From an uncultured bacterium (GTDB taxonomy: Bacteria > Krumholzibacteriota > Krumholzibacteriia > LZORAL124-64-63), in the NCBI GenBank assembly GCA_903912525.1, contig CAIWHK010000007.1, positions 22,563 through 86,562 on the forward strand: a stretch of DNA of 64,000 nt, given 5' to 3'. The notes beneath the pieces were generated by a model. The model saw only the letters and a list, made by a program, of their open reading frames with translations. It had not been told where the DNA came from and searched no databases. Positions 1-64,000 of this stretch are shown here, piece after piece (positions within the stretch are counted from its first letter, which is position 1; every line of letters starts with the position of its first letter). The translations under genes and the position numbers were made by a program.

Positions 1-995
1 TGCATCAGCATGCCGCGCGGGCCGGCCTTGTCCTCCGCCACGTCGGCGATGGCCTCGTATGCCTTCAGGAGGCGCGGATCGTAGGCGCCGGTCTCGACGC
101 GCAGCGAATCAAGGACGCGCCTGACCGAATAGCCGCGCCCCTGCAACTCCTCGATACGGTTGGCCAGCTTCAGCACGCGAGAAGCGATCGGGATGTCGTC
201 GCCCGAGATCTTGCCGCGCGGCGATCCGGTGCCGTCGAAGTTCTTGTCCATGAACTGGATGGTCATCAGCACCTCGTCCAGGCGCGGGATGTGGCTGATG
301 ATGTTGTAGGTGACCTGCGGAACGCGCTCGACCATCCCCGATTCCTGCGCCGTGAGAGGCTCACCCGTCGCCAGCTTGGTGGCGATGGTATCGGGCAGCG
401 TGATGCGGCCGATCTGCGACAGCTGCGCCGCCACCTGCATCTGCCAGTCGATGTGAATCCCGGCCTCGGTGCACATGAGCTCCGCCAGGGTCTTCACGCG
501 CGTGCCGCGTCCGAAGAGCGTCGGGCTGGAGAGGGCGAGGATCTCGCTCATCGCATCGATGCTGCCCTTGAGGGTCTCCTCGAGCAGCACCCGTTCCGCC
601 GAGACCAGGCTGTGCTGACGGACACAGGCGCGAACCGCGTCGAGGATCTCCCCCATGGAACAGGGCTTGGCCAGGAAACGGAAGATGTTGCCCTCGTTGA
701 CGGCCCTGGCCACGATCTCGAGGTCCCCGTGACCGGTCAACAGCGCGCGGACAACGTCCGGGAATTCCCGGCGCACCTGCGTCAGCAGGTTGATGCCGTT
801 CATGTCCGGCATCCGCATGTCCGACACGATGACCTGGAACGGTTCGGGCGTCTCGCGAAGGGCTGTCAGGGCGTCCGCGGCGCTCGTCACCAGGGTCAGG
901 TCGAGCTTGTCCCGCAGGCTGCGCTCGATGGAATGAAGGACGCGCACTTCGTCGTCGACACACAGGACGCGCGGCAATTTGATGTTCTTTTTCAA
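1..995 (-). CDS. Response regulator with CheY-like receiver plus C-terminal HD-GYP-like domain, 3' partial (C-terminus runs off the window start). TTG start at 995 preceded by GGAGGG.
   Basis: Minus-strand translation begins LKKNIKLPRVLCVDDEVRVLHSIERSL...DMRMPDMNGINLL...K (receiver Asp and Lys signatures), followed by a region with an FDGTGSPRG motif resembling the DGSGYP of HD-GYP. Not in the ORF track because there is no in-frame ATG and no stop inside the window. Confidence 0.65.
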   Translation of the reverse strand, partial: MKKNIKLPRVLCVDDEVRVLHSIERSLRDKLDLTLVTSAADALTALRETPEPFQVIVSDMRMPDMNGINLLTQVRREFPDVVRALLTGHGDLEIVARAVNEGNIFRFLAKPCSMGEILDAVRACVRQHSLVSAERVLLEETLKGSIDAMSEILALSSPTLFGRGTRVKTLAELMCTEAGIHIDWQMQVAAQLSQIGRITLPDTIATKLATGEPLTAQESGMVERVPQVTYNIISHIPRLDEVLMTIQFMDKNFDGTGSPRGKISGDDIPIASRVLKLANRIEELQGRGYSVRRVLDSLRVETGAYDPRLLKAYEAIADVAEDKAGPRGMLM

Positions 996-1120
996 TTCCG
1001 CCCTCCCGGCGAGACGCACCCGTGTCGCCCGGCTAAGGGCTACACTTAATGTTCGGCCGCGAGTGCCGACACCTTGAGCAATCGCGGACACTTTCGTCGG
1101 CTTGAAGGGAGACGCGCTCG

Positions 1121-2464
1121 ATGGCCAGCACGACGACCACTGCAGACACCCTGGAGCCCAGGCAGGCGTCCGTGGAATCGCCTGCCGTCGAAATCGAGCG
1201 CGACCGCAGGCAGTCCGCACTGCGCGAACTCGCCGACAGCGAGAGCTATTCGCGCGTGCTGTTCCACGCCACCCAGACCGGCCTGGTCATCGCCGACCTG
1301 CGCACCGAGTGCATCATGGAGGCGAATCCGGCGGCGGCCGAGATCCTCGGGACGACAACAGATGACCTTTGTGGCCATTCCGCGGCGATCTGCGGCTTCG
1401 GCGATATCTTTGAACCCATGCGCGAGGGCAACCGTCTCCTGGAGCGCCACAAGGCGGAACTGAGACGCAGTGAAGGCACCGGCATCCCCGTGATCCTGTC
1501 GGCCGTCGCCCTGAAGCTGGGTGAGCGCGACGTGGTCGTCCTGAGTTTCGTCGACATCGGCGACATCAGCGCCGTCCAGGAGCAGCTCCGGCAGTCGCAC
1601 GTCCACCTGGAGGACGCGGCAAGGCGCCTGGAATCGCAACGCGACGCCATCATCCAGTCCGAGAAGATGGCGAGCATCGGCCAGCTTGCCGCCGGCGTGG
1701 CGCACGAGATCAACAACCCGATCGGCTACATCACGAGCAACCTGGCGACGATCTCGGAATACACCGACTTCCTGCGCACGCTCCTGTCGCTGTACCGCCA
1801 GTTGGCCGAAATGCCGATGGACGATCCGCGTCGGGACACCGTCATCGACGAATTGACGATCGCTTTGGACGAGGAGGACCTCGACTTCGTCCTCGGCGAC
1901 CTGGATGTCGTCCTGCGGGAATCGGTCGAAGGCACGACGCGGGTGGCGGACATCGTCCAGAACCTGAAGAGCTTCGCGCGGGAGGATTCGCTCCAGAAGA
2001 CGCCCCACGACCTCAACGAGGGCGTCGAGGCCATGATCCGCATGGTCTGGAACGAACTCAAGTACTCCTGCAAGATCGAGAAGGACCTGGGCGAGCTGCC
2101 GCTCATCCGGTGCCATGCCGGCCAGATCAACCAGGTGATCATGAACGTCCTGGTCAATGCGGCCCACGCCATGGCGCCGGCCGGGGGAACGATCACCATC
2201 TGCACGCGCGCCCACGAGGATGCGGTGGAAATCTCCATCTCCGACACGGGCTGCGGCATGACGCCCGAGGTCATGCAGCACATCTTCGACCCGTTCTTCA
2301 CGACCAAGGACGTCGGCAAGGGCACGGGGCTGGGCCTTTCCATCAGCCACGGCATCGTGTCGGACCACGGGGGACATTTTGACGTTTCCAGCGAACCGGG
2401 CAACGGTTCGAATTTCCGCATCTTCCTGCCGCTGGCTGAACTGGATGATGACATCGTGAGTTGA
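1121..2464 (+). CDS. PAS-domain sensor histidine kinase
   Basis: HisKA H-box AHEINNPIGYI; HATPase_c motifs DTGCGM and GKGTGLGLSIS; PAS-like N-terminus. Confidence 0.85.
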   Translation: MASTTTTADTLEPRQASVESPAVEIERDRRQSALRELADSESYSRVLFHATQTGLVIADLRTECIMEANPAAAEILGTTTDDLCGHSAAICGFGDIFEPMREGNRLLERHKAELRRSEGTGIPVILSAVALKLGERDVVVLSFVDIGDISAVQEQLRQSHVHLEDAARRLESQRDAIIQSEKMASIGQLAAGVAHEINNPIGYITSNLATISEYTDFLRTLLSLYRQLAEMPMDDPRRDTVIDELTIALDEEDLDFVLGDLDVVLRESVEGTTRVADIVQNLKSFAREDSLQKTPHDLNEGVEAMIRMVWNELKYSCKIEKDLGELPLIRCHAGQINQVIMNVLVNAAHAMAPAGGTITICTRAHEDAVEISISDTGCGMTPEVMQHIFDPFFTTKDVGKGTGLGLSISHGIVSDHGGHFDVSSEPGNGSNFRIFLPLAELDDDIVS

Positions 2465-2678
2465 GGCCCCGGAAGAATCTTCTCCCGGCGCGGCCGTGAC
2501 TCCCTCATTTTTTTCCGCGCCGCCGATCGGCCATGGTCGCGATTTTCGCAAGCTATTTGTTTTCAACACACTAACAACTACGGATTCCCCGCATGGGCGC
2601 GCACGAATCGTGCAATAGCTCCCCGGGGACCTGCGCCGACGAGCGGCGCCACGCCGCCCATGGCCGCATGAACCGGGA

Positions 2679-5366
2679 GTGCCCATGACCTGCGCGCGCC
2701 TCCACGACGACCACATGCGCGACCTTCTGGACGCCATGGGCGATGCCGTGGCGCTTCTTGGCGTCGACGGGACCATCCTGGCGATCAACGAAGCCGGAGC
2801 CGCCCAGCTCGGCCTTCCGCGCGACGAATTGATCGGGCGCTGCTGCTACCACCTGATGCCGCCCGAGATGGCCGCCTGCCGCCGTCAAATCGCCGAAGAA
2901 GTCACGCGCACGGGCCAGCCGAGGCACTTCGTCGACATGGCCGGCGGGCACTACCAGGAACACCATGTGCGCCCCCTGCGGGACGTTGACGGGCGTGTCA
3001 CGCGCCTGGCCGTCCACGTCGCGGACGTCACCGACCTGTGCCGGGCCGACCGGGAGCGGCAGGTCAAGTCCCTCGAACTGGAAACCATCCACGCGCACGT
3101 GCCGGTCGGCATCCTCCTGCTCGATTCCGAGCGGCGGGTGACCAAGGCCAACGAGGCCGTCGCCCGGATGGCCGGGGCCCCGCGCGAGGAGATCCTCAAC
3201 CGCATCGGCGGCGCTGCGCTCGGCTGCCTCAACCACCTGGACGACGAGCGCGGCTGCGGGCACGGGCCCAACTGCGCCCGGTGTGAGCTGCGACTGGCCC
3301 TAGTCCATGCGCTCGAAAACGGCATTGTCATCAACGCGCTGCCCGTGGCCCTGCCGGTGGAAGGTCCCGCCGGGCGCGAGATCAAGCATGTGCTCGTGTC
3401 GGCCGCGCCCATCACCATCGACGGACGCCCCCAGGTGCTGGTGTCCCTGCAGGACATCACGCCATTGCGCCAGGCCGAGGCCGACGTCGCCTTCAAGGCG
3501 ATGGTGCTGGACCAGATCCAGGACCGCGTCACCGTCACCGACATGCAGGGCACCGTGGTCTACGTCAACAATGCGGCCTGCCGGTCGCTGAAGAAGGCGC
3601 GCGAGGACCTGGTCGGCCGGAGCGTGTCCGGACTCGGCGAGGATGCGGCGCGCGGCGCCACCCAGCGTGAGATCATCGAGGGCACCATCGCCAACGGCGC
3701 CTGGCAGGGCGAAGTCGTCAACATCGCGGCGGACGGCGCCCCGGTGCTGCTGCACTGCCGCACCTCGCTGATCCGCGACGAACAGGGCGCGCCGATCGGC
3801 ATGTGCGGGATCGCCACGGACATCACCGAGACGAAGCGTCGCGAGGAACAGCTGCGCGAGAGCGAGCGGCGCTTCCGCCGCCTTCACGAACAGTTGCCGA
3901 TCGGCTACTTCGGCCTGGACCGCGAGGGCTGCTATGTCGACGCCAATCCCGCCTGGCTGAACCTGCTGGGGCTTCCCCGCGAGCAGGTCGAGGGTAGCCG
4001 GTTCACCGACCTGCTGGACGACAGCCACCTGGAGCGGTTCGCCGCCGCTCGGGCCCGCGTGCAGGAGGGCGGCGAGGAGCAGTTCGAGTGCGAGATCCGG
4101 GGCGGTGACGGCAGGGCCGTCACTTTCTTCTGCGTCGACCGGGGCGGACTGGACGACCAGGGCGGCGTCGACGTGACCCACTGGGTCGCGGCCGACGTCT
4201 CCGAGCGGCGACGGCTGGAGGCCCAGCTCCGCCAGGCCCAGAAGCTGGATGCGCTCGGGCGGCTGGCCGCAGGCGTCTCCCACGACTTCAACAACCAGCT
4301 GACGGTCATCTCCGGCTACTGCGACATCCTGCTGGGCCAGGTCCCCGCGGAGAGCCCCCTGCGCCCGGCGCTCGGCCAGATCCGGCGCGCCACCGAGCGG
4401 GCCTCGTCCACCACCGGCCACCTGCTGTCGTTCAGCCGCAAGCGCGACCTGGCGCCGCGCGATGTCGACCTCAACGACCTCCTGCGCGACCTGCTCCACC
4501 CGGTCAGCAAGCTGATCGGCGAGACGATCCGCGTGCGTCTGGAACTGTCGCCCCGCCTGCGCACCGTCTGCGTGGACCCGGGCGCGCTGCAGCAGGCCAT
4601 CTTCAACCTGATCATCAACGCCCGCGACTCGATGCCCGACGGGGGCACCCTCGTACTGCGCACGGCCAACCGGCCCGCCCCCGCGACGGCGCCGGGCGCC
4701 GGCCTGGTGACCCTGACGGTAGAGGACAGCGGCCACGGGATCAGCGACGGCGACCTGGAGCATGTGTTCGAGCCCTTCTTCACCACGAAGGGCGAGGGAC
4801 AGGGCACGGGACTCGGCCTGCCGATGGTCCGTGGCTTCGCCGAACAGAGCAGCGGCCAGGTCGAGATCCAGAGCCGCCCGGGCGTGGGCACGACAGCGAC
4901 GATCGCCTTGCCGGCCACGGCCGCCGCCGGTTCACCAAACGAGCAGGCAGAAGCCGCAAGTGAGCCGGAGCGACTGGCGGGACGCTTCCTGGTGGTCGAA
5001 GACTCCGAGTCGGTCCGCGACCTGGTGGGCGATGTCCTGCGCCGACAAGGAGCCGAGGTCGTGATGGCCTCCTCGCCGGAAGAAGCCCTGAGACTGGCCG
5101 CCAGCGGCGCCCGCTTCGACATGGTGGTCACGGACATCGTGATGCCGGGCATGCGCGGCGACGAGATGGTGTCGCGCCTGGTCGCCGCCGGCCGCGTCGA
5201 CCGGGTTGTCTACATGTCCGGCTACCATGACAAACGGACCGCGTCGATGTCGGGCCCCCTGCTGAGCAAGCCCTTCGCCGTGCAGGAACTCGTCGACATG
5301 GTCCAGAGCGTCATGCAGGAACCAGCCGCCGTCGCGGCGTCCGGCGCCCCCGGGAGGCCGCTGTGA
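2679..5366 (+). CDS. Multi-PAS hybrid sensor histidine kinase with C-terminal receiver domain
   Basis: H-box SHDFNNQLTVI; HATPase motifs DSGHGI and GQGTGLGL; C-terminal receiver LVVEDSESVRDLV...DIVMPGMRGDEM...K; several PAS repeats. Confidence 0.85.
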   Translation: MPMTCARLHDDHMRDLLDAMGDAVALLGVDGTILAINEAGAAQLGLPRDELIGRCCYHLMPPEMAACRRQIAEEVTRTGQPRHFVDMAGGHYQEHHVRPLRDVDGRVTRLAVHVADVTDLCRADRERQVKSLELETIHAHVPVGILLLDSERRVTKANEAVARMAGAPREEILNRIGGAALGCLNHLDDERGCGHGPNCARCELRLALVHALENGIVINALPVALPVEGPAGREIKHVLVSAAPITIDGRPQVLVSLQDITPLRQAEADVAFKAMVLDQIQDRVTVTDMQGTVVYVNNAACRSLKKAREDLVGRSVSGLGEDAARGATQREIIEGTIANGAWQGEVVNIAADGAPVLLHCRTSLIRDEQGAPIGMCGIATDITETKRREEQLRESERRFRRLHEQLPIGYFGLDREGCYVDANPAWLNLLGLPREQVEGSRFTDLLDDSHLERFAAARARVQEGGEEQFECEIRGGDGRAVTFFCVDRGGLDDQGGVDVTHWVAADVSERRRLEAQLRQAQKLDALGRLAAGVSHDFNNQLTVISGYCDILLGQVPAESPLRPALGQIRRATERASSTTGHLLSFSRKRDLAPRDVDLNDLLRDLLHPVSKLIGETIRVRLELSPRLRTVCVDPGALQQAIFNLIINARDSMPDGGTLVLRTANRPAPATAPGAGLVTLTVEDSGHGISDGDLEHVFEPFFTTKGEGQGTGLGLPMVRGFAEQSSGQVEIQSRPGVGTTATIALPATAAAGSPNEQAEAASEPERLAGRFLVVEDSESVRDLVGDVLRRQGAEVVMASSPEEALRLAASGARFDMVVTDIVMPGMRGDEMVSRLVAAGRVDRVVYMSGYHDKRTASMSGPLLSKPFAVQELVDMVQSVMQEPAAVAASGAPGRPL

Positions 5367-5935
5367 AAAGCCCCCTCTCCACAACCCAGGTCGCCATGAT
5401 GCTCGGCGTCACGTCCCAGACGATCGCGAACTGGATCGACCAGGGACAGCTGCGGGCCTCGCGCACGCCGGGCGGACATCGCCGCATCGACGCCGGTGAC
5501 TTCGAGGACTTCCTGACCAAACGCGGCATGCGCATGCCCGCGGAGCTGGTGGAGCACCCGCACACCATCCTGGTCGTCGAAGACGATCCCCAGGTGGGCC
5601 CCTGGCTGGTCCAGCAGTTGACCACGGCGCGCCCCGACCTGCACGTGATGCTGGCGCAGGACGGGTTCCGGGCCGGCGAACTGGTGGCCCTCACGCAGCC
5701 TGACACGGTGATCCTCGACATCTACCTGCCGGGCCTCGACGGGTTCGAGGTCTGCCGTCGCCTCAAGGGGCGCCCGGAGACCGCCGGCATCACCGTCATC
5801 GCAATGTCGGCCAACGACACGCCCGACGTTCGCGACACGATCCTCGAGGCCGGCGCCATCGCTTTCCTGCCCAAGCCCGTCAACCTGAGCCGCTTGCTCT
5901 GCGCGATCGCGGAACACCAACCGGTATCCGCATAG
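5363..5935 (+). CDS. MerR/excisionase-type HTH fused to receiver domain (response regulator)
   Basis: GTG start overlaps the upstream kinase stop (GTGA). N-terminal LSTTQVAMMLGVTSQTIANWIDQGQL HTH; ILVVEDD...LDIYLPGLDGFEV...K receiver motifs. Confidence 0.75.
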   Translation: MKSPLSTTQVAMMLGVTSQTIANWIDQGQLRASRTPGGHRRIDAGDFEDFLTKRGMRMPAELVEHPHTILVVEDDPQVGPWLVQQLTTARPDLHVMLAQDGFRAGELVALTQPDTVILDIYLPGLDGFEVCRRLKGRPETAGITVIAMSANDTPDVRDTILEAGAIAFLPKPVNLSRLLCAIAEHQPVSA

Positions 5936-6008
5936 GGGTCGGTCGGGGTCCCGGGCCGTGCGATCCTTAGCAAAGGAGTCCCATTTCCAAAAATTCCCAA
6001 AAATTCCC

Positions 6009-6035
6009 TAAATGTCCCTGTCGTCCGTCCGAAAA
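6009..6035 (+). promoter_or_regulatory. Possible sigma-28 (FliA)-like promoter TAAA-N15-TCCGAAAA upstream of cheW/MCP, preceded by three TTCCCAAAAAT-like direct repeats (5984-6008)
   Basis: Sequence ctTAAAtgtccctgtcgtccgTCCGAAAA compared with the TAAA-N15-GCCGATAA consensus (6 of 8 in the -10 element). About 140 bp upstream of the CheW start. Confidence 0.25.
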
Positions 6036-6173
6036 CGATCACGGTTGAAGTGACGTTCGGGGGCGGGCGCCCGAGTCCGGAACGGCAGCAACGTTGTTGC
6101 CGGGACGGAAGCGGGGTCCCTGGGCGCACGCATCGTGGCGATCATCAGGGTCGCCCTGCATGAGGAGGATCAT

Positions 6174-6662
6174 ATGACGGAGAATGAGGCTGTGCGGCCC
6201 GACTCGCAGGACAAGGCCGGCAAGTACCTCACCTTCAAGCTGGGTCCCGGGCACTACGGCCTGGAGATCCTCAAGGTACGCGAGATCATCGGGACCATCG
6301 GCGTCACCGCCATTCCCCTGGCTCCGCACCATGTGAAGGGTGTCATCAACCTGCGCGGCACGGTCATCCCGGTGGTTGACCTGCGGCTGAAGTTCGGCAT
6401 GGAGGAAGTCGAGGCCACCGCCGAGACGTGCATCATCGTGGCGCACGTCGGCGACCGCGAGATCGGGGTCCTCGTGGACCAGGTCTCCGAGGTCCAGTAC
6501 TTCAACGCTGCCGACATCCAGGATCCTCCCGCCTTTGGGCAGGGCGTCGACACGGAATTCATCCTTGGCATCGGCAAGGTCGGCGATCACGTCACTTTGC
6601 TTCTCGACATCAATCGTGTGCTCATTGCCAGCGAGATCGCGGATCTCTGTCTTACGGCGTGA
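6174..6662 (+). CDS. cheW: Chemotaxis coupling protein CheW
   Basis: Single CheW-like domain (KYLTFKLGPGHYGLEILKVREII...VINLRGTVIPVVDLR). Strong GAGGAGG RBS before the internal ATG at 6174 rather than the track start at 6135. Confidence 0.8.
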   Translation: MTENEAVRPDSQDKAGKYLTFKLGPGHYGLEILKVREIIGTIGVTAIPLAPHHVKGVINLRGTVIPVVDLRLKFGMEEVEATAETCIIVAHVGDREIGVLVDQVSEVQYFNAADIQDPPAFGQGVDTEFILGIGKVGDHVTLLLDINRVLIASEIADLCLTA

Positions 6663-6711
6663 TCACCATCTGCCGGCCGCCTGAGAACGGCCGTGTGAAG
6701 GGAGCGTACCA

Positions 6712-8721
6712 ATGCTGAAGAACATGAAACTCGGCGCTAAGATCAGCCTCGGCTTCGCGATGGTGATCTGTCTGGCGTCCGTCCTCGGCTCGCTGGGCGT
6801 CGTGAGCATGAACATGGTCCGGAAGAACTCCAACATCCTGGCCACCGAGTACATGCCGGAAGTCGAATACTGCAACCAGGTCGAGCGCAGCTCGCTGGCG
6901 ACGATGTACGCCGTTCGCGGCTACGCACTCAGCGAAGAGGCCAAGTACTTCGAGGAGGGGAACAAGGAACTGGTAGAGGTCAACAAGGCCCTCGACGACT
7001 GCGCCAAGCTGGCCACCGAGGCCAAGCACCTGACCAAGCTGGGGCCCGCCGTGCAGGCCGCCCAGGTCGCCGTCGACGATTACGAGGCCCTGCTGAAGCA
7101 GACCAACGAACTGATCACGAAGATGGACGGCAATCGCGCGACGCTGAACACGTCCGCGGCCCAGTTCATGGAGAACTGCAACACGTACCTGGCCAACCAG
7201 ACCGACAAGATGGACCAGGACATCGCCAAGGGCCTCAAGGGCGCCAAGCTGCGCGAGCGCATGAAGAAGATCACGCTGGTCAACGACATCATCGACCTCG
7301 GCAACGGCGCGCGCATCGCGAACTGGAAGGCCCAGGCCCTGCGCGAGCCGCAGTTCATCATCGATGCCGACAAGAACTTCGACCCGATGGCCGAGAAGTT
7401 CGCGGCAATGCGCGAGATCACCGCCGATCCCGCCAACCTCGAGCAGATCAACACGACCGAGAAGGCCGGCGCCGAGTACCGTGCGGCGATGAAGGACTTC
7501 CTGGCGAACTGGGAACAGCTGCAGGCCGTCGGCGTCAAGCGCGGCGAGGTCGGCAACAGCGTCCTGGCCCTGGCCAAGGAAACCTCCATGGCCGGCGTCG
7601 AGGGCGCGCGCAAGATCGCTGACGATGCGTCGGCGAGCCTGACCGCTTCTTCGCTGACCCTGCTCGTCGGCCTCGTGATCTGCATCGCGATCGGCACCTT
7701 TGCAGCGCTGATGATCACCCGTTCGATCGTCGGTCCGCTGCGTCGGATCATCGGCGGCCTGACCGCCGGCTCGCAGCAGACGTCCAGCGCCGCCGGCCAG
7801 GTGTCGTCGGCCAGCGTCTCGCTCGCGGACGGCGCCAGCCGCCAGGCGGCCGCCATCGAGGAAACCTCTTCCTCCATGGAAGAGATGGCCGCGATGACCC
7901 GCCAGAACGCAGCGAACGCCATCAAGGCCAATGCCCTGGCGTCGCAGACGAAGTCCAGCGCCGACCGCGGCGTGGACGCCATGCAGCGCATGAACACCGC
8001 CATCGACGACATCAAGAAGTCGAGCGACTCGACGGCCCGCATCATCAAGACGATCGACGAGATCGCCTTCCAGACCAACCTGCTGGCCCTCAACGCGGCT
8101 GTCGAAGCGGCGCGTGCCGGCGAGGCGGGCAAGGGCTTCGCGGTCGTGGCCGAGGAAGTGCGCAACCTGGCGCAGCGTTCGGCCGAGGCCGCCAAGAACA
8201 CGGCCCAGATGATCGAGGAGTCGGTCAAGAACGCCGACAACGGCGTGGCCATCACCCGCGAAGTGGGCGCGGCGCTGGCGGAGATCAGTTCGGCGGCCGC
8301 CGAGGTCAACGAACTGGTGGCCGGCATCGCCAAGGCCAGCAACGAGCAGGCCGAGGGCAACGCCCAGATCAACACGGCCGTGGGCCAGATGGACCACATC
8401 ACGCAGGCCAACGCTGCCAACGCGGAAGAGACCGCGTCGGCCAGCGAGGAGCTGTCGGGCCAGGCCGAGGAGCTGTCCTCGATGGTTCGCGAGCTCGAGT
8501 CGATGGTCGGTGGCGAGAACACCGGCTACGGCCCGCAGTTGAAGGTGCCGGCCAAGCCGATGCGCAAGTCCGCGCCGTCGCCGCAGCCCCCGCGGGCCCA
8601 GGCTAAGGCTCCCGCGCGCAATCAGGCTCCGGCCCGCTCGAAGAAGGTCGATCACGTGATCGCCTTCGACGAGGACGAGCTCGAGATGGTCGGCGCCGGC
8701 CGCGACATGATCGACATCTAG
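6712..8721 (+). CDS. Methyl-accepting chemotaxis protein (TM sensor, HAMP, MCP signalling domain)
   Basis: N-terminal TM helix, periplasmic helical sensor, second TM helix, then the conserved MCP hairpin [43 protein letters not shown]. Confidence 0.85.
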
Positions 8722-8739
8722 AAGTCCGGGTCCCCGCGA

Positions 8740-8790
8740 CGGGACGGGGTGCGGCGTCCGCTTCGGCGGGCGCCGCGCCTTTTTCTATGC
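8740..8790. terminator. Putative bidirectional rho-independent terminator between the convergent MCP and CYTH genes
   Basis: GC-rich imperfect hairpin gcggcgtccgcttcggcgggcgccgc followed by cctttttct. Confidence 0.3.
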
Positions 8791-9309
8791 CCGGCCCAGC
8801 AGGTCGACGTACGCGCCTTCCACCAGTTGCGCCGGCGCAACTCCCAGCTGTGCCATCAGTGCGTGGGCCTCGGCTTCGCCCACCGCGCTCGCCTCGTCAT
8901 CGCGCAGCACGACCTCGAGCTCGAGGAATTCTCCCAACCCCTCCACGCGGTCCAGGTGCACCCGCGTTCGCCCGACCATGACCAGCGTGCGCCGCTTGCG
9001 CACGCGCCCCGCCTCGCCGTAGGCCAGCGACAGCGCGAGCCGCAGGGAGTCACAGTCGTCGACGGGCGCCAGCACGTAGAACGACTCCTTCGGGCCGGCA
9101 TCGTCCGCGCGGCGATAGTAGATCAGTTCGCCGCCGCCGGTCGCGAACGCGCGCAGCTTCAGGCGCCCGGTGTCGCAGGGGAAGAACGTGTCGTCCTGGA
9201 TGATGTCGCACGCCGGCTCGGTGGCCAGCGCCGCGGCGCGGGCGGCGACGGCGTCCAGTGACGCTCCGTCGCCGCCCAGCCGGGCCTTGATCTCGATGTT
9301 GCGGGGCAT
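8785..9309 (-). CDS. CYTH-domain protein (CyaB/ThTPase class IV adenylyl cyclase-like)
   Basis: N-terminal MPRNIEIKARL, matching the ExExK signature of CYTH triphosphate tunnel enzymes. Confidence 0.65.
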   Translation of the reverse strand: MPRNIEIKARLGGDGASLDAVAARAAALATEPACDIIQDDTFFPCDTGRLKLRAFATGGGELIYYRRADDAGPKESFYVLAPVDDCDSLRLALSLAYGEAGRVRKRRTLVMVGRTRVHLDRVEGLGEFLELEVVLRDDEASAVGEAEAHALMAQLGVAPAQLVEGAYVDLLGRA

Positions 9310-9332
9310 GGTCCTCCGGGGGTCGGTGATCC

Positions 9333-11591
9333 CTACTTCTCGTCCATGATCTCAATGCGCCCGCGCCCCTCGGCCAGGTCGGCCGCCCGGCGGATCATCC
9401 GCGCCAGGTCCTGCACGGCCTGCTCGCGTGGCAGTTCGGCGGCCAGCCTGTCGGCCAGCGGCACCAGCGACGAGACGCGGCTTTCCTTCGCCCAGTAGCT
9501 GCCGCGCAGGATCTCGGCGAACTCGGCGGCCAGCACCTGCGCGCGGCGGTGGGCCGAGCCGCCGCCGTCCCGTGCCGCGAACATTGCGGCGTCGATCGGG
9601 CGCTCGATCTCGGTCACCTTGCCGGCGTGCGCCGTGTCGTGCTCGGGCGCCTCCCAGCGCAGGCGCACGACGCCGACGCGGCCCTCATTGGACTCGCTGT
9701 CGCGCCCGCCGTCCACCAGCTTCAACTCGTACAGCGCGGTGACCTGGTGCCCGGCGCCGACCTCGCCCGCGTCGACGGCGTCGTTGCGGAAGTCGCGGTC
9801 GGCCACGTCGCGGTTCTCGTAGCCCAACAGGCGCCAGCGGGACACACGCTTCGGGTCGAACTCGACCTGCACCTTGGCCTGGCGGGCGATGGTCTGCAGC
9901 ATCCCGGTCAGGTTCTCGCGGAACACGCGCTCGGCCTCGCGCGGGCCGTCCACGTAGAAGTAGTTGCCGTCGCCCTGGTCGGCCAGCTTTTCCATCAGCA
10001 CGTCGTTGTAGTTGCCCATGCCGAAGCCGACGGCCGACAGGGTGATCCCGTCGTCCGAGCCGCGGCGCGCCAGTTCGAGGATGCCCCCGGCGTCGGTGGC
10101 AGAACCGGTGTTGGCCACGCCGTCCGAGCACAGGACCAGCCGGTTGATGAGTCCGGCGTCGAAGCCGCGACGCGCCACCCCGTAGCCCAGGCGCAGGCCG
10201 TCGGCCACGTTGGTGCTGCCGTCGGTGTGCAGCCCCTGGATGATGCCGAGGATCTCGCCGCGCCGCGAGACGTCCGTCAGCGGCAGCCGCACCTCGGCCT
10301 GCGACCCGTAGGTGACGATGCCGACGCGGTCGCCCTCGCCCAGTTCGTCGACCATGGTGCGCAGCGCGCGCTTGACCGACTCCAGGCGGTTTTCGCGGCC
10401 CATCGAACCCGAGGTGTCGATCACGAAGACCAGGTTGGCGGCCTTGCGGCGCGCATTGTCCACGCTGCGCCCGACGACGCCCACTCGCAGCAGGTGGTAG
10501 CCCTCGCCGAAGCGCGACGGCCCGCCGTCCAGGCCGATGCGGAAGGTCTCCTTCTGCACGTTGTCCCAGCCGGCGTCGATCGCGTTGACGAACTCCTCGA
10601 CGCGGATGGCGGCCGCGGGCGGCAGTTCGCCGCGATCGAGGTAGCTGCGGGCCAGCGAGAACGACGCGTTGTCCACGTCCATCGCGAAGGTCGACAGCGC
10701 GTCATCCTCGGTCGCGATGAACGGGTTCACGCCGGCGTGCTCGAAGTACATCGACTCGTACTTCTCGCCGTTCGGGGGCGTGGTGCCGCCGGTGATCGAG
10801 CCGGGCGCCGACGGCGACGCCAGGCGTAGTCCGCCGAGAGTCACATCGCGGGCCGGCGTGCTGCTGCCGGGCGGCGCTTCCAGCGAGGCGGACGTCGCTG
10901 CCGCCAGCGCCGAATTGACTTCCTGCACCGTCATCGAGGCCTTGTCCGCCGCGCCCCGGGCCGATTGCTTCGCAATGGCGTCATTGACCGAATCGATGGC
11001 GTACTTGTCGAACGTCTGGGAGACCACTCCAGTGGACATGTCATCAGGCACAGGCTGCGGGACGCCCCCGCCGGTTACGGCGCTCTTGACATCGACCATG
11101 TACTCTTCGCTGGTGACCTCGACCGGCTCGAGGCTGGCCACGACCGACGATCCTGAGCCCAGATCGCGGGCCGACGCTGCGGCGCCTTCGGTCACGGCCT
11201 GGCGTTCATCCGCTTTCTTTTCGACACGGGGAGCCGCCGCGACCTTTGGGGCATCCTTCCCCGCCGGGGGCGCCGCGCGCCGACCGGCATCCGACGCGAT
11301 CGGAGGCGTCTGTTGGGTCGCCGTCGGCGGGACCCCCAACTCCGTGTACCGCACGGTGCCCTGCCGCTGCGTCCCGGGCGCCGGCGCCCGCCCGTCCTGC
11401 CACCAGACCACCGACACGACGGCCACGGCCAGGACGGCGACCGTCGCCAGCGCCGGCGGCCACACACGGAGGCCACGGCGACGCGACCCGCCGCCCTCGG
11501 TCCCGTTCAACTCGCGACGCACCGCGTACCACAGGTTGCCGGCCTCGTGTTCCGTCAGCCGGTAGCGATCGTTCTTCAGGTAGCGCTTCAT
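9333..11591 (-). CDS. Membrane anti-sigma-factor-like protein with extracytoplasmic von Willebrand factor A domain
   Basis: Start MKRYLKND overlaps the stop of the upstream ECF sigma gene (ATGA). One TM helix (LATVAVLAVAVVSVVWW), a Pro/Ala-rich linker, and a vWA MIDAS motif in LVFVIDTSGSMGRENRLESVK...IVTYGSQA. Confidence 0.7.
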   Translation of the reverse strand: MKRYLKNDRYRLTEHEAGNLWYAVRRELNGTEGGGSRRRGLRVWPPALATVAVLAVAVVSVVWWQDGRAPAPGTQRQGTVRYTELGVPPTATQQTPPIASDAGRRAAPPAGKDAPKVAAAPRVEKKADERQAVTEGAAASARDLGSGSSVVASLEPVEVTSEEYMVDVKSAVTGGGVPQPVPDDMSTGVVSQTFDKYAIDSVNDAIAKQSARGAADKASMTVQEVNSALAAATSASLEAPPGSSTPARDVTLGGLRLASPSAPGSITGGTTPPNGEKYESMYFEHAGVNPFIATEDDALSTFAMDVDNASFSLARSYLDRGELPPAAAIRVEEFVNAIDAGWDNVQKETFRIGLDGGPSRFGEGYHLLRVGVVGRSVDNARRKAANLVFVIDTSGSMGRENRLESVKRALRTMVDELGEGDRVGIVTYGSQAEVRLPLTDVSRRGEILGIIQGLHTDGSTNVADGLRLGYGVARRGFDAGLINRLVLCSDGVANTGSATDAGGILELARRGSDDGITLSAVGFGMGNYNDVLMEKLADQGDGNYFYVDGPREAERVFRENLTGMLQTIARQAKVQVEFDPKRVSRWRLLGYENRDVADRDFRNDAVDAGEVGAGHQVTALYELKLVDGGRDSESNEGRVGVVRLRWEAPEHDTAHAGKVTEIERPIDAAMFAARDGGGSAHRRAQVLAAEFAEILRGSYWAKESRVSSLVPLADRLAAELPREQAVQDLARMIRRAADLAEGRGRIEIMDEK

Positions 11592-12227
11592 GACTGTTCC
11601 CCTCCCGGCAGCTCGCTGAACACCAGGTCGTCGCCGTCGCGCAGCCAAAGGCGCAGCTTCCGGCAAGCCCGGTGATGATGGACCCTCGCGGTGGGCTCGC
11701 CGCAGTCCAGGACCGCGGCGATCTCGGCGAAGGAGGCGTCCTCCAGTTCACGCAGCAGCAGCGCGGCGCGCTGGTGCGGCGACAGGCGGTTCAGCGCCGC
11801 CTGGAAGCCGTCCCCCAGGGCGGGGAACACCGCTTCGGAACCGGAAGACGTGAGGGCGGTGCGCTCGAGGGCCAGCGCGGCGACCTTGCGGACGCCGAGC
11901 TTCACGCGCCGTCGCCAGTCCAGGCTCTTGCGCAGGCCCACCGACCGCAGCCAGCTGAGCAGCGTGCCCTGCCCGCGGTACGTGTCCAGGCGCCCGAGCG
12001 CCGTCACGTACGTCTCCTGCACGAGGTCGCGCGCGGCCTCGCGGTCGCCGGTCTGGTAGACCAGGAAGTTGAACAGCGGCTGGCAGGTGGCGTCGTACAG
12101 GCGGCGCCAGGCCTCCTCGTCGCCCAGGGCGGCGGCGCGGGCCAGGTCCAGGTCCTGTTGGGGGGCGCGCTCGGGTGGTGACGCGCCCGACGGGTCTTGC
12201 TGATCCAGTTTGCCCATGAGCATCCTC
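11588..12227 (-). CDS. ECF (sigma-70 family) RNA polymerase sigma factor
   Basis: Region 2 (LVQETYVTALGRLDTYRG) and region 4 (LSPHQRAALLLRELEDASFAEIAAVL). GAGGAGG RBS before the ATG at 12227; the track's 5' extension is implausible. Confidence 0.8.
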
Positions 12228-12510
12228 CTCGCTCTGGACCACAAGACGAACGCCGGGAGGGGTTCGTTTACCTGCGGTCGCCGAATGAGCAAGGCGCCGG
12301 GGTGGCGTGCATGAGTGTCGGGTCCCGGGCGTGGGTCGTCAAATGGGTTCGCGGGTCTGCCGGCCGAGCGCCGCAGGGCTGCGATGGCCCGGCACGCGGA
12401 CGGACTGGGCGCGGAAGCGGCTTGAATCAGCCGACGACGGGGTTTAAGCTGGGGAAACACCGCCCTGAGGGAAGCCGAACATCGCCCCACAACAGTCCGG
12501 GGAAGAGATC

Positions 12511-13410
12511 ATGCCGCGTCGCCGCCTGTCCGCCATCGCCCTGCTTGCCGCCACCGCCCTCGCGGCGCTGTTGCTGGCCGGGTGTGACGGCTCCACGAGC
12601 CCCTCCGACGAGACGCCGCGCCCCTCGCTGGCGAACATCTGGCCGCACCAGGACGGCACCGGCTGGCGATACACGATCACCTTCGAGCAGTACGCCGCGC
12701 TGCCCCTGGCAGCGACGCCACCTTCGCTGCCGTCATTCGAGGAACTGCACGCCGCCCTCGAGGCGGCCGTCCCCGCCGACATGCTCGAGACGGACACGGG
12801 CGCCTACAGCCTCACCTTTGTCGGTGACACCACGACCGATTCCGGCGTCACGGCGCAGAACCTGGTCGGCGTGATCACGCCCGGCAGCGGCAAGGCCAGG
12901 CGTGTGGCGACAGGTCGCGAACAGCTGCAGCGCGTACTGGCGGATAAATCCCTCGCCGATGCGACCGACCCCGCGTTCCTCGGCACCATGCCCTTCGCCT
13001 ACGAGGACAGCGGCTACTACGGCTATGGCGACCTCCATCGCGAGCACTCGTGGATCCTGCTCGAGGGCGACCTCAGCGTGGGCAGCGAGTTCTCGATGCT
13101 GCTGGTGCCGATGCTGGCGGAGGACATCTGGCTCTACGGGCGCATCTGGTCGGTCCGCGACCGCTTCATCAGCGGCCGGCGCTGGGAGAACGTCGTCGAG
13201 TGCATGTACGTCGTGGACCTGGGCACGCAATCGGTCACCGACGACAACGGCAACCTGCTGGGCTACTCGCGCGGCTACTGGTACGGCACCGTGCTGTACG
13301 TCCCGACCGTGGGACCGATCGCCTGCGACGAGCGCCATGTCTGGGGCCCGTCGAACTCGATCATGGGCGCCCAGCCCGGCGGCGTGAACGTGTACCGGAT
13401 CCGCCGGTAA
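12511..13410 (+). CDS. Lipoprotein (signal peptide with LLAGC lipobox), function unknown
   Basis: N-terminus MPRRRLSAIALLAATALAALLLAGCDG, a typical lipoprotein signal. Confidence 0.6.
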   Translation: MPRRRLSAIALLAATALAALLLAGCDGSTSPSDETPRPSLANIWPHQDGTGWRYTITFEQYAALPLAATPPSLPSFEELHAALEAAVPADMLETDTGAYSLTFVGDTTTDSGVTAQNLVGVITPGSGKARRVATGREQLQRVLADKSLADATDPAFLGTMPFAYEDSGYYGYGDLHREHSWILLEGDLSVGSEFSMLLVPMLAEDIWLYGRIWSVRDRFISGRRWENVVECMYVVDLGTQSVTDDNGNLLGYSRGYWYGTVLYVPTVGPIACDERHVWGPSNSIMGAQPGGVNVYRIRR

Positions 13411-13418
13411 CGGCGGGC

Positions 13419-14528
13419 TCAGGCGCCGGCATCCCACTGCGCGACGACGCGATCGAGCAGCGCGCCGGCATTCGTCTCCCCCATGCCGCCGTCGCCGAGC
13501 GGGTCGTCCTGCGCATCGCGCCCGGCCAGCGCCCGCGCCAGGTTGGCCACGCCCACGGCCAGCACCTCGGTGTCGTAGCCACCCTCGAGCATCACCGCGA
13601 TGCGGCCGCCGCAAAGCTCGTCGGCCGCCTGCACCAGCTGCCGACAAGCCCACGCATAGCCCGCCAGCGAGTACTGCAATTGCGCCAGCGGATCGCGCCA
13701 GTGCGCATCCCAACCCCCTGAAACCAGCAACAGGTCGGGCCTGAACCGGCGCAACTGCGGCAGCACGATGCGCGCGAAGGCCGCCTTGAGCGCCGCATCG
13801 CCGGCGCCGGGCGGCAGCGGGATGTTCACGTTCGCGCCGACGCCGGCGCCCTCGCCCGTCGCGTCGAACCAGCCGGTGCCCGGCCACAGCGGGTACTGGT
13901 GCAGCGAGATGAACAGCACCGACGGGTCGGCGATGAAGATGTCCTGCGTGCCGTTGCCGTGGTGCACGTCGAAGTCGACGATCGCGATGCGCGGAGTTGC
14001 GCCGGCGCAAGTGCCGGTGCCCACGCCCGCCGCCTGCGCCGCCCGCGCGGCGATGGCGATGTTGTTGAAGACGCAGAAGCCCATCGTGCGCGACGGCGTC
14101 GCGTGGTGCCCGGGCGGCCGCACCAGCGCCAGGCCGCGGTCGCACGTGCCGCGCATGATCGCGGTCGCGAGGTCCGCCGCGGCGCCGGCCGCGCACAACG
14201 ACGCCCGCCACGTGTGCTCGTTCGCATAGGTGTCCTCGTCGAGCATGACCGGCGTGTCGGCGACCAGCCGCGCGACCGTGTCGATGTGTGCGGCCTCGTG
14301 CGCGAGCAGCAGTTCGTCGCGCGTCGCCTCGCGCACGGACAGCGGCGTGAACTCGGCCAGCAGCGATGTGCGTTCGAGCTCGCGCCGGACCTCGACCAGG
14401 CGCTCGGGGCGCTCGGGGTGGCCGGGCTTGGCGTGGTCGAGGAACAGGGGGGAAGCCGCTAGGGCAAGGCGGGCGGTCACGGGAACCTCGCTTCCATGGT
14501 CGCTTCGGGTGAGGGTCCGAGCACGCAT
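13419..14528 (-). CDS. Histone deacetylase-family (HDAC/AcuC/AphA-like) deacetylase carrying an in-frame REP-derived insertion
   Basis: PPGHHA, DFDVHHGNGTQ and GGYD motifs. Start placed at the Met downstream of the REP copy at 14614-14633. An 8-residue insert VGTGTCAG is encoded by a REP copy at 13986-14005. Confidence 0.75.
   Translation of the reverse strand: MRARTLTRSDHGSEVPVTARLALAASPLFLDHAKPGHPERPERLVEVRRELERTSLLAEFTPLSVREATRDELLLAHEAAHIDTVARLVADTPVMLDEDTYANEHTWRASLCAAGAAADLATAIMRGTCDRGLALVRPPGHHATPSRTMGFCVFNNIAIAARAAQAAGVGTGTCAGATPRIAIVDFDVHHGNGTQDIFIADPSVLFISLHQYPLWPGTGWFDATGEGAGVGANVNIPLPPGAGDAALKAAFARIVLPQLRRFRPDLLLVSGGWDAHWRDPLAQLQYSLAGYAWACRQLVQAADELCGGRIAVMLEGGYDTEVLAVGVANLARALAGRDAQDDPLGDGGMGETNAGALLDRVVAQWDAGA
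13986..14005. repeat. REP-like palindrome copy (variant GAGTTGCGCCGGCGCAAGTG), in-frame inside the HDAC gene
   Basis: Matches the 20-bp family consensus GACTTGCGCCGGCGCAAGTC with 3 substitutions; encodes GTCAGA inside the ORF. Confidence 0.7.
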
Positions 14529-14613
14529 GGTTGCGAGGATCCAGGGCGGTGTCAATCCCCTGGGCAAAACGACAGGGACCCGAGCCACGGCCCGGGTCCC
14601 CATTTCCGATCCC

Positions 14614-14633
14614 GACTTGCGCCGGCGCAACTC
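14614..14633. repeat. REP-like palindrome GACTTGCGCCGGCGCAACTC
   Basis: Between the stop of the 14652 gene and the HDAC start. Confidence 0.8.
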
Positions 14634-14651
14634 CGCGAAGGGCCTGACCGC

Positions 14652-15545
14652 TTAGCCCTCCGCCTCCTGGGCCCCGGGCGCCGCCTCGGCAGCCGGGTTC
14701 AGGCGTGCGTGCACGGCCTGCACGGTGGCCCAGGCGCAGCGGGTCAGCGTCGGGCGGCCGATGAGTGCGCGGCGGATCTCGTCGAGGATGGCCGGGCCGA
14801 GGTCGGCCGCGGTGCGGAAGGCGCCACCGACAAAGAACGGGCGACGGCCGTTGCCGTCGGGCCAGTGCACGCCGATGGTGCCACCGTAGACGTTGTGCGA
14901 GCCGGACAGGTGCTTCAGCTGCATCGAGAACATGCGGTCGGGCTCGACCAGGACGTGCGCGATGCCGGTCAGGGCCAGCGCCAGTGCATCGACATGCAGG
15001 ACATGGCCGCCGGTCTGGTCGACACTGACGTAGACGACGGGCAGGCGACAGCCCGCCTCGCCGGTGACGCAGCGCACGGCGAGCTCCATGTCCAGGTCGG
15101 ACAGGCGCACGGGCGTCGAGCGCACGGCCAGGGCGCCGTCCATCGCGCCGCCAAGCTCTTCGATCAGGGTATGGACGATGACCGGCTTCTTGACGGCCGG
15201 CACCGGCACGCCGGGGCCGCGCGCGTCGGCCGAGACGCGCACCGAAATCCAGGCATCGTCAGCCTGCCGCGAGTAGACCAGCGTGGTGGCCCACTTGAGC
15301 AGGCCTTCCTGGCGCGCGAAGCCGACGGCGACCGATTCGTCCTCTGGCAGGTTGACGCGAAGCACGCGCACCAGTTCATCGCCTTCGCCGGCAGTGAACA
15401 TATTCGCGGTTTCGAAGTCGGCCAGCGACTCGGCGGTCAGCGCAGTCTCGGGCGTCGAGAGAATCCACTCCCGGACGACACGTAGGAATTCAGACGGATC
15501 GGCGCCATGGTCGATCGGGAATTCCGTAGCGAACAGCAGCATCAT
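14652..15545 (-). CDS. Hypothetical protein (298 aa), no recognisable domain
   Basis: Long ORF with genome-typical codon usage. ATGATG start with a GGAAG RBS; the track's AT-rich 5' extension is rejected. Confidence 0.5.
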   Translation of the reverse strand: MMLLFATEFPIDHGADPSEFLRVVREWILSTPETALTAESLADFETANMFTAGEGDELVRVLRVNLPEDESVAVGFARQEGLLKWATTLVYSRQADDAWISVRVSADARGPGVPVPAVKKPVIVHTLIEELGGAMDGALAVRSTPVRLSDLDMELAVRCVTGEAGCRLPVVYVSVDQTGGHVLHVDALALALTGIAHVLVEPDRMFSMQLKHLSGSHNVYGGTIGVHWPDGNGRRPFFVGGAFRTAADLGPAILDEIRRALIGRPTLTRCAWATVQAVHARLNPAAEAAPGAQEAEG

Positions 15546-16094
15546 TGTACTTCCTGCGTCATTTGGGCGATGACTACTGGAGCAATTATAATATAAACGT
15601 AAATGAAAAAGAAAGCACGCTGTTCCGTCTGGCGGAACCTGCAACGGTAAGTTGTTAAATTTGCGCAAGTTGTCGGGTCAAAAAATATGACACAGGGTCT
15701 GCTGGAGGCGGCAGGGCGAGCGGAGGAATCTCATTTTAAGTCAAATGCCGCAAATCCGCGAAAACGGGTGATTTAGTGACAATCGGGGGCTTGCCAGGAT
15801 CTTCGCCAGACAAAAGCTCTTTGCCCCCATGAACTTCACTCCAATGTACCGGCACGACCCCAAGGGCGGTCGGCCTCGTCGAGGTGTCGGCACCTGCCTG
15901 CAGGAGATGGAAATGGACTCGCTCCCCCTGTAGCGGGATAATGCCTGAAATGAATGCGGGGATGCCGGGGCGGGTGGCGCATGGGATGCCGCGCCCGGGG
16001 GCCGACCGTCGGAATCCGGTGCCGCCAGACCAACCCTCCCGCACGCCGCCGCCACCAACGGCGCCGGCAACCAGCTCGCCGATCAGGACAAGCC

Positions 16095-17585
16095 ATGACC
16101 CACCCCACCATCTCCAAGTCCAAGTTCCTCTCCGGCATCCAGTGCCCGCTCCTGCTCTGGACGCAGTACAACGACCGCGGCATCATCCCGCCCACCAACG
16201 CCGGCACGCAGTACATCTTCGACATGGGGCACAGCGTCGGCGACCTGGCCAAGCAGCTGTGGCCCAATGGCGTCGAGGTGCCGGCCGGCGGCGCCGACCG
16301 GCCCGATCTTGACGCGACCGTTGCGACGACGCGCGAGTACCTGAAGAAGCGCAAGCCGATCTTCGAGGCCAGCTTCGTGAGTGACGAGCCCGGTGGCCGC
16401 CGCTATGTGCGCGCCGACGTCATGCTGCCGGTGCTGGGCGAAGACCGCTGGGACCTGGTCGAGGTGAAGTCGTCGACGCGCACGAAAGATGTGAACATCT
16501 GGGACGTCGCGTTCCAGGCGGGGGCGATCGAGGGCGCGGGCGTGAAGCTGCGCCGATTGTCCCTGATGCACATCAACACGAGTTATGTGCGCCACGGGCC
16601 GATCGAGCCCGCGCGCCTGTTCGCGACCGACGACATCACCGATCTGGCGCGCAACCGCATGCGCGACGTGCCGCGCATGTTCGCGGAGTATGCGGCGACG
16701 ATCGACGGGCCGAAGCCCGTGGTGCCCATCGGCGCGCACTGCGTCAGCCCCTACACCTGCGCCATGAAGGACGTCTGCTGGAACCACCTGCCCGAGCACC
16801 ACGTCACGACGATGGTGCGCGCCGGCAAGAAGGCGTTCGACTGGGTCGAGCGCGGCATCCACGACGTGGCCGACATTCCCAACCGCGACCTGGCGGGCTC
16901 GCAACGCGTGCAGAAGGATGCCGTCAAGAGCGGTCGGGCGGTCATCGACCAGAAGGCCATCCACGCCCTGCTCGACAGCCTGGAGTACCCGCTCTGGCAC
17001 CTCGACTTCGAGTCGGTCAACCCGGCGGTGCCGCTGTTCAACGGCACGCGCCCGTTCCAGCAAGTGCCCTTCCAGTTCTCGCTGCACGTCGAGGAGGCGC
17101 CCGGCGCCGAACCGGAGCACATCGAGTTCCTGTCCGTCGACAGCAACGACCCGCGGCCCGCGCTGCTCGAGGCGCTGAGTCAGATCGGCCCCTACGGCAC
17201 CGTGCTGGCGTTCAACGCGACGTTCGAGTCGCAGGTGCTCGCCACGCTCGGCATGACGTTCCCCGAGTGGAAGCCGATGACCGACGACCTGGGCGCGCGC
17301 CTGCGCGACCTGGCCGACCCGTTCCGGACGTTCTCCGTCTACCACCCCGGGCAGAAGGGCAGCTACTCGTTGAAGTCGGTGTTGCCGGCGCTGACCGGGG
17401 CCGGGTACGAGGGGCTGGCGATCGCGGACGGGCAGGCGGCCGGGCGGCAGTGGCTGCAGGCAGTCTACAAACCGGGACTGCCGGAGAGCGATCGCGAGGG
17501 GATCTTCGAGGGATTGCGGGCGTACTGCGGCAAGGACACCGGGGCGATGGTCGAGATCCTCGAGGTGCTGCGCGGGATGATCTAG
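16095..17585 (+). CDS. DUF2779-like protein (predicted RecB/Cas4-like nuclease N-terminus with RNase H-like C-terminal region)
   Basis: N-terminus MTHPTISKSKFLSGIQCPLLLW resembles the conserved DUF2779 N-terminal signature. The track's 47-codon Arg-rich extension is rejected. Confidence 0.5.
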   Translation: MTHPTISKSKFLSGIQCPLLLWTQYNDRGIIPPTNAGTQYIFDMGHSVGDLAKQLWPNGVEVPAGGADRPDLDATVATTREYLKKRKPIFEASFVSDEPGGRRYVRADVMLPVLGEDRWDLVEVKSSTRTKDVNIWDVAFQAGAIEGAGVKLRRLSLMHINTSYVRHGPIEPARLFATDDITDLARNRMRDVPRMFAEYAATIDGPKPVVPIGAHCVSPYTCAMKDVCWNHLPEHHVTTMVRAGKKAFDWVERGIHDVADIPNRDLAGSQRVQKDAVKSGRAVIDQKAIHALLDSLEYPLWHLDFESVNPAVPLFNGTRPFQQVPFQFSLHVEEAPGAEPEHIEFLSVDSNDPRPALLEALSQIGPYGTVLAFNATFESQVLATLGMTFPEWKPMTDDLGARLRDLADPFRTFSVYHPGQKGSYSLKSVLPALTGAGYEGLAIADGQAAGRQWLQAVYKPGLPESDREGIFEGLRAYCGKDTGAMVEILEVLRGMI

Positions 17586-17596
17586 CGGGGCGCCGG

Positions 17597-17616
17597 CAGT
17601 TGCGCCGGCGCAAGTG
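17597..17616. repeat. REP-like palindrome CAGTTGCGCCGGCGCAAGTG
   Basis: 12 bp after the DUF2779 stop. Confidence 0.8.
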
Positions 17617-17714
17617 CAGCCTCATCAGTGGCAGGCCGGTTGACCGTCGATGCCGGTGCGTGCCAGAATGCCGTCGCCATTGCTTGCCACGTCTGCCTGC
17701 CGTGAGGGGCGCCC

Positions 17715-18815
17715 ATGATTCGCAATCGACTGTCCGCTTCAGCTGTCGCGACATTCGTCCCGGCGCTGCTCCTGGCGCTGACCTCGCTGTCCGCCAACGC
17801 CCAGGACCCGCCGGTCGATCCGGTGCAGGCGACGATCGACAAGCGCTTCGAGGCGCTGGACCACCGCCTCGACACGCTCGAGAAGGCTGTCGACGACGTC
17901 ATGTGGTACAACAAGGTCGGGGATGTCGCCGAGATCGACAAGGTCTTCATCACTGGCCCACCGCGCGCGCATGTCGACAATCCCACGGCAATGGGCGCCA
18001 ACAACCCGGTCAAGTTCTGGGCGTACACGTTTGTGCCGAGGAACCTCGACCGCTCGAAGAAGTACCCGCTGATCGTGCTGCCGCACGGCGGCGTCCACGC
18101 GAACTTCACGACGTACCATACGCACATCATCCGCGAGATGATGGCGCAGGGGTACATCGTCGTGGCTCCCGAATACCGGGGCAGCACCGGCTACGGCAAG
18201 GCCTTCTACGAAACCATCGACTACGGCGGGCTGGAGATCGACGACAACCACGCCGCCCGCGACTACATGGTCGCAAACCTCGATTACATCGACCCGGCGC
18301 GCGTCGGGGTCGTGGGCTGGAGCCACGGCGGCCTGATCGCGCTGATGGATATCTTCGCGCACCCGAACGACTATGCCGCCGCGTTCGCCGGCGTGCCGGT
18401 CAGCGACCTGGTGGCGCGCATGGGCTACTACGACGAGGAGTACCGCAAGGAATTCTCGGCGCCGTTCCACATCGGCAAGACGGCGAACGAGAATGTGGCC
18501 GAGTACCGCAAGCGGTCACCCGTGAACCACGTGAGGGAACTGGCCACGCCGCTGCTCATCCACACGAACACGAACGACGACGACGTCAATGTGCTGGAAG
18601 TGGAGCACCTCATCGAGGCGCTGAAGGCCGAAGGCAAGAAGTTCGAATATGAGATCTTCCAGGACATCCCGGGCGGCCACAGCTTCGACCGCATCGACAC
18701 CAGGCACGCGCGCGAGACGCGCGTGAAGATCTACAAATTCCTGGCTCGGTACCTGGACCCACCGAAGCCGGTCGACTCGGTGGCGGAGTTGGACCGGGCG
18801 GCGTATCGAAGGTAG
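17715..18815 (+). CDS. Secreted S9-family serine peptidase (alpha/beta hydrolase, prolyl oligopeptidase family)
   Basis: Signal peptide; GWSHGG nucleophile elbow; Asp and His of a catalytic triad downstream. Confidence 0.75.
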   Translation: MIRNRLSASAVATFVPALLLALTSLSANAQDPPVDPVQATIDKRFEALDHRLDTLEKAVDDVMWYNKVGDVAEIDKVFITGPPRAHVDNPTAMGANNPVKFWAYTFVPRNLDRSKKYPLIVLPHGGVHANFTTYHTHIIREMMAQGYIVVAPEYRGSTGYGKAFYETIDYGGLEIDDNHAARDYMVANLDYIDPARVGVVGWSHGGLIALMDIFAHPNDYAAAFAGVPVSDLVARMGYYDEEYRKEFSAPFHIGKTANENVAEYRKRSPVNHVRELATPLLIHTNTNDDDVNVLEVEHLIEALKAEGKKFEYEIFQDIPGGHSFDRIDTRHARETRVKIYKFLARYLDPPKPVDSVAELDRAAYRR

Positions 18816-18865
18816 GGCGCCGCCGGCCTGGTCATCTCACCAGGAGTCATTTCACCAGGACCCGG

Positions 18866-19645
18866 CTATTTCACCAGCACGCCCTTGGTCGAGACCTGCA
18901 GGCCCGGGGCCGTCACCGCGAAGATGTAGGTGCCCGCCGGCATCGCCCGGCCTTCCTCATCCCGCCCATCCCAGTCGACCGCCAGGGGACCTGCCGCAGC
19001 CGGGGCGTCGTACACGACCGCCACGCGGGCGCCGCGCGCGTCGTACACGGACACCGTGGCCCGCCCGGCTTCCGGCAGCACGCACTTGACCTCGGTGCGG
19101 GGGTTGAACGGATTCGGCCACACCGACAGCGAAGCGTCGCGCGTGGGCACGTCGCCCGTGCCGCTCGACAACGGCCCCACCTGCACCTTGCCGGGCGGCA
19201 GGGTGACGGTGCTGAACCAGCTGCCGTCGGTCGTCGCCAGGTAGACCTCGACGGCGGTGATCGCGCTCATGCCGTTGGCCAGCGCCTTGAAATTCCAGTA
19301 GAACAGTTCGCCGGGGCCGTGGACCGAGAGGCCCGCCCCCATCAGCACCGCGTACCCGTGCCACTGGCCGGCGACAGGCGCCTCAAAGCCCTGGAACGTG
19401 TAGACCCCGCTGCTTGTGTAGAGGGTGCCCGAACCGCCGCCCAGGGACTGGACGATGGTCGGGTCGTAGGTGACCGTCACGTCGATGGTGCGGATCTCCA
19501 CCGGCTGGTCGAGCCGGATCGACAGGCGGCAGTTCTCGCCGACGGAAAGCGTCGTATCGGCAGGATCGAACCGCAGGCTGACCTGGGCGAACGCCGTCGT
19601 CGCCAGGCACATGCCCACCAGCACAAGAAGGATCCGTCGCATCAT
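18866..19645 (-). CDS. Secreted protein with T9SS (Por) C-terminal sorting domain
   Basis: Signal peptide MMRRILLVLVGMCLATTAFAQ; C-terminus WPNPFNPRTEVKCVL...GTYIFAV is a T9SS CTD-like Ig fold. Confidence 0.65.
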   Translation of the reverse strand: MMRRILLVLVGMCLATTAFAQVSLRFDPADTTLSVGENCRLSIRLDQPVEIRTIDVTVTYDPTIVQSLGGGSGTLYTSSGVYTFQGFEAPVAGQWHGYAVLMGAGLSVHGPGELFYWNFKALANGMSAITAVEVYLATTDGSWFSTVTLPPGKVQVGPLSSGTGDVPTRDASLSVWPNPFNPRTEVKCVLPEAGRATVSVYDARGARVAVVYDAPAAAGPLAVDWDGRDEEGRAMPAGTYIFAVTAPGLQVSTKGVLVK

Positions 19646-19736
19646 TTCAGCCTCTTTCGCCAAATATCGGGGGCGTTTGGGGCGGGCCACCAAGGACGTC
19701 GTCCTCGGCCGACCCGCCCCACCGACTGCGAACAGT

Positions 19737-22700
19737 CTACTTCATCAACGTCATCTTCCGCACGTCGCTGTACGGACCAGCATCGACGCGGTAGAAGTAC
19801 GTGCCGGAAGCGACACTCTGGCCAGCATCGTCACGACCGGTCCACACGATCTCGTGCAGGCCAGCGCCACGCGTCTCGTCCAGCAGCGTCGCGACCTTGC
19901 GACCGTCCAGACCGTAGACCGTCAGCCGCACATGCTGCGTCTCGGGCAGCGAGAAGCTGATCTTGGTCATCGGGTTGAACGGGTTCGGGTAGTTGCCGTT
20001 CAGGGCGAACGCACGAGGCGTCGCCTGGCCGCCAGCCGCGCTGGTCAGCTTGACTTCCATCTTGCTGTTGTCGATGGCGCGAGCCGTGATCGTCAGGTCG
20101 CTGAGCTCGATGGCCTCACCAGCCGGGATCACGAACAGGTCGCCCGTACCGGTGAAGGTCGTGTTGACGCCCATCACCGCAACGTTGGCATCCAGCGTCT
20201 CGCCGATGTTCTGCACGAAGGTCAGCTCGGACTGCTCGTCGAGCAGGCCGCCGGCCACCAGCGCACCCACCGGCTTGTTCGCCGTCACGCGCACACCCTT
20301 GAGGCCCGCGCCGTCGACCAGACGCAGCGCCATGCTGCCGTCGTCGTAACGGACCCAGGCCAGGTCGACCGAGGTGCCCACGATCGCATCGGACTTCGCC
20401 GCCGTGACGACGCCGAAGTTCATGGCGAAGATCATCAGGTCCTCGAAGTTGATCTTGCTGTCGGTGTCCGGGATGCCGAGGCGGCTGAAGTTGTCAGTCG
20501 GACCGACGTCCACCGGGCTGGCCGCGGAATTCAGCGCCACCGAAGCGTTGCCGAAGTACGTGCCGAGCACGGTCATGTCATAGACGTTGACCAGGCCGTT
20601 GGGAACCAGGTTGCCCGCCGTGCCGTCCACATCGCCCAGCCAGTAGTTGGTCGCGCGCTTGATGGCCGCGGCCGGGCCGCTGGGGTTGTTGGCGGCGTCG
20701 ACGGCGAACACTTCGTAGTAGTACACGCCGCGGTTGGCGGCAGTGGCCCACGTGTCGGTGAAGGTCGTCGTGCCGGCAGGCACGGTACCGGCCAGCACCC
20801 ACGCCGGGCCGGCAGCGACCAGCGCACGGGTGGCCTGACGGGCCGGGATCACGTTGCCGACCAGGTCGTCGTACTCGGGGTAGGCCGAGACGCCGATCGT
20901 GCCGTTGGTCCACAGGCCGCGATAGACCTCGTAGTTAGCCACATCGACGCCGGTGTGGGTCCAGCCCACGGCGACCTTGTTGTGGCCCGGGGCCGCCGTA
21001 ATGGCGGTCACGGCCGCGGGAGCGGTGCAGTCGACCGCGATGGTCGCGCCCGACATCAGCGAGGGGATCGGGGCGTTGTTCGGGTCACGCAGCGAGAAGC
21101 TGTCGAACGAGATGTTCGCCGTGCCCGTGTTCGTCGCGACGTACTGGATCGTGAACAACGGGGTCGTGCCCACAGCAGTGATCGGCTGCGTCGGGCTGCC
21201 GACCGTCGTGCCCGAGATCATGTACGAGCCGTCGCCCTGGTTGAAGGTCAAGAACTGCGTGGTGCCGCCGAACGGCGCCAGGCTGCTGATCGTGCCCCAG
21301 TTGACCGGGCCGGTGGCCCGAACGACGGCGTTGAAGCCGAACACGTCCGGCATGCCGTCGGTCTTGGTCATGTTGACCGTCAGGGTCTGGGACTGGCTGC
21401 AGTTGATCGGGCCGCTGGTGGCCGGAGTCATGGCGACGACGGCGTTGCCGGACTCGAAGTTGACCTTCAGCGTCTGACCACTGTTGAGCTCGATGACCAG
21501 GCCGTCGAGCTGGCCGTTGAAGCCGGCTGCCCAGGCGGTGCCCACGGACAGGCCCATCATCAGGATGGTCTGGCTCGTGTAGGTCGGGTTGTTCGAAATG
21601 TCCGACAGGAAGCCGTCGGTGTAGCTACCGAAGTAGTTCGCCGGGGGCGACGAGTCGAAGAACCGCAGGCGGTTGTTGGCGCCGGCATCGGTCGTCCACT
21701 GGTTCCAGGCACCGGCGGTATCGACCAGGTTCTGCGAGAAGTAGGGCTCCGAGCCGATGCGGTTGCCGTACCAGCTGGAGTGGCCGCCCACGTACGGGTC
21801 GGTGTACATGTACAGGAACCAGTCCGACGCATCGGCCGTGTGCAGCGTACCCTTCTTGGTCAGGTAGCTGATGCGGTAGATCTCGCCGACGGTGACCGGG
21901 CGGCCGAAGACCACTTCCGGATCGAGCACGTAGCGCGTGTAGGCATTCGGGGCCTTGATCGAGCCGGTGCCGAAGCCGGCGGCGCCATCGCCGTCGACGC
22001 CGATGGCCGGGGTGCCTTCAAGGAAGAAGGGGCCGGTCGGCGTAGCGATCCGCGCCAAGACGCTGGTCGTGCGGCCGACCCAGGGCGTGAACAGGACGCC
22101 GTTCGACACCGGGGCGCCGGTGCCGGTCGGGTTCAGGACAGCGTTGGCCGGGCCACTGGCGTTGCCCCACGAGTTGTTGATGGCATTCAGCATCATACTG
22201 GTGGAGTTCAGCACGCCCTGGGCACTGCCGTTGAACGTGTTGCCGCTGAACGCAACATCGCTGAGGTCGAGCGCGCCGGGGCGCACCCGCACGCCGGCCG
22301 TGGCACAGCCGGTGAAGCTGTTGCCCGTACCGGTCAGCACGCCATCGAACCCGTCGTAGATGCTGATGCCGATTGATCCCAGATTGCTGAACGTGTTGCC
22401 CGAAACGACCAGATTGTTGTTCGCCGAGGCCACGATCATGCCCGACTGGTCATCGTACCAGTTCGGCCCGGTGATTGCGGTGTCAGTGAACAAGTTGTTG
22501 CTGATGGTCCCATGGACATTGTTCACATTCAGGGCCCAGCCCTGGTTGTCCCGGAAGACGTTATCGCGGATGTCCACGTGGTGCACGCCAGTGCCCCACA
22601 GTGCGATACCGTTCGAAACGATGCTGCCCGTGAACAGGTTGTCGAGCAGGTTGAAGTAGAGATCGCCCAACGTCCCGGTCAGGTACCAGTTGCCGTTGAC

Positions 22701-24113
22701 GCAATCCCTGGCGTTGGCGAACACGTTGTGCTCGAACGTCCAGGTGTTGCTGGCCTGGTTGATGAGTTCGACGAAGCGGTAGTTGTTATTGGTGCCCGTC
22801 AGGTCGAAATTCATGCCCTTGACGGCCACCGACATACCAGCCGCCGTACCCAGGATGGCATGGGTGTTGCCCAGGGGGGCCAGCACCGCGGGCGCCACCT
22901 GGCCGGCCGCGTTGGGGCTGAGAGCGGCGTTCGGACCCAGGATGGTCACGTTCTTGCCGATGGTCAGGCCCTCGTTGTAAGTACCGGCGGCCACCATGAC
23001 GATGTCGCCCGCCGCCGCGGTGCCGATTTCGGCCTGGATCGAAGTGCCGATCCGGCGGCAGTGGTTGAACACGTAGCTGCCCGAGGTGTAAGAGTACTCT
23101 CGCAGGTCCGCAGGCGGATTGGCGCCGGCAACCACCGCATGGTCGAACGTGTTGTTGGCGAAGTAGGAGCCCCAGTCGAACTGGCTGTTGTCATAGTCGC
23201 CGCGGGCGCGAATGTACTGCCCGTTGCCGCCGGAAAAGCTGTTACCGGTGATCACGGCACCGCCCACGCCGTAGACGAACCATTCCACACCGGTGCCGGA
23301 GCCATTGAAGCTGATGGCATTCCAAATTGCGCCGTCCATCTCGAAGCTGTTGTTCAGGACCTGACGCCCCGCGACCGGCCCGCTGAAGCCGCCGCCCGAG
23401 GCGATGTCGAGGCTGGTTCCGTAGGTGAACTGGTTGCCCAGCACGGTGTAGCTCTTCACCAACGAGGTGTCCGCAACAGCATCGTACCGGAAATCATTGA
23501 TGTAAAGACTGCCGCCATCGGTCAGGCGACAGTATTTGATGGTCGCCGCATCACCAATGACTTCGATCGTCTTGTTCACATTAATAGGATTCAGGAACAA
23601 GTTGAGACCGGAGACGGTCACATTCGATCCCTGGATGAACACGCCGCTGGCTCCGAAGCTGTTAGTGGCGTTGCACTGCACATTGGCAACGACGCCGGCG
23701 TAGCTCGTGATCGGCATCCCCGCCGCATCGACGCCCTGCACCGTCACGCCATCAGCGGCCAGGAACAGTCCGAAGGTGTACGGACCGACGCCATCGTACA
23801 GGTAGCTGTTGACAGCTGCCTCGATGTAGCTGCCCGGGAACACGTTGATGGTGCCGCCGGCGTTGATCGCCTGGACGGCGCCGTTGATGGTCGCGAAACG
23901 ATCCACGCCCCAACCGGTCGTGGCACTGGTGTAGCCGTCGTCCACCCAGGCGGTCGACACGCCCATGGGCGCTGCCTTGGCGGCCACCTGCGTGAATCCC
24001 TTGCCGTCGGGGATTCGCGAGAAGACGTTGCGATCGCCGGACTGATCCGCCGCCGCCCACGCGCTGCCGGCCAACAGGGCCAGCATCAGGAAGCTCAACA
24101 GGAATCTCTTCAT
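19737..24113 (-). CDS. Very large secreted right-handed beta-helix (pectate-lyase-like repeat) adhesin/enzyme-like protein with FN3-like domain and T9SS C-terminal domain
   Basis: Signal peptide MKRFLLSFLMLALLAGSAWA; many NxxF/NNxF parallel beta-helix repeats; FN3-like segment; C-terminus NGNYPNPFNPMTKISFSLP...GTYFYRV. Confidence 0.75.
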   Translation of the reverse strand: MKRFLLSFLMLALLAGSAWAAADQSGDRNVFSRIPDGKGFTQVAAKAAPMGVSTAWVDDGYTSATTGWGVDRFATINGAVQAINAGGTINVFPGSYIEAAVNSYLYDGVGPYTFGLFLAADGVTVQGVDAAGMPITSYAGVVANVQCNATNSFGASGVFIQGSNVTVSGLNLFLNPINVNKTIEVIGDAATIKYCRLTDGGSLYINDFRYDAVADTSLVKSYTVLGNQFTYGTSLDIASGGGFSGPVAGRQVLNNSFEMDGAIWNAISFNGSGTGVEWFVYGVGGAVITGNSFSGGNGQYIRARGDYDNSQFDWGSYFANNTFDHAVVAGANPPADLREYSYTSGSYVFNHCRRIGTSIQAEIGTAAAGDIVMVAAGTYNEGLTIGKNVTILGPNAALSPNAAGQVAPAVLAPLGNTHAILGTAAGMSVAVKGMNFDLTGTNNNYRFVELINQASNTWTFEHNVFANARDCVNGNWYLTGTLGDLYFNLLDNLFTGSIVSNGIALWGTGVHHVDIRDNVFRDNQGWALNVNNVHGTISNNLFTDTAITGPNWYDDQSGMIVASANNNLVVSGNTFSNLGSIGISIYDGFDGVLTGTGNSFTGCATAGVRVRPGALDLSDVAFSGNTFNGSAQGVLNSTSMMLNAINNSWGNASGPANAVLNPTGTGAPVSNGVLFTPWVGRTTSVLARIATPTGPFFLEGTPAIGVDGDGAAGFGTGSIKAPNAYTRYVLDPEVVFGRPVTVGEIYRISYLTKKGTLHTADASDWFLYMYTDPYVGGHSSWYGNRIGSEPYFSQNLVDTAGAWNQWTTDAGANNRLRFFDSSPPANYFGSYTDGFLSDISNNPTYTSQTILMMGLSVGTAWAAGFNGQLDGLVIELNSGQTLKVNFESGNAVVAMTPATSGPINCSQSQTLTVNMTKTDGMPDVFGFNAVVRATGPVNWGTISSLAPFGGTTQFLTFNQGDGSYMISGTTVGSPTQPITAVGTTPLFTIQYVATNTGTANISFDSFSLRDPNNAPIPSLMSGATIAVDCTAPAAVTAITAAPGHNKVAVGWTHTGVDVANYEVYRGLWTNGTIGVSAYPEYDDLVGNVIPARQATRALVAAGPAWVLAGTVPAGTTTFTDTWATAANRGVYYYEVFAVDAANNPSGPAAAIKRATNYWLGDVDGTAGNLVPNGLVNVYDMTVLGTYFGNASVALNSAASPVDVGPTDNFSRLGIPDTDSKINFEDLMIFAMNFGVVTAAKSDAIVGTSVDLAWVRYDDGSMALRLVDGAGLKGVRVTANKPVGALVAGGLLDEQSELTFVQNIGETLDANVAVMGVNTTFTGTGDLFVIPAGEAIELSDLTITARAIDNSKMEVKLTSAAGGQATPRAFALNGNYPNPFNPMTKISFSLPETQHVRLTVYGLDGRKVATLLDETRGAGLHEIVWTGRDDAGQSVASGTYFYRVDAGPYSDVRKMTLMK

Positions 24114-24257
24114 GGGTTCCCCCCCAATTGGGTAAAAAGGCACATCACGTTCTTCCCTGACCGATCGAGTCCGGCTGCGTCCATGCATGCCGGATCGCCG
24201 GCCAGGCGCCTGGGGGGTGAGTCCCGGGGCGCCCGACCGGCGCCGTGATCATCCGAA

Positions 24258-27176
24258 CTACTTCATCAACGTCATCTTCATGACCTGGCTGTACGGTCCC
24301 GCGTCGAGGCGGTACATGTACGAGCCCGATGCCACCGGCTGGCCGGCATCGTCGAGGCCCATCCAGGTCACTTCATGCGTGCCGGCGCTGCGGGGTTCGT
24401 CCAGCAGCGTCGCCACCTTGCGGCCGTCCAGGCTGAAGACCGCCAGCTTGACCTGCTGGTTGGCAGGCAGGCTGAAGCTGATCGTGGTCTTCGGGTTGAA
24501 CGGGTTGGGGTAATTGTTGTGCAGGCTGTAGACGCCCGGGATCTGCTCGCCGCCGGCGCGGTTCAGGCTGACCTCGAGGCGGCTGTTGTCGGTGCCGCGG
24601 GCGTCGATGACCACGCGGGTCGTCGACAGGTCGGCAGCGGAGGACACGATCAGCAGCGAGCCGGTGCCCGTGAACGAGCGGCCCGAGCCCAGCAGGGCCA
24701 GGTTCGCGTCGAGGCGGGTGCCGGGGTTGACCAGGAAGGCCTGGTTCTCGCCGGCGAGCAGGTCGCCCAACATGACGCCGCCGACCGCGAGGTCAGCCGA
24801 CACATGCAGGCCCTGCAGGCCGCTGCCGCCGGTCAGGTCGAGGGACCAGTTGCCGTCGCCCAGGTTGCGCCAGGCCAGGTAAACCGGGCCCGCCGCGCTG
24901 GACGTACTCTTCGCAGGAGAAACCTGGCCGAAGTTCAGCGCGAAGATCATGAGGTCTTCGAAGTCGATCACGCTGTCGGTGGTCGGGATGCCGAAGCCGC
25001 TCCAGTCGTCGGTCGGGCCCACGTCGACGACGTTGTCGTACGCCGGCATGCTCTCGTTGCGGCCGAAGGCGGCGCCCAGGCGGTTGACGTCGAACGACTC
25101 GACCAGGCCGTTGGGCACCGGGTGCAGGTTGTCCTCGCCCCAGACGTCGCCCAGCCAGTAGTTGGTCGCGCGGTCGTTGGCCGACGCGCGCGGGCTGGCG
25201 TTGGCGGCCGCGTCGATCGCGAACACCTCGTAGTAGTAGATGCCACGGCCGCCCATGAACGGGCCGTCATCGACGAAGCTCGTCGTGCCGACCGTCGTGG
25301 TGCCGGCCAGTTCCCACTCGCCGATGGTCGCCGCATCGGCGCGGTCGTCAGGACGCGTCGGGATGGTGCCCGGCAGGTCGTCGTACTCGGGGTACGCCGA
25401 CAGGCCCATCGCGCCGTACCACATCAGGCCGCGGTACACCTCGTAGGTGACGGTGTCGGCGCCGTTGTGGGTCCAGCTGACGTTGACCTTGTTGTGCGCC
25501 GGCGAGGCCGTGATGCCGGTGACCGCGGCGGGCGCGGTGCAGTCGACGGTGAAGCCGGTGCCGCTCAGGCCGGCGAAGATCGGCGCATTCGCCGGGTCGC
25601 GCAGCTTGTACGACACGAGGTCGAAGGCCACCGGGCCGTTGTCGACGGTCGCCAGCGAAACGGTGAACAGGTCGGCATCGGCCAGCAGGCCGGGCGTGGC
25701 GCCGAGGATGGCGTCGTTCACGGTCCAGGTGCCGTCCAGGTTCTGGATCGGATGGAAGTAGTGCAGGCCCAGGCCGCCCAGCGAGCCGGCGTCGGCGATG
25801 TTGCCGGCGCCGAAGCTGACCGCGCTGCCGGTCACGCGGAACGTGACCTCGTAGCCGCGCAGGCCCGGCGTCGCCGCACTGCGGTCGAAGCGGACGGTGA
25901 CGACCTTCGTGTTGCCGCAGGAGACGGGGTCCGGGCCGCTGACCGTCGCGCCGATCGCCACGTAGGACGTGGTCGCGGCCGCAGCCAGGGCGTCGGCGCA
26001 CTCGGCGCCGACTTCGGTCGTGTGCGAACCGTCGCTCCACAGCCAGCCGCCGCTGGCATCCTGCCAGTAGGACAGCCAGTAGGCGCCGTTGTGCACGGCA
26101 GCCTGCGTCGTCGCGCTGGCGGGCAGGTAGCGGGCGCAGGCGGTCACGGCATAGGCCGACGCCTGGAAGTCGCGGAAGTTGTAGGCGGGGTCGTTGCCGT
26201 ACTGGTCGCTGAAGGCGCCGTCGTCGTACTGGCAGTCCAGCAGCAGCGACTGCAGCAGCGGCATGTCGCTCGCGTGCACGTCGGCGGCGTCGAAGGCCTT
26301 GATCAGGCCGCTGACGCCCAGGCTGTACCAATAGTAACTCACGGTGTTCCAGTCCGGATCGAAGCCCTTGTTCACGCCGTTGGGCTGGAAGTAGCCGGGG
26401 CTGAGCGCGAAGCTGTCCTGCCAAAGCACCTCGGCCATGTCATCGGCCGCGACGTCGTAGCCCTGGCCGGGGAACGCCGCGTCCAGGCGCGCCGCCGCCT
26501 CGACGTAGTGCGAGATGTCCCAGGGGATGATGCCGTTGTCGTAGCCCTGGCCATGGCGCGCATCACGCAGGTACCGCGCGAAACCGGCAGCCGTATGGTC
26601 GCCGTAGTTGGCCAGGCGGTAATCCCAGATGGCCTTCGCCGCGGCGGTGTAGGTCGCGGGACCCACCACGCCCGGCAGCGCCGAGAAGTTGAGCAGGAAC
26701 GTGATGTCGCCCGCGTAGCGGATCGACGTCGGCCCGACGGCGACGATGTGGTCGGCCGTGTCCTTCATCAGCGTGAACAGCGCGGGGTCGTTGTTCAGGC
26801 GGTACACCTCGTACGCGCCGAGCACCGTCACGCCGTAGCAATTGAGGGCGCTGGCAGCGGCCGAGTGCGTGAACGACGACGTCGACCAGTCCCAGCCGGC
26901 ATCCTCGGGGTCGATGTCGGGACTGCCGTTGCCGGCATTGTCCTCGGTGACGTCGGCCTGCAGGTGGCGCAGGTAGTTGCCCGCAGACGCGGCCGCGACG
27001 GCGGGATCGAGCGGATCGCCCCACGCCTTGTCCAGCGACTTGATCGCGGAACCAGGCGCAGCTTCGCGCACGGTAGGCGCGACGCCTTCAGGGGACATGG
27101 CGGGGCCGGCAGCGTGTGCCGCGGCCGCGCATACGAGAAGCGAACAGAGCAGGAAGAATCTCATGCGAGAATTCAT
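24258..27176 (-). CDS. Secreted protein with T9SS C-terminal domain; C-terminal half is paralogous to the 19737-24113 protein
   Basis: Signal peptide MNSRMRFFLLCSLLVCAAAAHA; shares the CTAPAAVTGITA...YEVYRGL...YPEYDD and ATNYWLGDV segments with the neighbouring protein; C-terminus HNNYPNPFNPKTTISFSLP. Confidence 0.75.
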   Translation of the reverse strand: MNSRMRFFLLCSLLVCAAAAHAAGPAMSPEGVAPTVREAAPGSAIKSLDKAWGDPLDPAVAAASAGNYLRHLQADVTEDNAGNGSPDIDPEDAGWDWSTSSFTHSAAASALNCYGVTVLGAYEVYRLNNDPALFTLMKDTADHIVAVGPTSIRYAGDITFLLNFSALPGVVGPATYTAAAKAIWDYRLANYGDHTAAGFARYLRDARHGQGYDNGIIPWDISHYVEAAARLDAAFPGQGYDVAADDMAEVLWQDSFALSPGYFQPNGVNKGFDPDWNTVSYYWYSLGVSGLIKAFDAADVHASDMPLLQSLLLDCQYDDGAFSDQYGNDPAYNFRDFQASAYAVTACARYLPASATTQAAVHNGAYWLSYWQDASGGWLWSDGSHTTEVGAECADALAAAATTSYVAIGATVSGPDPVSCGNTKVVTVRFDRSAATPGLRGYEVTFRVTGSAVSFGAGNIADAGSLGGLGLHYFHPIQNLDGTWTVNDAILGATPGLLADADLFTVSLATVDNGPVAFDLVSYKLRDPANAPIFAGLSGTGFTVDCTAPAAVTGITASPAHNKVNVSWTHNGADTVTYEVYRGLMWYGAMGLSAYPEYDDLPGTIPTRPDDRADAATIGEWELAGTTTVGTTSFVDDGPFMGGRGIYYYEVFAIDAAANASPRASANDRATNYWLGDVWGEDNLHPVPNGLVESFDVNRLGAAFGRNESMPAYDNVVDVGPTDDWSGFGIPTTDSVIDFEDLMIFALNFGQVSPAKSTSSAAGPVYLAWRNLGDGNWSLDLTGGSGLQGLHVSADLAVGGVMLGDLLAGENQAFLVNPGTRLDANLALLGSGRSFTGTGSLLIVSSAADLSTTRVVIDARGTDNSRLEVSLNRAGGEQIPGVYSLHNNYPNPFNPKTTISFSLPANQQVKLAVFSLDGRKVATLLDEPRSAGTHEVTWMGLDDAGQPVASGSYMYRLDAGPYSQVMKMTLMK

Positions 27177-27654
27177 GGTGCTTTCCTCCGATGAACGTGA
27201 TTGCCGTCATCTGGAGTGCTGGGCGAAAGCACGCCGAGATCATAGCGAAACCGAATGAGTTGTTTTGCGTCTCCCCTGAGTTGATGCTAAGGGCATCATC
27301 ATCGATTGCTGGTCGCCCATGCGGTGCATTGGGCAGGCATCGAACGGGGTGCATGATGGCACGTTTGCAACATCCGAGTCAAGAGACTTGCAATATTCTC
27401 GCAGTTCTTTAGAGATACATGACTTTGAACGTCATTATTGTAAAGTACCATGGTGCAACGAACCGCATCGATTGTCTATTTTGTGCCTGTCGCGTGTGGG
27501 GGCTCCGGTGGAAAAGACGCGATACCTTGTGTCTTGATTGTATTTTGCACGTGTATGAAGCTTTTTTTTGCCGACGGGGGAGAATGTGTTAGGCTAGGGA
27601 ACGAGGCACGGCAGTGATGCACGTGCATGTGCTCCATCATGGGGGATATTCATC
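27177..27654. promoter_or_regulatory. AT-rich (about 45% GC) 480-bp divergent intergenic region, likely carrying promoters for both flanking secreted-protein genes
   Basis: Sharp GC drop relative to the 68% background; includes ttgcacgtgtatgaagcttttttttgcc; no convincing ORF. Confidence 0.4.
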
Positions 27655-28212
27655 ATGAATTCGACGACATCTCGATACAGGCGACGCGCATCGATTTTCG
27701 CCTGCCTGTGGGCCGCCTGTGTCCTGCTGGGCGCCGTGACGGCGCCGGCCGCAACCCTGACGCTGGTGCCACCCACCGGCGAATTCCACTGCGGCAACAC
27801 CTGGACCATCGACGTGGTGCTCGATGGCGCCACCGTCGACCTGCGGGGTTTCTCGCTTCTCATCGCCTACGACAACAGCATTATCTCACCATACAACGTC
27901 AGCGTCGGCAGCCTGGTCCTGGGCGCCACCTGCCCCAACTTCCTCAGCTGGGTCGTGCCGCCGTCGACGAGCACCCTCAAGGTCGATGTCGCCAACCTCG
28001 GCTGCTCGGTGAGCGGCCCCGGGACAATCCTCTCGATCGTCTTCGAGGGCGAATCCGCCGGCACCAGCAACATCAGCGTGCTCGAGGGCGAGATGCGCGA
28101 CGGCACGAACACCCCCATCGCGTTCACGAGCAACGTCGTGTCGGTGCACTACGACTGCGCCGTGCCGGTGGACGAGGCGAGCTGGGGCGCGTTGAAGGCG
28201 ATTTATCGTTGA
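27655..28212 (+). CDS. Secreted cohesin-domain-like protein
   Basis: Signal peptide; FSLLIAYDNSIISPYNVSVGSLV and TILSIVFEGESAGTSNISVL resemble conserved cohesin (PF00963) segments. Confidence 0.45.
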   Translation: MNSTTSRYRRRASIFACLWAACVLLGAVTAPAATLTLVPPTGEFHCGNTWTIDVVLDGATVDLRGFSLLIAYDNSIISPYNVSVGSLVLGATCPNFLSWVVPPSTSTLKVDVANLGCSVSGPGTILSIVFEGESAGTSNISVLEGEMRDGTNTPIAFTSNVVSVHYDCAVPVDEASWGALKAIYR

Positions 28213-28244
28213 GGCCGGACTGTCGTTGAGACCGGATTACGGGG

Positions 28245-28264
28245 GACTTGCGCCGGCGCAAGTC
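28245..28264. repeat. REP-like palindrome GACTTGCGCCGGCGCAAGTC (perfect; extended to 28 bp by GGGG/CCCC flanks)
   Basis: Between the cohesin-like and VOC genes. Confidence 0.85.
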
Positions 28265-28375
28265 CCCCTTGCCGTCCCCACCCGCCCATTCTTATCTAGT
28301 CCGCCTATAGGTCCCCCGCATGGACTTGCCCGGCCGCGTCGCCCCTCACCGCGATGCCGCGCCCAAGGAGACAGC

Positions 28376-29152
28376 ATGAGCAGCGCCCATCGCCCCGCGA
28401 CCCCGTTCATCTGGTACGAACTGATGACCAGCGACCACAAGGCCGCATTCCCGTTCTACAAGCAGGTCTTCGGATGGTCGATCTCGAAGTCGCCCCTGGC
28501 CAGCCATGAATACATGATCGCCAACGCGGGCCCGTACAACGCCGCCGGCATGATGACGATCCCTGCGGAAGCCCACGGCATGCCGCCGTGCTGGGCGATG
28601 TACCTGGGCGTGGCCGACGTCGAGGCCACGTGCACGCAGGTCGAAGCCGCGGGCGGCAGTGTGCTGCGCGCGCCGGACGACATCCCCGGCGTAGGACGGT
28701 TCGCGGTGCTGGCCGATCCCGACGGCGCGATGTTCATCGTGATGAAGCCGATCAGCAACGAACCGATGCCGGTGGTGCCCGAGAACACGCCGGGCGTCGT
28801 GGGCTGGCGCGAACTGCAGGCCGGCGACGGCGACCGCGCGCTGGCCTGGTACATCGAGCAATTTGGCTGGACGCAGGCCGGCGGCGTCGACATGGGCCCC
28901 AACGGCACCTACCACATGTTCGCCGCGGGCGGCACGCCCGTCGGCGGCATCATGACGAAGGTGCCCGAGGCGCCGATGGCGTTCTGGTCGTTCTACTTCA
29001 ACGTCGTCGGCCTCGACGCGGCGGTCGCGCGCGTGCGGGCGGGCGGTGGTGGCGTGATGATCGAAGCGCACGAGGTGCCGGGGCCGATGTGGATCGCGTA
29101 CGTTACGGATCCGCAGGGGGCGGTGTTTGGGATGGTGGCGCCGAAGCGGTAG
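28376..29152 (+). CDS. VOC-family (glyoxalase/bleomycin resistance, PhnB-like) two-domain protein
   Basis: AAGGAGA RBS before ATG; tandem VOC-like halves (IWYELMTSDHKAAFPFYKQVFGW and LAWYIEQFGW). Confidence 0.7.
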   Translation: MSSAHRPATPFIWYELMTSDHKAAFPFYKQVFGWSISKSPLASHEYMIANAGPYNAAGMMTIPAEAHGMPPCWAMYLGVADVEATCTQVEAAGGSVLRAPDDIPGVGRFAVLADPDGAMFIVMKPISNEPMPVVPENTPGVVGWRELQAGDGDRALAWYIEQFGWTQAGGVDMGPNGTYHMFAAGGTPVGGIMTKVPEAPMAFWSFYFNVVGLDAAVARVRAGGGGVMIEAHEVPGPMWIAYVTDPQGAVFGMVAPKR

Positions 29153-29181
29153 GGGGCGGCGGCACAGAGAGATCGAGAGGG

Positions 29182-29201
29182 GGACTTGCGCCGGCGCAAG
29201 T
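29182..29201. repeat. REP-like palindrome GACTTGCGCCGGCGCAAGTC (perfect)
   Basis: 30 bp after the VOC stop; first of a tandem pair. Confidence 0.85.
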
Positions 29202-29251
29202 CCCCTTTGCCGTTCTCAGGCGGAGAGAAGGATGCCTGGCCGCTACACCCC

Positions 29252-29271
29252 GGACTTGCACCGGCGCAAGT
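29252..29271. repeat. REP-like palindrome GACTTGCACCGGCGCAAGTC (1 mismatch)
   Basis: Second of the pair, 50 bp downstream. Confidence 0.8.
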
Positions 29272-29377
29272 CCGCCGCGCGGCGAATCGCAGTTTGCTCC
29301 CGGGGCACAAAATCGGTGTATTGTATTTTTCGTTTTTTATCTGTTACAATATATCAGCAAAGGAGCGTACACTGCAT

Positions 29378-30204
29378 TGAAGTCGGGCATCGGACGAATA
29401 GAAGCCCTATTGCTGGCCTACCTGCAGTTGCGGGGCATGAGGCTCGTCGAAGCCGGCGAGCTCGGGGAGCCCTTGCAACTGACGGCCGCCCAGGAGTGCG
29501 ACGCCCTGCGCCGGTTGGCGCGCGGCGGGCTGATCGCACGGGTGCGCCCTGGGCTGTACCTCGTTCCTGACCGGTTGCCGCTCGGCGGGGCCTGGACCCC
29601 GGACGAGGCGCTGGCGATCTCCTCGCTCATGGCCGATTGCGGCGGCACCTACCAGGTATGCGGCCCGAACGCCTTCCGTCGCCATGGCTTTTCTGACCAG
29701 GTGCCGATGCGGGTCTATGCCTACAACGACCGCATCTCCGGCGAGCGGACAATCGGCGCCGTCGCCTTGACGCTGATCAAGGTCAACGCGAAGCGTCTCG
29801 GCGATGTCGAAACGTTGCGCGGCGTTGACGGCGGCGAAATGGTCTATGCGTCGCGCGCGCGGACATTGGTCGACGCCGTATACGACTGGTCCCGCTTCAA
29901 CAGCCTGCCCCGCGCCTATGCGTGGATCCTCGACGATCTCGATGCCGGCCGCGTCGATCCGGCACGGCTGGTGCGTACAGCCCTCCGATTCGGGGACCTC
30001 GGCACACGCCGCCGCCTGGGCGTGCTGCTCGAGAGGGCCGGCGCACCGGAGAGCACGCTGGCGCGGCTCGAACGATCGCTGACGCCCTCATCGAGCCTGA
30101 TTCCGTGGATTCCCAGCCGCCCCAAGCGGGGCACAGTCAGCCGGCGCTGGGGGGTCCTGGTCAATGGACAGGTTGGCGAGTGGGGCGATACGGATCCTGG
30201 ATGA
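29378..30204 (+). CDS. AbiEi-family antitoxin / COG5340 transcriptional regulator (type IV TA)
   Basis: Probable TTG start after AAGGAG. N-terminal winged-helix-like region and C-terminal GAVALTLIKVNAKRLGDVETLRGVDGGEMVYASRARTLVDAVYDW typical of AbiEi. Its 3' end overlaps the AbiEii gene by 41 nt. Confidence 0.6.
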
Positions 30205-31081
30205 CCCGGCCCATTTCCGGAGCGCCGTTAACTATACGGCGGCAGTCACGGCGTTCCCTGTGGCACCCATCGAGAAGGACTTCTTCTGCACCCTTCTTCT
30301 GGAGCACCTGGCACGCAACGAACCTGACCTCGTCTTCAAGGGCGGAACCGCCCTGGCGAAAGTCCACGCTGGATTCTACCGATTGAGCGAGGACCTGGAC
30401 TTCACCCTTCCGATGCCGCTTGATTCCCCACGCTCGGCCCGCAGGCGGCGCATGGCCGGCATCCGTCGCGCGCTGGAAGGCATCGGCCGCGAATTGGCCG
30501 TCTTCCATTTGGCTGAGCCCCTGCGTGGCGCCAACAACTCGTCCCAATACTCGGCCACGGTCCGGTACCAGTCGCCATGCCTCGGATCGAGCGAAGACAT
30601 CAGACTCGACATATCCCTGAGGGAGCCACTGCTGACTCCCATCTATGCCGGGGCTGCGCAGACCATACTCCGCAACCCTGTCAATGGCAGCCGCATCATT
30701 CGCGATGTGCGCATCCCGTGCCTGTCGTGGCAGGAGTCGTGGGCCGAAAAGTTCCGCGCAGCGCTTTCGCGCCGGGATGTGGCCATTCGCGATTTCTACG
30801 ACATCGATGTTGCCGTCAGGCGGTGGAACCTGGACTCAGGCGCCGACGGGTTCGTCGCACTCGTACACCGGAAGCTATCGACTCCCGGATTCGAAAGACT
30901 GGAGCTTTCGTCGACGCGCCTGCGGTGCCTGAGAGCCCAGATCGACACGGAACTGCGACCCGTGCTCAGGCCCGTTGACTTCGAACCCTTCGACATGGAC
31001 AGGGCCGTCGACATCGTTGACGAGATGGCGAGGCGGATCCGCAAGATCGGACGCCAACGCCCAACCACCGGCACGGGATGA
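30164..31081 (+). CDS. AbiEii-family nucleotidyltransferase toxin (DUF1814), type IV TA
   Basis: EKDFFCTLLLEHLA...LVFKGGTALAKV...RLSEDLDF, the hallmark of AbiEii/DUF1814. The stop codon lies inside the REP copy at 31080-31099. Confidence 0.75.
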   Translation: MDRLASGAIRILDDPAHFRSAVNYTAAVTAFPVAPIEKDFFCTLLLEHLARNEPDLVFKGGTALAKVHAGFYRLSEDLDFTLPMPLDSPRSARRRRMAGIRRALEGIGRELAVFHLAEPLRGANNSSQYSATVRYQSPCLGSSEDIRLDISLREPLLTPIYAGAAQTILRNPVNGSRIIRDVRIPCLSWQESWAEKFRAALSRRDVAIRDFYDIDVAVRRWNLDSGADGFVALVHRKLSTPGFERLELSSTRLRCLRAQIDTELRPVLRPVDFEPFDMDRAVDIVDEMARRIRKIGRQRPTTGTG

Positions 31082-31099
31082 GTTGCGCCGGCGCAAGTC
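31080..31099. repeat. REP-like palindrome GAGTTGCGCCGGCGCAAGTC
   Basis: Overlaps the AbiEii stop codon; sits between convergent genes. Confidence 0.8.
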
Positions 31100-31113
31100 A
31101 GCCCAACGCCCCC

Positions 31114-31983
31114 CTACCCCACCGCCACCCCATACAGGCGCATCACCTCGTCAAAATCCGCCATCGACTTCGCCACATCCTCGAAGTCATCGACCATCCC
31201 CCAGTAGCAGGCGATCGACCCGCGGTCCTCGATCGCGATGCCGCCGTGGGCACGGATGTCGGCCAGGAGTTCGTCGCGCCCCTTGGCGAGGTAGCCGACG
31301 AGTTCCGAGTGGTCCAGCGCGGCCTCCTCCCTGACGAACCAGGCATCAACCGAGGATGGCGACAGAAGGTGGTTGATCCCGCCGGTGGCGTCGGGGCGCC
31401 TGAGGATCTCGTCCCCGATCAACTCTTCGAGGTCACCCTCGTCGATCGTGTCGTCGTCCTCGATCGGGCGATCGCCACGCCACGAGAGGCCGGCCCAGGC
31501 GGCGTCGAGGGCGGCGAGGAACTCGGGGTCCTCGCTGCGATCGTATTCCTCATCGGGATCCGGCTTGCCGGCCTGGCGGCGGTCGTACAGGTAGTCGTCC
31601 CAGAACGGTTCCTCGTACTCGTCCTTGTCCCTGTACTCGGCCCGGTCGTCCATGGCATCCGCCAGGCTGGCGGCGACGCCCGGCGCGATGGCGCGATATT
31701 CGGCGAGCGTGCCCGTGAAGCCGAACGAGGCCGCTTCCGCGGCGGTCTCGATGACATCGCCCAGCGTCGCGAACGCCAACCGGCCGGGGTTGCACGGATC
31801 GACGCTCCACAGCACGACGCTGCTGTCCTTCTCGACAGGGCCGGTCAGGCACTCCTGCTGCGCCTGGAGGTGCTCGAGCAGGGCGGCGGCCAGGTGCTTC
31901 ACCGGTTCGTGGATTTCGGTCCGGGTAGCGAAATCGGCGAGCGTCTGCCGGGCGGCGGCGCGGGACTCATCTCTTGACGGCAT
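31114..31983 (-). CDS. Acidic hypothetical protein, paralog 1 of a three-member family (DPCNxG N-motif, G-x-IxD...WG...EDV C-motif)
   Basis: GAGGAGG RBS; pI clearly acidic; motifs LWSVDPCNPGRLAFATLGD and GGIAIEDRGSIACYWGMVDDFEDV shared with 32026-32802 and 33625-34719. Confidence 0.5.
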   Translation of the reverse strand: MPSRDESRAAARQTLADFATRTEIHEPVKHLAAALLEHLQAQQECLTGPVEKDSSVVLWSVDPCNPGRLAFATLGDVIETAAEAASFGFTGTLAEYRAIAPGVAASLADAMDDRAEYRDKDEYEEPFWDDYLYDRRQAGKPDPDEEYDRSEDPEFLAALDAAWAGLSWRGDRPIEDDDTIDEGDLEELIGDEILRRPDATGGINHLLSPSSVDAWFVREEAALDHSELVGYLAKGRDELLADIRAHGGIAIEDRGSIACYWGMVDDFEDVAKSMADFDEVMRLYGVAVG

Positions 31984-32025
31984 CACGGCCTCCTCATGCG
32001 AGTGATCCGCGCGTGCGCGGCGAAC

Positions 32026-32802
32026 CTAGTCATCTTCTTCATCGCCGATCGAGGCCATGGCGGCTTCCTGCAGGGCGCGCTCGGCGTCCTCGTGCGCGGC
32101 CAGGCGCCGATGGACTTCATTCACGTCCACCGTGAACCCCCAGAAGCACTCGAGCAGGACATCGTCGCGGATCATGGTGCAGCCGAACCGCGTGAAGCAT
32201 GCAACGATGGCGTCGTGGTCCTTGGACCTGAATGCGAGATTAGGCTCCATGTCGCAAGAGGTGTCCTGCCATTCGCCATAGGCGTTGGCGACGATGGGCG
32301 GGACGCCCTCCTCCATCGCCCTCATGGGGCAGTAGAGGTGGAGGTATCCCTCTTCTTCGTATTCGTATAGGTCTCCCAGGCAGATCTCGTCCTCGTCCAG
32401 CGGGCCGCGGCCGAGCGGAAACGGGATATCGGCGTACTCGGCGCGCAACTCGGCCTCGGTCAGCGTCGCGCGCAGTTCGTCGACGTCGAGGTCGTCACAG
32501 TAGGCGGCATCGTGCGCAGCATCGTTCAGTTCGCCATTTGCGAACGCATCGAAATCCGGGTAGCACGCTATGAAGGACAGTTCCTCGCGCAGGTCGTCGG
32601 CCTCGCACCCGCCCAGTTCGGTGAAACGCCCCCAGGTCCCTGCGGATTCGGCCGCGGCGAAGAAAGGGGCCCACAACGACATCTCGTCGAACGGGACGAA
32701 CACCAGGCCGCCATTGCACGGGTCCGCGCCGTAGATGAAGACCTCGGCCATGGGATCCGGACGACGGGCGGGGCCGTTGCCCGAAAAGTGGCGCACGCTC
32801 AT
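32026..32802 (-). CDS. Acidic hypothetical protein, paralog 2
   Basis: Start MSVRHF overlaps the stop of the upstream gene (ATGA). IYGADPCNGGLVFVPFDE and GCTMIRDDVLLECFWGFTVDVNEV motifs. Confidence 0.5.
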   Translation of the reverse strand: MSVRHFSGNGPARRPDPMAEVFIYGADPCNGGLVFVPFDEMSLWAPFFAAAESAGTWGRFTELGGCEADDLREELSFIACYPDFDAFANGELNDAAHDAAYCDDLDVDELRATLTEAELRAEYADIPFPLGRGPLDEDEICLGDLYEYEEEGYLHLYCPMRAMEEGVPPIVANAYGEWQDTSCDMEPNLAFRSKDHDAIVACFTRFGCTMIRDDVLLECFWGFTVDVNEVHRRLAAHEDAERALQEAAMASIGDEEDD

Positions 32803-33623
32803 CGGCGACTCCCCTCGACAACGGCAGTCCGCACATCCTCGCACGCGAACCGCAGGAAGTCGTGCACATGGGCCAGCAGCGGATGATCCGGACCGCCCAC
32901 CGGCACCAGCGTCCGGTTGACCTCGACCATCAGCGAGCGCGTGTCGTTGACGTGCGGCGGCAGGTCGCCGGGCACGAAGGAACCCGCGAACGGCCGGTTG
33001 TGGTCGATGAGGCCCGGCGCGCCCGCGGCGCGACCCGTCCACCACGCCAGCCAGTTGCGCGGCGCGTGGACCTCGTCGTAGCCGAGGCAATACCATGGCC
33101 GCGAGCCGCCGTCCGTCTCGTAGGGCAGCGGCGCCTGGGGAAACGAGTGCAGGTCGATGATGTGGACCGGCGCGTCGAAGCGCTCGCGCAGTTCGACGAC
33201 CAGGTCGCGCATGGCGCGGTGGTACGGGTGGTAGAACTCGTCCATGCGCTCGGCGCGGTCGTCGGCGTCCCAGTTGCGCCGGCGCAAGCGGCGGCCGTCG
33301 TGCGCGTGCACATAGATGGCGCCCATGCCCCAGACGGCGGCGATCTCGTCGGCGTCGGCGGCGTATCGCTCGGGGTCCATCACGACACGGCAGACGTTGT
33401 TGACCACGACGTGGGCGCCGAGCGCCACCAGGGGCAGCGCCAGGCGGTCGGTGTCGTGGTCGACGAGGGCCTCGATCACTTCGCGGAGCTCTGCGTCGGT
33501 CAGCACGAAGTCGCCACGGCAGTGCAGGGGCACGAAGCGCGAGGCGTGGGGCACGTGGATGATGATCGGCAGCGCCACTGCCGGGTCGGGACGATGGATG
33601 GTAAGCCAGGCGTTGTCGCCCAT
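32799..33623 (-). CDS. N-formylglutamate amidohydrolase (FGase, PF05013-like) fold protein with in-frame REP-derived insertion
   Basis: IIIHVPHAS motif typical of the FGase family. A REP copy at 33271-33290 encodes the RRLRRRNW insert. Confidence 0.6.
   Translation of the reverse strand: MGDNAWLTIHRPDPAVALPIIIHVPHASRFVPLHCRGDFVLTDAELREVIEALVDHDTDRLALPLVALGAHVVVNNVCRVVMDPERYAADADEIAAVWGMGAIYVHAHDGRRLRRRNWDADDRAERMDEFYHPYHRAMRDLVVELRERFDAPVHIIDLHSFPQAPLPYETDGGSRPWYCLGYDEVHAPRNWLAWWTGRAAGAPGLIDHNRPFAGSFVPGDLPPHVNDTRSLMVEVNRTLVPVGGPDHPLLAHVHDFLRFACEDVRTAVVEGSRR
33271..33290. repeat. REP-like palindrome variant CAGTTGCGCCGGCGCAAGCG, in-frame inside the FGase-fold gene
   Basis: Encodes RRLRRRNW on the minus strand. 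Confidence 0.65.
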
Positions 33624-33624
33624 C

Positions 33625-34719
33625 TCAGAATCCCCCTTCGTCGTCATCGTCCTCTTCCTCTTCCCACTCCTCGTCTTCCTCGAGGTCAGGGTCCTTCAAG
33701 TCGTCGAGCACGCTGGCGCAGCCCGGTGACGGGTCGGCCGGGGTGATCAGTTCCAGCTCGGCCCTGAACTCGGCCTCGCGCGCCCGGTATGCCTTGCACT
33801 TGGCGATCACGTCCTCGTAGCTCTTGAAGGTGCCGAAGAACGCGCGGATCGCGTCGTCGTCACGGATGGTCAGGTAGCCCAGGCGACGGAACGCCGCCTG
33901 GAGCAGCGAGCTGCTGACTTCGTCGTACGAGGCGAACGGGCCGTTGCAGCTCATGTCATAGAACGAACCGGCGTACTTGTCCTCGATGAGCGAGGGCATC
34001 GACGAACTCATGGCCGTCTCGGGGCGGTACAGCCAAATCTTCCCGTCCCAGATGGCCTGCGACATGTCCAGCTCGTTGATCTCGTCGGTCGGCTGCGGCG
34101 GGCGGTCGCCGAAGCAGCTGAGCGCCTCCCACCGCGCGCGCAGGACCTCTTCCGTGGGCCGGACGGCCGGCGGCGTCCACTCGCACTTGTCATCGTCGTC
34201 CCACTCGTCATCGCACGGGCGCTCGGCCGGATCGCCCTTCTTCAGGAACTCGCTGCGGAACGAGCGAAAGGTCTTCCACCGCGCCGCCTCGCGAAGCGTG
34301 GCCTTGAGCGCCACCGCCCGCTTGCGGTCCAGCTTGGCGTAGCCCGCCCACGTCTTGCCCGCGGCGATGGCGGCCCACGCCGGCAGGTAGGCCAGCAGGT
34401 CGTCCAACGGGACGTAGAGCTGGGAGTCGCCGTGGTCGTAGCCCCAGACGTAGACCATCTCGAGCGGACTGACGACCGTCGGCACACCGCGCAGCGGCTG
34501 CTCCTGTCCGCTGGCCTTCTCGACGAGCTGCCGTACTTCGCGCCAGGGCTTGCAGCCGAGGTTCCCGAAGTAGGCGGCGCGCGCGTGGGCACGGCGTTCC
34601 TCGGGCGTGAGCTGCTCGAAATCGATTTCGGGCGCTACTGCCTTCTTGGCCGACGGGGTCGTCTTGCCAGTGGTCGTCTTGCCAGTGGCCTTCTTGCGAG
34701 CGGTCGTCTTGGTAGCCAT
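33625..34719 (-). CDS. Hypothetical protein with Lys/Thr/Ala-rich basic N-terminal tail and acidic C-terminus; paralog 3 of the acidic family
   Basis: AAGGGAGA RBS; N-terminus MATKTTARKKATGKTTTGKTT; C-terminus SCNGPFASYDE...GYLTIRDDDAIRAFFGTFKSYEDV...EEDEEWEEEEDDDDEGGF. Confidence 0.5.
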   Translation of the reverse strand: MATKTTARKKATGKTTTGKTTPSAKKAVAPEIDFEQLTPEERRAHARAAYFGNLGCKPWREVRQLVEKASGQEQPLRGVPTVVSPLEMVYVWGYDHGDSQLYVPLDDLLAYLPAWAAIAAGKTWAGYAKLDRKRAVALKATLREAARWKTFRSFRSEFLKKGDPAERPCDDEWDDDDKCEWTPPAVRPTEEVLRARWEALSCFGDRPPQPTDEINELDMSQAIWDGKIWLYRPETAMSSSMPSLIEDKYAGSFYDMSCNGPFASYDEVSSSLLQAAFRRLGYLTIRDDDAIRAFFGTFKSYEDVIAKCKAYRAREAEFRAELELITPADPSPGCASVLDDLKDPDLEEDEEWEEEEDDDDEGGF

Positions 34720-34834
34720 GATCTTGTCTCCCTTGCGTTTGCGGCCGGAGCCGATGGTTGATCCAACCCGGCGCCGTCACGGCGCTATTCATACCAGAGG
34801 GCCGTTCCGTCCCGCGGAACGGCTCCGCACTTCC

Positions 34835-36271
34835 CTACCCTCCCTCAGCGAGCCGCGGCAGCGGCACGACCTCCTTCCCGAGGACGCCGGCCAGGTCGCG
34901 GTCGTAGCTCCCCGCCAGCAGCACCACGCATTGCAGGCGCCGTTCGCGCAGTTCGCGCCGATGCTCTTCCGGCACGCTCCCGACGTACCCGTCGGTGATG
35001 ACCACGGCGCGCCGGACACCCTCGGCCAACATGTGCGCCGAGACGCAACGGATGTCCGTGCCCCCGTCGCCGACGACCTTGCGGGCGACCAGCTCGGCGG
35101 GTGAGATGTCGTGCAGCGTGGTGCTGAACAGGTGGATGCGCGGGTAAAGCAACGCGCGCAGCGGCGCCAGGGCGCCGTAGAGCAGGGCAATGACGCCCGC
35201 CATGCTGCCGCTGACGTCCAGGTACACGTGCACGAGGCTGCCGGGGTCGGGCTCGCGTTCGCGCCGCACGGCGCGGAACACGATCGGCGCCGCGCCGAAG
35301 GCCTCGCGCACGCCGGCGCGGCGGTCGGCCACGGTGCGGAACGGCAGCGCGGACTCGACGTCCACGTCACGCGCGCCCCGAGACGGCGCAGAACCCGGCT
35401 GGTCGCCCGCAACCCGCAGCAGTGCCCCGCGGATCACGCGGACGACGTCGCGCCGCGCCTCGCGCGCCTCGACGAACGCCGCGCCGGGATCACCGCCCTG
35501 GCCCCGGTCGACGCCGACGCCGCGCGCGGCCAACGTGACCTCGGCCGGCCAGTGGGCGACGACGCGGCGCAGGGTTTCGAGCAGGGCGGGATCGACCCCG
35601 CCGCCCTCATCGTCGCCCGGCGGACCGACGTCGTGGCTGCCCAGCAGCGGCGGCAATTCAAGCGACGCCTTCGCGCGACCCCGACGGCGGCGGCACCCGA
35701 GCGACTCCTCGAGCACCTCGACGAGGTCCGCATGCGTGACGGTGTCGCCCGCATACAGCGCGCGATGGGCGACGAGCGCCTTGCCCGTCATCCGCCACGA
35801 CTCGTTCGCGGTGCGCCAGCCGACGGGCGGGCGCAGCAGCGCCTCGGGGAAGCGGGCGTCCGCGTACAGTTCGCGAAACAGCGCCGTGTACGCCGGTCGG
35901 GGTAATGCGCGGCACAGCTGGGCGTTGACCAGGGCGTCGAAGATGAAGTTCCGCGCCGGCGTCGTGCGCGGGTACAGGCGCGTGTGGCCGAGCACGATGT
36001 GGTTGAGCTCGTGCAGCACGAGCATCACCAGGGCCGCGTCGGTGCGGCAATGCCGCGCCACGAAGTCCGGATTCAACAACAGGCGTGAGCGGGCGCCCGA
36101 GGTCACGGCCGCCGTCGCCACGTCGCGGTTGACCTCCACGTCCAGCAGGCCCAGCAGCTTCGCAAACTCGAGGTGCGAGGCAGGGACCGTTTCGGCGATG
36201 CGCTCGGCAAGGGTGGCCGAGAGGGCGCGATCGACGGCACGGTCGGCAGCATGGTCAATGGCGGTCGTCAT
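34835..36271 (-). CDS. Putative HExxH metallopeptidase plus vWA-like domain protein (DUF2201-type MoxR partner)
   Basis: Start MTTAIDHA overlaps the upstream stop (ATGA). LVLHELNHIVLGH zinc-peptidase motif; VHVYLDVSGSMAG vWA-like MIDAS. Confidence 0.6.
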   Translation of the reverse strand: MTTAIDHAADRAVDRALSATLAERIAETVPASHLEFAKLLGLLDVEVNRDVATAAVTSGARSRLLLNPDFVARHCRTDAALVMLVLHELNHIVLGHTRLYPRTTPARNFIFDALVNAQLCRALPRPAYTALFRELYADARFPEALLRPPVGWRTANESWRMTGKALVAHRALYAGDTVTHADLVEVLEESLGCRRRRGRAKASLELPPLLGSHDVGPPGDDEGGGVDPALLETLRRVVAHWPAEVTLAARGVGVDRGQGGDPGAAFVEAREARRDVVRVIRGALLRVAGDQPGSAPSRGARDVDVESALPFRTVADRRAGVREAFGAAPIVFRAVRREREPDPGSLVHVYLDVSGSMAGVIALLYGALAPLRALLYPRIHLFSTTLHDISPAELVARKVVGDGGTDIRCVSAHMLAEGVRRAVVITDGYVGSVPEEHRRELRERRLQCVVLLAGSYDRDLAGVLGKEVVPLPRLAEGG

Positions 36272-36813
36272 GCCGGCACCTCCCCCGCGCCGGGCGCCGC
36301 GTAGAACGCGAAGGCCATCCGGGGAGTCCGCATCACGGCCGTGCCCGGCGCGCGCCGCCGGATGAACACGGAGCCGGACACGCGCGACAGCAGGGCCAGC
36401 GCACGCGCCGGGTCCGCCTCGAAGCCCTGTTCGTGGACGCCGTCCACCGGGATGCGGCGCACGATGGCGAATGGCGGCAATCCCAGCGCCACGGGATCCA
36501 GGCGCCCGAGCATTTCCTCCAGCCGGTCGGACAACTCGTCGTCGGGGCACGGGTACAGCTCGATGTCGGCATCACGACGGCCGAGCACCGCGTCCTGGGC
36601 CAGCGCCACCAGCCGCACCAGGCGCAGGTGCGCATCGCGCTCCCACTCGCGTTCGAACGGGCGCCCGAGCAGGAGCGGGTACGGGTCGACAAACGAGAAC
36701 AGCCGCAGCGACGGAACGGGCGCCGCCACACCGCTCCGCAGCGCCACAGCGCCGACAGTGCGCGCCGGGTCGAACGGGCGGCACCTGACCTTGATGGAGC
36801 GCGAGGTGCTCAT
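36268..36813 (-). CDS. Hypothetical protein (181 aa) between the MoxR ATPase and the metallopeptidase-vWA gene
   Basis: ATGA overlaps on both sides indicate translational coupling; no recognisable domain. Confidence 0.45.
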   Translation of the reverse strand: MSTSRSIKVRCRPFDPARTVGAVALRSGVAAPVPSLRLFSFVDPYPLLLGRPFEREWERDAHLRLVRLVALAQDAVLGRRDADIELYPCPDDELSDRLEEMLGRLDPVALGLPPFAIVRRIPVDGVHEQGFEADPARALALLSRVSGSVFIRRRAPGTAVMRTPRMAFAFYAAPGAGEVPA

Positions 36814-38276
36814 GCCGCCTCCCCGTCCGCTGCCGGATGCAGCAACTCGTGCCACTCGCGGTAGCAGGCGACCACCCGTGCCGCGTCCAGGCCCGTCGCA
36901 TCGTCCAGGAACGCCGCGTAGAGCAGGTTGCCGATCTCGCCGAGTTGCGGCTCGCCCTCCTTCGACAGGCGGTCGATGGTGGCGCACACGTTATCCCATG
37001 CATTGGCGTGCGCGCGCGGCACTGTGCGGGTGACCTTGCCACCGCCCGCAAATGCGAGCACCGGCTCGACCAGCACCGCCAATTGCTCGCAGGCCTCGGC
37101 GGTCAGCAGATCCTCGCGCGTGAACCGCGAGGCCAGCACCAGCGCCAGCACACGGCGTCCGTTCGGCGTCTGCGAGGCCAGGGCATCGAGCACGAGCTGG
37201 CTGACCTGCGTGCGCGTCGACTCGCCGGGCTCCGCGCGCAACGCGATGGCGACGCGGCGCACCGGGTCGGCCTCGCCGCGGATGTCGCGCCAGGTGGCGC
37301 CGTCGATTGCGCGCGCCGCGTGGTCGGCCAGGCGGTGGGCCGCCTTCAACGCGGCGTCATCGATCACGCGGCCGAGCGCGCGCTGAGGCAGACCCCAGCG
37401 CAGCGCGGTGTACGCCGACTGCGGCAGCGAACTGCGCACCCCGAGCGCCAGGTGGGCCGCGTGCACGGCCAGCGCCGACGAGGCCAGCGCGACCGCGCGG
37501 CGCCCGCTGATGTCGAGCCCCATCTGGTGCAGCGGCACGATGAGCCCCTGCACCCAGGCCGCGGCCCAGGCGCGCTGGCCCTCGGTCAGCTCCGCCAGGC
37601 GCGCGCGGGCTGTGGCGACCAGCGCGGGCAGGCCGGCATCGCCGTCAGGCGCGGTGCCGCCCTGCGCGATGATCGCCGTGCGATCGGCCACCGACAGGTC
37701 CAGCAGGCGCGGGACGGTCACCACGTACGGGAACCGATCGGCGAGCGCCGGGTCGAGCGGCACCGAGCCGGAATAGGCATCGCCCTCGACCGTGCCGTCG
37801 TCGAGCGCCGGCGGGTTCATCGCGGCCCACCGATACCTCAGGTTTACCAGCGGCAACCCCTGCACGCGCCGCTCGTGAATCACCGCGAACAGCTTGTTCT
37901 GCGTCTCGGGGCGGCAGCGCGAGATCTCGTCGAGGAACACCGACTCGGCGCCCCACAGGTCGCCCGGCGTGCGCAGCCACGAGAGAGCGTCGCGCGCCTC
38001 ATTGGGCACGGGGTAGCCGAGCAGGTCGTCAAAGCTGATGAGGCTGGCGTTGAAGTGGCGGTGCTCGAGGCGCAGCGCCGCGGCAAGCCGGTTGAGCAGC
38101 TCGCTCTTGGCGGTGCCGTGCGCGCCGATCAGGAGCAGCGGGCGCTCGTCGGTGAGCGCCGCCAGGATGACGGCATCGAGGTGGTCGAGTCCGAAGATGT
38201 TCAGGCGTCGCAGCAGGTGGTTGTTGCCGGACGTATCGGATGGGGCTGCAATATCGGCGTGGCTTGCGTTGGGCAT
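36810..38276 (-). CDS. MoxR-like AAA+ ATPase
   Basis: Walker A LLLIGAHGTAKSEL; Walker B VFLDEISRC; sensor/arginine-finger region typical of the MoxR/RavA family; GGGAGGTG RBS. Confidence 0.7.
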   Translation of the reverse strand: MPNASHADIAAPSDTSGNNHLLRRLNIFGLDHLDAVILAALTDERPLLLIGAHGTAKSELLNRLAAALRLEHRHFNASLISFDDLLGYPVPNEARDALSWLRTPGDLWGAESVFLDEISRCRPETQNKLFAVIHERRVQGLPLVNLRYRWAAMNPPALDDGTVEGDAYSGSVPLDPALADRFPYVVTVPRLLDLSVADRTAIIAQGGTAPDGDAGLPALVATARARLAELTEGQRAWAAAWVQGLIVPLHQMGLDISGRRAVALASSALAVHAAHLALGVRSSLPQSAYTALRWGLPQRALGRVIDDAALKAAHRLADHAARAIDGATWRDIRGEADPVRRVAIALRAEPGESTRTQVSQLVLDALASQTPNGRRVLALVLASRFTREDLLTAEACEQLAVLVEPVLAFAGGGKVTRTVPRAHANAWDNVCATIDRLSKEGEPQLGEIGNLLYAAFLDDATGLDAARVVACYREWHELLHPAADGEAA

Positions 38277-38437
38277 GCCGCACCTCCCGTTTCCCCCAAT
38301 GGCCGCCCGTGCGGCCAGGCTCCGGGGGCAGGGAGCGCGGCCGACGCTTTAGCAGCATTTGTTTAGGCCGCCCTGCAAGCTGTCAGGGTCAAATCGGCGG
38401 CCCCCGGCAAATGCCGGGAAGAGAAAAGTGCCGGGCA

Positions 38438-38472
38438 AAGAAAAAGCCTGCTTCCAATGGCTGAAGCAGGCA
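38438..38472 (-). terminator. Rho-independent terminator (minus strand) upstream of the MoxR operon
   Basis: Perfect 9-bp stem GCCTGCTTC-N9-GAAGCAGGC followed on the minus strand by TTTTTCTT. Confidence 0.45.
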
Positions 38473-38614
38473 GCGCGCGATCATGTCGCGTTCGGCCTCG
38501 CTTTAGCCTGATTTGTATCGCGCCGGCAAGCTGAGGTCAAAGAGGCGCGTTTGAATATTATCGGCGCGATGGGGTGTTTGGTCAAGAGGTATTTCGCAAG
38601 TTTGTTGCGTGGGT

Positions 38615-38634
38615 GAGTTGCGCCGGCGCAAGTC
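38615..38634. repeat. REP-like palindrome GAGTTGCGCCGGCGCAAGTC
   Basis: Intergenic, next to the 38646 remnant ORF. Confidence 0.8.
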
Positions 38635-38645
38635 CGGCACGCAAT

Positions 38646-39017
38646 TCACGCGTTCATTCCTCGCCAAGGCCTGCCCGGCAATTTCGTCGCGATGCGTTGA
38701 TGTACTTCTCGCCAGGCGGCATTCCCGTCGTACGCGAGCCCGGGCCGCAGCAGCAGTTTCACGTCACCGACGAAAGCCGCGTCCCTCATCTTTGCGGCCA
38801 GGTTCGCCTCCATGCGGGCGCGGGTCACGGGCACGCCGAGCCAGGGCGCGAGATATCCCCAGGTCCTGTTCGACCAGCGCCGACTCGGGCCAGGGCGTAG
38901 CGGCACGATGGTGGTGCGGCGGGCGACCAGCCACGCGGCCAGCGAACCTGCCAGACGTTCCTCGCCCAGCTGTTCGAGCACGTAGCCGAGACGCTGGGCA
39001 TCGGGCCGGCGCACCAT
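38646..39017 (-). pseudogene. Probable remnant or short ORF of unknown function (C-terminal about 120 aa of a larger protein)
   Basis: Protein-like codon usage only in the segment 38646-39017; the long ORF in the track runs through REP 39303-39322 and an AT-rich intergenic stretch, so the 5' part is not credible. Confidence 0.3.
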
Positions 39018-39302
39018 TGGTTGCTGGTGGCCGGCGCCATGGAGCGCGGCGGCCGACACCAGGCGCCCCTTCTGCTTCTGGCGGCGCAATGCCGATTGCG
39101 TTGCGACGAACGACGACCGGAGGGCAGCCTCGGCCTCTTGGCGCCTACAACATGTAGCGGCCCTTGGCGGGAAGGGATTCGATCCAGTCTTCGAGGTGGT
39201 GAAGGGCGTCCATGTTCGGCAAGCCTCAGCATGTAAGTCAGCATCAAATGCTAATATATTGTCGTATATTTGATCGATTCTTGGGATTGGGGGTGTCGCG
39301 CG

Positions 39303-39322
39303 GACTTGCGCCGGCGCAAGTC
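39303..39322. repeat. REP-like palindrome GACTTGCGCCGGCGCAAGTC (perfect)
   Basis: Upstream of the SWIM-SNF2 helicase gene. Confidence 0.85.
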
Positions 39323-39462
39323 GCAGCCGATCCGGCCGGACCCGCAACGGCATTTGCGCCCGCCCCCGCAAGGGTATAGGCTTTGCTGCCGACCTGCCCA
39401 TGGCAGAGCCTCCCGGCTGCACCCATCGACCGCTGGCCCAGGACTCCGGAAAAGAGCCGCAG

Positions 39463-42400
39463 ATGACCGTGTTTTCGCTCCGCCATTTCGACGAGGACAC
39501 CGTCTTCGAGCGGGCCGCGCTCGAAACTGTCAGGCGCGGTCACACCTACCACAGAGCCGGACGGGTCGTTAATGTCTCCGTCAAACGGGACGACCTTGCG
39601 GTGCTCGGGGTGGACGGCAAGACCGGCCACTACGTGGTGACCATCTCCGTAAACCAGTCGACCGACACGCTCGACCACACCTGCACATGCCCGCACGCGG
39701 GCGGCGGCGCGTTCTGCAAGCACATGGTGGCCGCCACGCTCGAACTCGAGGAATACGTCCAGGCGATGGCCGATGAATTCGGCGAGGACGATTTGGATGA
39801 TGATGACGACGTCATTGCATTCAACGTCGAGACGTTCGATTCCGGCCGACCTGTCACTGGTACTCCGCCCCGAAAGGACGCCCGCCTGAAGCTGATCGAC
39901 GGCTCCGCGCGCACCGACCAACCGGCCCGCACCGCCCCGGACTGGCGGCAGAAACTGACCAGCGCCCTGACCGACATGTCGCACCTGGTGCCCGGCGCGA
40001 AACCGCGCCCCTACGTCGCCGCCATCGTCCTGGATCGTGGGCGTACCGACATCCACAGGTACGGCAGCTGGAACTACGGCTCCGAACCGTACGCGCTGGT
40101 GCCGTACGTCATCAGCGCCACCTCGTGGAAGCGAATCCCGGGCGACAAGCCGACTTCCCCCCGAGACATCAATGCGTATCTGGAAACCGAGCCGGGGTGG
40201 CTCCAATTCGCCGACCGCATGTACCAGCAAGGCAACCCGGCGGGATGCCTCAACCTTGACCCCCATACGGCCGGCGTCCTGAACCTGATCGTGAGTGCGT
40301 TGCCGTTGTATGTCAGCCGCACGGCCAATCTTTCCAGCCTACTGTCGCTGCTGGCGCGTTCGGACATTCCCGTGTTCCTGGGCGACATCCGTTCGCATCA
40401 GGTCGCGTGCCGCCTCCGGATCGAGAGCGATCCCGTGGTGTTGGCCGCCGACGTGCGAACCGCGGAGAGCGCGTTCACAGTACACCTGGGCACTACGCGG
40501 GATGGTGTCTTTCGCGAGCTTCCCGCGGCGATCGAGACGATCGCGGAAAATCCGACGTGGATCCTGGACGGCAAGGACATCCTGAGGGTCGAAAACGAGC
40601 GGGCCTTGTCGATCGCCCGCGCGTTTCCGCTCACCGTTCCGGCGGCGGAGATCGACGAGTTCCGCGGGAACCACTTTGGGGCCATCGCCCAGATGGTGCC
40701 GATCCACGGCGATGTCGTCCACTGGCGGGACTTGCAGGTGGCGCCGGTGCCGCGGCTGTATCTGCAGGACGACGGAGCCCGCTCGCTGCGCGCCGAGCTG
40801 CGCTTCGCCTATGGCGAGTTTTCGACGGCGGACATCAAGGCCACCTTCACCGTCGGCATTGCGAACATGCCCGACTCGTGGGACCTGGTGCGCGTCCACC
40901 GGCAGCCCGAATCCGAAGAGCGGATCCTGAAGCTGCTGGCCGAGCCCGCCCACGGCCTCAAGCGCGTGGACGCCGCCGCGCGGCCGGGCACGTACCAGCT
41001 GCGGGCCCGCACGCATCCGCTGGATTTCCTCCTGAACGCCGTGCCCCGGCTTGCGCAGGCCGGATTCGAGATCTACGGCGCCGAGGACCTGAAGGTCGGC
41101 CGCGTCAACCGCGCGACGGCGAACGTGCGCGTGAGCATCACCTCGGGCCTCGACTGGTTCGACCTCGAGACCGTCGTCGAGTTCGGCGACCAGCAGGTCT
41201 CGCTGCAGGACGTGCGCAAGGCCCTCAAGCGGGGCGAGCACTACGTGAAGCTGGCCGACGGCTCGGTAGGCCGGATCCCCGAGGAATGGCTGGCGAAATA
41301 CAGGCACCTGCTCGACCTGGCCGAGGAGTCCGGACCAGGTCTGCGGTTGCGCGACTTCCACCTGCCCCTGCTCGACCAGCTGCTGCAGGAGGACGCCGCG
41401 CTTCGCTTGCCTGCCGACCTGACCCGTCGGCGCGAACGGCTGCGCGATTTCGAGGGGATCAGGCCGCAGCCGCTGTCGGCCGCGTTCACCGGCGAGCTGC
41501 GCCCGTACCAGAAGCACGGCTACGACTGGCTGCATTTCCTGGGCGAGTGCGGCTTCGGCGGCATCCTGGCCGACGACATGGGCCTGGGCAAGACCGTCCA
41601 GGTCCTGGCCTACCTCCAGGCGCGCCACGAACAGCCCGTGGTCACGGCCGCGACGCTGCTGGTCGTCCCCCGCAGCCTGATCACGAACTGGCAGCTCGAA
41701 TCGCGGAAGTTCACGCCCGGCCTGCGCTTCCTGGACCATACCGGAAGCGCGCGCGCGAAGGATGTCGCCGCCTTCGACGGCTGCGACATCGTGCTGACGA
41801 CCTACGGCACGATGCTGCGCGACATCGAGGTGCTGCGCGGGTACACGTTCAGCCACATCGTGCTGGACGAATCGCAGGCCATCAAGAATCCCCTGGCCAA
41901 GGGCGCCAAGGCCACGCGGCTGCTTCACGGCGACCAGCGCCTGGTGATGACGGGCACGCCGGTCGAGAACAGCACGTTCGAACTGTGGTCCCAGTTCGCG
42001 TTCCTGAACCCCGGGATGCTCGGCGGCATGGAGTACTTCCGGCGCGAGTTCGCCAACCCCATCGAGGCCAACCGCGACGAGCAGGCTGCCGCCACGTTGC
42101 GCCGGCTGGTGCGCCCCTTCATCATGCGCCGCACCAAGGAACAGGTCGCGCCCGAATTGCCCCCGCGCACCGAGCGCATCGTCTATACGGAGATGGGTAC
42201 CGCGCAGAAGAAGCTCTACGCGCTGACGCGTGAACGCTACCGCGCCGAACTGATGGGATTGATCGACGGCGGCGCCATGAACGATGCCCGGTTCCGGATC
42301 CTCGAGGGCCTGCTGCGCCTGCGGCAGATCGCGATCCACCCGGCGCTGATGGACCGCACATACAAGGGCGAAGCGCCCAAGTTCGAAGCGCTGCTGGAGA

Positions 42401-42879
42401 TCCTCGAGACCCTGCACTCCGAGGGGCACAAGGCGCTCATTTTCTCACAGTTCGTCGAGACGCTCAAGCTGGTCCGGACCGAGCTGGACCGGCTTGGGAT
42501 GCGCTACACCTATCTCGACGGCAAGACGCGGGACCGGCAGGCCACGGTCGACGAGTTCCAGAACAACGATGCCATCCCGGTCTTCCTGATCAGCCTGAAG
42601 GCGGGCGGCGTCGGGCTGAACCTGACGGCCGCCGACTACGTCATCCACCTCGATCCCTGGTGGAACCCGGCCGTGGAGATGCAGGCCAGCGACCGCGCGC
42701 ACCGCATCGGGCAGGACAAACCCGTGTTCGTCTACAAGATCATCGCGCGCGGGACGGTCGAGGAGAAGATCCTGGAGTTGCAGGAACGGAAGCGGGCGCT
42801 GGTCCGCAGCGTGATCGCGACCGAGGAGGGATTCCTGAAGTCGCTTACGAAAGAGGATGTGAGCATGCTGTTCGAATAG
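39463..42879 (+). CDS. SNF2-family helicase with N-terminal SWIM zinc finger
   Basis: CTCPHAGGGAFCKHMVAATL SWIM CxC...CxH motif; SNF2_N motifs LADDMGLGKTVQ, DESQAIKN, MTGTPVEN; helicase C-terminal domain with QASDRAHRIGQ. Confidence 0.8.
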   Translation: MTVFSLRHFDEDTVFERAALETVRRGHTYHRAGRVVNVSVKRDDLAVLGVDGKTGHYVVTISVNQSTDTLDHTCTCPHAGGGAFCKHMVAATLELEEYVQAMADEFGEDDLDDDDDVIAFNVETFDSGRPVTGTPPRKDARLKLIDGSARTDQPARTAPDWRQKLTSALTDMSHLVPGAKPRPYVAAIVLDRGRTDIHRYGSWNYGSEPYALVPYVISATSWKRIPGDKPTSPRDINAYLETEPGWLQFADRMYQQGNPAGCLNLDPHTAGVLNLIVSALPLYVSRTANLSSLLSLLARSDIPVFLGDIRSHQVACRLRIESDPVVLAADVRTAESAFTVHLGTTRDGVFRELPAAIETIAENPTWILDGKDILRVENERALSIARAFPLTVPAAEIDEFRGNHFGAIAQMVPIHGDVVHWRDLQVAPVPRLYLQDDGARSLRAELRFAYGEFSTADIKATFTVGIANMPDSWDLVRVHRQPESEERILKLLAEPAHGLKRVDAAARPGTYQLRARTHPLDFLLNAVPRLAQAGFEIYGAEDLKVGRVNRATANVRVSITSGLDWFDLETVVEFGDQQVSLQDVRKALKRGEHYVKLADGSVGRIPEEWLAKYRHLLDLAEESGPGLRLRDFHLPLLDQLLQEDAALRLPADLTRRRERLRDFEGIRPQPLSAAFTGELRPYQKHGYDWLHFLGECGFGGILADDMGLGKTVQVLAYLQARHEQPVVTAATLLVVPRSLITNWQLESRKFTPGLRFLDHTGSARAKDVAAFDGCDIVLTTYGTMLRDIEVLRGYTFSHIVLDESQAIKNPLAKGAKATRLLHGDQRLVMTGTPVENSTFELWSQFAFLNPGMLGGMEYFRREFANPIEANRDEQAAATLRRLVRPFIMRRTKEQVAPELPPRTERIVYTEMGTAQKKLYALTRERYRAELMGLIDGGAMNDARFRILEGLLRLRQIAIHPALMDRTYKGEAPKFEALLEILETLHSEGHKALIFSQFVETLKLVRTELDRLGMRYTYLDGKTRDRQATVDEFQNNDAIPVFLISLKAGGVGLNLTAADYVIHLDPWWNPAVEMQASDRAHRIGQDKPVFVYKIIARGTVEEKILELQERKRALVRSVIATEEGFLKSLTKEDVSMLFE

Positions 42880-42909
42880 CGGGGCGCAGGTCACACCGGG
42901 CCGGCGGCG

Positions 42910-42929
42910 GACTTGCGCCGGCGCAAGTC
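42910..42929. repeat. REP-like palindrome GACTTGCGCCGGCGCAAGTC (perfect)
   Basis: Between the convergent helicase stop (42879) and MqsA-like stop (42942). Confidence 0.85.
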
Positions 42930-42941
42930 CCCGCTACTCCC

Positions 42942-43547
42942 CTACGCCGCCCGCCCGCGCACCGCCGCCCACTCGCCCGACGACTTGATGCGCTTGAGGC
43001 TGCGCGGGCCGTGTGGCTCGCGCGGGGTAAGCATCTGGTCGACGCGCGAGATGAAGTCGCGGCGCGCCGCGTGGAACTGGTCGAGGTGGCGCGGCGCCAG
43101 GCAGCACCACTTCGACTCGACGACCTTCTTCTGGAACAGCGACATCAGCACGACGCGCAGGTTCAGCTCGTCGAACGGGGCGCGGAAGACGGGCTGCGTG
43201 CCGCGCGCCTCCCAGTCGGCGATGGTCTCGCGGCGGCTGCGGCCGATGGCGGTGGCGAGGTCTTCCTGGGACATCCGGTAGAGGCTGCGCAGGTAGGCGA
43301 TTTCCTCGCCGGTCAGGCCGGGGCCGCTCAGGAGGATGACCAGGCCGAGGTAGTCCATGAGTTGCACTTCGTTGAGGATCATCGAGGTACCTTGGCCGCA
43401 CTTGTCACACTCGGTCAATTCGACCGCGTTTCCCTCGAGAAAGACGCCGGTCAGGCCGCAGTGGTCGTACTCGTATCGCGCGGGGTGTTCAAAGCGGGCT
43501 TCCGGGGAGCCGCAGAGGGGGCATGTTCGCGTTCCGGCCAACTTCAC
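42942..43547 (-). CDS. MqsA-like regulator (YgiT-type zinc finger plus Xre-type HTH), orphan antitoxin-like
   Basis: N-terminus CPLCG...CDKCG Zn-ribbon followed by an HTH (MSQEDLATAIGRSRRETIADWEARG). The stop lies next to REP 42910-42929. Confidence 0.6.
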   Translation of the reverse strand: MKLAGTRTCPLCGSPEARFEHPARYEYDHCGLTGVFLEGNAVELTECDKCGQGTSMILNEVQLMDYLGLVILLSGPGLTGEEIAYLRSLYRMSQEDLATAIGRSRRETIADWEARGTQPVFRAPFDELNLRVVLMSLFQKKVVESKWCCLAPRHLDQFHAARRDFISRVDQMLTPREPHGPRSLKRIKSSGEWAAVRGRAA

Positions 43548-43603
43548 TTCCCCGTTCTCAGTCGAACCTGTTCCTTCGTCATTCTGTCGCTAATCCTCAC
43601 CTA

Positions 43604-43620
43604 TGTACGTTAAACGTACA
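43604..43620. promoter_or_regulatory. Perfect 17-bp palindrome TGTACGTTAAACGTACA about 57 bp upstream of the MqsA-like gene; candidate autoregulatory operator
   Basis: Exact inverted repeat in the predicted promoter region of an HTH regulator. Confidence 0.4.
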
Positions 43621-43892
43621 CCATCGAATTGGCAAGCCCGCTGGGGACGCGTGGGCTGTCAGCCAAACCGGCGATGGCCACATGGCGCCCTACAAAGCCC
43701 AGAATGTGACAGGTGCGTCATCAACCGCCACTTGCCGGTGACATCGGCGACGGCACAGCCCACGCGACGGCCCATCATAACCACGGCCAGTGACGGCACT
43801 AGGCCTCGAATGGCGTCCAGCCCTCGCTTGGTCACTGGAGTTGCTCGCCATTGGCTGGCATCGAGAACTGACCAACGGCAAAGGCGGCGCCA

Positions 43893-44909
43893 TTGCTCCC
43901 CGAGATTCCCGACGGTTATCCACAACTGCTCGACGCGCTAAAGGCCCGCATCAGGGAAGCTCGGGTCCGAGCGGCTTCAAGCGTCAACAGCGAGTTGATC
44001 GCGCTCTACTGGCAGATCGGTCAGGAGATCCTTCTGCGCCAGAGGGAGGCCGGCTGGGGATCAAAGGTGGCTGACAGACTGTCAGGAGACCTTCGGAGTG
44101 CATTCCCCAACATGAGAGGCTTCTCGAAATCCAACCTCATGTATATGCGCAAGTTAGCGGCTGCGTGGCCGGCCGGGACAATTTTCCCACAGCTTGTGGG
44201 AAAATTGGCATGGGGCCACAACCGCCTCCTCCTGGACAAGGTGGGGGATCCGGCCGAACGGTGCTGGTACCTGCAGGCCGCCATCGAACACGGCTGGAGT
44301 CGCGATGTCCTCCTGCACCAGATCGAGAGCGGGCTTTGCAACCGACAAGGCAAGGCGATCACGAACTCTGAGCGGGCATTGCCACCGCTGCAATCGGAAC
44401 TCGCGCTGGGCTTGTTGAAGGACCCGTACAACCTCGAATTCCTCGACATGGGAAACGACTTCCGCGAACGCGAACTCCACCGCGGCCTGGTGCGGCACAT
44501 GCGGGACTTCCTGCTCGAATTGGGCTCCGGATTCGCGTTCGTGGGCGACGAGTACCATCTGGAGGTCGGCGGCGCTGACTTCTTCATCGACCTGCTGTTC
44601 TATCACGTCCGTTTGCATTGCTATGTCATCATTGAACTCAAGCCCGGCGAATTCCGTCCGGAACATGCCGGCAAGCTCGGCTTCTATCTTTCAGCGGTCG
44701 ATGACCTGCTGCGCCTGCCGCCGGATGGGCCCAGCATCGGGCTTGTGCTCTGCCGCGAGAAGAACCGCGTTGTGGCGGAATACGCCCTGCGCGAGATCAG
44801 CGCCCCGATGAGCGTGTCGGGCATCACACTGAAGAAGAGCCTGCCGGATGGCCTGCGTGCCAGCCTGCCGACCGTGGAGGAAATCGAATCCAGGCTGCGC
44901 GAATCGTAG
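43893..44909 (+). CDS. YhcG-family (DUF1016) PD-(D/E)XK nuclease, paralog 3
   Basis: IIELKPGEF PD-(D/E)XK motif, LAWGHNRLL, HGWSRDVLLHQI. TTG start. Contains the internal AT-rich palindrome 44181-44205. Confidence 0.75.
   Translation: MLPEIPDGYPQLLDALKARIREARVRAASSVNSELIALYWQIGQEILLRQREAGWGSKVADRLSGDLRSAFPNMRGFSKSNLMYMRKLAAAWPAGTIFPQLVGKLAWGHNRLLLDKVGDPAERCWYLQAAIEHGWSRDVLLHQIESGLCNRQGKAITNSERALPPLQSELALGLLKDPYNLEFLDMGNDFRERELHRGLVRHMRDFLLELGSGFAFVGDEYHLEVGGADFFIDLLFYHVRLHCYVIIELKPGEFRPEHAGKLGFYLSAVDDLLRLPPDGPSIGLVLCREKNRVVAEYALREISAPMSVSGITLKKSLPDGLRASLPTVEEIESRLRES
44181..44205. repeat. AT-rich palindrome ATTTTCCCACA-GCT-TGTGGGAAAAT inside the YhcG paralog 3 CDS (encodes TIFPQLVGKL)
   Basis: 11-bp arms that are exact reverse complements, in a GC-rich gene, at the codon position homologous to the palindromes in paralogs 1 and 2. 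Confidence 0.75.
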
Positions 44910-44911
44910 GC

Positions 44912-44931
44912 GACTTGCGCCGGCGCAAGTC
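44912..44931. repeat. REP-like palindrome GACTTGCGCCGGCGCAAGTC (perfect)
   Basis: 3 bp after the YhcG paralog 3 stop. Confidence 0.85.
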
Positions 44932-44943
44932 CCGCCCATCACC

Positions 44944-44975
44944 AAAGAAAACCCCGGCCGTCACCAGCCGGGGCT
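44944..44975 (-). terminator. Rho-independent terminator for the M6 protease gene (minus strand)
   Basis: Stem CCCCGGC-N8-GCCGGGG followed on the minus strand by TTTTCTTT. Confidence 0.5.
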
Positions 44976-45012
44976 CCCCCAAGACACTTCTTGACCGGCC
45001 GACCGCTCCGGC

Positions 45013-48000
45013 TCACTTCACCAAAGCCAGCCTCCGCACCCACTCGCCGCCACCGGTCACCAACCGGCACATATAACTGCCCGACGCCACAGGCCGGCCG
45101 CGATCGTCGCGTCCGTCCCACACCGTCGTGTGCCGGCCCGCGACCTGTTCGCCCGTGATCAACGTCGTGACGCGGCGGCCGTCCAGGGAGTACACGGCCA
45201 GTTCCACCGTGCCGGCCGTAGCCAGGTCGAAGGCGATCGTCGTCGTGGGATTGAACGGGTTGGGATACGGCGCGCCCAATGCCGTCACCGACGGCACGAC
45301 CGACGGTTGTGCGACATCGCTGGCCACGTTCTGGTCGATGGTGAGCACGCGATCGCCCGCCACGTTCAGGCGCACGGTGGTCGTGCCGTCGGGCCAGCGC
45401 ACGACGACGCTGTCGGCCGTCGTCGCGGCGCCCAGACCGAAAGCAACGCGCAACGCGTTCTGCGCCAGGCTCTCGCCGCCGGCCGAAACGTGGCGCAGCT
45501 GGGAAACTCCACCGACGACGCACCAGACGCGCGCGCCGATGGCCGCGATGTTCGTGCCCTTGCCCTTCAGGTCCAGCTGCAGCCAGTGGCCACGACCGCT
45601 GATGGTATTGCGCAGCAGGACATTCGGCTGGCCGTCGCGCGACAGGTACAAGTCCTGGCCGCCGTCGCCGTCGAGGTCGCCGCAGGCGACGGCCGTGGTC
45701 GCCCCCTGCGCCGCGGGCAGCAGCTGCGACACGCCGAACTGGCCGGCGTCGGCGCCGAACAGCAGCAGGTCGGGCTCGCTGAAGCGGCAGACGTAGATGT
45801 CCAGGCGGCCGTCGTTGTCGAAGTCGGCCATGGCGAGGCCGCGGCCCGATCCGGTGTCGCCCAGGCCGGGGCCGGTGAGCGTGGTCCAGTACGTCCCGTC
45901 ATTGCGATAGAGGACGTCGGCCGAGCCGTCGTTGACCAGGTAGAGGTCCAGGTCGCCGTCGTTGTCGACGTCGCCCCAGGCCGCGGCCTGGCCCGAGCTG
46001 CCGTTGGCCGCCTGGCCCGTTACGAGGAACGTGCCGCCGCCCCCGTTCTGCACCAGCTGGTTCGCCTGCCAGGACATGACGCGGTAGACGTCCAGGTCGC
46101 CGTCGCCGTCGTAGTCGGCCCACGGCGCGGCGGTGCCGGTGCCGGCTGTCTGCAGCGCGGCGATGGCCTGCGGCATGAAGAAGAACTGCCCCGTCCCGAT
46201 GTTGCCGTACGAGCGGGCGAGCATGCTCGCCGTGCCGGTGTTGACCAGCGAGAGGTCGAGCAGGCCGTCGCGGTCGTAGTCGCACCACGCCGCGGCGCGG
46301 CCGGCGCCGGCGTCGTCGACGCCGTACTGCGCGATGTTGGTGAACGTGCCGTTGCCGTTGTTGGCCAGCAGCTGGTTGGCCTGGCCGTCGCGCGACAGGT
46401 AGACGTCCTGGTCGCCGTCGCCGTCGAAGTCGCACCACGCGGCGGCCATCGTCAGGCCGGTGTCGGTCAGCAGGCCGGTGGCGATGTCGGTGAACGACAG
46501 GTTGCCGTCGTTGCGCAGCAGGCGGTTGGCCGAGCCGCGGTTGCAGATGTAGAGATCGAGGTCGCCGTCGGCATCGTAATCGAGCAGGCTGACGCCGCGG
46601 CCCGCGCCCGCATCGCCGAGCGCGCCGGCCGACGTCGCGGTGAACGGCGCGTTCGTGTGGACGCCCGTGAACGCGAGCGCCGCGCCGCTGGTGGCCACGG
46701 TGCCGGTCACGACGGCCGGTGACGGCGAGGTCCAGCCGGGCACGCCCAGCCAGGTCAGCGTGAACAGCCCCGGGGCCCAGACCACCACCGAGGCGTCGCC
46801 GACGCCCGTCTCCTGGTAGCCGTCGGGGCCGTCCAGCCGCCACGGCGCCTGCAGGCCCGCGGGCTGAACTGCGATGTTGACGGCCAGCGAGCCGACCGCC
46901 GGACGGTAACTGAACGTCATGGTCGATGCGCTCGCACTGATCTGGTCGATGTACACGGGCGCGACGGAACCATTCCACCACCTGGCGGCCGGGCTGGTGG
47001 CAGGCGTCAGCAGCGTGGAGCCGGGCGCGGACCACAGGTCGGTATAGTCGCCGTAGTTGAGGTAGTACTCGAGATCCCAGCGGCCGTCGGCCTGGACCAG
47101 CGTGCAGTAGTAGTGCCGCGCCGCGGTCATGTCCTGGTAGCTGTTGTTGCCGGACGTGTCGACATGCCAGATGGCCAGGCCCGCATCGGGAAGCGCGGCA
47201 TCGCGGCCGGCCTGCTGCCGGTTCTCGATCATGTAGTACTCGCCCGAGCGCGCCGGGTTGGAGACGCGATAGAAATGGTTGCTGCCGGCGGTGACGGGCA
47301 GGTTGGTGGCCACGCTGGTCAACGCGGTCACCGAGGCCGACCAGCCGGCCGTGTCCTTCAGCGGCGCGCAGGGCTGGACGGGATTGTTGGCCGGCCCCGA
47401 ATTGCACATCAGGCAGAACTGCCCCACGCCGGACGAATCGGAATCGTAGTCGTACAGGTCGGGCCAACCGCAGAGCATGTGACCGTTCTCGTGGCAGAAC
47501 GTGGCCAGCGAGGGCCCCGAGCCGATGTTCGTGATCTGGTAGCGGTAGGTCGAGACGCCGTCCGCGGAATACGAAATGCTGCTGCTGTGCGGCCACAGGC
47601 CCACCGACCAGCCCATGGACGGCTCACCGGCATAGAAGGCGTTGAGGGCGTCGATGACGCCGTCGTGATTGCTGTCGTACTGGCTGTAGTCGAAGCCGCT
47701 GTTGTTCAGCGCGATGAGCGCCTCGCGGATCAGCGCGCGGGCACTGGTTCCATAGGTCTGGGATGCGCTGTCGTAGTACGACTTCGGCTGGGCGGCCCGG
47801 TAGTAGACCGTCGGCGAGAAGTTCGTGTACGTGAGCAGGCCGCCCGACACGTCGTAGAAGTAGTCGCGCACCGAGCCGTGGCTGCTGTAGCCCGTGTAGC
47901 CCGGCAGGTTGAGGTAGGCGTCGAAGTCGGCGGCGGCAATCGTGGCCGGCTGGTCGCTGAAGTCGATGAGCAGGGTGATGCCGCGCACATTGCCGACGGT

Positions 48001-48429
48001 CGTGGCCTGCGTGGCCTTGTTCGCCGCGGGGATCAGTGCCCGCTCGGCGTCGAGCAGCTGCCGCGCCGCCTGGGCTTGCTTCTGCCGCGCCAGCGTCGAC
48101 TGCTTCAGGTGGGGCGTGAGCCCGAGGCCCGCCATCGCGGCGGCATCGCCGGCGCGGACACCGGTGCTCTGGAGATCGTCGCTGCCATTCACGAGCCGCG
48201 CGTAGCAGATCACGCCGGTGCCCGCATCGCGGACCAGAGTGAAGCCGTCGAGCGATTCGATGTGCTGCGAATACTCGTCGCCCCAGACCAGCACGGGCAC
48301 GGCGGCGCCGTCGGGCTGCCGCAGGTCGAAACGGGCGCCGTGGTAGGGGGCGGCGGTGGCGGCGGAGGCCAGGAGGAGCGACAGCGCCAGGGTGACGGGG
48401 GCGGTGAGCCGGGCGAAGTGGCGGAGCAT
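45013..48429 (-). CDS. Secreted M6-family (immune inhibitor A-like) metalloprotease with FG-GAP/VCBS repeats and T9SS C-terminal domain
   Basis: Signal peptide MLRHFARLTAPVTLALSLLLASA; HExxH in FCHENGHMLCGWPDLYD; repeated DxDxDGxxD FG-GAP-like motifs; C-terminus YPNPFNPTTTIAFDL. Confidence 0.75.
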   Translation of the reverse strand: MLRHFARLTAPVTLALSLLLASAATAAPYHGARFDLRQPDGAAVPVLVWGDEYSQHIESLDGFTLVRDAGTGVICYARLVNGSDDLQSTGVRAGDAAAMAGLGLTPHLKQSTLARQKQAQAARQLLDAERALIPAANKATQATTVGNVRGITLLIDFSDQPATIAAADFDAYLNLPGYTGYSSHGSVRDYFYDVSGGLLTYTNFSPTVYYRAAQPKSYYDSASQTYGTSARALIREALIALNNSGFDYSQYDSNHDGVIDALNAFYAGEPSMGWSVGLWPHSSSISYSADGVSTYRYQITNIGSGPSLATFCHENGHMLCGWPDLYDYDSDSSGVGQFCLMCNSGPANNPVQPCAPLKDTAGWSASVTALTSVATNLPVTAGSNHFYRVSNPARSGEYYMIENRQQAGRDAALPDAGLAIWHVDTSGNNSYQDMTAARHYYCTLVQADGRWDLEYYLNYGDYTDLWSAPGSTLLTPATSPAARWWNGSVAPVYIDQISASASTMTFSYRPAVGSLAVNIAVQPAGLQAPWRLDGPDGYQETGVGDASVVVWAPGLFTLTWLGVPGWTSPSPAVVTGTVATSGAALAFTGVHTNAPFTATSAGALGDAGAGRGVSLLDYDADGDLDLYICNRGSANRLLRNDGNLSFTDIATGLLTDTGLTMAAAWCDFDGDGDQDVYLSRDGQANQLLANNGNGTFTNIAQYGVDDAGAGRAAAWCDYDRDGLLDLSLVNTGTASMLARSYGNIGTGQFFFMPQAIAALQTAGTGTAAPWADYDGDGDLDVYRVMSWQANQLVQNGGGGTFLVTGQAANGSSGQAAAWGDVDNDGDLDLYLVNDGSADVLYRNDGTYWTTLTGPGLGDTGSGRGLAMADFDNDGRLDIYVCRFSEPDLLLFGADAGQFGVSQLLPAAQGATTAVACGDLDGDGGQDLYLSRDGQPNVLLRNTISGRGHWLQLDLKGKGTNIAAIGARVWCVVGGVSQLRHVSAGGESLAQNALRVAFGLGAATTADSVVVRWPDGTTTVRLNVAGDRVLTIDQNVASDVAQPSVVPSVTALGAPYPNPFNPTTTIAFDLATAGTVELAVYSLDGRRVTTLITGEQVAGRHTTVWDGRDDRGRPVASGSYMCRLVTGGGEWVRRLALVK

Positions 48430-48545
48430 GGGTACGTCCCGTGGTCGATGGTGGCGGTGCCGGGTGTGTGAGGGCCGGTGGGGATGACAATAGTGCATTA
48501 TAACGCGTTTGGGGGTGATGGATCTACAGAAATGAGGGGGTGCGC

Positions 48546-48565
48546 CAGTTGCGCCGGCGCAAGTC
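48546..48565. repeat. REP-like palindrome CAGTTGCGCCGGCGCAAGTC
   Basis: Between the M6 protease start region and the YhcG1 stop. Confidence 0.8.
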
Positions 48566-48591
48566 CCCCGCACCGTAGTCGCAATTTATAA

Positions 48592-49690
48592 CTACCTCAG
48601 CCGCCCCCGAAACGCCCGCTGTGACTTGAGGATTTCCTGCCGCAACGCTTCCGTGTCCGGCAGCATGGTCAGGTAGCGCGAGGCAAAGACGTTGGCGGCG
48701 ATGCCGCCCATCGCGTAGTGGACGACGGCGTCGTTCTTGGCACTGCAGAGGATCAAGCCCACCGGTTCGTGTTCGTCGGGGCCCATGAGGTGTTCGCGGG
48801 CGTAGTTGAGGTAGAGGTTCATCTGGCCGGCGTCGGCGTGGCTGAACTTACCAAGCTTGAGGTCGACCACGACCAGGCAACGCAGGGCGCGGTGGTAGAG
48901 CAAGAGGTCGATGCGATACCACTCGTCGCCGATGCGGATGCGCTTCTGGCGGGCCACGAAGGTGAAGCCGGCTCCCAGTTCGAGCAGGAACGATTCAAGG
49001 TGGCGCACGATGGCGTCCTCGAGGTCGGACTCGCTGTACTCGTCCTTCAGGTCGAGGAACTCGAGGAGGTAGGGGTCGCGGATGTGGTCGCGCAGGGCGA
49101 CGGCATCCGGCGGGGATGGCTTCCTGGCGGACGTGAGCATGCGTTCGGGGTTGGACGAGGCCGAAACGCGCTCGAAGAACTGGGTGCTGATCTGCCTTTC
49201 CAGCTGCCGGACAGTCCAACCGCCGCGAATGGCTTCAGCTTCGTAGAGCGCGCGGGCCTGGGGGTCGCTGACAGACATCAGGCGGATGTAATGGGTCCAC
49301 GACAGGGGGAAGGAATGATGCATAACTGACGCATTTGCAGGCAGTTGTAATTTTACCATCACTGATGGTAAAATCTGATGACTGAGATAAAAAGATCTCA
49401 TTTTGTAAAGACTGGTCGGCGAGAACCCGCGCCCATGCTGGCGGGCCAAGTCGCGCCCCAGCCGCTGCAGCAACTCTTCCCCGTAGATGGCCCGCGGGTT
49501 TCCGTCCTGCTCGAATTCGACGATTCGCCGGCCAATCTCCCAATAGGTCGACACGATGACGCTGCTGGTCGTGCGCACCACGACGCGCCTGGCCTCGTCG
49601 ACCAGGCCGGAGATGCCGACATCAACTCACTGTAGGGCTCCGCACCAGCGGGGCCGGACATCGGCGCGGGGATCCCCGCGTCTTCAGACT
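48592..49690 (-). pseudogene. YhcG-family (DUF1016) nuclease paralog 1 with a -1 frameshift near the N-terminus
   Basis: The body 48592-49581 is intact (VVDLKLGKF PD-(D/E)XK motif). The N-terminal segment MVRKRKSEDAGIPAPMSGPAGAEPYSEL is in another frame; alignment with paralog 2 DNA shows a single-base deletion in copy 1. Contains the internal palindrome 49350-49374. Confidence 0.65.
49350..49374. repeat. AT-rich palindrome ATTTTACCATCA-C-TGATGGTAAAAT inside the YhcG paralog 1 CDS (minus-strand sense encodes QILPSVMVKLQ)
   Basis: Perfect 12+1+12 palindrome embedded in coding sequence. Confidence 0.8.
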
Positions 49691-49969
49691 TTCGTTTCCT
49701 GACCATGATTCCCGTCCCAATCTGCCGGATGTGCCGACGCGGTCCTGATGCCAACGTGGGTTCACGGATGCGGCGCGACGTGTCGCGGACGATATGCGCC
49801 TGCGGGACAACGTCGTGGCGAAGGTGCTGTCTGCGACGAACCGCACGCAGGGCACCAAACGGGCCGTTCCTGTGGAGTTGCACGGGTTGCGCGATGACGC
49901 CAATGGGGCAGCCACGCACGCATTCGCGGTGGCTATAGGGCAGGCGGCGGGCCAGATGGTGAATGAGGC

Positions 49970-49989
49970 AACTTGCGCCGGCGCAAGTC
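49970..49989. repeat. REP-like palindrome AACTTGCGCCGGCGCAAGTC
   Basis: Cassette array; followed 45 bp later by the AT-palindrome 50027-50060. Confidence 0.8.
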
Positions 49990-50026
49990 GGGCCCGTTAC
50001 CGGGCAACTGATTGCTGTTTTGCGAC

Positions 50027-50060
50027 TTGGAATTCTGCCAACAGTGTTGGCAGAATTGGG
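50027..50060. repeat. AT-palindrome family copy TTGGAATTCTGCCAACAGTGTTGGCAGAATTGGG (intergenic remnant, 45 bp downstream of REP 49970)
   Basis: Perfect 11+1+11 core with family-conserved flanks TTGGAATT...AATTGGGCAA. Minus-strand translation RFFAVLPNSANTVGRIPS resembles a YhcG N-domain segment. Confidence 0.75.
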
Positions 50061-50200
50061 CAATACAGCAAAAAATCGCTCATTGGGTGGGTCGCGCAAA
50101 GCTGGTGTCCCCACCGATCTCTCCTTCCCCCAGGGAGAATTCAGCCTGGTATTAGCCGTATCGCAGTATGAATGTCCTCCGCGCTTGTCCGCCGAGGCTC

Positions 50201-50220
50201 GAGTTGCGCCGGCGCAAGTC
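50201..50220. repeat. REP-like palindrome GAGTTGCGCCGGCGCAAGTC
   Basis: Cassette array; upstream of the HTH-ImmA gene. Confidence 0.8.
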
Positions 50221-50256
50221 CTGACGCTACGACCGCCCCGCATGGGCGTGTATTCT

Positions 50257-50277
50257 GATAAACCTTTTAGGTTAATC
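50257..50277. promoter_or_regulatory. 21-bp near-perfect palindrome GATAAACCTTTTAGGTTAATC about 75 bp upstream of the HTH-ImmA gene; candidate operator
   Basis: Inverted repeat AACCT-TTT-AGGTT with symmetric flanks, in an AT-rich promoter-like stretch. Confidence 0.35.
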
Positions 50278-50351
50278 TTTCTTGGCGGCGATATCCGATC
50301 TGCATATACTCATTGAAGGCCGTACCTGCCTGGACTTCATCGGGGACTACC

Positions 50352-51434
50352 ATGACTGACACCCACGCATTCACGCCAAACTGGGCCTCTCCCCCCGGCA
50401 GTACGATTGCCGACCTGCTGGCCGAGCGCAGCCTGACCCAGGCGGACCTTGCCGACCGCACCGGCTACACGCGCAAGCACATCAACGAACTGGTGCGCGG
50501 CCGCGCGGCGATTTCGTTCGAAGCGGCCCTGAAGCTGGAGACCGTGCTGGGCTCGACGGCCGACTTCTGGATGCGCCGCGAAGTGCAGTACCGCGAGGCG
50601 CTGGCACGGCAGGAGCTCAACCGGCAGTTCAAGGCCTCGGCGCCCTGGCTCAGGCGGATTCCACTGGCAAGCATGGTGCGGCTCGGGTGGGTGGAGCGGT
50701 TCCCTGATTCCGGGCAGCAGGTGGCCGCCTGCCTGCGGTATTTCGGCGTGGCCACGGTCGAGGCCTGGGAAGCGACGTACGCGGAACCCCTGGCGGCCTT
50801 CCGCAGGTCACCCAACGCCGAGACGGCCGGCGCGGCGGCCGCAGCCTGGCTGCGACAGGGCGAACTGCAGGCGGCCGCCATCCGGACCGGGGACTACAGC
50901 GCGTCCGGGTTGCGCGCGTGCCTGCCCCGACTGCGGCAGCTCACGCTGCTCACCGACCCCGACGCATTCGTACCCGCACTGACCGGCATGTGCGCGGAAG
51001 TGGGCATCGCCGTCGTGTTCGTGCCCACGCCGCAGGGATGTCCCGCCTACGGCGCCACGCGGTGGCTCTCTCCCACCAAGGCGCTGCTGATGCTCAGCAA
51101 CCGCACCAAGACCCACGATGTGCTGTGGTTCACCTTCTTCCATGAGATCTGCCACCTGCTGCACCACAGCAAGAAGATGACCGTCATCGAGGGCGGCCGG
51201 AGCCTGGACGCCGGCCTCGAGGAAGAGGCCGACACGTTTGCCGCCCACATCCTGATTCCGCCGGCGGACGCGCGCCGCATCGAGGAATTGCCCCGCAACG
51301 CGGATGCCATTGCTTCGTTCGCCCGTGAGATCGGGGTTGCGCCGGGGATCGTGCTGGGGCGGATGCAGAAGATGGGGCTGATCGGCTGGTCCAGGTGTGG
51401 GGAGTTGAAGGTCAGGTATGAGATCGGCGGGTGA
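50352..51434 (+). CDS. Xre-type HTH fused to ImmA/IrrE-family (COG2856) metallopeptidase domain (HigA2/ImmA-like)
   Basis: N-terminal HTH (LTQADLADRTGYTRKHINELVRG); C-terminal FFHEICHLLHH HExxH motif typical of ImmA/IrrE. Confidence 0.75.
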   Translation: MTDTHAFTPNWASPPGSTIADLLAERSLTQADLADRTGYTRKHINELVRGRAAISFEAALKLETVLGSTADFWMRREVQYREALARQELNRQFKASAPWLRRIPLASMVRLGWVERFPDSGQQVAACLRYFGVATVEAWEATYAEPLAAFRRSPNAETAGAAAAAWLRQGELQAAAIRTGDYSASGLRACLPRLRQLTLLTDPDAFVPALTGMCAEVGIAVVFVPTPQGCPAYGATRWLSPTKALLMLSNRTKTHDVLWFTFFHEICHLLHHSKKMTVIEGGRSLDAGLEEEADTFAAHILIPPADARRIEELPRNADAIASFAREIGVAPGIVLGRMQKMGLIGWSRCGELKVRYEIGG

Positions 51435-51440
51435 CCTGGC

Positions 51441-51460
51441 CACTTGCGCCGGCGCAAGTC
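51441..51460. repeat. REP-like palindrome CACTTGCGCCGGCGCAAGTC
   Basis: 7 bp after the ImmA stop; followed by the AT-palindrome 51497-51530. Confidence 0.8.
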
Positions 51461-51496
51461 CGGCCGGATCGCGCCTAAGCGATTGATTTCCCGCTC

Positions 51497-51530
51497 TTTG
51501 GAATTTTATCATCACTGATGAGAATATTGG
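51497..51530. repeat. AT-palindrome family copy TTGGAATTTTATCATCACTGATGAGAATATTGGG
   Basis: Imperfect arms (2 mismatches); 37 bp downstream of REP 51441. Confidence 0.7.
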
Positions 51531-51546
51531 GCAACGCCGGCAGGCC

Positions 51547-52182
51547 CTACCGATAGCAGTCATGGAACCACTCGGGTCCAAGCCGGATGAACGTGTTCAC
51601 GGCAGCCGCGAGTCTCGCACCGGGCGCCGCACTGGCCGCCAGGACCCTCTTGCCATGCGCCCGCACAGCATCGACGGCTGGCGTGAAGTCGCCATCGGCC
51701 GACAGCAGGTACGCGGTATCGAATTCGTCGCGCTCGGCCATCACGACCATGTCGACGGCCAGAAAGACATCAACGGCTTTTTCGACATAGGCCGTGGCAC
51801 GCATGTTCCGCCGCGCGATGTCATACAGGTCCCGGTAAACCTGCTGGTCGATGCGCGTGGACAATGTCGTGAGATAGTCCTTGAGTTCCCTGGCCGCGTT
51901 GTCAGTCACCGGGCGTGACTCGAGGCGCCCGAAGTGCACGCTGATCTTCGGCGACGATGCCCTGAGAGCGGCAATGAACCTGCGCTGGGCCGCATAGAGT
52001 GCCAGACTGCTTCGTTGCTCGACCTGGCCTACGTAGTACCTGGTGGCGCACCACTGCCGCGGCCCGACGAGCTTGCGCGAAATCACCCCATAGTCGAGCC
52101 GACCCAAGTCGGCGATGCCATGCTGCTTGGCGCCGTGATACCAGTTGTTGCCATCGATGAAGAGCACTGCGCGTTCAGCCAC
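51547..52182 (-). CDS. NYN-domain (LabA-like) predicted RNase
   Basis: VLFIDGNNWYH and VDVFLAVDMVVMAERDEFDTAYLLSADGDF motifs. Probable GTG start. A deleted version of this cassette is present at 55110-55320. Confidence 0.6.
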   Translation of the reverse strand: MAERAVLFIDGNNWYHGAKQHGIADLGRLDYGVISRKLVGPRQWCATRYYVGQVEQRSSLALYAAQRRFIAALRASSPKISVHFGRLESRPVTDNAARELKDYLTTLSTRIDQQVYRDLYDIARRNMRATAYVEKAVDVFLAVDMVVMAERDEFDTAYLLSADGDFTPAVDAVRAHGKRVLAASAAPGARLAAAVNTFIRLGPEWFHDCYR

Positions 52183-52194
52183 GGCGCCGACCCA

Positions 52195-52236
52195 AAAGAA
52201 AAACCCCGGCGTGTGGCTGAGCCAGACCCCGGGGGG
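52195..52236 (-). terminator. Terminator-like hairpin plus T-run (minus strand) immediately upstream of the NYN gene; same element as 55215-55260
   Basis: CCCCGG-cgtgtggctgagccagac-CCGGGG stem followed on the minus strand by TTTTTCTTTT. Confidence 0.35.
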
Positions 52237-52675
52237 ATAAAACACCCGGTCCCGTGGGATCCGAGCGACCCGCAGTATACACAGGGCTGGGCTGCCGTGT
52301 CAACTGCAGTGGCGAAGCGCTAAAGAAGAGCCCTCCGGGGCGCCACCAGAAGGGGGTCAACCGGCTCAGCAAGCCGGGCTGGGGTTGATACGCATTCAGT
52401 TGCGATCTGATCGCGGGGCGGGTCAAGGGCGATTCCCTCTTTGGCGCTGGAGTGGGCCGGCGCGGTCGAGAATGCAAGGACCCCGCCCGGCGGCGTCCTT
52501 GTCGCTGCGCCAGTGCACAAGTAGTCGCGCAACTGCCGCGTCGTTTGCGCGTCATGACGGCCAAGTTCCGAAAGCCCCCGGGCGAGGTGCCATGCACCTT
52601 GCGAGCCCACCGCAAATACATGTCATGCTCCGTTGACAGCTTCATGGGAGATGGCGCCCGCCGTCTTCACTTGCC

Positions 52676-52695
52676 GACTTGCGCCGGCGCAAGTT
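52676..52695. repeat. REP-like palindrome GACTTGCGCCGGCGCAAGTT
   Basis: 14 bp downstream of the YhcG2 stop. Confidence 0.8.
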
Positions 52696-52708
52696 CCCTA
52701 CCCCCACG

Positions 52709-53824
52709 TCAGCGCAACCGCCCCAGAAACGCCCTCTGCGTCCGAATGATCTCCTGCCGCAGCGACTCCGTGTCCGGCAGCACCGTCAGGTAGCGCGAGG
52801 CGAAGACGTTCGCGGCGATGCCGCCCATCGCGTAGTGGACGACGGCGTCGTTCTTCGCGCTGCAGAGAATCAAGCCCACCGGCTCGTGCTCGTCGGGGCC
52901 CATGAGGTGCTCGCGCGCGTAGTTGAGGTAGAGGTTCATCTGGCCGGCGTCGGCGTGCGTGAACTTGCCGAGCTTGAGGTCGACCACGACCAGGCAGCGC
53001 AGCGCGCGGTGGTAGAGCAAGAGGTCGATGCGGTACCACTCGTCGCCGATGCGGATGCGCTTCTGCCTCGCCACGAACGTGAAGCCGGCGCCCAGTTCGA
53101 GCAGGAACGATTCGAGGTGGCGGACGATGGCGTCCTCGAGATCGGACTCGCTGTACTCATCCTTCAGGTCGAGGAACTCGAGGAGGTACGGGTCGCGGAT
53201 GTGGTGCTGCAGTTCGGCGGGGTCGACAGGCGCGGGCTTGCGCGCGGCGGCGAGCATGCGGTCGGGGTTGGCGGACGCGGTGACGCGCTCGAAGAACTGC
53301 GTGCTGATCTGGCGGTCGAGCTGGCGGACGGACCAGCCGGAGCGGATAGCTTCGGATTCGTAGAGGGTGCGGGCGGCGTGGTTTTCGACGGACATCAGAC
53401 GGACGTAATGTGACCACGAAAGGGGGAAGGAAATGGGCGTAACTGACGACTCATCAAGTGTTTGTAATTTTCTCGACACTGTCGAGAATATCTGCAATTC
53501 CAGATAAAAACATCTCATTTTGTAAAGTCCCGGCCTGGAGAATCCCCTGCCGTATCGGCTGGACAGATCGCGCCCCAGACGCGTGAGCAACTCTTCGCCA
53601 TACTCGGCGCGGACACGCCCACCCTGTTCATATTCGACGATTCGGCGTCCGATTTCCCAGTACGCCGACACGACGACGCTTTGCGTCGATCGCACGACAG
53701 AGCGCCGGGCCTCTTCCAGTAGGCCGGAGATTCCCGTCACCAGTTCTCCGTAGGGCTCCGCGCCGGATGCACCGGACGTCGGTGCGGGGACCCTCGCGTC
53801 CCGAGGCTTTCGATTCCTGGCCAT
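52709..53824 (-). CDS. YhcG-family (DUF1016) nuclease, paralog 2 (intact)
   Basis: About 88% protein identity to paralog 1 across the body; contains the internal palindrome 53467-53492. Confidence 0.7.
   Translation of the reverse strand: MARNRKPRDARVPAPTSGASGAEPYGELVTGISGLLEEARRSVVRSTQSVVVSAYWEIGRRIVEYEQGGRVRAEYGEELLTRLGRDLSSRYGRGFSRPGLYKMRCFYLELQIFSTVSRKLQTLDESSVTPISFPLSWSHYVRLMSVENHAARTLYESEAIRSGWSVRQLDRQISTQFFERVTASANPDRMLAAARKPAPVDPAELQHHIRDPYLLEFLDLKDEYSESDLEDAIVRHLESFLLELGAGFTFVARQKRIRIGDEWYRIDLLLYHRALRCLVVVDLKLGKFTHADAGQMNLYLNYAREHLMGPDEHEPVGLILCSAKNDAVVHYAMGGIAANVFASRYLTVLPDTESLRQEIIRTQRAFLGRLR
53467..53492. repeat. AT-rich palindrome AATTTTCTCGACA-C-TGTCGAGAATAT inside the YhcG paralog 2 CDS (sense encodes QIFSTVSRKLQ)
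   Basis: 1 arm mismatch; same codon position as in paralogs 1 and 3 but a different half-site sequence. Confidence 0.8.
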
Positions 53825-54087
53825 GCTTCCCATTCCCATCTGCCGGATGTACCGACGCGGTCCAGATGCCAACGAGAGTTCACGGAAGAGGCGCGATGTG
53901 TCGCGGGTGATGGGCGCCTGCGGTGCGACGTCGGGGATGAATCATTGCCGACGACAAACCACATTCGCGGCGCCAATCGAGCCTTTCCTAGGGAGATGCC
54001 GGCGCTGGGCGGCGGCGCCGATTAGGCGGCCACGCACACACAGCGATGGCCATTGAGGCAGGCGGCAGGCCAGATGGTGAACGTGGC

Positions 54088-54107
54088 GACGTGCGCCGGC
54101 GCAAGTC
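54088..54107. repeat. REP-like palindrome GACGTGCGCCGGCGCAAGTC
   Basis: Cassette array; followed by the AT-palindrome 54145-54177. Confidence 0.8.
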
Positions 54108-54144
54108 AGCCCGATTTCGGCGCAAACAGTTGTCGCGGCGTGAC

Positions 54145-54177
54145 TTGGAATTTTACCATCACTGATGGTAAAATTGG
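54145..54177. repeat. AT-palindrome family copy TTGGAATTTTACCATCACTGATGGTAAAATTGG (intergenic remnant)
   Basis: Core identical to the YhcG1 internal palindrome. Flanking 30 bp on both sides align to the YhcG1 3' end and to the YhcG1 sequence next to its palindrome, so this looks like an internally deleted yhcG copy. Confidence 0.75.
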
Positions 54178-54400
54178 CCAAAACAGAAAACAATCTCACA
54201 TCAAGCAACATCGGCACGCACTGCTGCGCGCTACCGCGAGGCCGTGAACACACATCCAATCGGTGCCGCCCTGGCGAAGAACGCGCCCCTGTGCCCACTC
54301 CTGGCGGCGCTCCCAGCCGCCCACCTCAGAACGCCGGACCAAGCAGACCGGCCGATCCGGGCACAACTGCTGCCTACAAATGGTCGCGAACCGCCGCACC

Positions 54401-54420
54401 GACTTGCGCCGGCGCAAGTC
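54401..54420. repeat. REP-like palindrome GACTTGCGCCGGCGCAAGTC (perfect)
   Basis: Cassette array; followed by the AT-palindrome 54457-54490. Confidence 0.85.
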
Positions 54421-54456
54421 GACGGCCTTCGACATAACTGGTTCCAAAACAATCAA

Positions 54457-54490
54457 TTGGAATTTTCCCGACAGTGTCGGGAAAATCTGA
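54457..54490. repeat. AT-palindrome family copy TTGGAATTTTCCCGACAGTGTCGGGAAAATCTGA, about 45 bp upstream of the AbiEi-like gene 54534
   Basis: Perfect 11+1+11 core. Confidence 0.75.
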
Positions 54491-54533
54491 CGGCAGGCAC
54501 AGCCCTGCACATAACTAAATCTTGGGTTAAGTT

Positions 54534-55127
54534 TTGTGCATGGACACCAAGACACAAAGCCACCGCGCCGGCCCCAGCTGGGACCAGCTCTACGAAACCG
54601 CTGCCGCCCAGGCCGGCCACTTCACGACGGCCCAGGCCGAGGCCGCGGGGTACTCGCCCCAGCTGCTGGCCAAGTACCTGGCCAACGGGCGTGTGGTCAG
54701 GGTGCGTCGCGGCGTGTACCGCCTCACCCATTTTCCGGCGGGCGAACTCGAGGAGTTCGCCGTCGTGTGGCTGTGGAGCGAGCGGGCCGGGGTCTTTTCG
54801 CATGAGACGGCGCTGTTTCTGCATGGGCTGTCCGATGCGCTGCCGTCACGAGTCCACCTGACGCTGCCCGCGGATTGGCGTCGGCGAAGGCTGCGCGTAC
54901 CGGATGGCGTCGCGACGCACTTCGGCGAGGTGGCCGGTGCGGATCGCGGCTGGGTGGGCCCGGTGCCTGTGACCGCTGTTGCGCGGACGCTCGTCGATTG
55001 TGCGGAGGCCGGGGTTGCGCCGGAGATGGTGCGCGATGCCATGGAGCAGGCGATCGAGCGTGGGATGATTCGCAAGGGATCAGTGCCGCGACTTGCGCCG
55101 GCGCAAGTCCGGCCGGATCGCGCCTAA
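54534..55127 (+). CDS. AbiEi-like (COG5340) antitoxin/regulator, orphan; C-terminus encoded by a REP copy
   Basis: WDQLYETAAAQAGHFTTAQAEAAGYSPQLLAKYLANGRVVRVRRGVYRL winged-helix N-domain typical of AbiEi. The last residues LAPAQVRPDRA are translated from REP 55090-55109. Confidence 0.5.
   Translation: MCMDTKTQSHRAGPSWDQLYETAAAQAGHFTTAQAEAAGYSPQLLAKYLANGRVVRVRRGVYRLTHFPAGELEEFAVVWLWSERAGVFSHETALFLHGLSDALPSRVHLTLPADWRRRRLRVPDGVATHFGEVAGADRGWVGPVPVTAVARTLVDCAEAGVAPEMVRDAMEQAIERGMIRKGSVPRLAPAQVRPDRA
55090..55109. repeat. REP-like palindrome GACTTGCGCCGGCGCAAGTC (perfect)
   Basis: Forms the 3' end of the AbiEi-like ORF 54534-55127; followed by the AT-palindrome 55147-55180. Confidence 0.85.
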
Positions 55128-55145
55128 GCGATTGATTTTCCGCGC

Positions 55146-55320
55146 CTTGGAATTTTATCATCACTGATGAGAATATTGGGCAAAGCCGATCAGGTCCTGG
55201 CGATATCAGCAATGGAACCACTCGAGGCCAAAAGAAAAACCCCGGCGTGTGGCCAAGCCAGACCCCGGGGGGATTAAGGTGCCCGGTCCCGTGGAATCCG
55301 AGCGGCTGTAAGTATAGCCG
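55146..55320. other. Deletion derivative of the 51441-52300 cassette: REP, AT-palindrome, about 25 bp of NYN 3' end, then the terminator hairpin; the NYN ORF is precisely missing
   Basis: 55090-55205 aligns to 51441-51565 and 55206-55320 aligns to 52190-52300, with about 640 bp absent in between. Confidence 0.6.
55147..55180. repeat. AT-palindrome family copy TTGGAATTTTATCATCACTGATGAGAATATTGGG (duplicate of 51497-51530)
   Basis: Part of the duplicated cassette 55090-55320. Confidence 0.7.
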
Positions 55321-55357
55321 ATGCCCAAATGCCGCAGCAACTCCCACCGCCGACTGA

Positions 55358-56152
55358 TCACACATCGCCTTCCTCCACGCCCCCCACCAGTCCCACCGGC
55401 ACGATCAACCGCCACCTGCGGACGAGTCGGCCTCCGCGCGCGCGGTCGAGGTGCACCGGCTGGGCCGGCAGCAGCGACTGCAGGCTGGCCAGGGTCGCGT
55501 CGGGCACGGCCAGTTCGCGCTGGCGGGTGTCGAGCAAGAAGCCGACCCTCGACGCGAGCGTGCGGTTGGCGAGGACGCGGACGTACGCGAGCAGCGCGTC
55601 CGGGTCGATGGCCGGGATCGCCATCAGCGAGCGCCACACCTCGTCGAGGCCGCCGGCAATCGATGGCCGGTCGAGAACGTCGGCCACCGTGCGCTCGAGG
55701 CTGGTCACGCGCACTTCGAGTCCATTGCGGTCCAGGACGTCGATCCACGCCTGCTGCGGGTGGCGCGCGCGCAACTCGCACCGCGGCTGCACCGGCGACA
55801 GGCGGCGGCCCCGGAACGTGGCGGCACGGGCTCGCGTCCAGGTGATGAACGTGAAATTGTCGGACAGGCTCTGCGCACAACCGTGCGCCTCGAGCGCCGT
55901 GTGGTAGGCGGCGGCCGCGTCCGGCGCCATGCGGGCGGCCAGCGCGATGTAATCGGGGGTTGGCTCCCAGGGCTCCGTTGACCCCGGCGGACGACCGACA
56001 TACAGGCCGCTCTTCACGCGCAGCAACCGGCCCTGGCGTACCCAGCGGGCGAGGTGGGCATCGACGGTGGCAGGAGCGCGACCGGGGAGCGCGGCGATCA
56101 GCTCGTCGCGGGTGAAGAGCGGGGTCGTGGCCAGGAAGTGGTCCGGCTTCAT
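55358..56152 (-). CDS. AbiEi-like (COG5340) antitoxin/regulator, orphan
   Basis: MKPDHFLATTPLFTRDELIAALPGRAPATVDAHLARWVRQGRLLRVKSGLYV N-domain typical of the family; GGGAGG RBS. Confidence 0.5.
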   Translation of the reverse strand: MKPDHFLATTPLFTRDELIAALPGRAPATVDAHLARWVRQGRLLRVKSGLYVGRPPGSTEPWEPTPDYIALAARMAPDAAAAYHTALEAHGCAQSLSDNFTFITWTRARAATFRGRRLSPVQPRCELRARHPQQAWIDVLDRNGLEVRVTSLERTVADVLDRPSIAGGLDEVWRSLMAIPAIDPDALLAYVRVLANRTLASRVGFLLDTRQRELAVPDATLASLQSLLPAQPVHLDRARGGRLVRRWRLIVPVGLVGGVEEGDV

Positions 56153-56162
56153 GTTAGTGCCT

Positions 56163-56194
56163 CCCAATATTTGCAATTTATTACAAATTATGGG
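56163..56194. promoter_or_regulatory. Imperfect 32-bp palindrome CCCAATATTTGCAATTTATTACAAATTATGGG overlapping RBS/5' UTR of the AbiEi-like gene 55358-56152; candidate autoregulatory operator
   Basis: Inverted repeat immediately upstream of the start codon. AbiEi proteins are known to autoregulate through inverted repeats. Confidence 0.35.
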
Positions 56195-56294
56195 CGTCTA
56201 CAACAACGGTGTCGCATGGCCGACCAGCCGCCGGTCCCGGTTGCAGGGCGCCGCCACGAAACACAACGGGCCCCAGTAGGAGCCCAGGGCCTGC

Positions 56295-56314
56295 GACTTG
56301 CGCCGGCGCAAGTC
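56295..56314. repeat. REP-like palindrome GACTTGCGCCGGCGCAAGTC (perfect); last copy in the window
   Basis: Followed by the AT-palindrome 56351-56384. No copies are found in the lower-GC island beyond 56.7 kb. Confidence 0.85.
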
Positions 56315-56350
56315 CCCCCAAACGCAGCATAAACGACGACTCTTCAGCCG

Positions 56351-56384
56351 TTTGTAATTCTCCCGACAGTGTCGAGAGAATTGG
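56351..56384. repeat. AT-palindrome family copy TTTGTAATTCTCCCGACAGTGTCGAGAGAATTGG
   Basis: 1 arm mismatch; 36 bp downstream of REP 56295. Confidence 0.7.
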
Positions 56385-56499
56385 ACCATACCGAAAGAAA
56401 TCCCACCCAGCCCACCTCGGCCGCGCCAGCTCGCTCCGCCGGCCACCACCACCCGGCCCGGCGAGCCCAGCGCACCCTGGCCGCACCCCCACCCACCAC

Positions 56500-56700
56500 A
56501 ACCGCAGCACCTGACGAGGCCCCCCCGACCCGGACGCGTTCGGGCCCGCCCTGGCCGGCAGGTGCGCGGAGGTGGGCGTCGCCGTCGTGATCGTGCCCGC
56601 GCCGCAGGGGTGTCCGGCGGGCGGGGCCTCGCGGTGGCTGGCACGCGCCAGGGCGCTGGTGATGGCTGGTGGCCGGACCAGGAGCGGCGTCATGTCGTAA
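56500..56700 (+). pseudogene. Fragment of a second ImmA/IrrE-family gene
   Basis: Translation DPDAFGPALAGRCAEVGVAVVIVPAPQGCPAGGASRWL aligns to DPDAFVPALTGMCAEVGIAVVFVPTPQGCPAYGATRWL of the intact gene 50352-51434; the peptidase HExxH region is missing. Confidence 0.45.
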
Positions 56701-56896
56701 CACGTTCTGCCATGATTGGTTAGCTTCGCATGGTCGTCGGCCTGCTCGATCGAGAAGACCGAAATCGCTCAACTTCCCGCCCTATTGTGCCGAAGACAGA
56801 ATGCCTCTTTCGGCATCGATGGGAAGTATCGCGATTGACCGATATTCGCAGTGCGCTTGGCACCATGACCGGCCACTGCAATGAGGAGGGATGACA

Positions 56897-57235
56897 ATGC
56901 CGGCGCGTAACGCCCAACAGCGCAGCCACAGTATCTACGTCATCGAGCTCGACAAAGCAGTTCTGCAGATCAAGCGCTTTCGCGAAGCGAATCCGGGCTA
57001 CAGGGAAGGGATGCCGTGCGTCTACGTCGGGATGACTTGCCGCACGCCGGAAGAGCGCTTCAGGCAGCACATTTCCGGCTACAAGGCCGCGAGGCTCGCG
57101 CATCGATTCGGGATACGATTGAAACCACGACAATACCGAGCGTTCAATCCCATGACCAGAGCCGAGGCAAAGTACATGGAAGTCGAAAAGGCGCGACGGC
57201 TGCGCAATCGGGGATATGGAGTCTGGCAGAACTAG
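56897..57235 (+). CDS. GIY-YIG nuclease-family small protein
   Basis: SIYVIEL and VYVGMTCRTPEERFRQH resemble GIY...YIG/R/H signatures. GAGGAGGG RBS. Local GC about 58%. Confidence 0.5.
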   Translation: MPARNAQQRSHSIYVIELDKAVLQIKRFREANPGYREGMPCVYVGMTCRTPEERFRQHISGYKAARLAHRFGIRLKPRQYRAFNPMTRAEAKYMEVEKARRLRNRGYGVWQN

Positions 57236-57284
57236 GCGACAGACGCTCCGGATCCCCTGGGTCGAACCCCCATAGCCGGAACCC

Positions 57285-58850
57285 CTACTCCCGATACTTC
57301 GCCACCAAATCACACTGCACCGTCTTGTGCGTCATCCACGAGAACTTGTTGTCGAACATGAGGTAGTACTTCCCATCCGCGCGAATGGGGACCTCCATCT
57401 CCGCCGCCGTGACGACTCCCGAATCGTAGATCGCCTTTGCGGCATGCCCGTTGGACCAATTGAGATAGTTGAGTTCGTCCAGCAGCAGAATGCGAACATC
57501 GTTGCCAGTGCCGCCCTGCGCCAACATGCGCCCACAAAGCGAGTATTCGCCATACACGCTGGGGGTCAGGTTTAGCACCAAGCCTTCCGCCTCGCCGGCA
57601 GGAATGAAAACGGCCTGTGAGGTCAACGCCTCCTGCCTCAGCGGATACGGCAGGCCAGCCAACCGCGCCTGAACCTCATGAAACGCCTGCGTGTCGCTCC
57701 GCAGGTCATTCAGGTTCAGCTTCGGCAATTCTGCCTCGGTGTTGGCGATGCGTTCTTCCGCGGCCGGATGAGTCTGAAAGAAGACCTCAAATGCCGACGG
57801 ATCCCCGCCCGCGTTCTTGCGAAGGGTCTCGAACATGCTCGTCATCGCCCGCGGGTCATAGCCCATCCGGTAGAGCGTATAGATGGCCAGGAAATCGGAC
57901 TCGCGCTCGTCGTCGCGCGAATAGTCCATCTGCTGGAAGAAAGCCACCGCACCGCCAGCCTCAGTGATCATCTGGCGCCGCTTCTCGTCCCCGCCGCTCA
58001 GCAACTCGCCGCCGGCGGCGACAATGCCCGCCATGATCAGCTGATTTGTCAGGGATCGGGCGGTGTGCTTGCCAACGATGTGGCCGACTTCGTGAGCAAT
58101 GACGCCCGCCAGTTCGGCTTCGCTCGACATCTGATCAATCAGGCCGCGATAGATGAAGACCTGGCCGCCGCCCACGGTAAAGGCGTTGACAGTGCGGGAA
58201 TCGATCACCTGGAACGAATAGGCGATGTCGCGCCGGCGAGAGGCTCCGGCGATGCGCTGGCCGAGGTCATTCACGTAGGCTGTCACCAATGAGTCGGCGA
58301 GCATTGGCTCGGATTCGGTGATCATCGCTCCGTTTTGGAGTCCCATCGCAACTTCGAGATCGTCGCCAAGGATATTGAACGATGTGCCGTAGTCGTGCCG
58401 GTCGTCGTCCAGCACCTTGTCGCCGAATACGATTGCCCGCAGATCAGCCGTCTTGAATTCGGACAGCTTCCAGCCGTCCGAGGCGACGCGACACTTGAGT
58501 CGATCCTTATCGAACTTCCTGAGCATGACCGGCACGATAGTGCCATCCCGCAGATAGAGGACATCGCAGGAATCAGCAGCCGTCGTGGTGACCGAGTCGC
58601 CCACCGTGAAAGTGATCCCGAAGAGGTCCCGAAGTGCGATCTCTTTCTTGGCTTTGTCCTGCTTGGCCTTGAAGAGTAGTCGGTCCTCTTTGTAGCCGTC
58701 GAAGACCAGGCTCTCAGCATGGCCGTCCGCGAAGATGAACTGCATAGGAACTGGCGGCTCACCTGCGCAAACAGGCGCAGCTACAATGCAAGCTAGCGTC
58801 ATCGCGCCAAGAACCGCGAGAACAAAGCCAACACGAATGTGATGCATCAT
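57285..58850 (-). CDS. Secreted/membrane-anchored M48-family Zn metallopeptidase
   Basis: N-terminal hydrophobic segment MMHHIRVGFVLAVLGAMTLACIVAAPVCA; HExxH in VIAHEVGHIVGKH with a downstream E; M48-like architecture. Confidence 0.65.
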   Translation of the reverse strand: MMHHIRVGFVLAVLGAMTLACIVAAPVCAGEPPVPMQFIFADGHAESLVFDGYKEDRLLFKAKQDKAKKEIALRDLFGITFTVGDSVTTTAADSCDVLYLRDGTIVPVMLRKFDKDRLKCRVASDGWKLSEFKTADLRAIVFGDKVLDDDRHDYGTSFNILGDDLEVAMGLQNGAMITESEPMLADSLVTAYVNDLGQRIAGASRRRDIAYSFQVIDSRTVNAFTVGGGQVFIYRGLIDQMSSEAELAGVIAHEVGHIVGKHTARSLTNQLIMAGIVAAGGELLSGGDEKRRQMITEAGGAVAFFQQMDYSRDDERESDFLAIYTLYRMGYDPRAMTSMFETLRKNAGGDPSAFEVFFQTHPAAEERIANTEAELPKLNLNDLRSDTQAFHEVQARLAGLPYPLRQEALTSQAVFIPAGEAEGLVLNLTPSVYGEYSLCGRMLAQGGTGNDVRILLLDELNYLNWSNGHAAKAIYDSGVVTAAEMEVPIRADGKYYLMFDNKFSWMTHKTVQCDLVAKYRE

Positions 58851-58899
58851 ACAATTCCTTCCGTTCGTCCCGATAGGCGAACTGCTGCACTCCCAAAGA

Positions 58900-60570
58900 T
58901 TATCGCCGAAAAATCCGCATTCCAGCCTGTTCCTCAAAAGCCGCGCAAATGAGCTGCAACCGCTCCGACCTGAACTTCTCAAATGCTGCCGCAGTCCCCT
59001 TCTGCCAGACACCGCCACTGGGTCCCGCGGGGATCAGGTGACTTCGTACAACCCGCGCAAAGCGCTGCCGATTTTCGTCGCGACACGCACTCAGGTACAC
59101 GCGCGGCAACTTCATCCCGATGGCCAAATTGTCTTGCGACACCAGAAAACAGATGTTACACAAGCCGTTATATACACTGGCCGGGAAGTGAGCATGCAGT
59201 TGCCCCTTCGGGAAGATGTGGTGCCGATGCGCCACGTTTGCGTAACTCGCAATGTCTGTTGAGAGATTGATCGGCTCTCCGTTTTCCAAGTACCGCGGAC
59301 GAGATGCCGCGAGTAGGCAGAAGTAGACTCGGGTTCGGGCTGCTTTCGATGAATACTCGGCGTTTTGGATCGTCGCGATCGGATCTAGCTGGCTCTCCAG
59401 GACAAACGTCCGGGACTTGCCGCGCGCGAGATCGGCGAACAACTGGGCATCGGCGACAAGATTCTGATGATATCCGCGGCCACTGTATCGCTGCGCCACG
59501 CCAGTGGCCCAGAACCACTTCCGAATCTCCTTCCGCGCCTTTGTGTGCGGTTGACCGGGGTGGTGATAGAAGTAGGACGCCAGCGTCGCCGGCATATTGG
59601 CCGACGGCAAGTACGATTCATCGTAGACCCAGAAATGGGACCGCAGGTAGTCGACAGCGGAAAGGAATGACCGTTGATAGCGATCCCAGGTCTTTTCAAA
59701 CTGTTTGACATTGGCCTTTCCGCTATTCAATTCACGTGACCAACGCGCAGCCATTGTCTCAAGTTTCGGGGGCACACCTCTCCCGTTGGGCTTTTCGTGG
59801 ATTAGATTGAAGCCCATCAGAATCGGATCGACACCTTCGAGGCGGAACGACTTGGCGGCCAATCGCTGACGGACGTCCTCCGCCATAGCGCGAATGTCCA
59901 TTTCACCCATGATGGCGATTGCACGATCAGCGGAGGTGATGCGCATTCCTTGCGAATTGACCCTGATGAAGACCTCTCCGATTTCCTCGAGCGAGGCCTG
60001 CGCAACAGTCACGATGGGCACCGGGTAGTTCAGGATGCGGTGCCTGCAATCTGCAATTTGCTTCATCATCCAGGCCGGCTTGCCCTTCAGTCGAACTCGC
60101 CAATCAAGAGCCAGAATGTCTACAAGCGGCACTAGGTGCTTGCCAATCGGTCGACGATAGACGATCCGCTGAGAGTCTCGTTGCTCAGCCGTGGCTGCGG
60201 CGACAAAACACAGGCGCGAAAAATGAATCTCGCGGCCACGGTCATTGATTTTTGTCTCGCCAGCAAATGCCTGGTGGATGACGGACAGCCGCTGCTGACC
60301 ATCAATCACGAACCAAATCTGCTTATGGTCGGGGTCGTAGTGTGGCAGCACCGCTGACGACTGGCGGATGAGATTGGCGGCCTTACGCTCCATCTCCCAG
60401 AGGAAGATGGAACCGATCGGGATGTTCCGATAAATGGAGTCTAGCAGCTTCGCGGCCCTCCCCGCGTCCCACACGAAGTTGCGCTGGAGCTTTGGGATCG
60501 CATATCGCCTGGCGACCAACTCACGGCGCAAGGCGCCGATCCGTTTCTTCTTGATTGCCGGAGGCCTCAT
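58900..60570 (-). CDS. GmrSD-family type IV (modification-dependent) restriction endonuclease-like protein (DUF262 plus DUF1524)
   Basis: N-terminal QRNFVWDAGRAAKLLDSIYRNIPIGSIFLW and DGQQRL (ParB-like DUF262); C-terminal HRHHIFPK (His-Me finger DUF1524 motif). Confidence 0.7.
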   Translation of the reverse strand: MRPPAIKKKRIGALRRELVARRYAIPKLQRNFVWDAGRAAKLLDSIYRNIPIGSIFLWEMERKAANLIRQSSAVLPHYDPDHKQIWFVIDGQQRLSVIHQAFAGETKINDRGREIHFSRLCFVAAATAEQRDSQRIVYRRPIGKHLVPLVDILALDWRVRLKGKPAWMMKQIADCRHRILNYPVPIVTVAQASLEEIGEVFIRVNSQGMRITSADRAIAIMGEMDIRAMAEDVRQRLAAKSFRLEGVDPILMGFNLIHEKPNGRGVPPKLETMAARWSRELNSGKANVKQFEKTWDRYQRSFLSAVDYLRSHFWVYDESYLPSANMPATLASYFYHHPGQPHTKARKEIRKWFWATGVAQRYSGRGYHQNLVADAQLFADLARGKSRTFVLESQLDPIATIQNAEYSSKAARTRVYFCLLAASRPRYLENGEPINLSTDIASYANVAHRHHIFPKGQLHAHFPASVYNGLCNICFLVSQDNLAIGMKLPRVYLSACRDENRQRFARVVRSHLIPAGPSGGVWQKGTAAAFEKFRSERLQLICAAFEEQAGMRIFRR

Positions 60571-60849
60571 GACACAAGCACCTTCCAGAATTCTTGCTCA
60601 ACGCACCGTGGCATTCGACCCGATATCGCCTGAGTGGCGGCACGTCATTTGAGAAATACGCTCAAACTGGCTTACACCTAAGCCGCTTAGTTACTCATCT
60701 TACCGCGCCAACCCCACCGGCTTCAAGTCTAGCAATTCCAATGGACATCCAGATGGGGTATCCTGGCGTCCTCCTGGAACCGAACTCAATCCGATTTTGG
60801 CCTCAATCGTTGTCGGTGATGCAGACATGCGGCCCGACTGGAGAATTGG

Positions 60850-61236
60850 ATGAACAACTGTCCGTTCTGCCCACCATACGGGTTTCGAGCTATCCAAGAA
60901 TCCGAGTCCAGCCTGGCCCTGTATGACAGCTACCCCGTCTCGCCCGGCCACGCCCTCATCGTGCCCCGTCGCCACGTCCCCTCGTGGTTTGACCTCCTAG
61001 AACCGGAGCAAATCGACCTTCTAAAGTTGGCCAACCTCGTCAAAGGCCATTTAGACCTGGAACGGCACCCCATCGCCTACAACCTGGGCATAAACGACGG
61101 CCCCCAAGCCGGCCAGTCCATCCCCCACGTCCACCTGCACCTTATCCCACGCTACGCCGGCGATCAGGTTGATCCGCGGGGTGGAATTCGGCTAATCTTC
61201 CCCGAGAAGGCCAGATACTGGGAAGATGGCAAATAG
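60850..61236 (+). CDS. HIT-family (histidine triad) protein
   Basis: HVHLHLIP histidine-triad motif; CPFC zinc-binding N-terminus. Confidence 0.75.
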   Translation: MNNCPFCPPYGFRAIQESESSLALYDSYPVSPGHALIVPRRHVPSWFDLLEPEQIDLLKLANLVKGHLDLERHPIAYNLGINDGPQAGQSIPHVHLHLIPRYAGDQVDPRGGIRLIFPEKARYWEDGK

Positions 61237-61272
61237 CTGAATTCAAGCCCGATACCGATAAGGACTAGTCTA

Positions 61273-64000
61273 TGGCGAAGCACCTGGTCACCGGCGGCGC
61301 AAATGACCCCCTCCTGCCGCTCATCCGCGATGCCATCAACAGCGCCGATGAAATCGAATTGGCGGTGGCCTTCATCAAGAGCAGCGGCCTTGAGCTCCTC
61401 TATCCCGCGCTCCAGGAGGCGGTAGTCGAACGCGGAGCGAAGCTCGCACTGCTGACCAGCGACTACCTCGACGTCACCGATCCTCAAGCGCTCCGGGACC
61501 TGATGCTGCTCGCAGACCGCGGCGCCGACGTGCGCGTATTCCAGACGTCCGGAAGCGATAGCTTCCACCTCAAGGCGTATATTTTCGTTCGACGGCATTC
61601 CGAAACTGGATTCGACGGCATTGCATTCGTCGGTTCGAGCAATATCAGCCGTCCCGCCCTTACTGACGGAATCGAATGGAACTATCGCATTGAATCCGAA
61701 ACCAATTCGGGAGATGTTGAAGGTTTTCGCGAAATTAGAGCCGCATTTTGCAAACTGATCGCGAATCCAGCCGTCATTGCGCTCGACTACGAGTGGATTG
61801 CCGATTACGAAGCCCGGCGCGCGCCCATCGCACAACTGGTGGCACCCGGCGCCCTGGATCCCGAATTGCCCACCCCAGTTCCTAACGCCATTCAAGCCGA
61901 GGCCCTGGAGGCCCTGGCCGCGTCTCGGCTCGCGGGCTACAAGCGCGGTCTGGTGGTTCTGGCGACGGGTCTTGGTAAGACGTTCCTTGCCGCTTTTGAC
62001 ACCCACGCCACGGACGCTCGACGGGTCCTGTTCGTTGCCCACCGCGAGGAGATCCTTCTCCAGGCCGAAAAGACCTTTCTGCGGATACATCCGCAGGCTA
62101 AAGTGGGTAGCTTTGGCAATGGTGCCCGCGATGTGGCCGCCGACATGCTCTTTGCGTCAGTGCAAACGCTTGGACGCGCGGCGCACCTGGACACATTTGC
62201 ACCGGATCACTTCGACTACGTCGTGATCGACGAATTTCACCACGCGCACGCGCCGACCTATCGCCGACTCCTTCAGCACTTCACACCGAAGTTTTTACTA
62301 GGCATGACCGCCACGCCCAAACGTACAGACCAGTCGGACATCCTGAGTCTTTGCGACAACAATCTCGTCTACGAGCGGAATCTGATCGCCGGCGTCACCG
62401 AAGGCTATTTGTGCCCATTTACCTACTTCGGCATATACGACGACACGGTCGACTACGACGACATCAAATGGCGCAATGGAAAATTCGACCCTGAGGCTCT
62501 TACCAGCAAACTCGCGACAATGGCACGGTTTCGGCACGTCCTCAACGAGTGGCAAGCGAAAGGCACAAAGAAGACCCTCGCCTTTTGCTCCGCGAAGAAG
62601 CACGCCCAATTCATGGCCGATCAATTCAATGCTGCGGGCGTTCCCGCAGCCGCCGTCTACGATGGCTCAAGTATGGCTAGGGATACTTCACTTGCTCATC
62701 TCAAGACCGGCACCCTTCAGGTCATCTTCTCCGTAGACATCTTCAGCGAAGGCGTGGACATTCCTGAGGTCGACACGGTACTCATGCTGCGCCCAACCGA
62801 ATCACAAGTGCTCTTTCTTCAACAACTTGGTCGAGGCTTGCGCAGATGTGAGGGCAAAGAGCGGCTCACCATTCTTGACTTCGTCGGCAACCACCGGGCG
62901 TTCCTAAACAAGCCCCAGGCCCTGTTCAACGTGGAGGGCAACTACCGCGCGCTCGCAGAATTTGCCAATCAGGTCAAAGATGGAACACTCAGCCTGCCTG
63001 CCGGGTGCTTTGTTAATTATGACCTTGAGATCATTGAATTCCTGCAAGCCCTCGCCGGCAATGGACCTGCAGTAGACTATGACAATCTGAAGGCAGCGCT
63101 TAATCGGAGACCGTCATTGACCGAATACTTCTACTCGGGGGCCAGCCTACCTCAAATGCGCAACGCTTCCGGTAGCTGGTGGGGACTCGTGCGAGATGCC
63201 AATGACCTTAGTGACCAAGAAGCGAATTGCTATTTGCAGTACAAAGACTTCCTCCGGGATGTTGAGACAACGCGCTTTGAAAAATGCTACAAAGCCGTCC
63301 TCCTCGAGTCCTTCTTAGACCTTGACGGATTCGCCAATCCGCCCACCCTGGACGCTCTCGCGTCCCAGGCCCTCGCTGTGTTTCGACGCAGAAGAACATT
63401 CATCGAAGACCTTCCTTCCGAGTTTGCGGACATCGACAAAGTCGACCCCGCTGCCTGGCGTCGCTATTGGGATCGCAACCCCGTAAATGCATGGCGGGGC
63501 GGCAACCTTCAGGACCCGGCTGCAGCGTGGTTTGAAGTAGTCGACGACAGGTTCCGCGGCAGGTTTATAGTGCCGACTGACGAACTTGAGACCTTTTCAA
63601 GCATGCTCCAGCAGGTCGTGGAGTACCGGCTAGCCAACTATGCGCGGCGGTTCAACCGCAGCGCGAGTCCGCAGAACCCAGCCACCACGGGAATTCCTGT
63701 CTTTGCAAATCTTGAGATCGCTTGCGGTCATTTCCGGCCAGGCGACACGAAGGTTAACCGCTACAAGCGCCTCCCGGCCCAATTCGGATCGCTCGATGAA
63801 ACTCGGCATTTCATTGCTCGCGCTTCTGGAGAATCTATGAATGGCGGAAAACGGCCAATCCGCGATGGCGACTACATGCTACTAGAACGCAACTTACAAC
63901 CGCAACTTCCGCCACCCCACCAGGAAACTGTTGTTGTTTCGCGGCCGAATGCGACTGGAACTCGCGAGTACATTCTTCGCATTGCAAATGCGCAACTCGA
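61273..64000 (+). CDS. PLD-family nuclease domain fused to SF2 (ResIII/DEAD-like) helicase with C-terminal DUF3427-like region; 3' partial
   Basis: HxK(x4)D(x6)GSxN motif in FHLKAYIFVRRHSETGFDGIAFVGSSNIS; Walker A LATGLGKTF; Walker B VVIDEFHH; helicase C motifs LQQLGRGLRR. The ORF continues beyond the window end. Confidence 0.7.

Follow-up and report, generated by a model that had tools for sequence, protein, structure and literature searches.

The locus and its genes

The window, the whole 64,000-nucleotide stretch of DNA from an uncultured bacterium analysed here, carries on its minus strand seven genes that form a single compact operon in which stops and starts overlap. The promoter-proximal three encode a MoxR-class AAA+ ATPase of 488 aa (36810..38276; AAA_5 40.1 bits against a cut-off of 22, bpMoxR 29.9 bits against 27), a basic protein of 181 aa and pI 9.28 (36268..36813) whose start overlaps the MoxR stop, and a zincin-like metallopeptidase fused to a VWA domain (34835..36271; VWA_CoxE 27.3 bits, cut-off 26.4). 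As read from its translation, the fusion protein contains HELNH and a complete MIDAS motif, DVSGS...T...D; its score for DUF2201_N (20.1 bits) falls under the cut-off of 23.2. The 181-aa protein has no family match in Pfam, NCBIfam, PADLOC or PHROGs, and was rejected as a further relative of the acidic proteins described below (hhalign against the family profile, E=0.42).

The remaining genes encode three acidic proteins, A3, A2 and A1 in order of transcription, and an FGase-family (PF05013) zinc amidohydrolase of 282 aa (32799..33647; 129.7 bits, cut-off 28.9). The acidic genes had been described in the first-pass annotation as a tandem triplication; they are indeed clustered, but A3 and A2 are separated by the FGase gene, which shares 23 nt with the end of A3 and 4 nt with the beginning of A2. 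A3 (33625..34719; 364 aa, pI 4.73) is a long-form member with an acidic C-terminal tail ending EGGF and the Lys/Thr-rich basic N-terminal tail that had been noted previously, in which the repeat TGKTT occurs twice in the window and four times in the orthologue from locus L004. A2 (32026..32802; 258 aa, pI 4.06), also a long form, ends in a C-terminal DEEDD tail. A1 (31114..31986; 290 aa, pI 4.22), which may start at either GTG 31986 or ATG 31983, has no acidic tail and is the most diverged and fastest-evolving of the three. All three genes have a GGAG-type ribosome-binding site; A1 and A3 show GC3 values of 0.87-0.89, A2 having been excluded by the filter of that scan. Asp and Glu make up 19-22% of the three proteins, with net charges of -39 (A1), -41 (A2) and -20 (A3). 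Two earlier generalizations apply to A1 and A2 and not to A3: a pI below 4.5, which A3 exceeds because of its basic tail, and an N-terminal PCN(G/P)G motif, seen as DPCNPG in A1 and DPCNGG in A2, where A3 has DHGDSQ.

A REP-like palindrome, (G/C)TTGCGCCGGCGCAAG (31082..31097), lies between the convergent A1 and AbiEii genes and likely marks the end of the operon; 21 copies at no more than one mismatch are present in the window, against 0 expected. The window as a whole is island-like, carrying AbiEi/AbiEii, SWIM-SNF2, two YhcG nucleases and HTH-M78.

A rare family of acidic proteins

Composition-adjusted BLASTP related A2 to A3 with E=8e-17 across 234 aa, A1 to A2 with E=1e-9 across 229 aa and A1 to A3 with E=7e-7, bearing out the proposed paralogy. 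When the proteins were aligned by hhalign to a profile of shorter relatives (short forms), A2 matched end to end (E=9e-12) and A3 over the full domain (E=4.6e-11); the match of A1 was weak (E=0.084). Orthologues of A1 are just 76-79% identical, as against 89-98% for flanking genes, and those of A3 are 89-92% identical. No family in Pfam-A 2025, NCBIfam 20.0, PADLOC 2.0 or PHROGs 4 was matched at threshold by any of the three, the best sub-threshold noise being WH2 at 14.2 bits against a cut-off of 23.1, and no sequence match was found among PDB chains. The earlier description of an unrecognised family thus stands, with no clear assignment to a known domain family. Judged by these sequence comparisons, A1-A3 are true paralogues belonging to a rare and undescribed family of acidic proteins.

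Members are extremely scarce. Among 1.84 billion proteins, a profile search of the kind suggested for defining the family and its context recovered only 126 cluster representatives, 36 of them at E<=1e-10. Members have a median pI of 4.49, with 79% of them below 5. No domain family was common to the 121 members scanned; individual members are fused to HEAT, YbjN/TY-Chap3 or DUF3293 domains, and paralogue arrays occur in the window, L001 and L005.

Members share conserved N- and C-terminal blocks flanking a variable helical insert that contributes about half of the negative charge. The N-terminal block comprises a beta-hairpin, a helix and a TWG motif; the C-terminal block consists of P..I..FG followed by a beta-alpha-beta unit ending G..(I/V)RDD, and the two probably pack into one core. 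The suggested structure prediction gave a confident AlphaFold model of A2 (pLDDT 90.6, up from 69.7 before 93 family sequences were added), and Foldseek searches of PDB and BFVD with this model were without a match. Most positions shared by 60% or more of the members are Gly, Pro, Trp or hydrophobic, the polar exceptions being T56, R132, D213 and an Asp replaced by E151 in A2. This pattern lacks conserved catalytic residues and suggests that the family is likely non-catalytic.

Conserved neighbours and a tandem SAM-II-like leader

An FGase gene lies immediately upstream of a long-form gene in six of seven distinct long-form loci (the window clade, L005, L006, L059, L009-11 and L058), often with overlapping stop and start, and the adjacency persists down to 36% identity between the FGase proteins and 21% between the family members. 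L001 has two long-form genes and no FGase gene on its 13.9-kb contig. The window enzyme clearly matches at family level the N-formylglutamate amidohydrolase HutG (PF05013) and its structure (PDB 2q7s, E=2e-4), with the HxPH, DPER and LHS motifs preserved. In contrast to HutG, it scores only 37.2 bits against the equivalog cut-off of 278.75 (TIGR02017), an assignment that was rejected, and no hut genes lie nearby; its substrate therefore probably differs.

The position of the acidic genes in an ATPase-peptidase operon had been called unusual; the implied view of this operon as their meaningful context is not upheld by the wider comparison. As in the MoxR AAA+/VWA chaperones RavA-ViaA, NorQ-NorD and CbbQ-CbbO, an AAA_5 ATPase gene is followed in one operon by that of a MIDAS-bearing VWA protein; unlike them, the window operon joins the VWA domain to a zincin-like peptidase domain in one protein, and the pair is a clade-only addition. 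The VWA MIDAS site of such pairs is of a type that binds carboxylate ligands. A1-A3 could thus be imagined as pro-proteins that would be caught by their acidic tails at this site and processed by the zincin domain, as the tight seven-gene operon, the intact MIDAS and HELNH motifs and the acidic tails of A2 and A3 might suggest. This is very unlikely in our estimation: A1 has no acidic tail, and the MoxR, 181-aa and zincin-VWA genes precede acidic genes only in the window's clade (L004, L012), being missing from the cassettes of L005, L059, L001 and L058, and a client role is therefore not the general function of the family. From gene order and aptamer models, the constant companions of the long forms appear instead to be the zinc amidohydrolase gene and a double SAM-II-like leader.

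In the window this leader occupies 38329-38585 on the minus strand. It begins with the sigma-70-type promoter of the operon, TTGACC-17 nt-GATAAT (38557..38585; 10/12 matches), the sole promoter-like match between 38200 and 38700 (0.2 expected); L005, L001 and L059 have identical hexamers and spacing upstream of their leaders. Aptamer 1 (38480..38558; RF00521 SAM_alpha, 26.4 bits, E=6e-4) starts approximately at the predicted transcription start and contains the boxes UUUGAC, GCUUGC, ACAAA and GCUAAAG, with orthologous copies in the same three loci. Between it and aptamer 2 (38329..38410; 26.9 bits, E=4.5e-4), whose core hardly differs in L005, L001 and L059, is an intrinsic terminator hairpin, GCCUGCUUC..GAAGCAGGC, followed by a U run (38437..38471). 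Read from the sequences, a U-A pair of the terminator stem in the window is C-G in L001 and L059, a compensatory change. The 5' half of the stem, GCUUCAGC, is complementary at 7/8 positions to the aptamer-1 tail, GCUAAAGC, a pairing that could act as an anti-terminator. In the expression platform (38277..38340), an anti-SD sequence, GCGCUCCC..GCCCCC, pairs with GGGGG..GGGAGG, which includes the SD, immediately ahead of the ATG at 38276. In the minimum-free-energy fold the ribosome-binding site is occluded, and aptamer 2 would govern its release.

The cassette lies behind a SAM-II-like aptamer in five loci, one of them a distant lineage, and four, including the window, have the full order of promoter, aptamer 1, terminator, aptamer 2 and occluded ribosome-binding site. 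The REP element recurs in four of the five loci that have the leader, and these four therefore represent one taxon. Only in the window's genome is MoxR the first gene after the leader; in L005, L059 and L001 it is missing from this position and the leader runs straight into the cassette genes. The RF00521 scores of 26.9 and 26.4 bits (window), 27.5 and 24.3 (L005), 22.1 (L001) and 23.2 and 22.8 (L059) all fall short of the Rfam gathering score of 36 bits, and the L058 copy was undetected by this model. The aptamer boxes nevertheless align to the model consensus, and the pattern TTTGN{6,11}TTGCN{14,24}GCTAA matches only aptamers 1 and 2 in the 64 kb (0.00 expected). Three aptamer types have fully complementary P1 strands (CGCGCC/GGCGCG, GGCCGCC/GGCGGCC and GACGCGG/CCGCGUC), a compensation read from individual sequences, the types being out of register in MAFFT. 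Tandem SAM-II pairs in which the first aptamer controls a terminator and the second a ribosome-binding site have been described (PMC9481103), and the window leader resembles them in this layout, in its GAUUUG, GCUUGC, AACAA and GCUAAAG boxes and in its covarying P1 stem. It differs in its sub-gathering scores and in its downstream genes: directly after the leader, none of the five loci has methionine, SAM or sulphur metabolism genes, and MoxR, FGase or acidic-family genes are found instead. S-adenosylmethionine (SAM) is the most likely ligand, a provisional assignment because every copy scores below the gathering threshold.

Known SAM-II riboswitches regulate sulphur and SAM metabolism genes (PMC9481103), and a leader of this type would make a metabolic role for the cassette the more natural one. 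The FGase-like enzyme might release or recycle a compound needed at low SAM or methionine, perhaps through deacylation of an N-acyl amino acid, with the acidic proteins as accessory subunits, scaffolds or assembly factors and MoxR/VWA as a maturation chaperone, the role for which such pairs are chiefly known. The intact active-site motifs of the FGase and the linkage of leader to cassette in five loci, distant lineage included, are consistent with this reading, to which we assign only a tentative place. All the loci lack nearby genes for methionine, SAM or one-carbon metabolism, the wider family occurs in defence and mobile islands, its extreme rarity counts against such a role, and several fast-diverging paralogues would be unusual for accessory subunits of a housekeeping enzyme.

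Possible roles of the acidic proteins

In the islands occupied by the wider family, HEPN, Hma, helicase, methylase, integrase and transposase genes adjoin. A census of neighbours across 18 short-form loci found no constant partner. A HEPN-like protein is adjacent or fused in four short-form loci. In L028 the short form directly follows the HEPN_Swt1-HmaC gene of an Hma system, and a CBS + RNxxAH (HEPN-like) protein is encoded just downstream in L019 and L036 and fused in L030, the HEPN matches outside L028 being weak (Pfam E=4e-4 and 0.03, hhalign probability 45%).

Very low pI and a location near restriction-type genes are shared with the DNA mimics Ocr and ArdA. A mobile-element anti-restriction protein of this sort was nonetheless rejected: relatives were found neither in 50,697 phage or 72,556 plasmid records (tblastn) nor in IMG/VR, and the BFVD fold search was empty, so that a phage or plasmid origin is not supported. 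Host-encoded mimics might instead fill the surfaces with which defence nucleases or helicases bind DNA or RNA, and so restrain methylation-dependent defence at times of falling SAM and under-methylated self-DNA. We judge this unlikely, given that the family is chromosomal, resembles no solved DNA mimic in sequence or fold and lacks phage, plasmid or IMG/VR relatives, and that an amidohydrolase, rather than an enzyme acting on nucleic acids, is the sole constant partner of its long forms.

The explanation that we favour, at a probability of roughly one in three, is that the family supplies a non-catalytic acidic protein that partners or neutralises the enzyme encoded next to it and is expressed at low levels of the ligand, probably SAM. 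The acidic proteins would bind the enzyme encoded beside them, an FGase-type zinc amidohydrolase for long forms and a Swt1-like HEPN RNase for short forms, either to neutralise or regulate it stoichiometrically, in the manner of antitoxins or immunity proteins, or possibly as its substrates. Transcribed behind the tandem SAM-II-like riboswitch, in which aptamer 1 with its terminator precedes aptamer 2 with its occluded ribosome-binding site, the FGase/acidic-protein cassette would be made only when ligand is scarce. The MoxR ATPase and zincin-VWA protein, inserted between leader and cassette in the window's genome, might contribute through a MIDAS site that could plausibly grip Asp/Glu-rich tails, the ATPase/peptidase then remodelling or cleaving the acidic proteins.

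This partner or neutraliser reading draws on analogy with immunity and antitoxin proteins of bacterial conflict systems, which the family resembles in being small, probably non-catalytic and encoded beside an enzyme, in its paralogue arrays, its fusions to HEAT or YbjN-type domains, the quick divergence of A1 and its island-like setting. Polyimmunity arrays are reportedly a feature of polymorphic toxin loci. The family differs from such proteins in having no homology to Imm, SUKH or antitoxin families in Pfam; to our knowledge, FGase is not among the known toxin families and riboswitch control is not typical of immunity or antitoxin systems. The SAM-type riboswitch, in suggesting metabolism, likewise counts against neutralisation.

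A more specific version, which we regard as a long shot, is a metabolite-gated conflict module in which a SAM-II-derived riboswitch would silence an FGase-type effector and its acidic neutralisers until the ligand, SAM or a relative, collapses, as might happen during expression of a phage SAM lyase or a failure of self-DNA methylation; an abortive response or restraint of methylation-dependent defence would then follow. If true, it would be the first immune or anti-autoimmune module under riboswitch control, and the acidic proteins would constitute a new fold family neutralising both amidohydrolase and HEPN effectors.

An acidic protein family with two conserved blocks

The first-pass annotation described three paralogous, highly acidic proteins of an unrecognised family. 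They are A1 (31114-31986), A2 (32026-32802) and A3 (33625-34719), all encoded on the minus strand. Composition-adjusted BLASTP bore out the paralogy (A1-A2 E=1e-9, A1-A3 E=7e-7, A2-A3 E=8e-17), and the proteins have isoelectric points of 4.22, 4.06 and 4.73, respectively. Of the two conserved blocks proposed for them, the C-terminal one was found in all three, but the N-terminal 'PCN' block only in A1 and A2, A3 lacking it. The Lys/Thr-rich N-terminal tail of A3 was confirmed and differs in repeat number among orthologues, with two TGKTT-type repeats in the window protein (33625-34719) and four in its close orthologue at locus L004 (648-1769). The C-terminus of A3 consists of an acidic run followed by a conserved ...EGGF. 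None of the three proteins has a match in Pfam, NCBIfam, PADLOC, PHROGs or PDB sequences, and as no tested family accommodates A1-A3, the description as unrecognised holds.

An exhaustive profile search of 1.84 billion cluster representatives returned 126 proteins at E<=1e-3, 36 of them at E<=1e-10. Word-indexed searching recovered only four to eight relatives even with profiles, namely near-orthologues and a few proteins at ~40% identity, a meagre yield probably caused by acidic low-complexity words swamping the candidate list. All ten clusters looked up consist of metagenomic or metagenome-assembled genome (MAG) data, and no source gives any of these ten a name beyond 'hypothetical protein'. 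Broad family alignments contain no conserved stretch of 7-10 columns, and a close-relative alignment was used for searching genomes; among 185,579 species genomes it found only three loci, all in uncultured MAGs. Relatives of the family derive without exception from uncultured organisms. Most members are acidic proteins of 140-350 aa (median pI 4.49; 79% below 5) that share an N block, VYG..LVF(I)P...A......TWGEF, and a C block, R.P.D.D.F ... P..M..W.P..I...FG ... IVAA....GY.C.RDD.L...A.G., separated by an insert of very variable length. A1-A3 are long forms, with a long insert and an extra C-terminal helix, to which A2 and A3 add an Asp/Glu tail. Against a profile of the short forms, relatives with a shorter insert, A2 and A3 aligned end to end in hhalign (E=9e-12 and 4.6e-11, respectively); A1 is more diverged (E=0.084) and is tied to the family via A2. 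A1 is 76-79% identical to its orthologues at five loci (L002, L003, L004, L012 and L013), where A2, the intervening amidohydrolase, A3, the VWA protein and AbiEii are 89-98% identical, figures that point to accelerated divergence of A1 relative to its neighbours.

AlphaFold prediction from six sequences gave a pLDDT of 69.7, and prediction from 93 family sequences gave 90.6 with a pTM of 0.85; this rise provides independent support for homology. The order of secondary-structure elements in the model suggests that both conserved blocks form a single alpha/beta core carrying a helical insert, and no fold relative was recognised for the confident model. Where a position is conserved in 60% of members or more, it is usually occupied by Gly, Pro, Trp or a hydrophobic residue; the polar ones are T56, R132, D213 and an Asp (E151 in A2), and no catalytic-looking constellation is among them.

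Gene neighbours of the long and short forms

The acidic-protein genes belong to one operon of seven co-directional minus-strand genes, in the order MoxR-like ATPase (36810-38276), a 181-aa protein (36268-36813), a zincin-VWA protein (34835-36271), A3, a PF05013-family zinc amidohydrolase here called FGase (32799-33647), A2 and A1. GC3 is high throughout and ribosome-binding sites are of the GGAG type. Stop and start codons overlap at four junctions (MoxR/181-aa, 181-aa/VWA, A3/FGase by 23 nt and FGase/A2 by 4 nt), and A2 and A1 are separated by 39 nt. The 181-aa gene was considered as a hidden fourth paralogue of A1-A3 and rejected on profile comparison with the family. FGase is a clear PF05013 member that retains the HxPH, DPER and LHS motifs; because its score falls far under the HutG equivalog threshold, its substrate is probably other than N-formylglutamate.

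The annotation had taken an ATPase-peptidase operon as the setting of the acidic proteins. This does not extend to the family, since MoxR/VWA genes lie ahead of the acidic genes only at loci nearly identical to the window (L004 and L012, VWA 93-98% identical), and a role for the acidic proteins as dedicated clients of MoxR/VWA appears very unlikely. The gene that recurs next to the long forms is FGase, situated just upstream and in many cases overlapping them at stop and start codons. It is present throughout the window clade (L002, L003, L004, L012 and L013), at L005, L006 and L059 (63%, 55% and 63% identical to FGase of the window), at L009-11 (36%, adjoining the family member P0133) and at L058, where an FGase 36.6% identical to that of the window adjoins P0024, a family member just 21% identical to A2. 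L001, which carries two long forms, is the only locus without FGase within its contig. Nothing relevant was found in the literature on FGase with MoxR/vWA or with ATP-grasp proteins.

In a census of neighbours at 18 short-form loci, no partner was constant. Nearby genes are of a mobile-element or defence flavour and include HEPN_Swt1 proteins, integrases, ResIII and SNF2 helicases, N6 and DUF1156 methylases, and RadC. At L019 and L036, a CBS protein with an RNxxAH motif lies directly downstream of the family gene, its HEPN_Swt1 match being weak (E=4e-4; hhalign E=2e-4, probability 45%), and L030 has a fusion of such a protein with the family domain. At L023, the ORF downstream of the short form was considered as a further CBS-HEPN partner and dropped, as it is not homologous. 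At L028 (1-8438), the family gene directly follows the HmaC gene of a complete Hma-type system, HmaC having an N-terminal Swt1-like HEPN domain, and at L007 (1-10459) the short form faces a PLD-SNF2 operon encoding a 1,893-aa protein. The short forms of L028 and L007 may serve defence systems as accessory genes. That family members are host nucleic-acid mimics braking such systems is an alternative reading of these acidic proteins in a defence setting, which we regard as unlikely. Other fusions join the family domain to HEAT repeats, a YbjN/TY-Chap3 domain or DUF3293. No relatives were found in the phage collection, the plasmid collection or IMG/VR.

The window itself (66% GC) is island-like from ~29 to 56 kb, with genes at 29473-31081 (+), 39400-42879 (+), 48592-49626 (-), 50271-51434 (+), 52709-53941 (-) and 55358-56197 (-) that comprise an AbiEi/AbiEii pair, a SWIM-SNF2 helicase with strong generic DpdE/ZorD-type PADLOC matches, two YhcG/DUF1016 proteins that are PD-(D/E)xK nucleases, an HTH-Peptidase_M78 protein and a further AbiEi. 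The window contains 21 copies of a REP-like perfect palindrome, CTTGCGCCGGCGCAAG (<=1 mismatch; 0 expected), most of them at boundaries between genes (for example, at 28247, 29185, 31082, 38617, 39305, 42912, 44914, 49972, 51443, 52678, 54403, 55092 and 56297). Since the palindrome is common to L001, L002, L005, L006 and L059, these loci come from the same or a closely related taxon. Flanked by two of its copies, an ORF of ~190-280 aa (38646-39230, -) separates the operon leader from the SNF2 gene. This ORF has no Pfam match and a short ORF in another frame just upstream; it may be a decayed gene. Three very large secreted proteins (19737-24188, 24258-27176 and 45013-48585, all -) share a similar conserved C-terminal segment of ~90 residues, which in the third, a protein with FG-GAP/ASPIC repeats, matches the FlgD Ig-like domain. 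Taken with the GC content of 66% and with relatives confined to MAGs, these proteins are suggestive of an uncultured environmental lineage.

A SAM-II-like leader upstream of the cassette

A conserved non-coding leader of ~300 nt precedes the operon (38329-38585, -) and recurs before the cassette of FGase and acidic-protein genes at L005 (750-1045), L001 (9690-10000) and L059 (2400-2710). The gene that it precedes differs, being MoxR in the window, an acidic paralogue at L005, the family member P0004 at L001 and FGase at L059. On the minus strand the leader comprises, in order, a promoter at its 5' end (TTGACC-17-GATAAT), aptamer 1 (38480-38558), a terminator, aptamer 2 (38329-38410) and a predicted hairpin that occludes the ribosome-binding site. 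The terminator consists of a hairpin and U run, with a compensatory U-A to C-G change in its stem at L001 and L059. The aptamers match the Rfam SAM-II model RF00521 on the correct strand at 26.9 and 26.4 bits (E=4.5e-4 and 6e-4 in a 501-nt scan), below its gathering score of 36, and copies at the other loci score similarly; the whole window yields zero matches at Rfam gathering thresholds. The core pattern TTTG..TTGC..GCTAA occurs in the 64-kb window only in the two aptamers (0.00 expected) and among the 61 loci only at L001, L005, L059 and L058. A sub-threshold match to the Burkholderia sRNA Bp2_287 (28.9 bits against 70) at 38441-38567 (+), and at L005 755-897 (-), is antisense to aptamer 1 and the terminator and was taken for that element in reverse, not for a separate RNA; the Bp2_287 family itself may represent a SAM-II riboswitch and terminator on the wrong strand.

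One taxon accounts for four of the five loci that bear the leader. The fifth, L058, lacks the taxon-marking REP element, and the link between aptamer and cassette therefore reaches beyond one lineage. Its aptamer copy (289-352) lies ~50 nt upstream of the FGase start codon, with a P1 stem that differs yet is fully complementary (GACGCGG/CCGCGUC); the three aptamer types do not align in register in MAFFT, and the pairing was read directly from the sequences. Positions 1-400 of L058 hold two similar units in series, each with an aptamer tail (..CCGCUAA(A/G)AAGCC), a CUCC/GGAG hairpin occluding the Shine-Dalgarno sequence, and an ATG. The second ATG starts the FGase gene and the first opens an ORF of only 25 codons, possibly a leader peptide or else a remnant. 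Searched by nhmmer with the aptamer alignment, the short-form loci yielded no copies.

Tandem SAM-II pairs in which the first member acts through a terminator and the second through the ribosome-binding site have been described before sulphur and SAM metabolism genes (PMC9481103), whereas the genes downstream in the window are not obviously of either kind. As its score is below threshold and the genes behind it are unrelated to SAM metabolism, the leader could represent a variant class or a new regulon. A riboswitch in front of the cassette would suit a metabolic role, in which an amidohydrolase of SAM starvation is furnished with accessory subunits; set against the genomic surroundings, the small number of family members and the turnover of paralogues, this proposal seems somewhat doubtful.

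A proposed role for the cassette

The reading that best fits the data, to which we give a probability of roughly one in three, is that of a non-catalytic acidic protein acting by contact with an adjacent enzyme and expressed at ligand scarcity. Long forms would contact the FGase-type amidohydrolase, and some short forms an RNase of the HEPN type; the acidic protein might be the neutraliser, regulator or substrate of its enzyme. A SAM-II-type riboswitch appears to gate the cassette, whose expression, by analogy with known SAM-II switches, would come with scarcity of the ligand. Beneath the shared leader, the MoxR and zincin-VWA genes are a lineage-specific addition. Given an intact MIDAS motif in the VWA protein and the presence of Asp/Glu tails, a model in which the MIDAS engages and captures these tails is plausible.

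No counterpart of the trio of aptamer, FGase and acidic protein is described in the libraries and papers searched. The novelty lies in a family and a cassette that match no tested class, and is not claimed for mechanism. The family, defined here by its N- and C-block signature, 126 representatives and a confident model, would merit an entry of its own. A SAM-II-like tandem is unusual in front of genes without an obvious tie to sulphur or SAM metabolism; among variant riboswitch classes, such odd associations have pointed either to a change of ligand or to unrecognised biology of a known one. The conserved trio also offers a concrete handle on this amidohydrolase subfamily and its substrate. 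Should the cassette be a conflict system, it would tie small-molecule sensing by RNA to bacterial immunity, and should it be metabolic, a missing function of SAM starvation would have been identified.

Follow-up and report, generated by a model that had tools for sequence, protein, structure and literature searches.

REP/REPIN elements are short hairpin palindromes with covarying arms and lineage-specific variants, and copies of them flank the gene of the enzyme that is thought to act on them, RAYT (HUH Y1). The AT-rich palindrome of YhcG/DUF1016 nuclease genes described here resembles them in these respects, but the enzyme is a PD-(D/E)XK nuclease (NucS/Hjc-like) and not an HUH protein, the copies are few (3–9) and restricted to the gene's neighbourhood, and the ORF of the enzyme itself harbours the master copies, at a codon position that is conserved. 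Likewise, the attC sites of integron cassette arrays conserve structure over sequence, and the sites in our locus also part small TA/defence-type cassettes. However, our locus has neither an IntI gene nor R''/R' boxes (RYYYAAC/GTTRRRY), its array contains genes in mixed orientations, and the YhcG palindromes are perfect, with a 1–3-nt centre and no extrahelical bases, and therefore lack the strand polarity of attC. In-frame palindromic DNA in protein-coding genes has been described as the ‘coding palindromes’ of Nematomorpha mitochondria (PMC6649704). As in these and in the Rickettsia RPE, an in-frame palindrome is tolerated here and the peptide is shaped by the DNA; theirs, however, are scattered over many unrelated genes within a single genome, whereas the YhcG palindrome occurs in one gene family, in many phyla and at one position.

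Free-standing homing endonucleases are likewise mobile nuclease genes without a recombinase, and in both cases the empty allele keeps the site while the occupied allele has the gene adjoining it, as at the Escherichia coli gltD-nanQ locus. The YhcG site differs in being kept, or even duplicated, in occupied alleles and in occurring also inside the gene, and cleavage is here a presumed step. Finally, operators inside coding sequences are known, such as lacO2 and galOI. As in these, palindromic sites are found upstream of and within the ORF, a few hundred bp apart, but in YhcG the central arm positions vary freely yet remain complementary, with several variants per gene. We found no description of a YhcG/DUF1016 in-gene palindrome in the literature. 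Because the protein sequence yields to it and rearrangements cluster there, it seems to be a hitherto undescribed DNA site connected with the movement or control of the YhcG gene.

YhcG genes and cassettes of the window

The window, i.e. the whole 64-kb stretch of DNA that was analysed, contains three YhcG-family genes, called as ORFs with both Pfam DUF1016_N and YhcG_C. The first (g1; 43893..44909, + strand) is of the peptide subtype IVQQxVGQL (DUF1016_N 1.3e-41, YhcG_C 7.8e-59; PADLOC PDC-S02 6e-142), a subfamily only ~33–36% identical to the other type. The second (g2; 48592..49581, − strand) is N-terminally truncated, with homology on to ~49700, and the third (g3; 52709..53872, − strand) is also recognized by PADLOC. 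An earlier note on this DNA had placed the start of g2 at 49690, which lies in a different frame owing to a 1-nt deletion upstream of 49581 relative to g3; g2 is therefore truncated or a pseudogene.

The cassette genes, all with Pfam and PADLOC matches, encode an ImmA/IrrE-like HTH_3 + Peptidase_M78 protein (50313..51434, + strand; PD-Lambda-2_B and RmrA-like), an NYN-domain protein (51547..52245, − strand; HEC-09), and an AbiEi_4 (54534..55127, + strand) and an AbiEi (55358..56176, − strand), both orphans without an AbiEii partner. Neither an integrase nor a transposase is found among the main ORFs of the window. In the related locus L001, the cassettes are ordered differently.

In-gene palindromes

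Each of the three genes carries an AT-rich palindrome of 25–27 nt with 12-nt arms, to which no strand is assigned. That of g1 (44180..44206; AATTTTCCCACA-GCT-TGTGGGAAAATT, 3-nt centre) encodes IFPQLVGKL and folds into a DNA hairpin of −14 kcal/mol (z −6.1); those of g2 (49350..49374; ATTTTACCATCA-G-TGATGGTAAAAT) and g3 (53467..53491; ATATTCTCGACA-G-TGTCGAGAAAAT) have a 1-nt centre and encode ILPSVMVKL and IFSTVSRKL. In all three, the centre coincides with the first base of the fifth codon of I-x-P/S-x-x-x-x-K-L, so that the homologous position claimed in the earlier note is borne out. The same is true of its claim that the half-sites differ while complementarity is kept: the arm cores of the window copies (CCCACA, ACCATCA, CTCGACA, GCCAACA, CCCGACA) are unlike, each is still complementary, and seven of nine copies form hairpins upon DNA folding (−7 to −14 kcal/mol, z −4.3 to −6.4). 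The palindromes also stand out in codon usage, with a GC3 of 0.22–0.44 vs 0.78–0.83 across the remainder of the same gene; TTA (g2, g3), GTA and ATA are confined to the palindrome in the genes whose palindrome uses them.

Intergenic modules

The pattern ATTYT-N5-CA-N-TG-N5-ARAAT, searched with ≤2 mismatches, matches the 64-kb window eight times, where 0.06 matches are expected, on a single strand and at 49.3–56.4 kb only; no further copies were found elsewhere in the window, and all its palindromes are in yhcG orientation. Six copies are intergenic (50032, 51503, 54150, 54462, 55152 and 56357), two of which, at 51503 and 55152, have decayed (−1.9 kcal/mol in DNA folding). The longer template that the earlier note proposed for them fits five of the six at ≤3 mismatches; the copy at 54457 departs on the right flank.

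These solo copies are embedded in modules, all on the − strand, in which the palindrome is accompanied by the GC-rich, REP-like palindrome GACTTGCGCCGGCGCAAGTC. Module A (49969..50083; REP 49969–49989, palindrome 50031–50057) has the arm core GCCAACA and lies upstream of the palindrome inside g2, at a distance of ~680 bp; module C (54087..54201; REP 54087–54107, palindrome 54149–54175, identical to that of g2) lies ~680 bp upstream of that of g3. The decayed palindromes belong to module B (51440..51545; REP 51440–51460, palindrome 51503–51527), directly 3' of the NYN gene, and module E (55089..55195; REP 55089–55109, palindrome 55152–55176), which forms part of an NYN-cassette copy with an internal deletion (55306–55091). 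Module D (54400..54500; REP 54400–54420, palindrome 54462–54486, arm core CCCGACA) lies ~50 nt upstream of AbiEi_4, which is on the + strand. On that strand it reads TTGGAA-N18-GAAAAT, a possible promoter with the palindrome between the −35-like and −10-like hexamers, and it may thus lie in a promoter region. Lastly, module F (56294..56400; REP 56294–56314, palindrome 56356–56382) has hybrid arms, one with the core CTCGACA and the other with CCCGACA. Its orthologue in L001 has ~98% identical flanks (4 differences in 227 nt), yet its arm core is GCCAACA; five of the nine differences fall inside the 14 inner-arm positions (p = 3e-5).

Conservation across the family

Of 80 YhcG loci, which represent more than ten phyla, 71 have an in-gene palindrome, in 1–4 tandem copies and in the same linker; E. 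coli K-12 yhcG has three. Across these 80 loci, 107 palindromes occur in 91 kb of gene vs 54 in 1136 kb of flank. Where the linker could be located (47 loci), the first unit lies 54 nt past the GFS codons in 42, spanning several phyla, and genes of the g1-type subfamily have theirs at the equivalent motif, IVQQxVGQ. The outer ATT/AAT and inner C(A/C)GAC/GTC(T/G)G positions are conserved, whereas the cores vary even within single genes (CGCC, CTGC and TTGG in E. coli; three types in locus L010).

An alignment of 49 copies has 91% of its cells paired vs 73% in shuffles (0 of 500 as high). The arms covary strongly, with both sides changing in 10 of 12 pairs; slid controls give 23–42%. The peptide follows the arms: IFQTPSGKL, IWQTPSAKF, ICSTPSSKL, IAQTPSAQF and IFQTPSGIL are each as complementarity dictates, and ATATTCC..GGAATAT turns K into I while preserving complementarity. 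Because of this covariation, the yielding amino acids and the rare codons, selection or maintenance appears to act on the DNA and not on the peptide, which upholds, as far as DNA is concerned, the earlier proposal of selection beyond the peptide. DUF1016 genes are thus palindromic in general, but not as a trivial result of an encoded peptide, which itself varies with complementarity. The linker is disordered and variable in length, and unit number ranges from 1 to 4 across the family and from 1 to 3 within E. coli; the peptide I-x-Q/P-T-x-S-x-K-x would therefore be a by-product of the DNA.

Linkage to yhcG and rearrangement in E. coli

Extragenic copies are likewise tied to the gene. The 1.16 Mb of flank contain ten (0 in shuffles), all within ~3 kb of a yhcG match, and E. 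coli genomes have a median of three palindrome places. Solo arms equal in-gene arms of their own genome in L060, in E. coli and in the window, where the copy at 54150 matches g2; in L060, three sites with identical arms are found 84 nt upstream of the yhcG match, in the gene, and ~300 nt downstream of the match. Judging by these distributions, the palindrome is clearly confined to yhcG or its immediate surroundings.

At the gltD-nanQ locus, E. coli K-12 has the arrangement gltD-pal-[gltF..yhcG]-pal-nanQ, whereas M1/5 and CD306 have an empty allele with exactly one palindrome (gltD-pal-nanQ); the megablast match ends on its last base. An 80-nt deletion in yhcG removes units 2–3, and one class of truncations ends inside unit 3. 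E. coli alleles share 96–100% identity apart from a stretch of ~180 nt surrounding the palindromes, in which it drops to 38–76%. Strains 746 and HS-02 differ at 8 of 77 positions within palindromes and at 39 of 1243 outside them (p = 0.005), and their arm changes are compensated. Arm variants have evidently been copied between positions, and structural variation is demonstrably concentrated at the palindromes. The recombination at the palindrome postulated in the earlier note thus finds its backing outside the window, in junctions, deletions and shuffled arms, and not in a junction repeated six times.

Alternative explanations

The earlier note had regarded the intergenic copies as yhcG genes that had each suffered the same site-specific deletion of 750 bp at the palindrome; on such a model they would be decayed genes without a present function. 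Their flanks do align to yhcG on either side, albeit weakly (identity 0.31–0.58 over 45 nt; baseline 0.27 ± 0.07), and every solo copy is followed by the GC-rich palindrome that also follows yhcG stop codons. This apparent 3'-end match is, however, a dispersed REP with 21 copies across the window, including 11 beyond the array. Furthermore, the homology spans ~25–45 nt on both sides of the palindrome, which therefore is not a deletion junction; the 280 nt at the 5' end of the gene are likewise absent. The modules group together, apart from the genes (identity 0.45–0.65 among the six modules vs 0.35–0.49 between module and gene), REP core and module start are separated by a fixed 52–53 nt, and orthologous modules persist in L001, L081, L083, L092 and L104. 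These observations indicate one ancestral module that was duplicated and then maintained, not six independent events, and we consider recurrent deletion highly improbable. An independent selfish mini-palindrome, comparable to REP or Rickettsia RPE and moved by another enzyme, with the YhcG linker as a safe harbour and the loose copies transposed, would account for unit numbers that differ among close relatives, for the disordered, length-variable linker and for solo copies in intergenic DNA. It is nevertheless unlikely, as copies occur only in or beside yhcG, both in the window and in the flanks, the first unit is fixed in position, also in the g1-type subfamily, and no transposase is found nearby.

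The least credit is due to an mRNA hairpin in the yhcG transcript that controls translation, processing or stability, despite the conserved position in the ORF, the stable stem and the uniform yhcG orientation in the window. G:U-compatible mismatches are not in excess on the sense strand (12 G.T vs 16 A.C), which disfavours RNA structure, also suggested earlier, as the selected feature; the covariation table contains few G:U pairs, solo copies are found between converging genes and ahead of genes on the opposite strand, there is no U-tract after the stem, a terminator scan has no match at the palindromes, and an Rfam search gave no match. The element is instead shown to be a Watson-Crick palindrome kept on both strands. 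The main rival to a recombination site is an operator, bound by a dimeric regulator such as the YhcG N-terminal domain or a neighbouring HTH protein, e.g. AbiEi. Sites upstream of, inside and downstream of the gene, as the three of L060, could repress a toxic nuclease by looping or as roadblocks, with symmetry kept by hairpin-templated correction. The conserved outer and inner positions fit this, as does module D with its counterpart in the relative L104, before abiEi_4-abiEii, and six of the eight promoter-like matches of the region lie at or beside palindromes, on the + strand. On the other hand, units within one gene have unlike cores, positions not read by a protein would be expected to lose complementarity in the absence of some separate correcting mechanism, conservation of the −35-like flank does not extend beyond the window's clade, and the E. 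coli yhcG locus is without AbiEi; a static site also leaves the shuffling of variants between positions and the local hypervariability unexplained. An operator role is therefore a real but rather doubtful prospect.

A proposed recombination-provoking site

The palindrome is best explained as an ancient DNA-level cis element of YhcG/DUF1016 (PADLOC PDC-S02) nuclease genes. For its mode of action, we tentatively favour, at somewhat less than even chances, a hairpin- or cruciform-forming site that provokes recombination and is probably cut by YhcG's own nuclease. The palindrome would extrude as a hairpin or cruciform, and a structure-specific nuclease, most likely the NucS/Hjc-like PD-(D/E)XK domain of YhcG itself, would bind or cut it. 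Breaks would be mended from other palindrome copies, and this repair would homogenize arms, shuffle variants among copies, and insert, delete or reorder adjoining DNA. The six modules may accordingly all descend by duplication from a single yhcG fragment of ~100 nt (the palindrome with 45 nt to either side) plus REP, and now part small cassettes of defence/TA type; the island that contains them has three yhcG paralogues but lacks a recombinase gene.

Several observations bear against this recombination-site reading. Palindromes are intrinsically fragile (slippage, IS target), and breakpoints at them are therefore no proof of a dedicated mechanism; arm covariation could stem from hairpin-templated (template-switch) correction and not from structural selection. 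Simple crossing-over at the centre should leave hybrid sites, but the two palindromes flanking the E. coli island are each perfect, yet mutually different. Where blocks of the window and of L001 part, the boundaries map to module/REP regions and do not demonstrably coincide with a palindrome centre. The benefit for recombination of several tandem units in one ORF is not obvious, and the abiE promoter position of module D and its L104 counterpart favours a regulatory role for at least those copies.

Structural model

The AlphaFold model of g3 is of mediocre quality (mean pLDDT 63), with a pLDDT <50 in the palindrome-encoded linker. The best structural matches of the YhcG model are NucS/EndoMS, with the similarity confined to the nuclease core; YhcG_C has previously been linked to DUF91/NucS and archaeal Holliday-junction resolvases (Kosinski et al., 2005; PMC1189080).

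The YhcG genes of the window and their palindromes

The window contains three genes of the YhcG/DUF1016 family, g1 (43893-44909, + strand), g2 (48592-49581, - strand) and g3 (52709-53872, - strand), all of which score above both Pfam cut-offs for DUF1016_N (PF17761) and YhcG_C (PF06250). They share the layout by which we define the family, following Pfam and PADLOC, i.e. a helical DUF1016_N domain and a subsequent PD-(D/E)XK nuclease domain, YhcG_C. The two paralogs scanned with PADLOC, g1 and g3, match PDC-S02 (6e-142 and 3.9e-128), a candidate single-gene defense system. A 1.5-kb duplicated unit includes g2 and g3; relative to g3, the 5' part of g2 (window 49581-49700) carries a 1-nt deletion that breaks the frame from the homologous start codon, suggesting that g2 is probably a pseudogene or encodes an N-terminally shortened protein. 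A sequence search of the PDB returned no match. The closest structural matches of the modeled g3 nuclease core appear to be NucS/EndoMS proteins (2vld, 5gke; E ~1e-5, TM 0.37-0.38 on target), a likeness confined to the core fold. It agrees with the profile links of YhcG_C to DUF91/NucS and the archaeal Holliday-junction resolvases (Kosinski et al., 2005; PMC1189080).

Each gene harbors an AT-rich palindrome with 12-nt arms, located at 44180-44206 in g1, 49350-49374 in g2 and 53467-53491 in g3. Its center falls on the identical base of the identical codon in all three paralogs, which bears out the homologous position claimed in an earlier note on this DNA. The note had also counted six intergenic copies, and these indeed account for six of the nine copies in the window, all of which lie within 44-56.4 kb. 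Searched over the whole window, the pattern ATTYT-N5-CA-N-TG-N5-ARAAT yields 8 matches against 0.06 expected, all of them on one strand and at 49.3-56.4 kb. Of the nine copies, seven are predicted to form stable DNA hairpins with energies from -7 to -14 kcal/mol (z from -4.3 to -6.4), and the remaining two, at 51503 and 55152, have decayed. The copy at 54150 is identical to the g2 palindrome, and that at 56357 combines two different arm types. Within the genes, the palindrome codons have a GC3 of 0.22-0.44, compared to 0.78-0.83 in the remainder of each gene, and the codons TTA, GTA and ATA are confined to the palindrome in g2 and g3. An exact-protein look-up found no strain variants of the source contig.

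The palindrome across the YhcG family

Homologs of g3 number in the thousands, are 55-65% identical and occur across phyla. Between the motifs GFSxxxLxxMRxFY and FPLSWSH, they possess a linker of 46-111 residues, composed of one to four units of I-x-Q/P-T-x-S-G/A-K/E/Q-x. In a survey of 80 loci, sampled at one genome per species, each of these units corresponds to a perfect or near-perfect palindrome of 25-27 nt, ATTnnnC(A/C)GAC(A)-n-(T)GTC(T/G)GnnnAAT, and the first unit lies 54 nt past the GFS codons in 42 of the 47 loci with a locatable linker. At least one in-gene palindrome is present in 71 of the 80 loci; in total, we counted 107 in-gene palindromes per 91 kb of gene versus 54 of any kind per 1136 kb of flank. 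In the distant g1-type subfamily, the palindrome is found at IVQQxVGQ(I/L). Other phyla also have second partial copies or fragments of yhcG that keep the palindrome and are situated several kb away from the intact gene (L021, ~17100-17260; L003, ~2171).

Maintenance of the palindrome at the level of DNA

The earlier note had considered that palindromy across DUF1016 genes of other taxa might be a trivial consequence of the encoded peptide. Palindromy is general, but the amino acids follow the complementarity of the arms rather than the reverse: W is found with A-K, F with G-K, C with G-K and A with A-Q, and in the variant ATATTCC..GGAATAT, Lys is changed to Ile. As the peptide varies with arm complementarity and is written in rare codons of low GC3, peptide-driven palindromy is ruled out. 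The palindrome-encoded residues 128-142 of g3 have a pLDDT below 50 in the AlphaFold model.

Across 49 aligned copies, 91.3% of cells are paired versus 73% in shuffles, with none of 500 shuffles reaching the observed value, and changes on both sides occur in 10 of 12 pairs. When the partner is slid by 1-3 columns as a control, pairing amounts to 23-42%. The outer ATT/AAT and inner GAC/GTC positions are conserved, while the 3-4 positions between them are freely variable yet paired, and a dimeric protein reading duplex DNA would not suffice on its own to keep such free positions paired. The 62 mismatches in 76 distinct units include 12 G.T and 16 A.C on the sense strand and thus lack the G:U-type excess expected if an mRNA hairpin were under selection; an mRNA hairpin is therefore disfavored. 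Hence, of the earlier proposal that selection acts on DNA or RNA structure, or on a dimeric binding site, rather than on the peptide, the covariation upholds the DNA part, and the missing G:U-type bias speaks against the RNA part. In the whole window, Rfam 15 gave 0 matches at gathering score and ARAGORN found no tRNA, so we see neither a known RNA family nor a tRNA-type att site. An intrinsic terminator, a GC-rich stem followed by a U-tract, is likewise ruled out, as no T-tract follows the AT-rich stem, which instead lies between T-run/A-run sequences pairing with one another; among the 14 terminator-like matches, there is no AT-rich palindrome itself.

The intergenic modules and a GC-rich repeat

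The intergenic copies (modules A-F) are each accompanied, at a spacing of 52-53 nt, by a GC-rich palindrome, GACTTGCGCCGGCGCAAGTC. It occurs in 21 copies over the whole 64-kb window, with 11 located outside the array, and is also present after every yhcG stop codon of the window; we therefore regard it as a REP-like genomic repeat. Its sites, with the form (G)ACTTGCGCCGGCGCAAGT(C), are 8828, 13998, 14618, 17601, 28249, 29187, 31084, 33275, 38619, 39307, 42914, 44916, 48550, 49974, 50205, 51445, 52680, 54092, 54405, 55094 and 56299. The majority are at or close to gene ends, certain copies have extended G/C-rich stems (GGGGGACTTGCGCCGGCGCAAGTCCCCC), and no RAYT gene for the repeat was found among the window ORFs scanned.

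This repeat explains why the modules appeared to carry a yhcG 'gene 3' end', as GACTTGCGCCGGCGCAAGTC follows both. The earlier note had taken them for six repeats of the same internal yhcG deletion, a reading that we abandon. The modules are homologous to yhcG only within ~25-45 nt on either side of the palindrome (identity 0.31-0.58 versus a baseline of 0.27 +/- 0.07) and are closer to one another than to the yhcG genes; these alignments indicate that they make up one family of ~100-nt modules, which arose from a single ancestor by duplication. Similar modules are found in relatives of the window organism (L001, L081/L092, L083 and L104).

Between the window and the related locus L001, module F (at 56357) shows 4 differences in the 227 nt outside the inner arms (~98% identity), compared to differences at 5 of 14 inner-arm positions (p = 3e-5). 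The cassette order differs between the two loci, and the block ends lie at REP or module regions; a crossover sought at the palindrome center could not be placed there. In L001, an 80-nt fragment around the palindrome (7370-7451) is all that is left of g1.

A promoter-like location of the palindrome is seen only for module D (at 54462) and in L104. On the + strand, TTGGAA/TTGTAA-N18-TAAAAT forms a plausible sigma-70 promoter for a few modules of the window's clade; since these hexamers are not conserved in other phyla, we set this aside as a general role and consider it a local exaptation only.

Palindromes and structural variation in Escherichia coli

In E. coli K-12, yhcG contains three palindromes in frame, whose arms measure 13, 16 and 18 nt. 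Unannotated matching palindromes immediately past the gltD and yhcG stop codons bracket the gltF-yhcADEF-yhcG segment, which is missing from strains such as M1/5. Counted from the start of the compared region (NC_000913, 3358000-3372000), the loose and in-gene palindromes lie at 2633-2657, 10130-10240 and 10971-10995. At least three states of the gltD-nanQ locus exist in E. coli: an empty state, gltD-pal-nanQ, with one palindrome in a 67-nt spacer (M1/5, CD306); a yhcG-only state, gltD-yhcG-pal-nanQ (08_3323, 746, HS-02); and the K-12 state with fimbrial genes and yhcG, gltD-pal-(gltF yhcADEF yhcG)-pal-nanQ. In megablast searches with the K-12 junctions, the left match ends exactly at the palindrome's last base or at the gltD stop in many genomes, and the right match, in genomes that lack yhcG, begins at the nanQ stop.

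Variation is also found within the gene. Strain 08_3323 has lost units 2 and 3 through an 80-nt deletion, which also shows up as two-piece matches in strains of O157:H7 and O111, and one class of yhcG truncations ends within unit 3. In E. coli B REL606 (13125-13926 of its locus), yhcG is cut off within the third unit and followed by an IS transposase gene, a truncation point common to many E. coli genomes (the class matching query positions 1-194). The yhcG alleles of K-12 and 746/HS-02 share 96-100% identity, which drops to 38-76% only in a stretch of ~180 nt surrounding the units; this divergent patch, at 10070-10245 of the K-12 region in comparison with L102 and L103, gives the impression of a cassette that has been replaced or is hypervariable within a conserved gene. 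Between strains 746 and HS-02, differences are found at 8 of 77 palindrome positions versus 39 of 1243 elsewhere (p = 0.005), with both arms changing together, and five arm variants (CGCC, CTCC, CTGC, GTGC, TTGG) show a strain-dependent distribution over five positions. The suggestion of site-specific recombination at the palindrome thus receives a mixed answer: rearrangements in E. coli coincide with palindromes, but the block ends in the window could not be placed on the center.

Comparison with known systems

The nearest known kinds are REP/RAYT systems, attC sites, in-frame palindromic elements and homing endonuclease genes, each of which differs in a defining feature. REP sequences are high-copy, dispersed extragenic palindromes; this dispersal is shown by the GC-rich GACTTGCGCCGGCGCAAGTC (21 copies/64 kb), but not by the AT-rich palindrome, with its 9 copies at 44-56.4 kb. 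Likewise, REP/RAYT systems rely on an HUH Y1 (RAYT) gene, whereas no Y1_Tnp-type domain was found in the scanned ORFs and the linked enzyme is a PD-(D/E)XK nuclease. Integrons carry an IntI tyrosine recombinase gene beside the array, and none is found here (Pfam, 29 main ORFs). Their attC sites have R''/R' boxes (RYYYAAC / GTTRRRY) and an imperfect stem with extrahelical bases over 55-140 nt; by inspection, the window palindromes have perfect 12-13 nt arms, a 1-3 nt center and only a near match to one box (ATTGGGC) on one side. Homing endonuclease genes exist as alleles with and without the gene at one locus, the target being intact in the empty allele. The empty gltD-nanQ allele contrasts with the occupied ones in a possibly comparable way, and the site persists in the occupied alleles. 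Structured mRNA elements show a strand-specific G:U tolerance, unlike the palindrome units. The operators of dimeric repressors have a conserved, protein-read half-site within a promoter; here, the outer and inner positions are conserved and the central 3-4 vary with compensation. Lastly, NucS/EndoMS and archaeal Hjc cut branched, mismatched or four-way DNA; the likeness of YhcG to them is a modeled one of the nuclease-core fold. We found no description of the palindromic element in the full-text literature on DUF1016, YhcG, COG4804 or the palindrome strings.

Interpretation

We consider it very likely that the palindrome is an ancient, DNA-level cis element associated with YhcG genes. Complementarity is maintained on both strands, arm variants are copied from one position to another, and structural variation coincides with the element. 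We propose that it extrudes as a hairpin or cruciform, that a structure-specific nuclease, most plausibly YhcG itself, would act on the extruded form, and that the resulting breaks could drive conversion between copies and rearrangement of adjoining DNA; as a whole, this mechanism is tentative, with the odds slightly against it. More speculative still, and in our estimate rather improbable, is that yhcG constitutes a self-contained, recombinase-free mobility and diversification system. Here, a NucS/Hjc-like nuclease would cut cruciform-forming palindromes, carried in its own ORF and left behind at its insertion sites; these palindromes would be portable homology or att sites that function free of orientation, so that yhcG and neighboring defense genes would be inserted, excised, reordered and converted across phyla, including at the E. 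coli gltD-nanQ hotspot.

The main rival holds that the palindromes are operators for autoregulation, whose arm symmetry is maintained by template-switch correction. The location of module D in an abiE promoter and the three sites with identical arms upstream of, within and downstream of yhcG in locus L060 would fit this view, yet different variants stand side by side in one gene and are shuffled between positions, and we deem it unlikely. The other rivals each fail at least one test. An unlinked selfish mini-element is at odds with the extragenic copies, of which there are 10 in 1.16 Mb of flanks versus 0 in shuffles, every one no farther than ~3 kb from a yhcG match. The mRNA hairpin fails on the sense-strand mismatches, and the deletion model on the dispersed REP and the single ancestry indicated for the modules.

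YhcG/DUF1016 is a very widespread, horizontally mobile and uncharacterized nuclease family and a candidate phage-defense gene (PADLOC PDC-S02), commonly found within restriction-modification operons and mobile elements without a recombinase. A covarying in-ORF palindrome with matching loose copies at island junctions offers the first concrete handle on how yhcG moves or is controlled, and represents a clear case of DNA structure overriding protein coding across phyla. As K-12, the best-equipped model organism, has three units in yhcG and two loose copies, the question is directly testable in E. coli.

Genomic context of the array

The array separates small toxin-antitoxin and defense-type genes (HTH-M78, NYN, two orphan AbiEi) and is flanked by an SNF2 helicase and a GmrSD gene; Pfam scans of the window's 29 main ORFs detected no integrase or transposase. 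An MqsA-like protein is encoded at 42942-43547. Both AbiEi-type genes (54534-55127 and 55358-56176) are without an AbiEii toxin partner. In L104, a complete abiEi_4-abiEii pair (3216-4724) has the same palindromic module 54 nt upstream. A second NYN cassette remnant lies at 55091-55306; 80 nt at its start and 140 nt at its end match the intact cassette (window 52313-51442; L001 3465-3542 and 4153-4293), but the NYN gene itself is deleted. Between g1 and g2, a gene at 45013-48573 encodes an 1186-aa FG-GAP/ASPIC protein with tandem coding repeats of 144-150 nt, which is absent from L001. Finally, at 57000-64000, next to the array, G+C falls from ~0.66 to 0.55-0.60. An M48 peptidase gene and, at 58900-60570, a GmrSD-type restriction gene lie in this region, which is possibly of foreign origin.

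Follow-up and report, generated by a model that had tools for sequence, protein, structure and literature searches.

The region between 48.5 and 56.7 kb of the 64-kb stretch of DNA analysed here (the window) is a partly decayed phage-defence/TA island. We consider it quite probable that three statements hold together: the island was shuffled at REP elements, its composite repeat units are relics of yhcG, and yhcG genes share a family-wide hairpin. The window has 42 predicted genes, of which 39 were Pfam-scanned, the other three being further yhcG/NYN-type calls. The genes of concern are:

43893–44909, plus strand: yhcG3, intact, DUF1016/YhcG family, E. coli-like subtype, PADLOC candidate PDC-S02
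48592–49760, minus strand: yhcG1, frameshifted paralog (frameshift near 49617–49620)
50313–51434, plus strand: intact HTH_3 + Peptidase_M78 (ImmA/IrrE-type) gene, 94.5% identity to the L056 ortholog
51547–52245, minus strand: NYN-domain gene, PADLOC HEC-09
52709–53872, minus strand: yhcG2, intact paralog, PDC-S02-type yhcG
54534–55127, plus strand: truncated AbiEi_4 antitoxin-type gene, ~92% identity to the L056 ortholog
55182–55277, minus strand: NYN deletion remnant, 3' end reading GLEWFHC*, NYN part 55182–55227
55358–56176, minus strand: AbiEi-type gene with AbiEi_4 N-terminal and AbiEi_1 C-terminal domains, 98% identity to L001
56419–56685, plus strand: ImmA/IrrE gene fragment, equivalent to aa 215–267, 74% nucleotide identity to 50848–51092

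The gene calls of the original prediction were borne out: the island holds a paralogous yhcG pair (PDC-S02) with one member frameshifted, HTH-ImmA plus a fragment, NYN (HEC-09) plus a remnant, and two AbiEi-like genes. The third, intact yhcG, yhcG3, has a palindrome of its own and was absent from that prediction. Segment 52715–54201 is a duplicate of 48598–50083 (79% identity). Gene orientations are mixed and some genes are truncated at junctions. The genes had been called promoter-less, but several have promoter-like sites of their own, among them 50282–50310 upstream of the HTH_3 + Peptidase_M78 gene and 52303–52274 upstream of the NYN gene, where a terminator-like hairpin (52192–52241) also lies. 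The AbiEi_4 gene enters the REP of unit U5 (below) 11 codons short of its natural stop, and its AbiEii partner is gone. The supposed empty NYN copy is a deletion between CCAA microhomologies; via CCAA, the NYN remnant is fused to a duplicate of the terminator-like hairpin (55228–55277).

Both repeats of the island are real and far above chance; their count and interpretation required correction. The REP core, TTGCGCCGGCGCAA, gave 22 matches across the window at no more than one mismatch versus 0.06 expected, including nine between 48.5 and 56.7 kb (48549, 49973, 50204, 51444, 52679, 54091, 54404, 55093 and 56298), where REP density is raised about 4–5-fold. Given these 22 matches, REP is an ordinary genome-wide element that is denser in the island. 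It is unrelated to the AT-palindrome. The latter has eight sites in the island plus a variant at 44180 (0.02 matches expected). Rather than eight junction units bracketing every gene, we found six composite units; three further REPs are solitary, and two AT-palindromes lack a REP and lie within yhcG frames:

48545–48571, no strand: solitary REP, 30 nt past the yhcG1 stop codon
49345–49379: AT-palindrome in the yhcG1 frame, encoding QILPSVMVKLQ
49969–50061, plus strand: composite unit U1, perfect palindrome with 13-bp arms, 44-nt spacer
50200–50226, no strand: solitary REP upstream of the ImmA gene
51440–51532, plus strand: composite unit U2, flanked by the ImmA and NYN genes, which converge on it
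52675–52701, no strand: solitary REP, 17 nt past the yhcG2 stop codon
53462–53496: AT-palindrome in the yhcG2 frame, encoding QIFSTVSRKLQ
54087–54179, plus strand: composite unit U3, palindrome the same as the yhcG1 intragenic copy
54400–54491, plus strand: composite unit U4, palindrome close to the intragenic one of L001 yhcG (97% over 33 nt)
55089–55181, plus strand: composite unit U5, 95% identity to U2
56294–56386, plus strand: composite unit U6, a yhcG linker relic

Each composite unit consists of a REP, a fixed 44-nt spacer and an AT-palindrome, so that the start-to-start spacing of the two repeats is constant at 57–58 nt and does not range over 37–60 bp as first described.

The REP itself is a GC-rich perfect palindrome of 18–28 bp, placed mostly 3' of stop codons, usually by 2–36 nt, with a few copies in-frame within genes, including one in a deacetylase gene. 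As a GC-rich, perfect, high-copy palindrome just past stop codons that serves as the join point for duplications and deletions and occurs once as a doublet (29186/29256), it resembles the REP/BIME elements and REP-mediated rearrangements of enterobacteria and Pseudomonas (REPIN/RAYT). It differs from these in its in-frame copies and in the fusion of one REP copy, at a constant 44 nt, to a hairpin that derives from a gene, the composite having itself been multiplied; moreover, the 64-kb window shows neither a RAYT nor any other gene for mobilising REPs.

Comparison of the window with seven related loci showed that REP edges mark where gene modules have been doubled, lost or exchanged. Where L096 has a single REP, L056 has REP-ImmA-REP. 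The junction falls within the REP, where identity jumps from 90% to 99.7%, and the two loci carry the same genes with REPs alone between them. Likewise, homology of the window with L001 and L006, and of U2 with U5, begins at the left REP edge of U2 (51439–51442 / 55088). L001 has an extra REP 3' of AbiEi that the window lacks. Hence the alternative offered in the original prediction, a repeat-driven hotspot, is supported for REP. The island has probably been shaped by segmental duplication, trimming and reshuffling via recombination at ordinary REPs, with no integron-type machinery.

A site-specific cassette system, integron-like or other, in which an unseen recombinase uses the composite unit to insert and excise single-gene cassettes, would explain why repeats flank gene-sized modules and why content varies. 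AbiEi_4, which the window has between U4 and U5 and of which L001 and L006 keep no relic, does look cassette-like, and ImmA is present in L056 but not in L096. However, the sole cleanly resolved gain or loss, that of L056 and L096, maps inside plain REPs without an AT-palindrome. No integrase, transposase or RAYT occurs among the 42 predicted genes of the window, as had been noted for integrases, and none of the genes listed for the related contigs L056 and L096 is an integrase. The units fold into two or three separate hairpins and never into a single imperfect attC-type stem, in keeping with the earlier description of independent palindromes, and there are zero RYYYAAC...GTTRRRY core pairs anywhere in the 64-kb window. 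Because of these separate hairpins, missing core pairs, the missing integrase, mixed orientations, promoter-like sites and truncated genes, the integron-like reading is unsupported and an integron cassette array is largely refuted; we regard a cassette system of any kind as extremely improbable. Integron attC arrays share with the island the repeated palindromic elements between small defence/TA-type genes and a content variable among relatives, but differ in having an integrase, a single imperfect R''-L''/L'-R' stem and core sites. The island differs further in its mixed orientation, own promoter-like sites, truncated genes and crossovers within REPs.

The AT-palindrome part of each unit is a relic of yhcG. 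The relic spans about 100 nt, the palindrome plus ~27 nt on one side and 37–44 nt on the other, and contains 'MRxFYL' codons, the hairpin and a 13-codon spacer, with REP beginning where yhcG would read 'LSWSHY'. The minus strand of U1 reads MSDFLLYCPILPTLLAEFQ, a relic of the yhcG linker, and that of U6 reads WDFFRYGPILSTLSGELQTAEESS versus MRCFYLELQIFSTVSRKLQTLDESS in yhcG. By blastn 53437–53487 matched 56327–56377 (80%) and the L005 unit matched the yhcG2 interior (81% over 83 nt), and tblastn with yhcG2 aa 128–146 found the U6 orthologs at E = 1.7e-4 and 0.005; an alignment agrees with this origin. In all relatives examined the relic precedes the next yhcG by ~340 nt. We infer that a yhcG copy was hit at the 'LSWSHY' point by an incoming REP or by recombination with one, that the 3' half of the gene would then have been lost by REP-REP recombination, and that the relic may have multiplied along with REP-bounded segments, an order of events that is reconstructed. 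As one REP/spacer junction is common to all 25 units of the eight loci, a single origin with later copying fits; a recurrent site-specific event is the alternative.

The palindrome from which these relics derive is a DNA hairpin built into the yhcG coding sequence across bacteria, E. coli K-12 included, and the sources searched hold no description of it. It has perfect 10–15-bp arms and a 1–3-nt loop (25–33 bp overall) and encodes an I-x-Q-T-P-S-G-K type peptide motif in the linker of the YhcG/DUF1016 nuclease (PADLOC candidate PDC-S02), at the border of the N-terminal and nuclease domains, a position constant in very diverse homologs. The best hairpin of the entire gene falls at this protein position in all three yhcG genes of the window and in E. 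coli K-12 yhcG, where the arms are 15 bp. In yhcG3 the palindrome (44179–44207, 13-bp arms) encodes TIFPQLVGKL, and none of 200 synonymous shuffles reached it. The same result (0/200) was obtained for 11 of 39 distinct genes, with 3–5/200 for two more, which shows that the hairpin is kept through codon choice. The motif was present in 113 of the 113 homologs in which both anchor motifs were found (120 in total), with several copies in most; linkers contain one to about six hairpins, each peptide repeat of a multi-repeat linker forming its own. When viral contigs were searched with the hairpin pattern, 28 of 42 matches lay inside yhcG homologs, 25 of them in clear genes of at least 100 bits, and 41 of the 42 were true palindromes, a property not demanded by the pattern.

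If the units were decayed yhcG duplicates without maintenance of any kind, pairing should have been lost together with the flanks. Descent from yhcG and the abundance of pseudogenes in the island accord with such neutral debris. However, the 25 units retain a median of 12 of 13 pairs versus 7.8 expected from spacer divergence, and 10 of the 25 palindromes are perfect beside spacers only 60% identical. Under neutral decay the probability of 12 or more pairs is ~0.01 per unit, in a test that fully decayed units would escape because at least nine pairs were needed for recognition. The orthologous U6 copies of the window, L001, L006 and L096 have flanks at least 93% identical, yet both arms are altered. 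Thus, we consider unmaintained debris very unlikely; the suggestion that the units are decayed yhcG duplicates stands as to ancestry and fails as to decay of the hairpin. Arm variants are common to non-orthologous sites of the same genome and loops occur in reverse-complement pairs. Because pairing persists while flanks drift, arms are exchanged and loops flip, the data point to a DNA-level hairpin process, which may be templated correction or gene conversion, possibly plus selection. Quasipalindrome template-switch 'correction' could keep the arms complementary without any function.

A further reading takes the hairpin as a putative working cis-element of the YhcG system, its extragenic copies being retained through use. 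In one version, YhcG, whose nuclease domain has been predicted to be similar to archaeal Holliday-junction resolvases and YraN (PMC1189080), would bind or cut the cruciform or hairpin, leading to autoregulation or to local breaks whose repair would convert and copy hairpins, a tie analogous to that of RAYT transposases and REPs. The codon-tuned, family-wide hairpin, the upkeep of relics just described and pairing that is Watson-Crick only agree with this, as do extragenic copies near yhcG in unrelated lineages: besides the ~340-nt relics, E. coli K-12 has one 16 nt past the yhcG stop codon (and another after gltD), and L054 has one 2.7 kb upstream of yhcG. On the other hand, the upstream and intragenic palindromes of one and the same gene have different arms, which makes it unlikely that both are recognised strictly by sequence. 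Roughly a third of the viral-contig hairpins have no yhcG in the sequence stretch examined, a strong hairpin is often missing from family members of low GC content, and templated mutation might by itself account for maintenance. We hold a cis-element role to be possible, with the balance against it.

Alternatively, the hairpin could act in the yhcG mRNA, for example as a signal for pausing, processing or stability that limits how much of the toxic nuclease domain is made, and intergenic copies together with REP would provide 3'-end hairpins for adjoining genes. Its fixed position at the inter-domain border would suit such a role, as would the location of island hairpins 3' of stops (15 nt separate the NYN stop from the U2 palindrome, and REPs follow stops by 2–36 nt) and the U6 palindrome, which pairs completely only on the yhcG sense strand, via a G:T pair. 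However, internal G:U pairs filled only 3 of 360 cells in 45 hairpins (in an alignment selected for palindromy), and sense-strand mismatches showed no excess of G:T (~5) over A:C (~9). No T-run follows the hairpins and no Rfam family matched, even at E ≤ 1; loop inversion and perfect bulge-free stems are DNA-type features. We hold an RNA-level role to be rather unlikely.

Several known systems resemble the yhcG hairpin in part. Rickettsia palindromic elements (RPEs) are 100–150 bp long and inserted in many unrelated genes of one genus, whereas the yhcG hairpin of 25–33 bp occupies one fixed site of one gene family, spans many phyla and phages and is often arrayed at its site. RPEs, which are palindromes translated within protein-coding genes, are the subject of Ogata et al. 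(2000, 2002), cited in PMC4316617. In both cases an in-frame DNA palindrome is translated as a tolerated peptide insert, and copies are both intragenic and intergenic. Rpn (YhgA-like) PD-(D/E)XK nucleases, reportedly the subject of work by Zhong et al. in PNAS in 2023, are said to have intragenic repeats that vary and an antitoxin encoded as a gene within the gene. They are likewise defence-type PD-(D/E)XK nucleases with short coding repeats whose number varies among strains, but the Rpn repeats are 4-aa units within a helix, not DNA hairpins, YhcG is of another protein family with another domain order, and YhcG is not known to give an internal second product. Finally, joint change of both arms and loops in reverse-complement pairs recall quasipalindrome template-switch mutagenesis and flip/flop hairpins (E. 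coli hotspots, parvovirus ITRs), which are mutational or replicative and affect single sites, whereas the pattern seen here is conserved throughout a gene family and in its relics.

The 48.5-56.7 kb stretch is very probably a decaying defence island driven by REP recombination, its junction units being relics of a yhcG-linker hairpin fused to REPs, and not a site-specific cassette system. The gene calls of the original prediction were confirmed: two YhcG/DUF1016 paralogs (yhcG1, which is frameshifted, and yhcG2), an HTH plus M78 ImmA/IrrE gene with a fragment, a NYN gene with a remnant, and two AbiEi-type genes. It had overlooked yhcG3 (43893-44909), a third yhcG, which is intact and belongs to a different subtype. 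YhcG/DUF1016 is a very common family of uncharacterised nucleases that is enriched beside R-M and BREX loci and is also present in E. coli K-12. Both yhcG1 (DUF1016_N 112.6 bits, YhcG_C 189.7 bits) and yhcG2 (125.6 and 189.2 bits) score above the Pfam thresholds. PADLOC lists the family as candidate PDC-S02, which yhcG2 and yhcG3 match with E = 1e-128 and 1e-142, respectively. The PADLOC families in the window are PDC-S02 (three genes), AbiEi (two), HEC-09 NYN and a PD-Lambda-2_B/RmrA-like ImmA, with further matches to a HEC-05/PDC-M55C GmrSD-like gene and a DpdE/ZorD-like SNF2 gene. As nearly all genes of the stretch belong to known or candidate defence families of PADLOC, and REP crossovers are accompanied by truncated genes, the stretch is best described as a defence island riddled with REPs and partly in decay.

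Both repeat families are genuine and occur well in excess of chance. With ≤1 mismatch the window has 22 copies of the REP core TTGCGCCGGCGCAA (0.06 expected), and the AT-palindrome occupies eight sites within 48.5-56.7 kb plus one variant site at 44180, versus 0.02 expected matches; every perfect hairpin of at least 12 bp in the 64 kb is one or the other. The REP, which forms perfect stems of 9-14 bp, is not region-specific, 13 of its window copies lying outside the stretch, typically 2-36 nt after stop codons. It fits the definition of a REP, being a short, dispersed palindrome that is present in many copies, mostly between genes and near their ends. Copies also lie within predicted genes (13997-14010, 33274-33287 and 8827-8840), and that at 13997 is in frame in a deacetylase gene (…GTGTCAGATPRIAIVDFDVHH…), so the family can occupy coding sequence. 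The sole REPIN-like doublet of the window, two REPs 70 nt apart, lies at 29186-29269. Eight junction units had been counted originally; the recount gives six composite units (U1-U6, REP side first), three solitary REPs and two palindromes that lack a REP.

Repeat units of the 48.5-56.7 kb stretch (window coordinates)
U1, start 49969: REP, 44-nt spacer, AT-palindrome
U2, start 51440: REP, 44-nt spacer, AT-palindrome
U3, start 54087: REP, 44-nt spacer, AT-palindrome
U4, start 54400: REP, 43-nt spacer, AT-palindrome
U5, start 55089: REP, 44-nt spacer, AT-palindrome
U6, start 56294: REP, 44-nt spacer, AT-palindrome
48545: solitary REP
50200: solitary REP
52675: solitary REP

The layout had been read as an integron-like cassette array. 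That reading fails, as the window shows no integrase, attC fold or core site, the gene orientations are mixed (-,+,-,-,+,-) and genes are cut at junctions. The prediction had itself stated that the window holds no integrase and that the boundary element is not attC, and both statements stand. Among the 39 window proteins scanned (of 42 predicted genes) no Pfam match to a recombinase, transposase or RAYT (Y1 transposase) family was found, nor was any of these found among the genes called on two related contigs, L056 and L096. When the fold of all six units was predicted on both strands, each folded as two or three separate perfect hairpins and none as a single imperfect R''-L''...L'-R' stem with extrahelical bases. 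Pairs of the attC core RYYYAAC / GTTRRRY 40-135 nt apart numbered zero on either strand of the whole 64 kb. Nor do the cassettes look promoter-less as first supposed, since promoter-like sites (consensus matches only) precede ImmA, NYN and AbiEi. The "empty NYN copy" retains the final NYN codons (GLEWFHC and the stop) with the upstream terminator-like hairpin, and is joined at a CCAA microhomology found at both ends of the intact NYN copy; by its sequence it is an ordinary deletion. A MITE was also considered and rejected: the ends of the unit differ (REP on one side, AT-palindrome on the other) and alignment A1 lacks shared terminal repeats.

Seven related loci were compared: L001 from a reference bin, four distinct metagenome contigs (L003-L006; L007 is a near-duplicate of L003), and L056 and L096, which were reached via YhcG homologs. 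The gene set is common to them, but its arrangement differs. In L001 and L006 the order is yhcG, 2-4 units, NYN, AbiEi, U6 ortholog and ImmA fragment, with a single yhcG, an intact NYN and no AbiEi_4, whereas L056 has the order unit, yhcG, REP, ImmA, REP, AbiEii-AbiEi_4, REP. The clearest event is the REP-ImmA-REP of L056 versus a single REP in L096, whose left flank corresponds to the first L056 REP and whose right flank to the second, with identity rising from 90% to 99.7% across the REP. Homology of the window to L001/L006, and of U2 to U5, starts exactly at the REP left edge (51439-51442 / 55088), and a 1.5-kb internal duplication (48598-50083 versus 52715-54201, 79% identity) starts at a REP and ends just beyond a unit. 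The 197-aa AbiEi_4 is ~92% identical to its L056 ortholog up to 11 codons before the natural stop; the U5 REP starts at this break, and the AbiEii toxin gene that comes next in L056 is missing from the window copy. A REP follows AbiEi in L001 and is absent from that place in the window. The predicted gain and loss of gene modules between repeats is thereby borne out by L056 versus L096 and by the REP-edge breakpoints, and cassette presence/absence does vary among relatives (ImmA present in L056 and absent from L096; AbiEi_4 absent from L001/L006). Of the two mechanisms proposed at the outset, the alternative, a repeat-driven recombination hotspot, is the one upheld: the crossover site is the plain REP, and truncated genes are left behind. 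REP crossover, which we regard as documented, replaces the notion of an integron without an integrase at this locus. REP crossovers that duplicate, delete and swap defence genes provide a simple route to hypervariable defence islands.

What the REPs are fused to can be read from yhcG itself. The two AT-palindromes without a REP are located within the reading frames of yhcG1 and yhcG2, which is why they lack one; they follow the conserved MRxFYL motif directly, and their coding-strand peptides are QILPSVMVKLQ and QIFSTVSRKLQ, respectively. On the yhcG coding strand the composite units read like the linker of the gene: U6 gives WDFFRYGPILSTLSGELQTAEESS, U1 gives MSDFLLYCPILPTLLAEFQ and U3 gives M, a stop and DCFLFWPILPSVMVKFQ, for comparison with MRCFYLELQIFSTVSRKLQTLDESS in yhcG2. 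By blastn 53437-53487 and 56327-56377 are 80% identical, the L005 unit matches the yhcG2 interior over 83 nt (81%), and tblastn of yhcG2 residues 128-146 against U6 orthologs gave E = 1.7e-4 and 0.005. The homology stops where the gene goes on as LSWSHY, and the REP occupies that point instead; the same REP/yhcG-linker junction is common to 25 of 25 units from eight loci. In every relative the home position of the relic is ~340 nt upstream of yhcG, and L001 and L096 have short tandem unit arrays there. Scans of reference genomes and metagenomes found the composite unit only in one reference bin and five short contigs, so the composite is lineage-specific. The most economical history would have a REP enter, or recombine with, a yhcG copy at the linker junction; recombination of that REP with the REP behind the stop codon would then have deleted the nuclease half, and the relic would have been copied together with REP-bounded segments.

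A perfect DNA hairpin stands at a fixed coding site of yhcG genes; it is maintained by codon choice, is often arrayed and has relics outside the gene. This coding hairpin is the part of the result most worth pursuing. In a set of 120 YhcG homologs (52-100% identity), 113 had both anchor motifs, and all 113 contained between MRxFY and FPLSWSHY a linker motif of ~11-13 aa (e.g. IFQTPSGKSE or ILQTVSAKL), in several copies in most homologs; a strict core pattern found 1-6 copies in 92 of the 113. The DNA under FQTPSGK is the hairpin TTCCAGAC-ACC-GTCTGGAA. For all three window genes, and likewise for E. coli K-12 yhcG, the longest perfect hairpin anywhere in the gene falls at one shared protein position. 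The E. coli hairpin, AAAGATTTGGCAGAC-GCT-GTCTGCCAAATCTTT with 15-bp arms, forms a 33-bp palindrome, AAAGATTTGGCAGACGCTGTCTGCCAAATCTTT, that encodes AKIWQTLSAKSF, and two further, imperfect copies lie beneath the two upstream peptide repeats of the same protein.

The unbiased evidence for the hairpin is a synonymous-shuffle test; the alignment of arms took palindromic sequences only. Its 39 distinct genes came from 45 viral/prophage loci (26-59% identity, 24-65% GC), to which were added the three window genes and E. coli K-12 yhcG. For 13 genes the best hairpin, of 10-15 bp, lay immediately before LSW(S/G)H and was matched by ≤5 of 200 shuffles (by none of 200 in 11 of the 13), and about 10 more had their best hairpin, a shorter one, at the same place. 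Each repeat of a multi-repeat linker forms its own 8-11-bp hairpin. The arm peptides vary widely (IVQQAVAQL, IRQTPSDEF, IVSALMRQL, IANALRSQF and others), the central residue of the repeat peptide being P, L, V or A in 224 of 233 repeats. Nine of the 12 stem positions vary on both sides between constant ends (AATT...AATT), and loops occur as reverse-complement pairs (ACT/AGT, ACC/GGT, AGC/GCT). A reverse search of viral contigs with ATTNNNCAGACNNNGTCTGNNNAAT, its N positions unconstrained, gave 42 matches, 41 of which had at least 9 of 11 pairs; 28 were inside yhcG homologs (25 in clear genes) and the other 14 were mostly intergenic. AlphaFold2 modelled the multi-repeat homolog P0054 poorly (mean pLDDT 57), the repeat linker being the lowest-confidence part and predicted to be unstructured.

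Two viral homologs, L023 (1651-1675) and L050 (1764-1790), have a strong palindrome ~40 codons earlier than other members, where the N-terminal domain has its other 'IV.T.S.QL' helix (IVSTVSTQLKQVYGK); this domain may hold two related palindrome-encoded segments. In two low-GC homologs, L013 (1577-1598) and L024 (1580-1601), a 10-bp perfect palindrome, CTACCTATTTCGAAATAGGTAG, lies beneath the conserved N-terminal YFEIGRRIVE; in L013 it was matched by none of 200 synonymous shuffles.

Outside the gene, hairpins of this type are not confined to the lineage of the window. In E. coli K-12 the yhcG stop is followed 16 nt later by one such hairpin, and a second lies just after gltD; both are unannotated and neither is followed by a T-run. 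These are present in 3007 and 1292, respectively, of 5426 complete genomes, and hence vary between strains. Two other loci, L054 and L011, also have extragenic copies near yhcG.

E. coli K-12 palindromes in and around yhcG (coordinates within L002, NC_000913.3 3360000-3372000)
633-657: palindrome
8143-8237: palindrome
8971-8995: palindrome

Tandem pairs of yhcG-type hairpins also occur in non-coding DNA of phage contigs, at L072 9938-9985, L080 ~3745-3805 and L011 105-166. The L011 pair lies ~1.3 kb upstream of its yhcG, and no yhcG was seen within the L072 and L080 stretches examined. In low-GC genomes such tandem hairpins are conspicuous as GC-rich palindromes.

Units explained entirely as decayed yhcG duplicates had been named at the outset as grounds for refuting the cassette reading. 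The units are yhcG-derived, but simple decay does not describe them: their spacers average only 60% identity, and the median palindrome still has 12 of its 13 pairs versus 7.8 predicted from spacer divergence, with perfect palindromes in 10 of 25 units. That they are pure neutral debris is therefore highly improbable. At the U6 orthologous site the window, L001, L006 and L096 share at least 93% identity in the flanks (somewhat lower in L004/L005); the arms are nevertheless CTCCCGAC, CTGCCAAC, TTCCCGAC or TTCTCGAC, each with a matching partner, and the central base is C in some copies and G in others. Non-orthologous sites of one genome carry identical palindromes, which are also found within the yhcG genes of relatives. 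Action of the hairpin as RNA seems quite unlikely. Internal G:U pairs fill only 3 of 360 cells in an alignment chosen for palindromy, and a mismatch test of RNA versus DNA gave ~5 G:T versus 9 A:C, a small sample pointing in the same direction. Watson-Crick-only stems, loop inversions, concerted arm changes and copy exchange point to a DNA-level hairpin process, such as templated correction or short-patch conversion.

As candidate functions, the hairpin may be a cis-element that the resolvase-like YhcG recognises, or an expression signal. The nuclease domain of YhcG, an uncharacterised PD-(D/E)XK protein, is predicted to be similar to archaeal Holliday-junction resolvases and to YraN (PMC1189080). 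The palindrome could be a functional DNA hairpin or cruciform partnered with YhcG, comparable in spirit to the RAYT-REP pair, a proposal that we rate as rather unlikely. The resolvase-like domain would then act on the structure in its own gene and on nearby extragenic copies, and would thereby promote local conversion, the swapping of arms, loop flip-flop, expansion of linker arrays and seeding of relics like the units of the window. A profile search of PDB sequences with YhcG gave no match. If the partnership were true, the 33-bp palindrome of E. coli K-12 yhcG would offer a handle on the role of a defence-candidate family; as it stands, that palindrome is directly testable. A promoter within the palindrome (TTGGAA-N18-TAAAAT) was rejected as a general explanation: it passed the consensus scan in only two of eight copies and its hexamers are absent from E. 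coli-type hairpins. A terminator was rejected as well, no T-run following the palindromes of the window or of E. coli. The E. coli ncRNA G0-10703 is not relevant, as it overlaps the yhcG 5' UTR, not the hairpin.

The yhcG hairpin element has no Rfam 15 family (no match at gathering score in the whole window, and none at E ≤1 in 43.5-57 kb) and no mention in the full-text literature searched, where nothing links YhcG or DUF1016 to a palindrome. In a NAR 2023 paper on programmed inversion DUF1016 is mentioned solely for its position next to genes that invert. The locus is a variant of phenomena already known in kind, namely REP-mediated rearrangement and translated palindromes. Annotators should take repeated 'QTPSGK' linker peptides, and small ORFs that read similarly, as translated DNA structure.

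The surroundings of the island gave further observations. A 1159-aa DpdE/ZorD-like SNF2 helicase and a 201-aa protein without a Pfam match lie just upstream of yhcG3 (39400-43547), and with this helicase the defence island reaches left of the reported region. To the right (56700-64000) G+C falls from ~65% to 55-60% and a second defence-type set appears, comprising a weak GIY-YIG ORF, an M48 peptidase, the GmrSD-like gene (HEC-05/PDC-M55C), a HIT protein and a PLD plus ResIII helicase; this is probably a separately acquired segment. An AbiEii toxin gene at 30164-31081 (within 29400-31081) marks an AbiE-type locus of its own, at a distance from the two orphan AbiEi genes. In L056 (4964-5653) and L096 (12969-13583) a 204-aa "hypothetical" gene is the antisense of a truncated second yhcG copy (aa 1-248), and is an annotation artefact of high G+C. 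The NYN start is immediately preceded by a terminator-like hairpin bearing a T-run, and ahead of this hairpin stands a strong promoter-like site, TTGACA-18-TATACT, with 11 of 12 matches (52192-52303; second copy at 55228-55306). The arrangement could be a leader/attenuator or the terminator of an upstream AbiEi as in L001 and L006.
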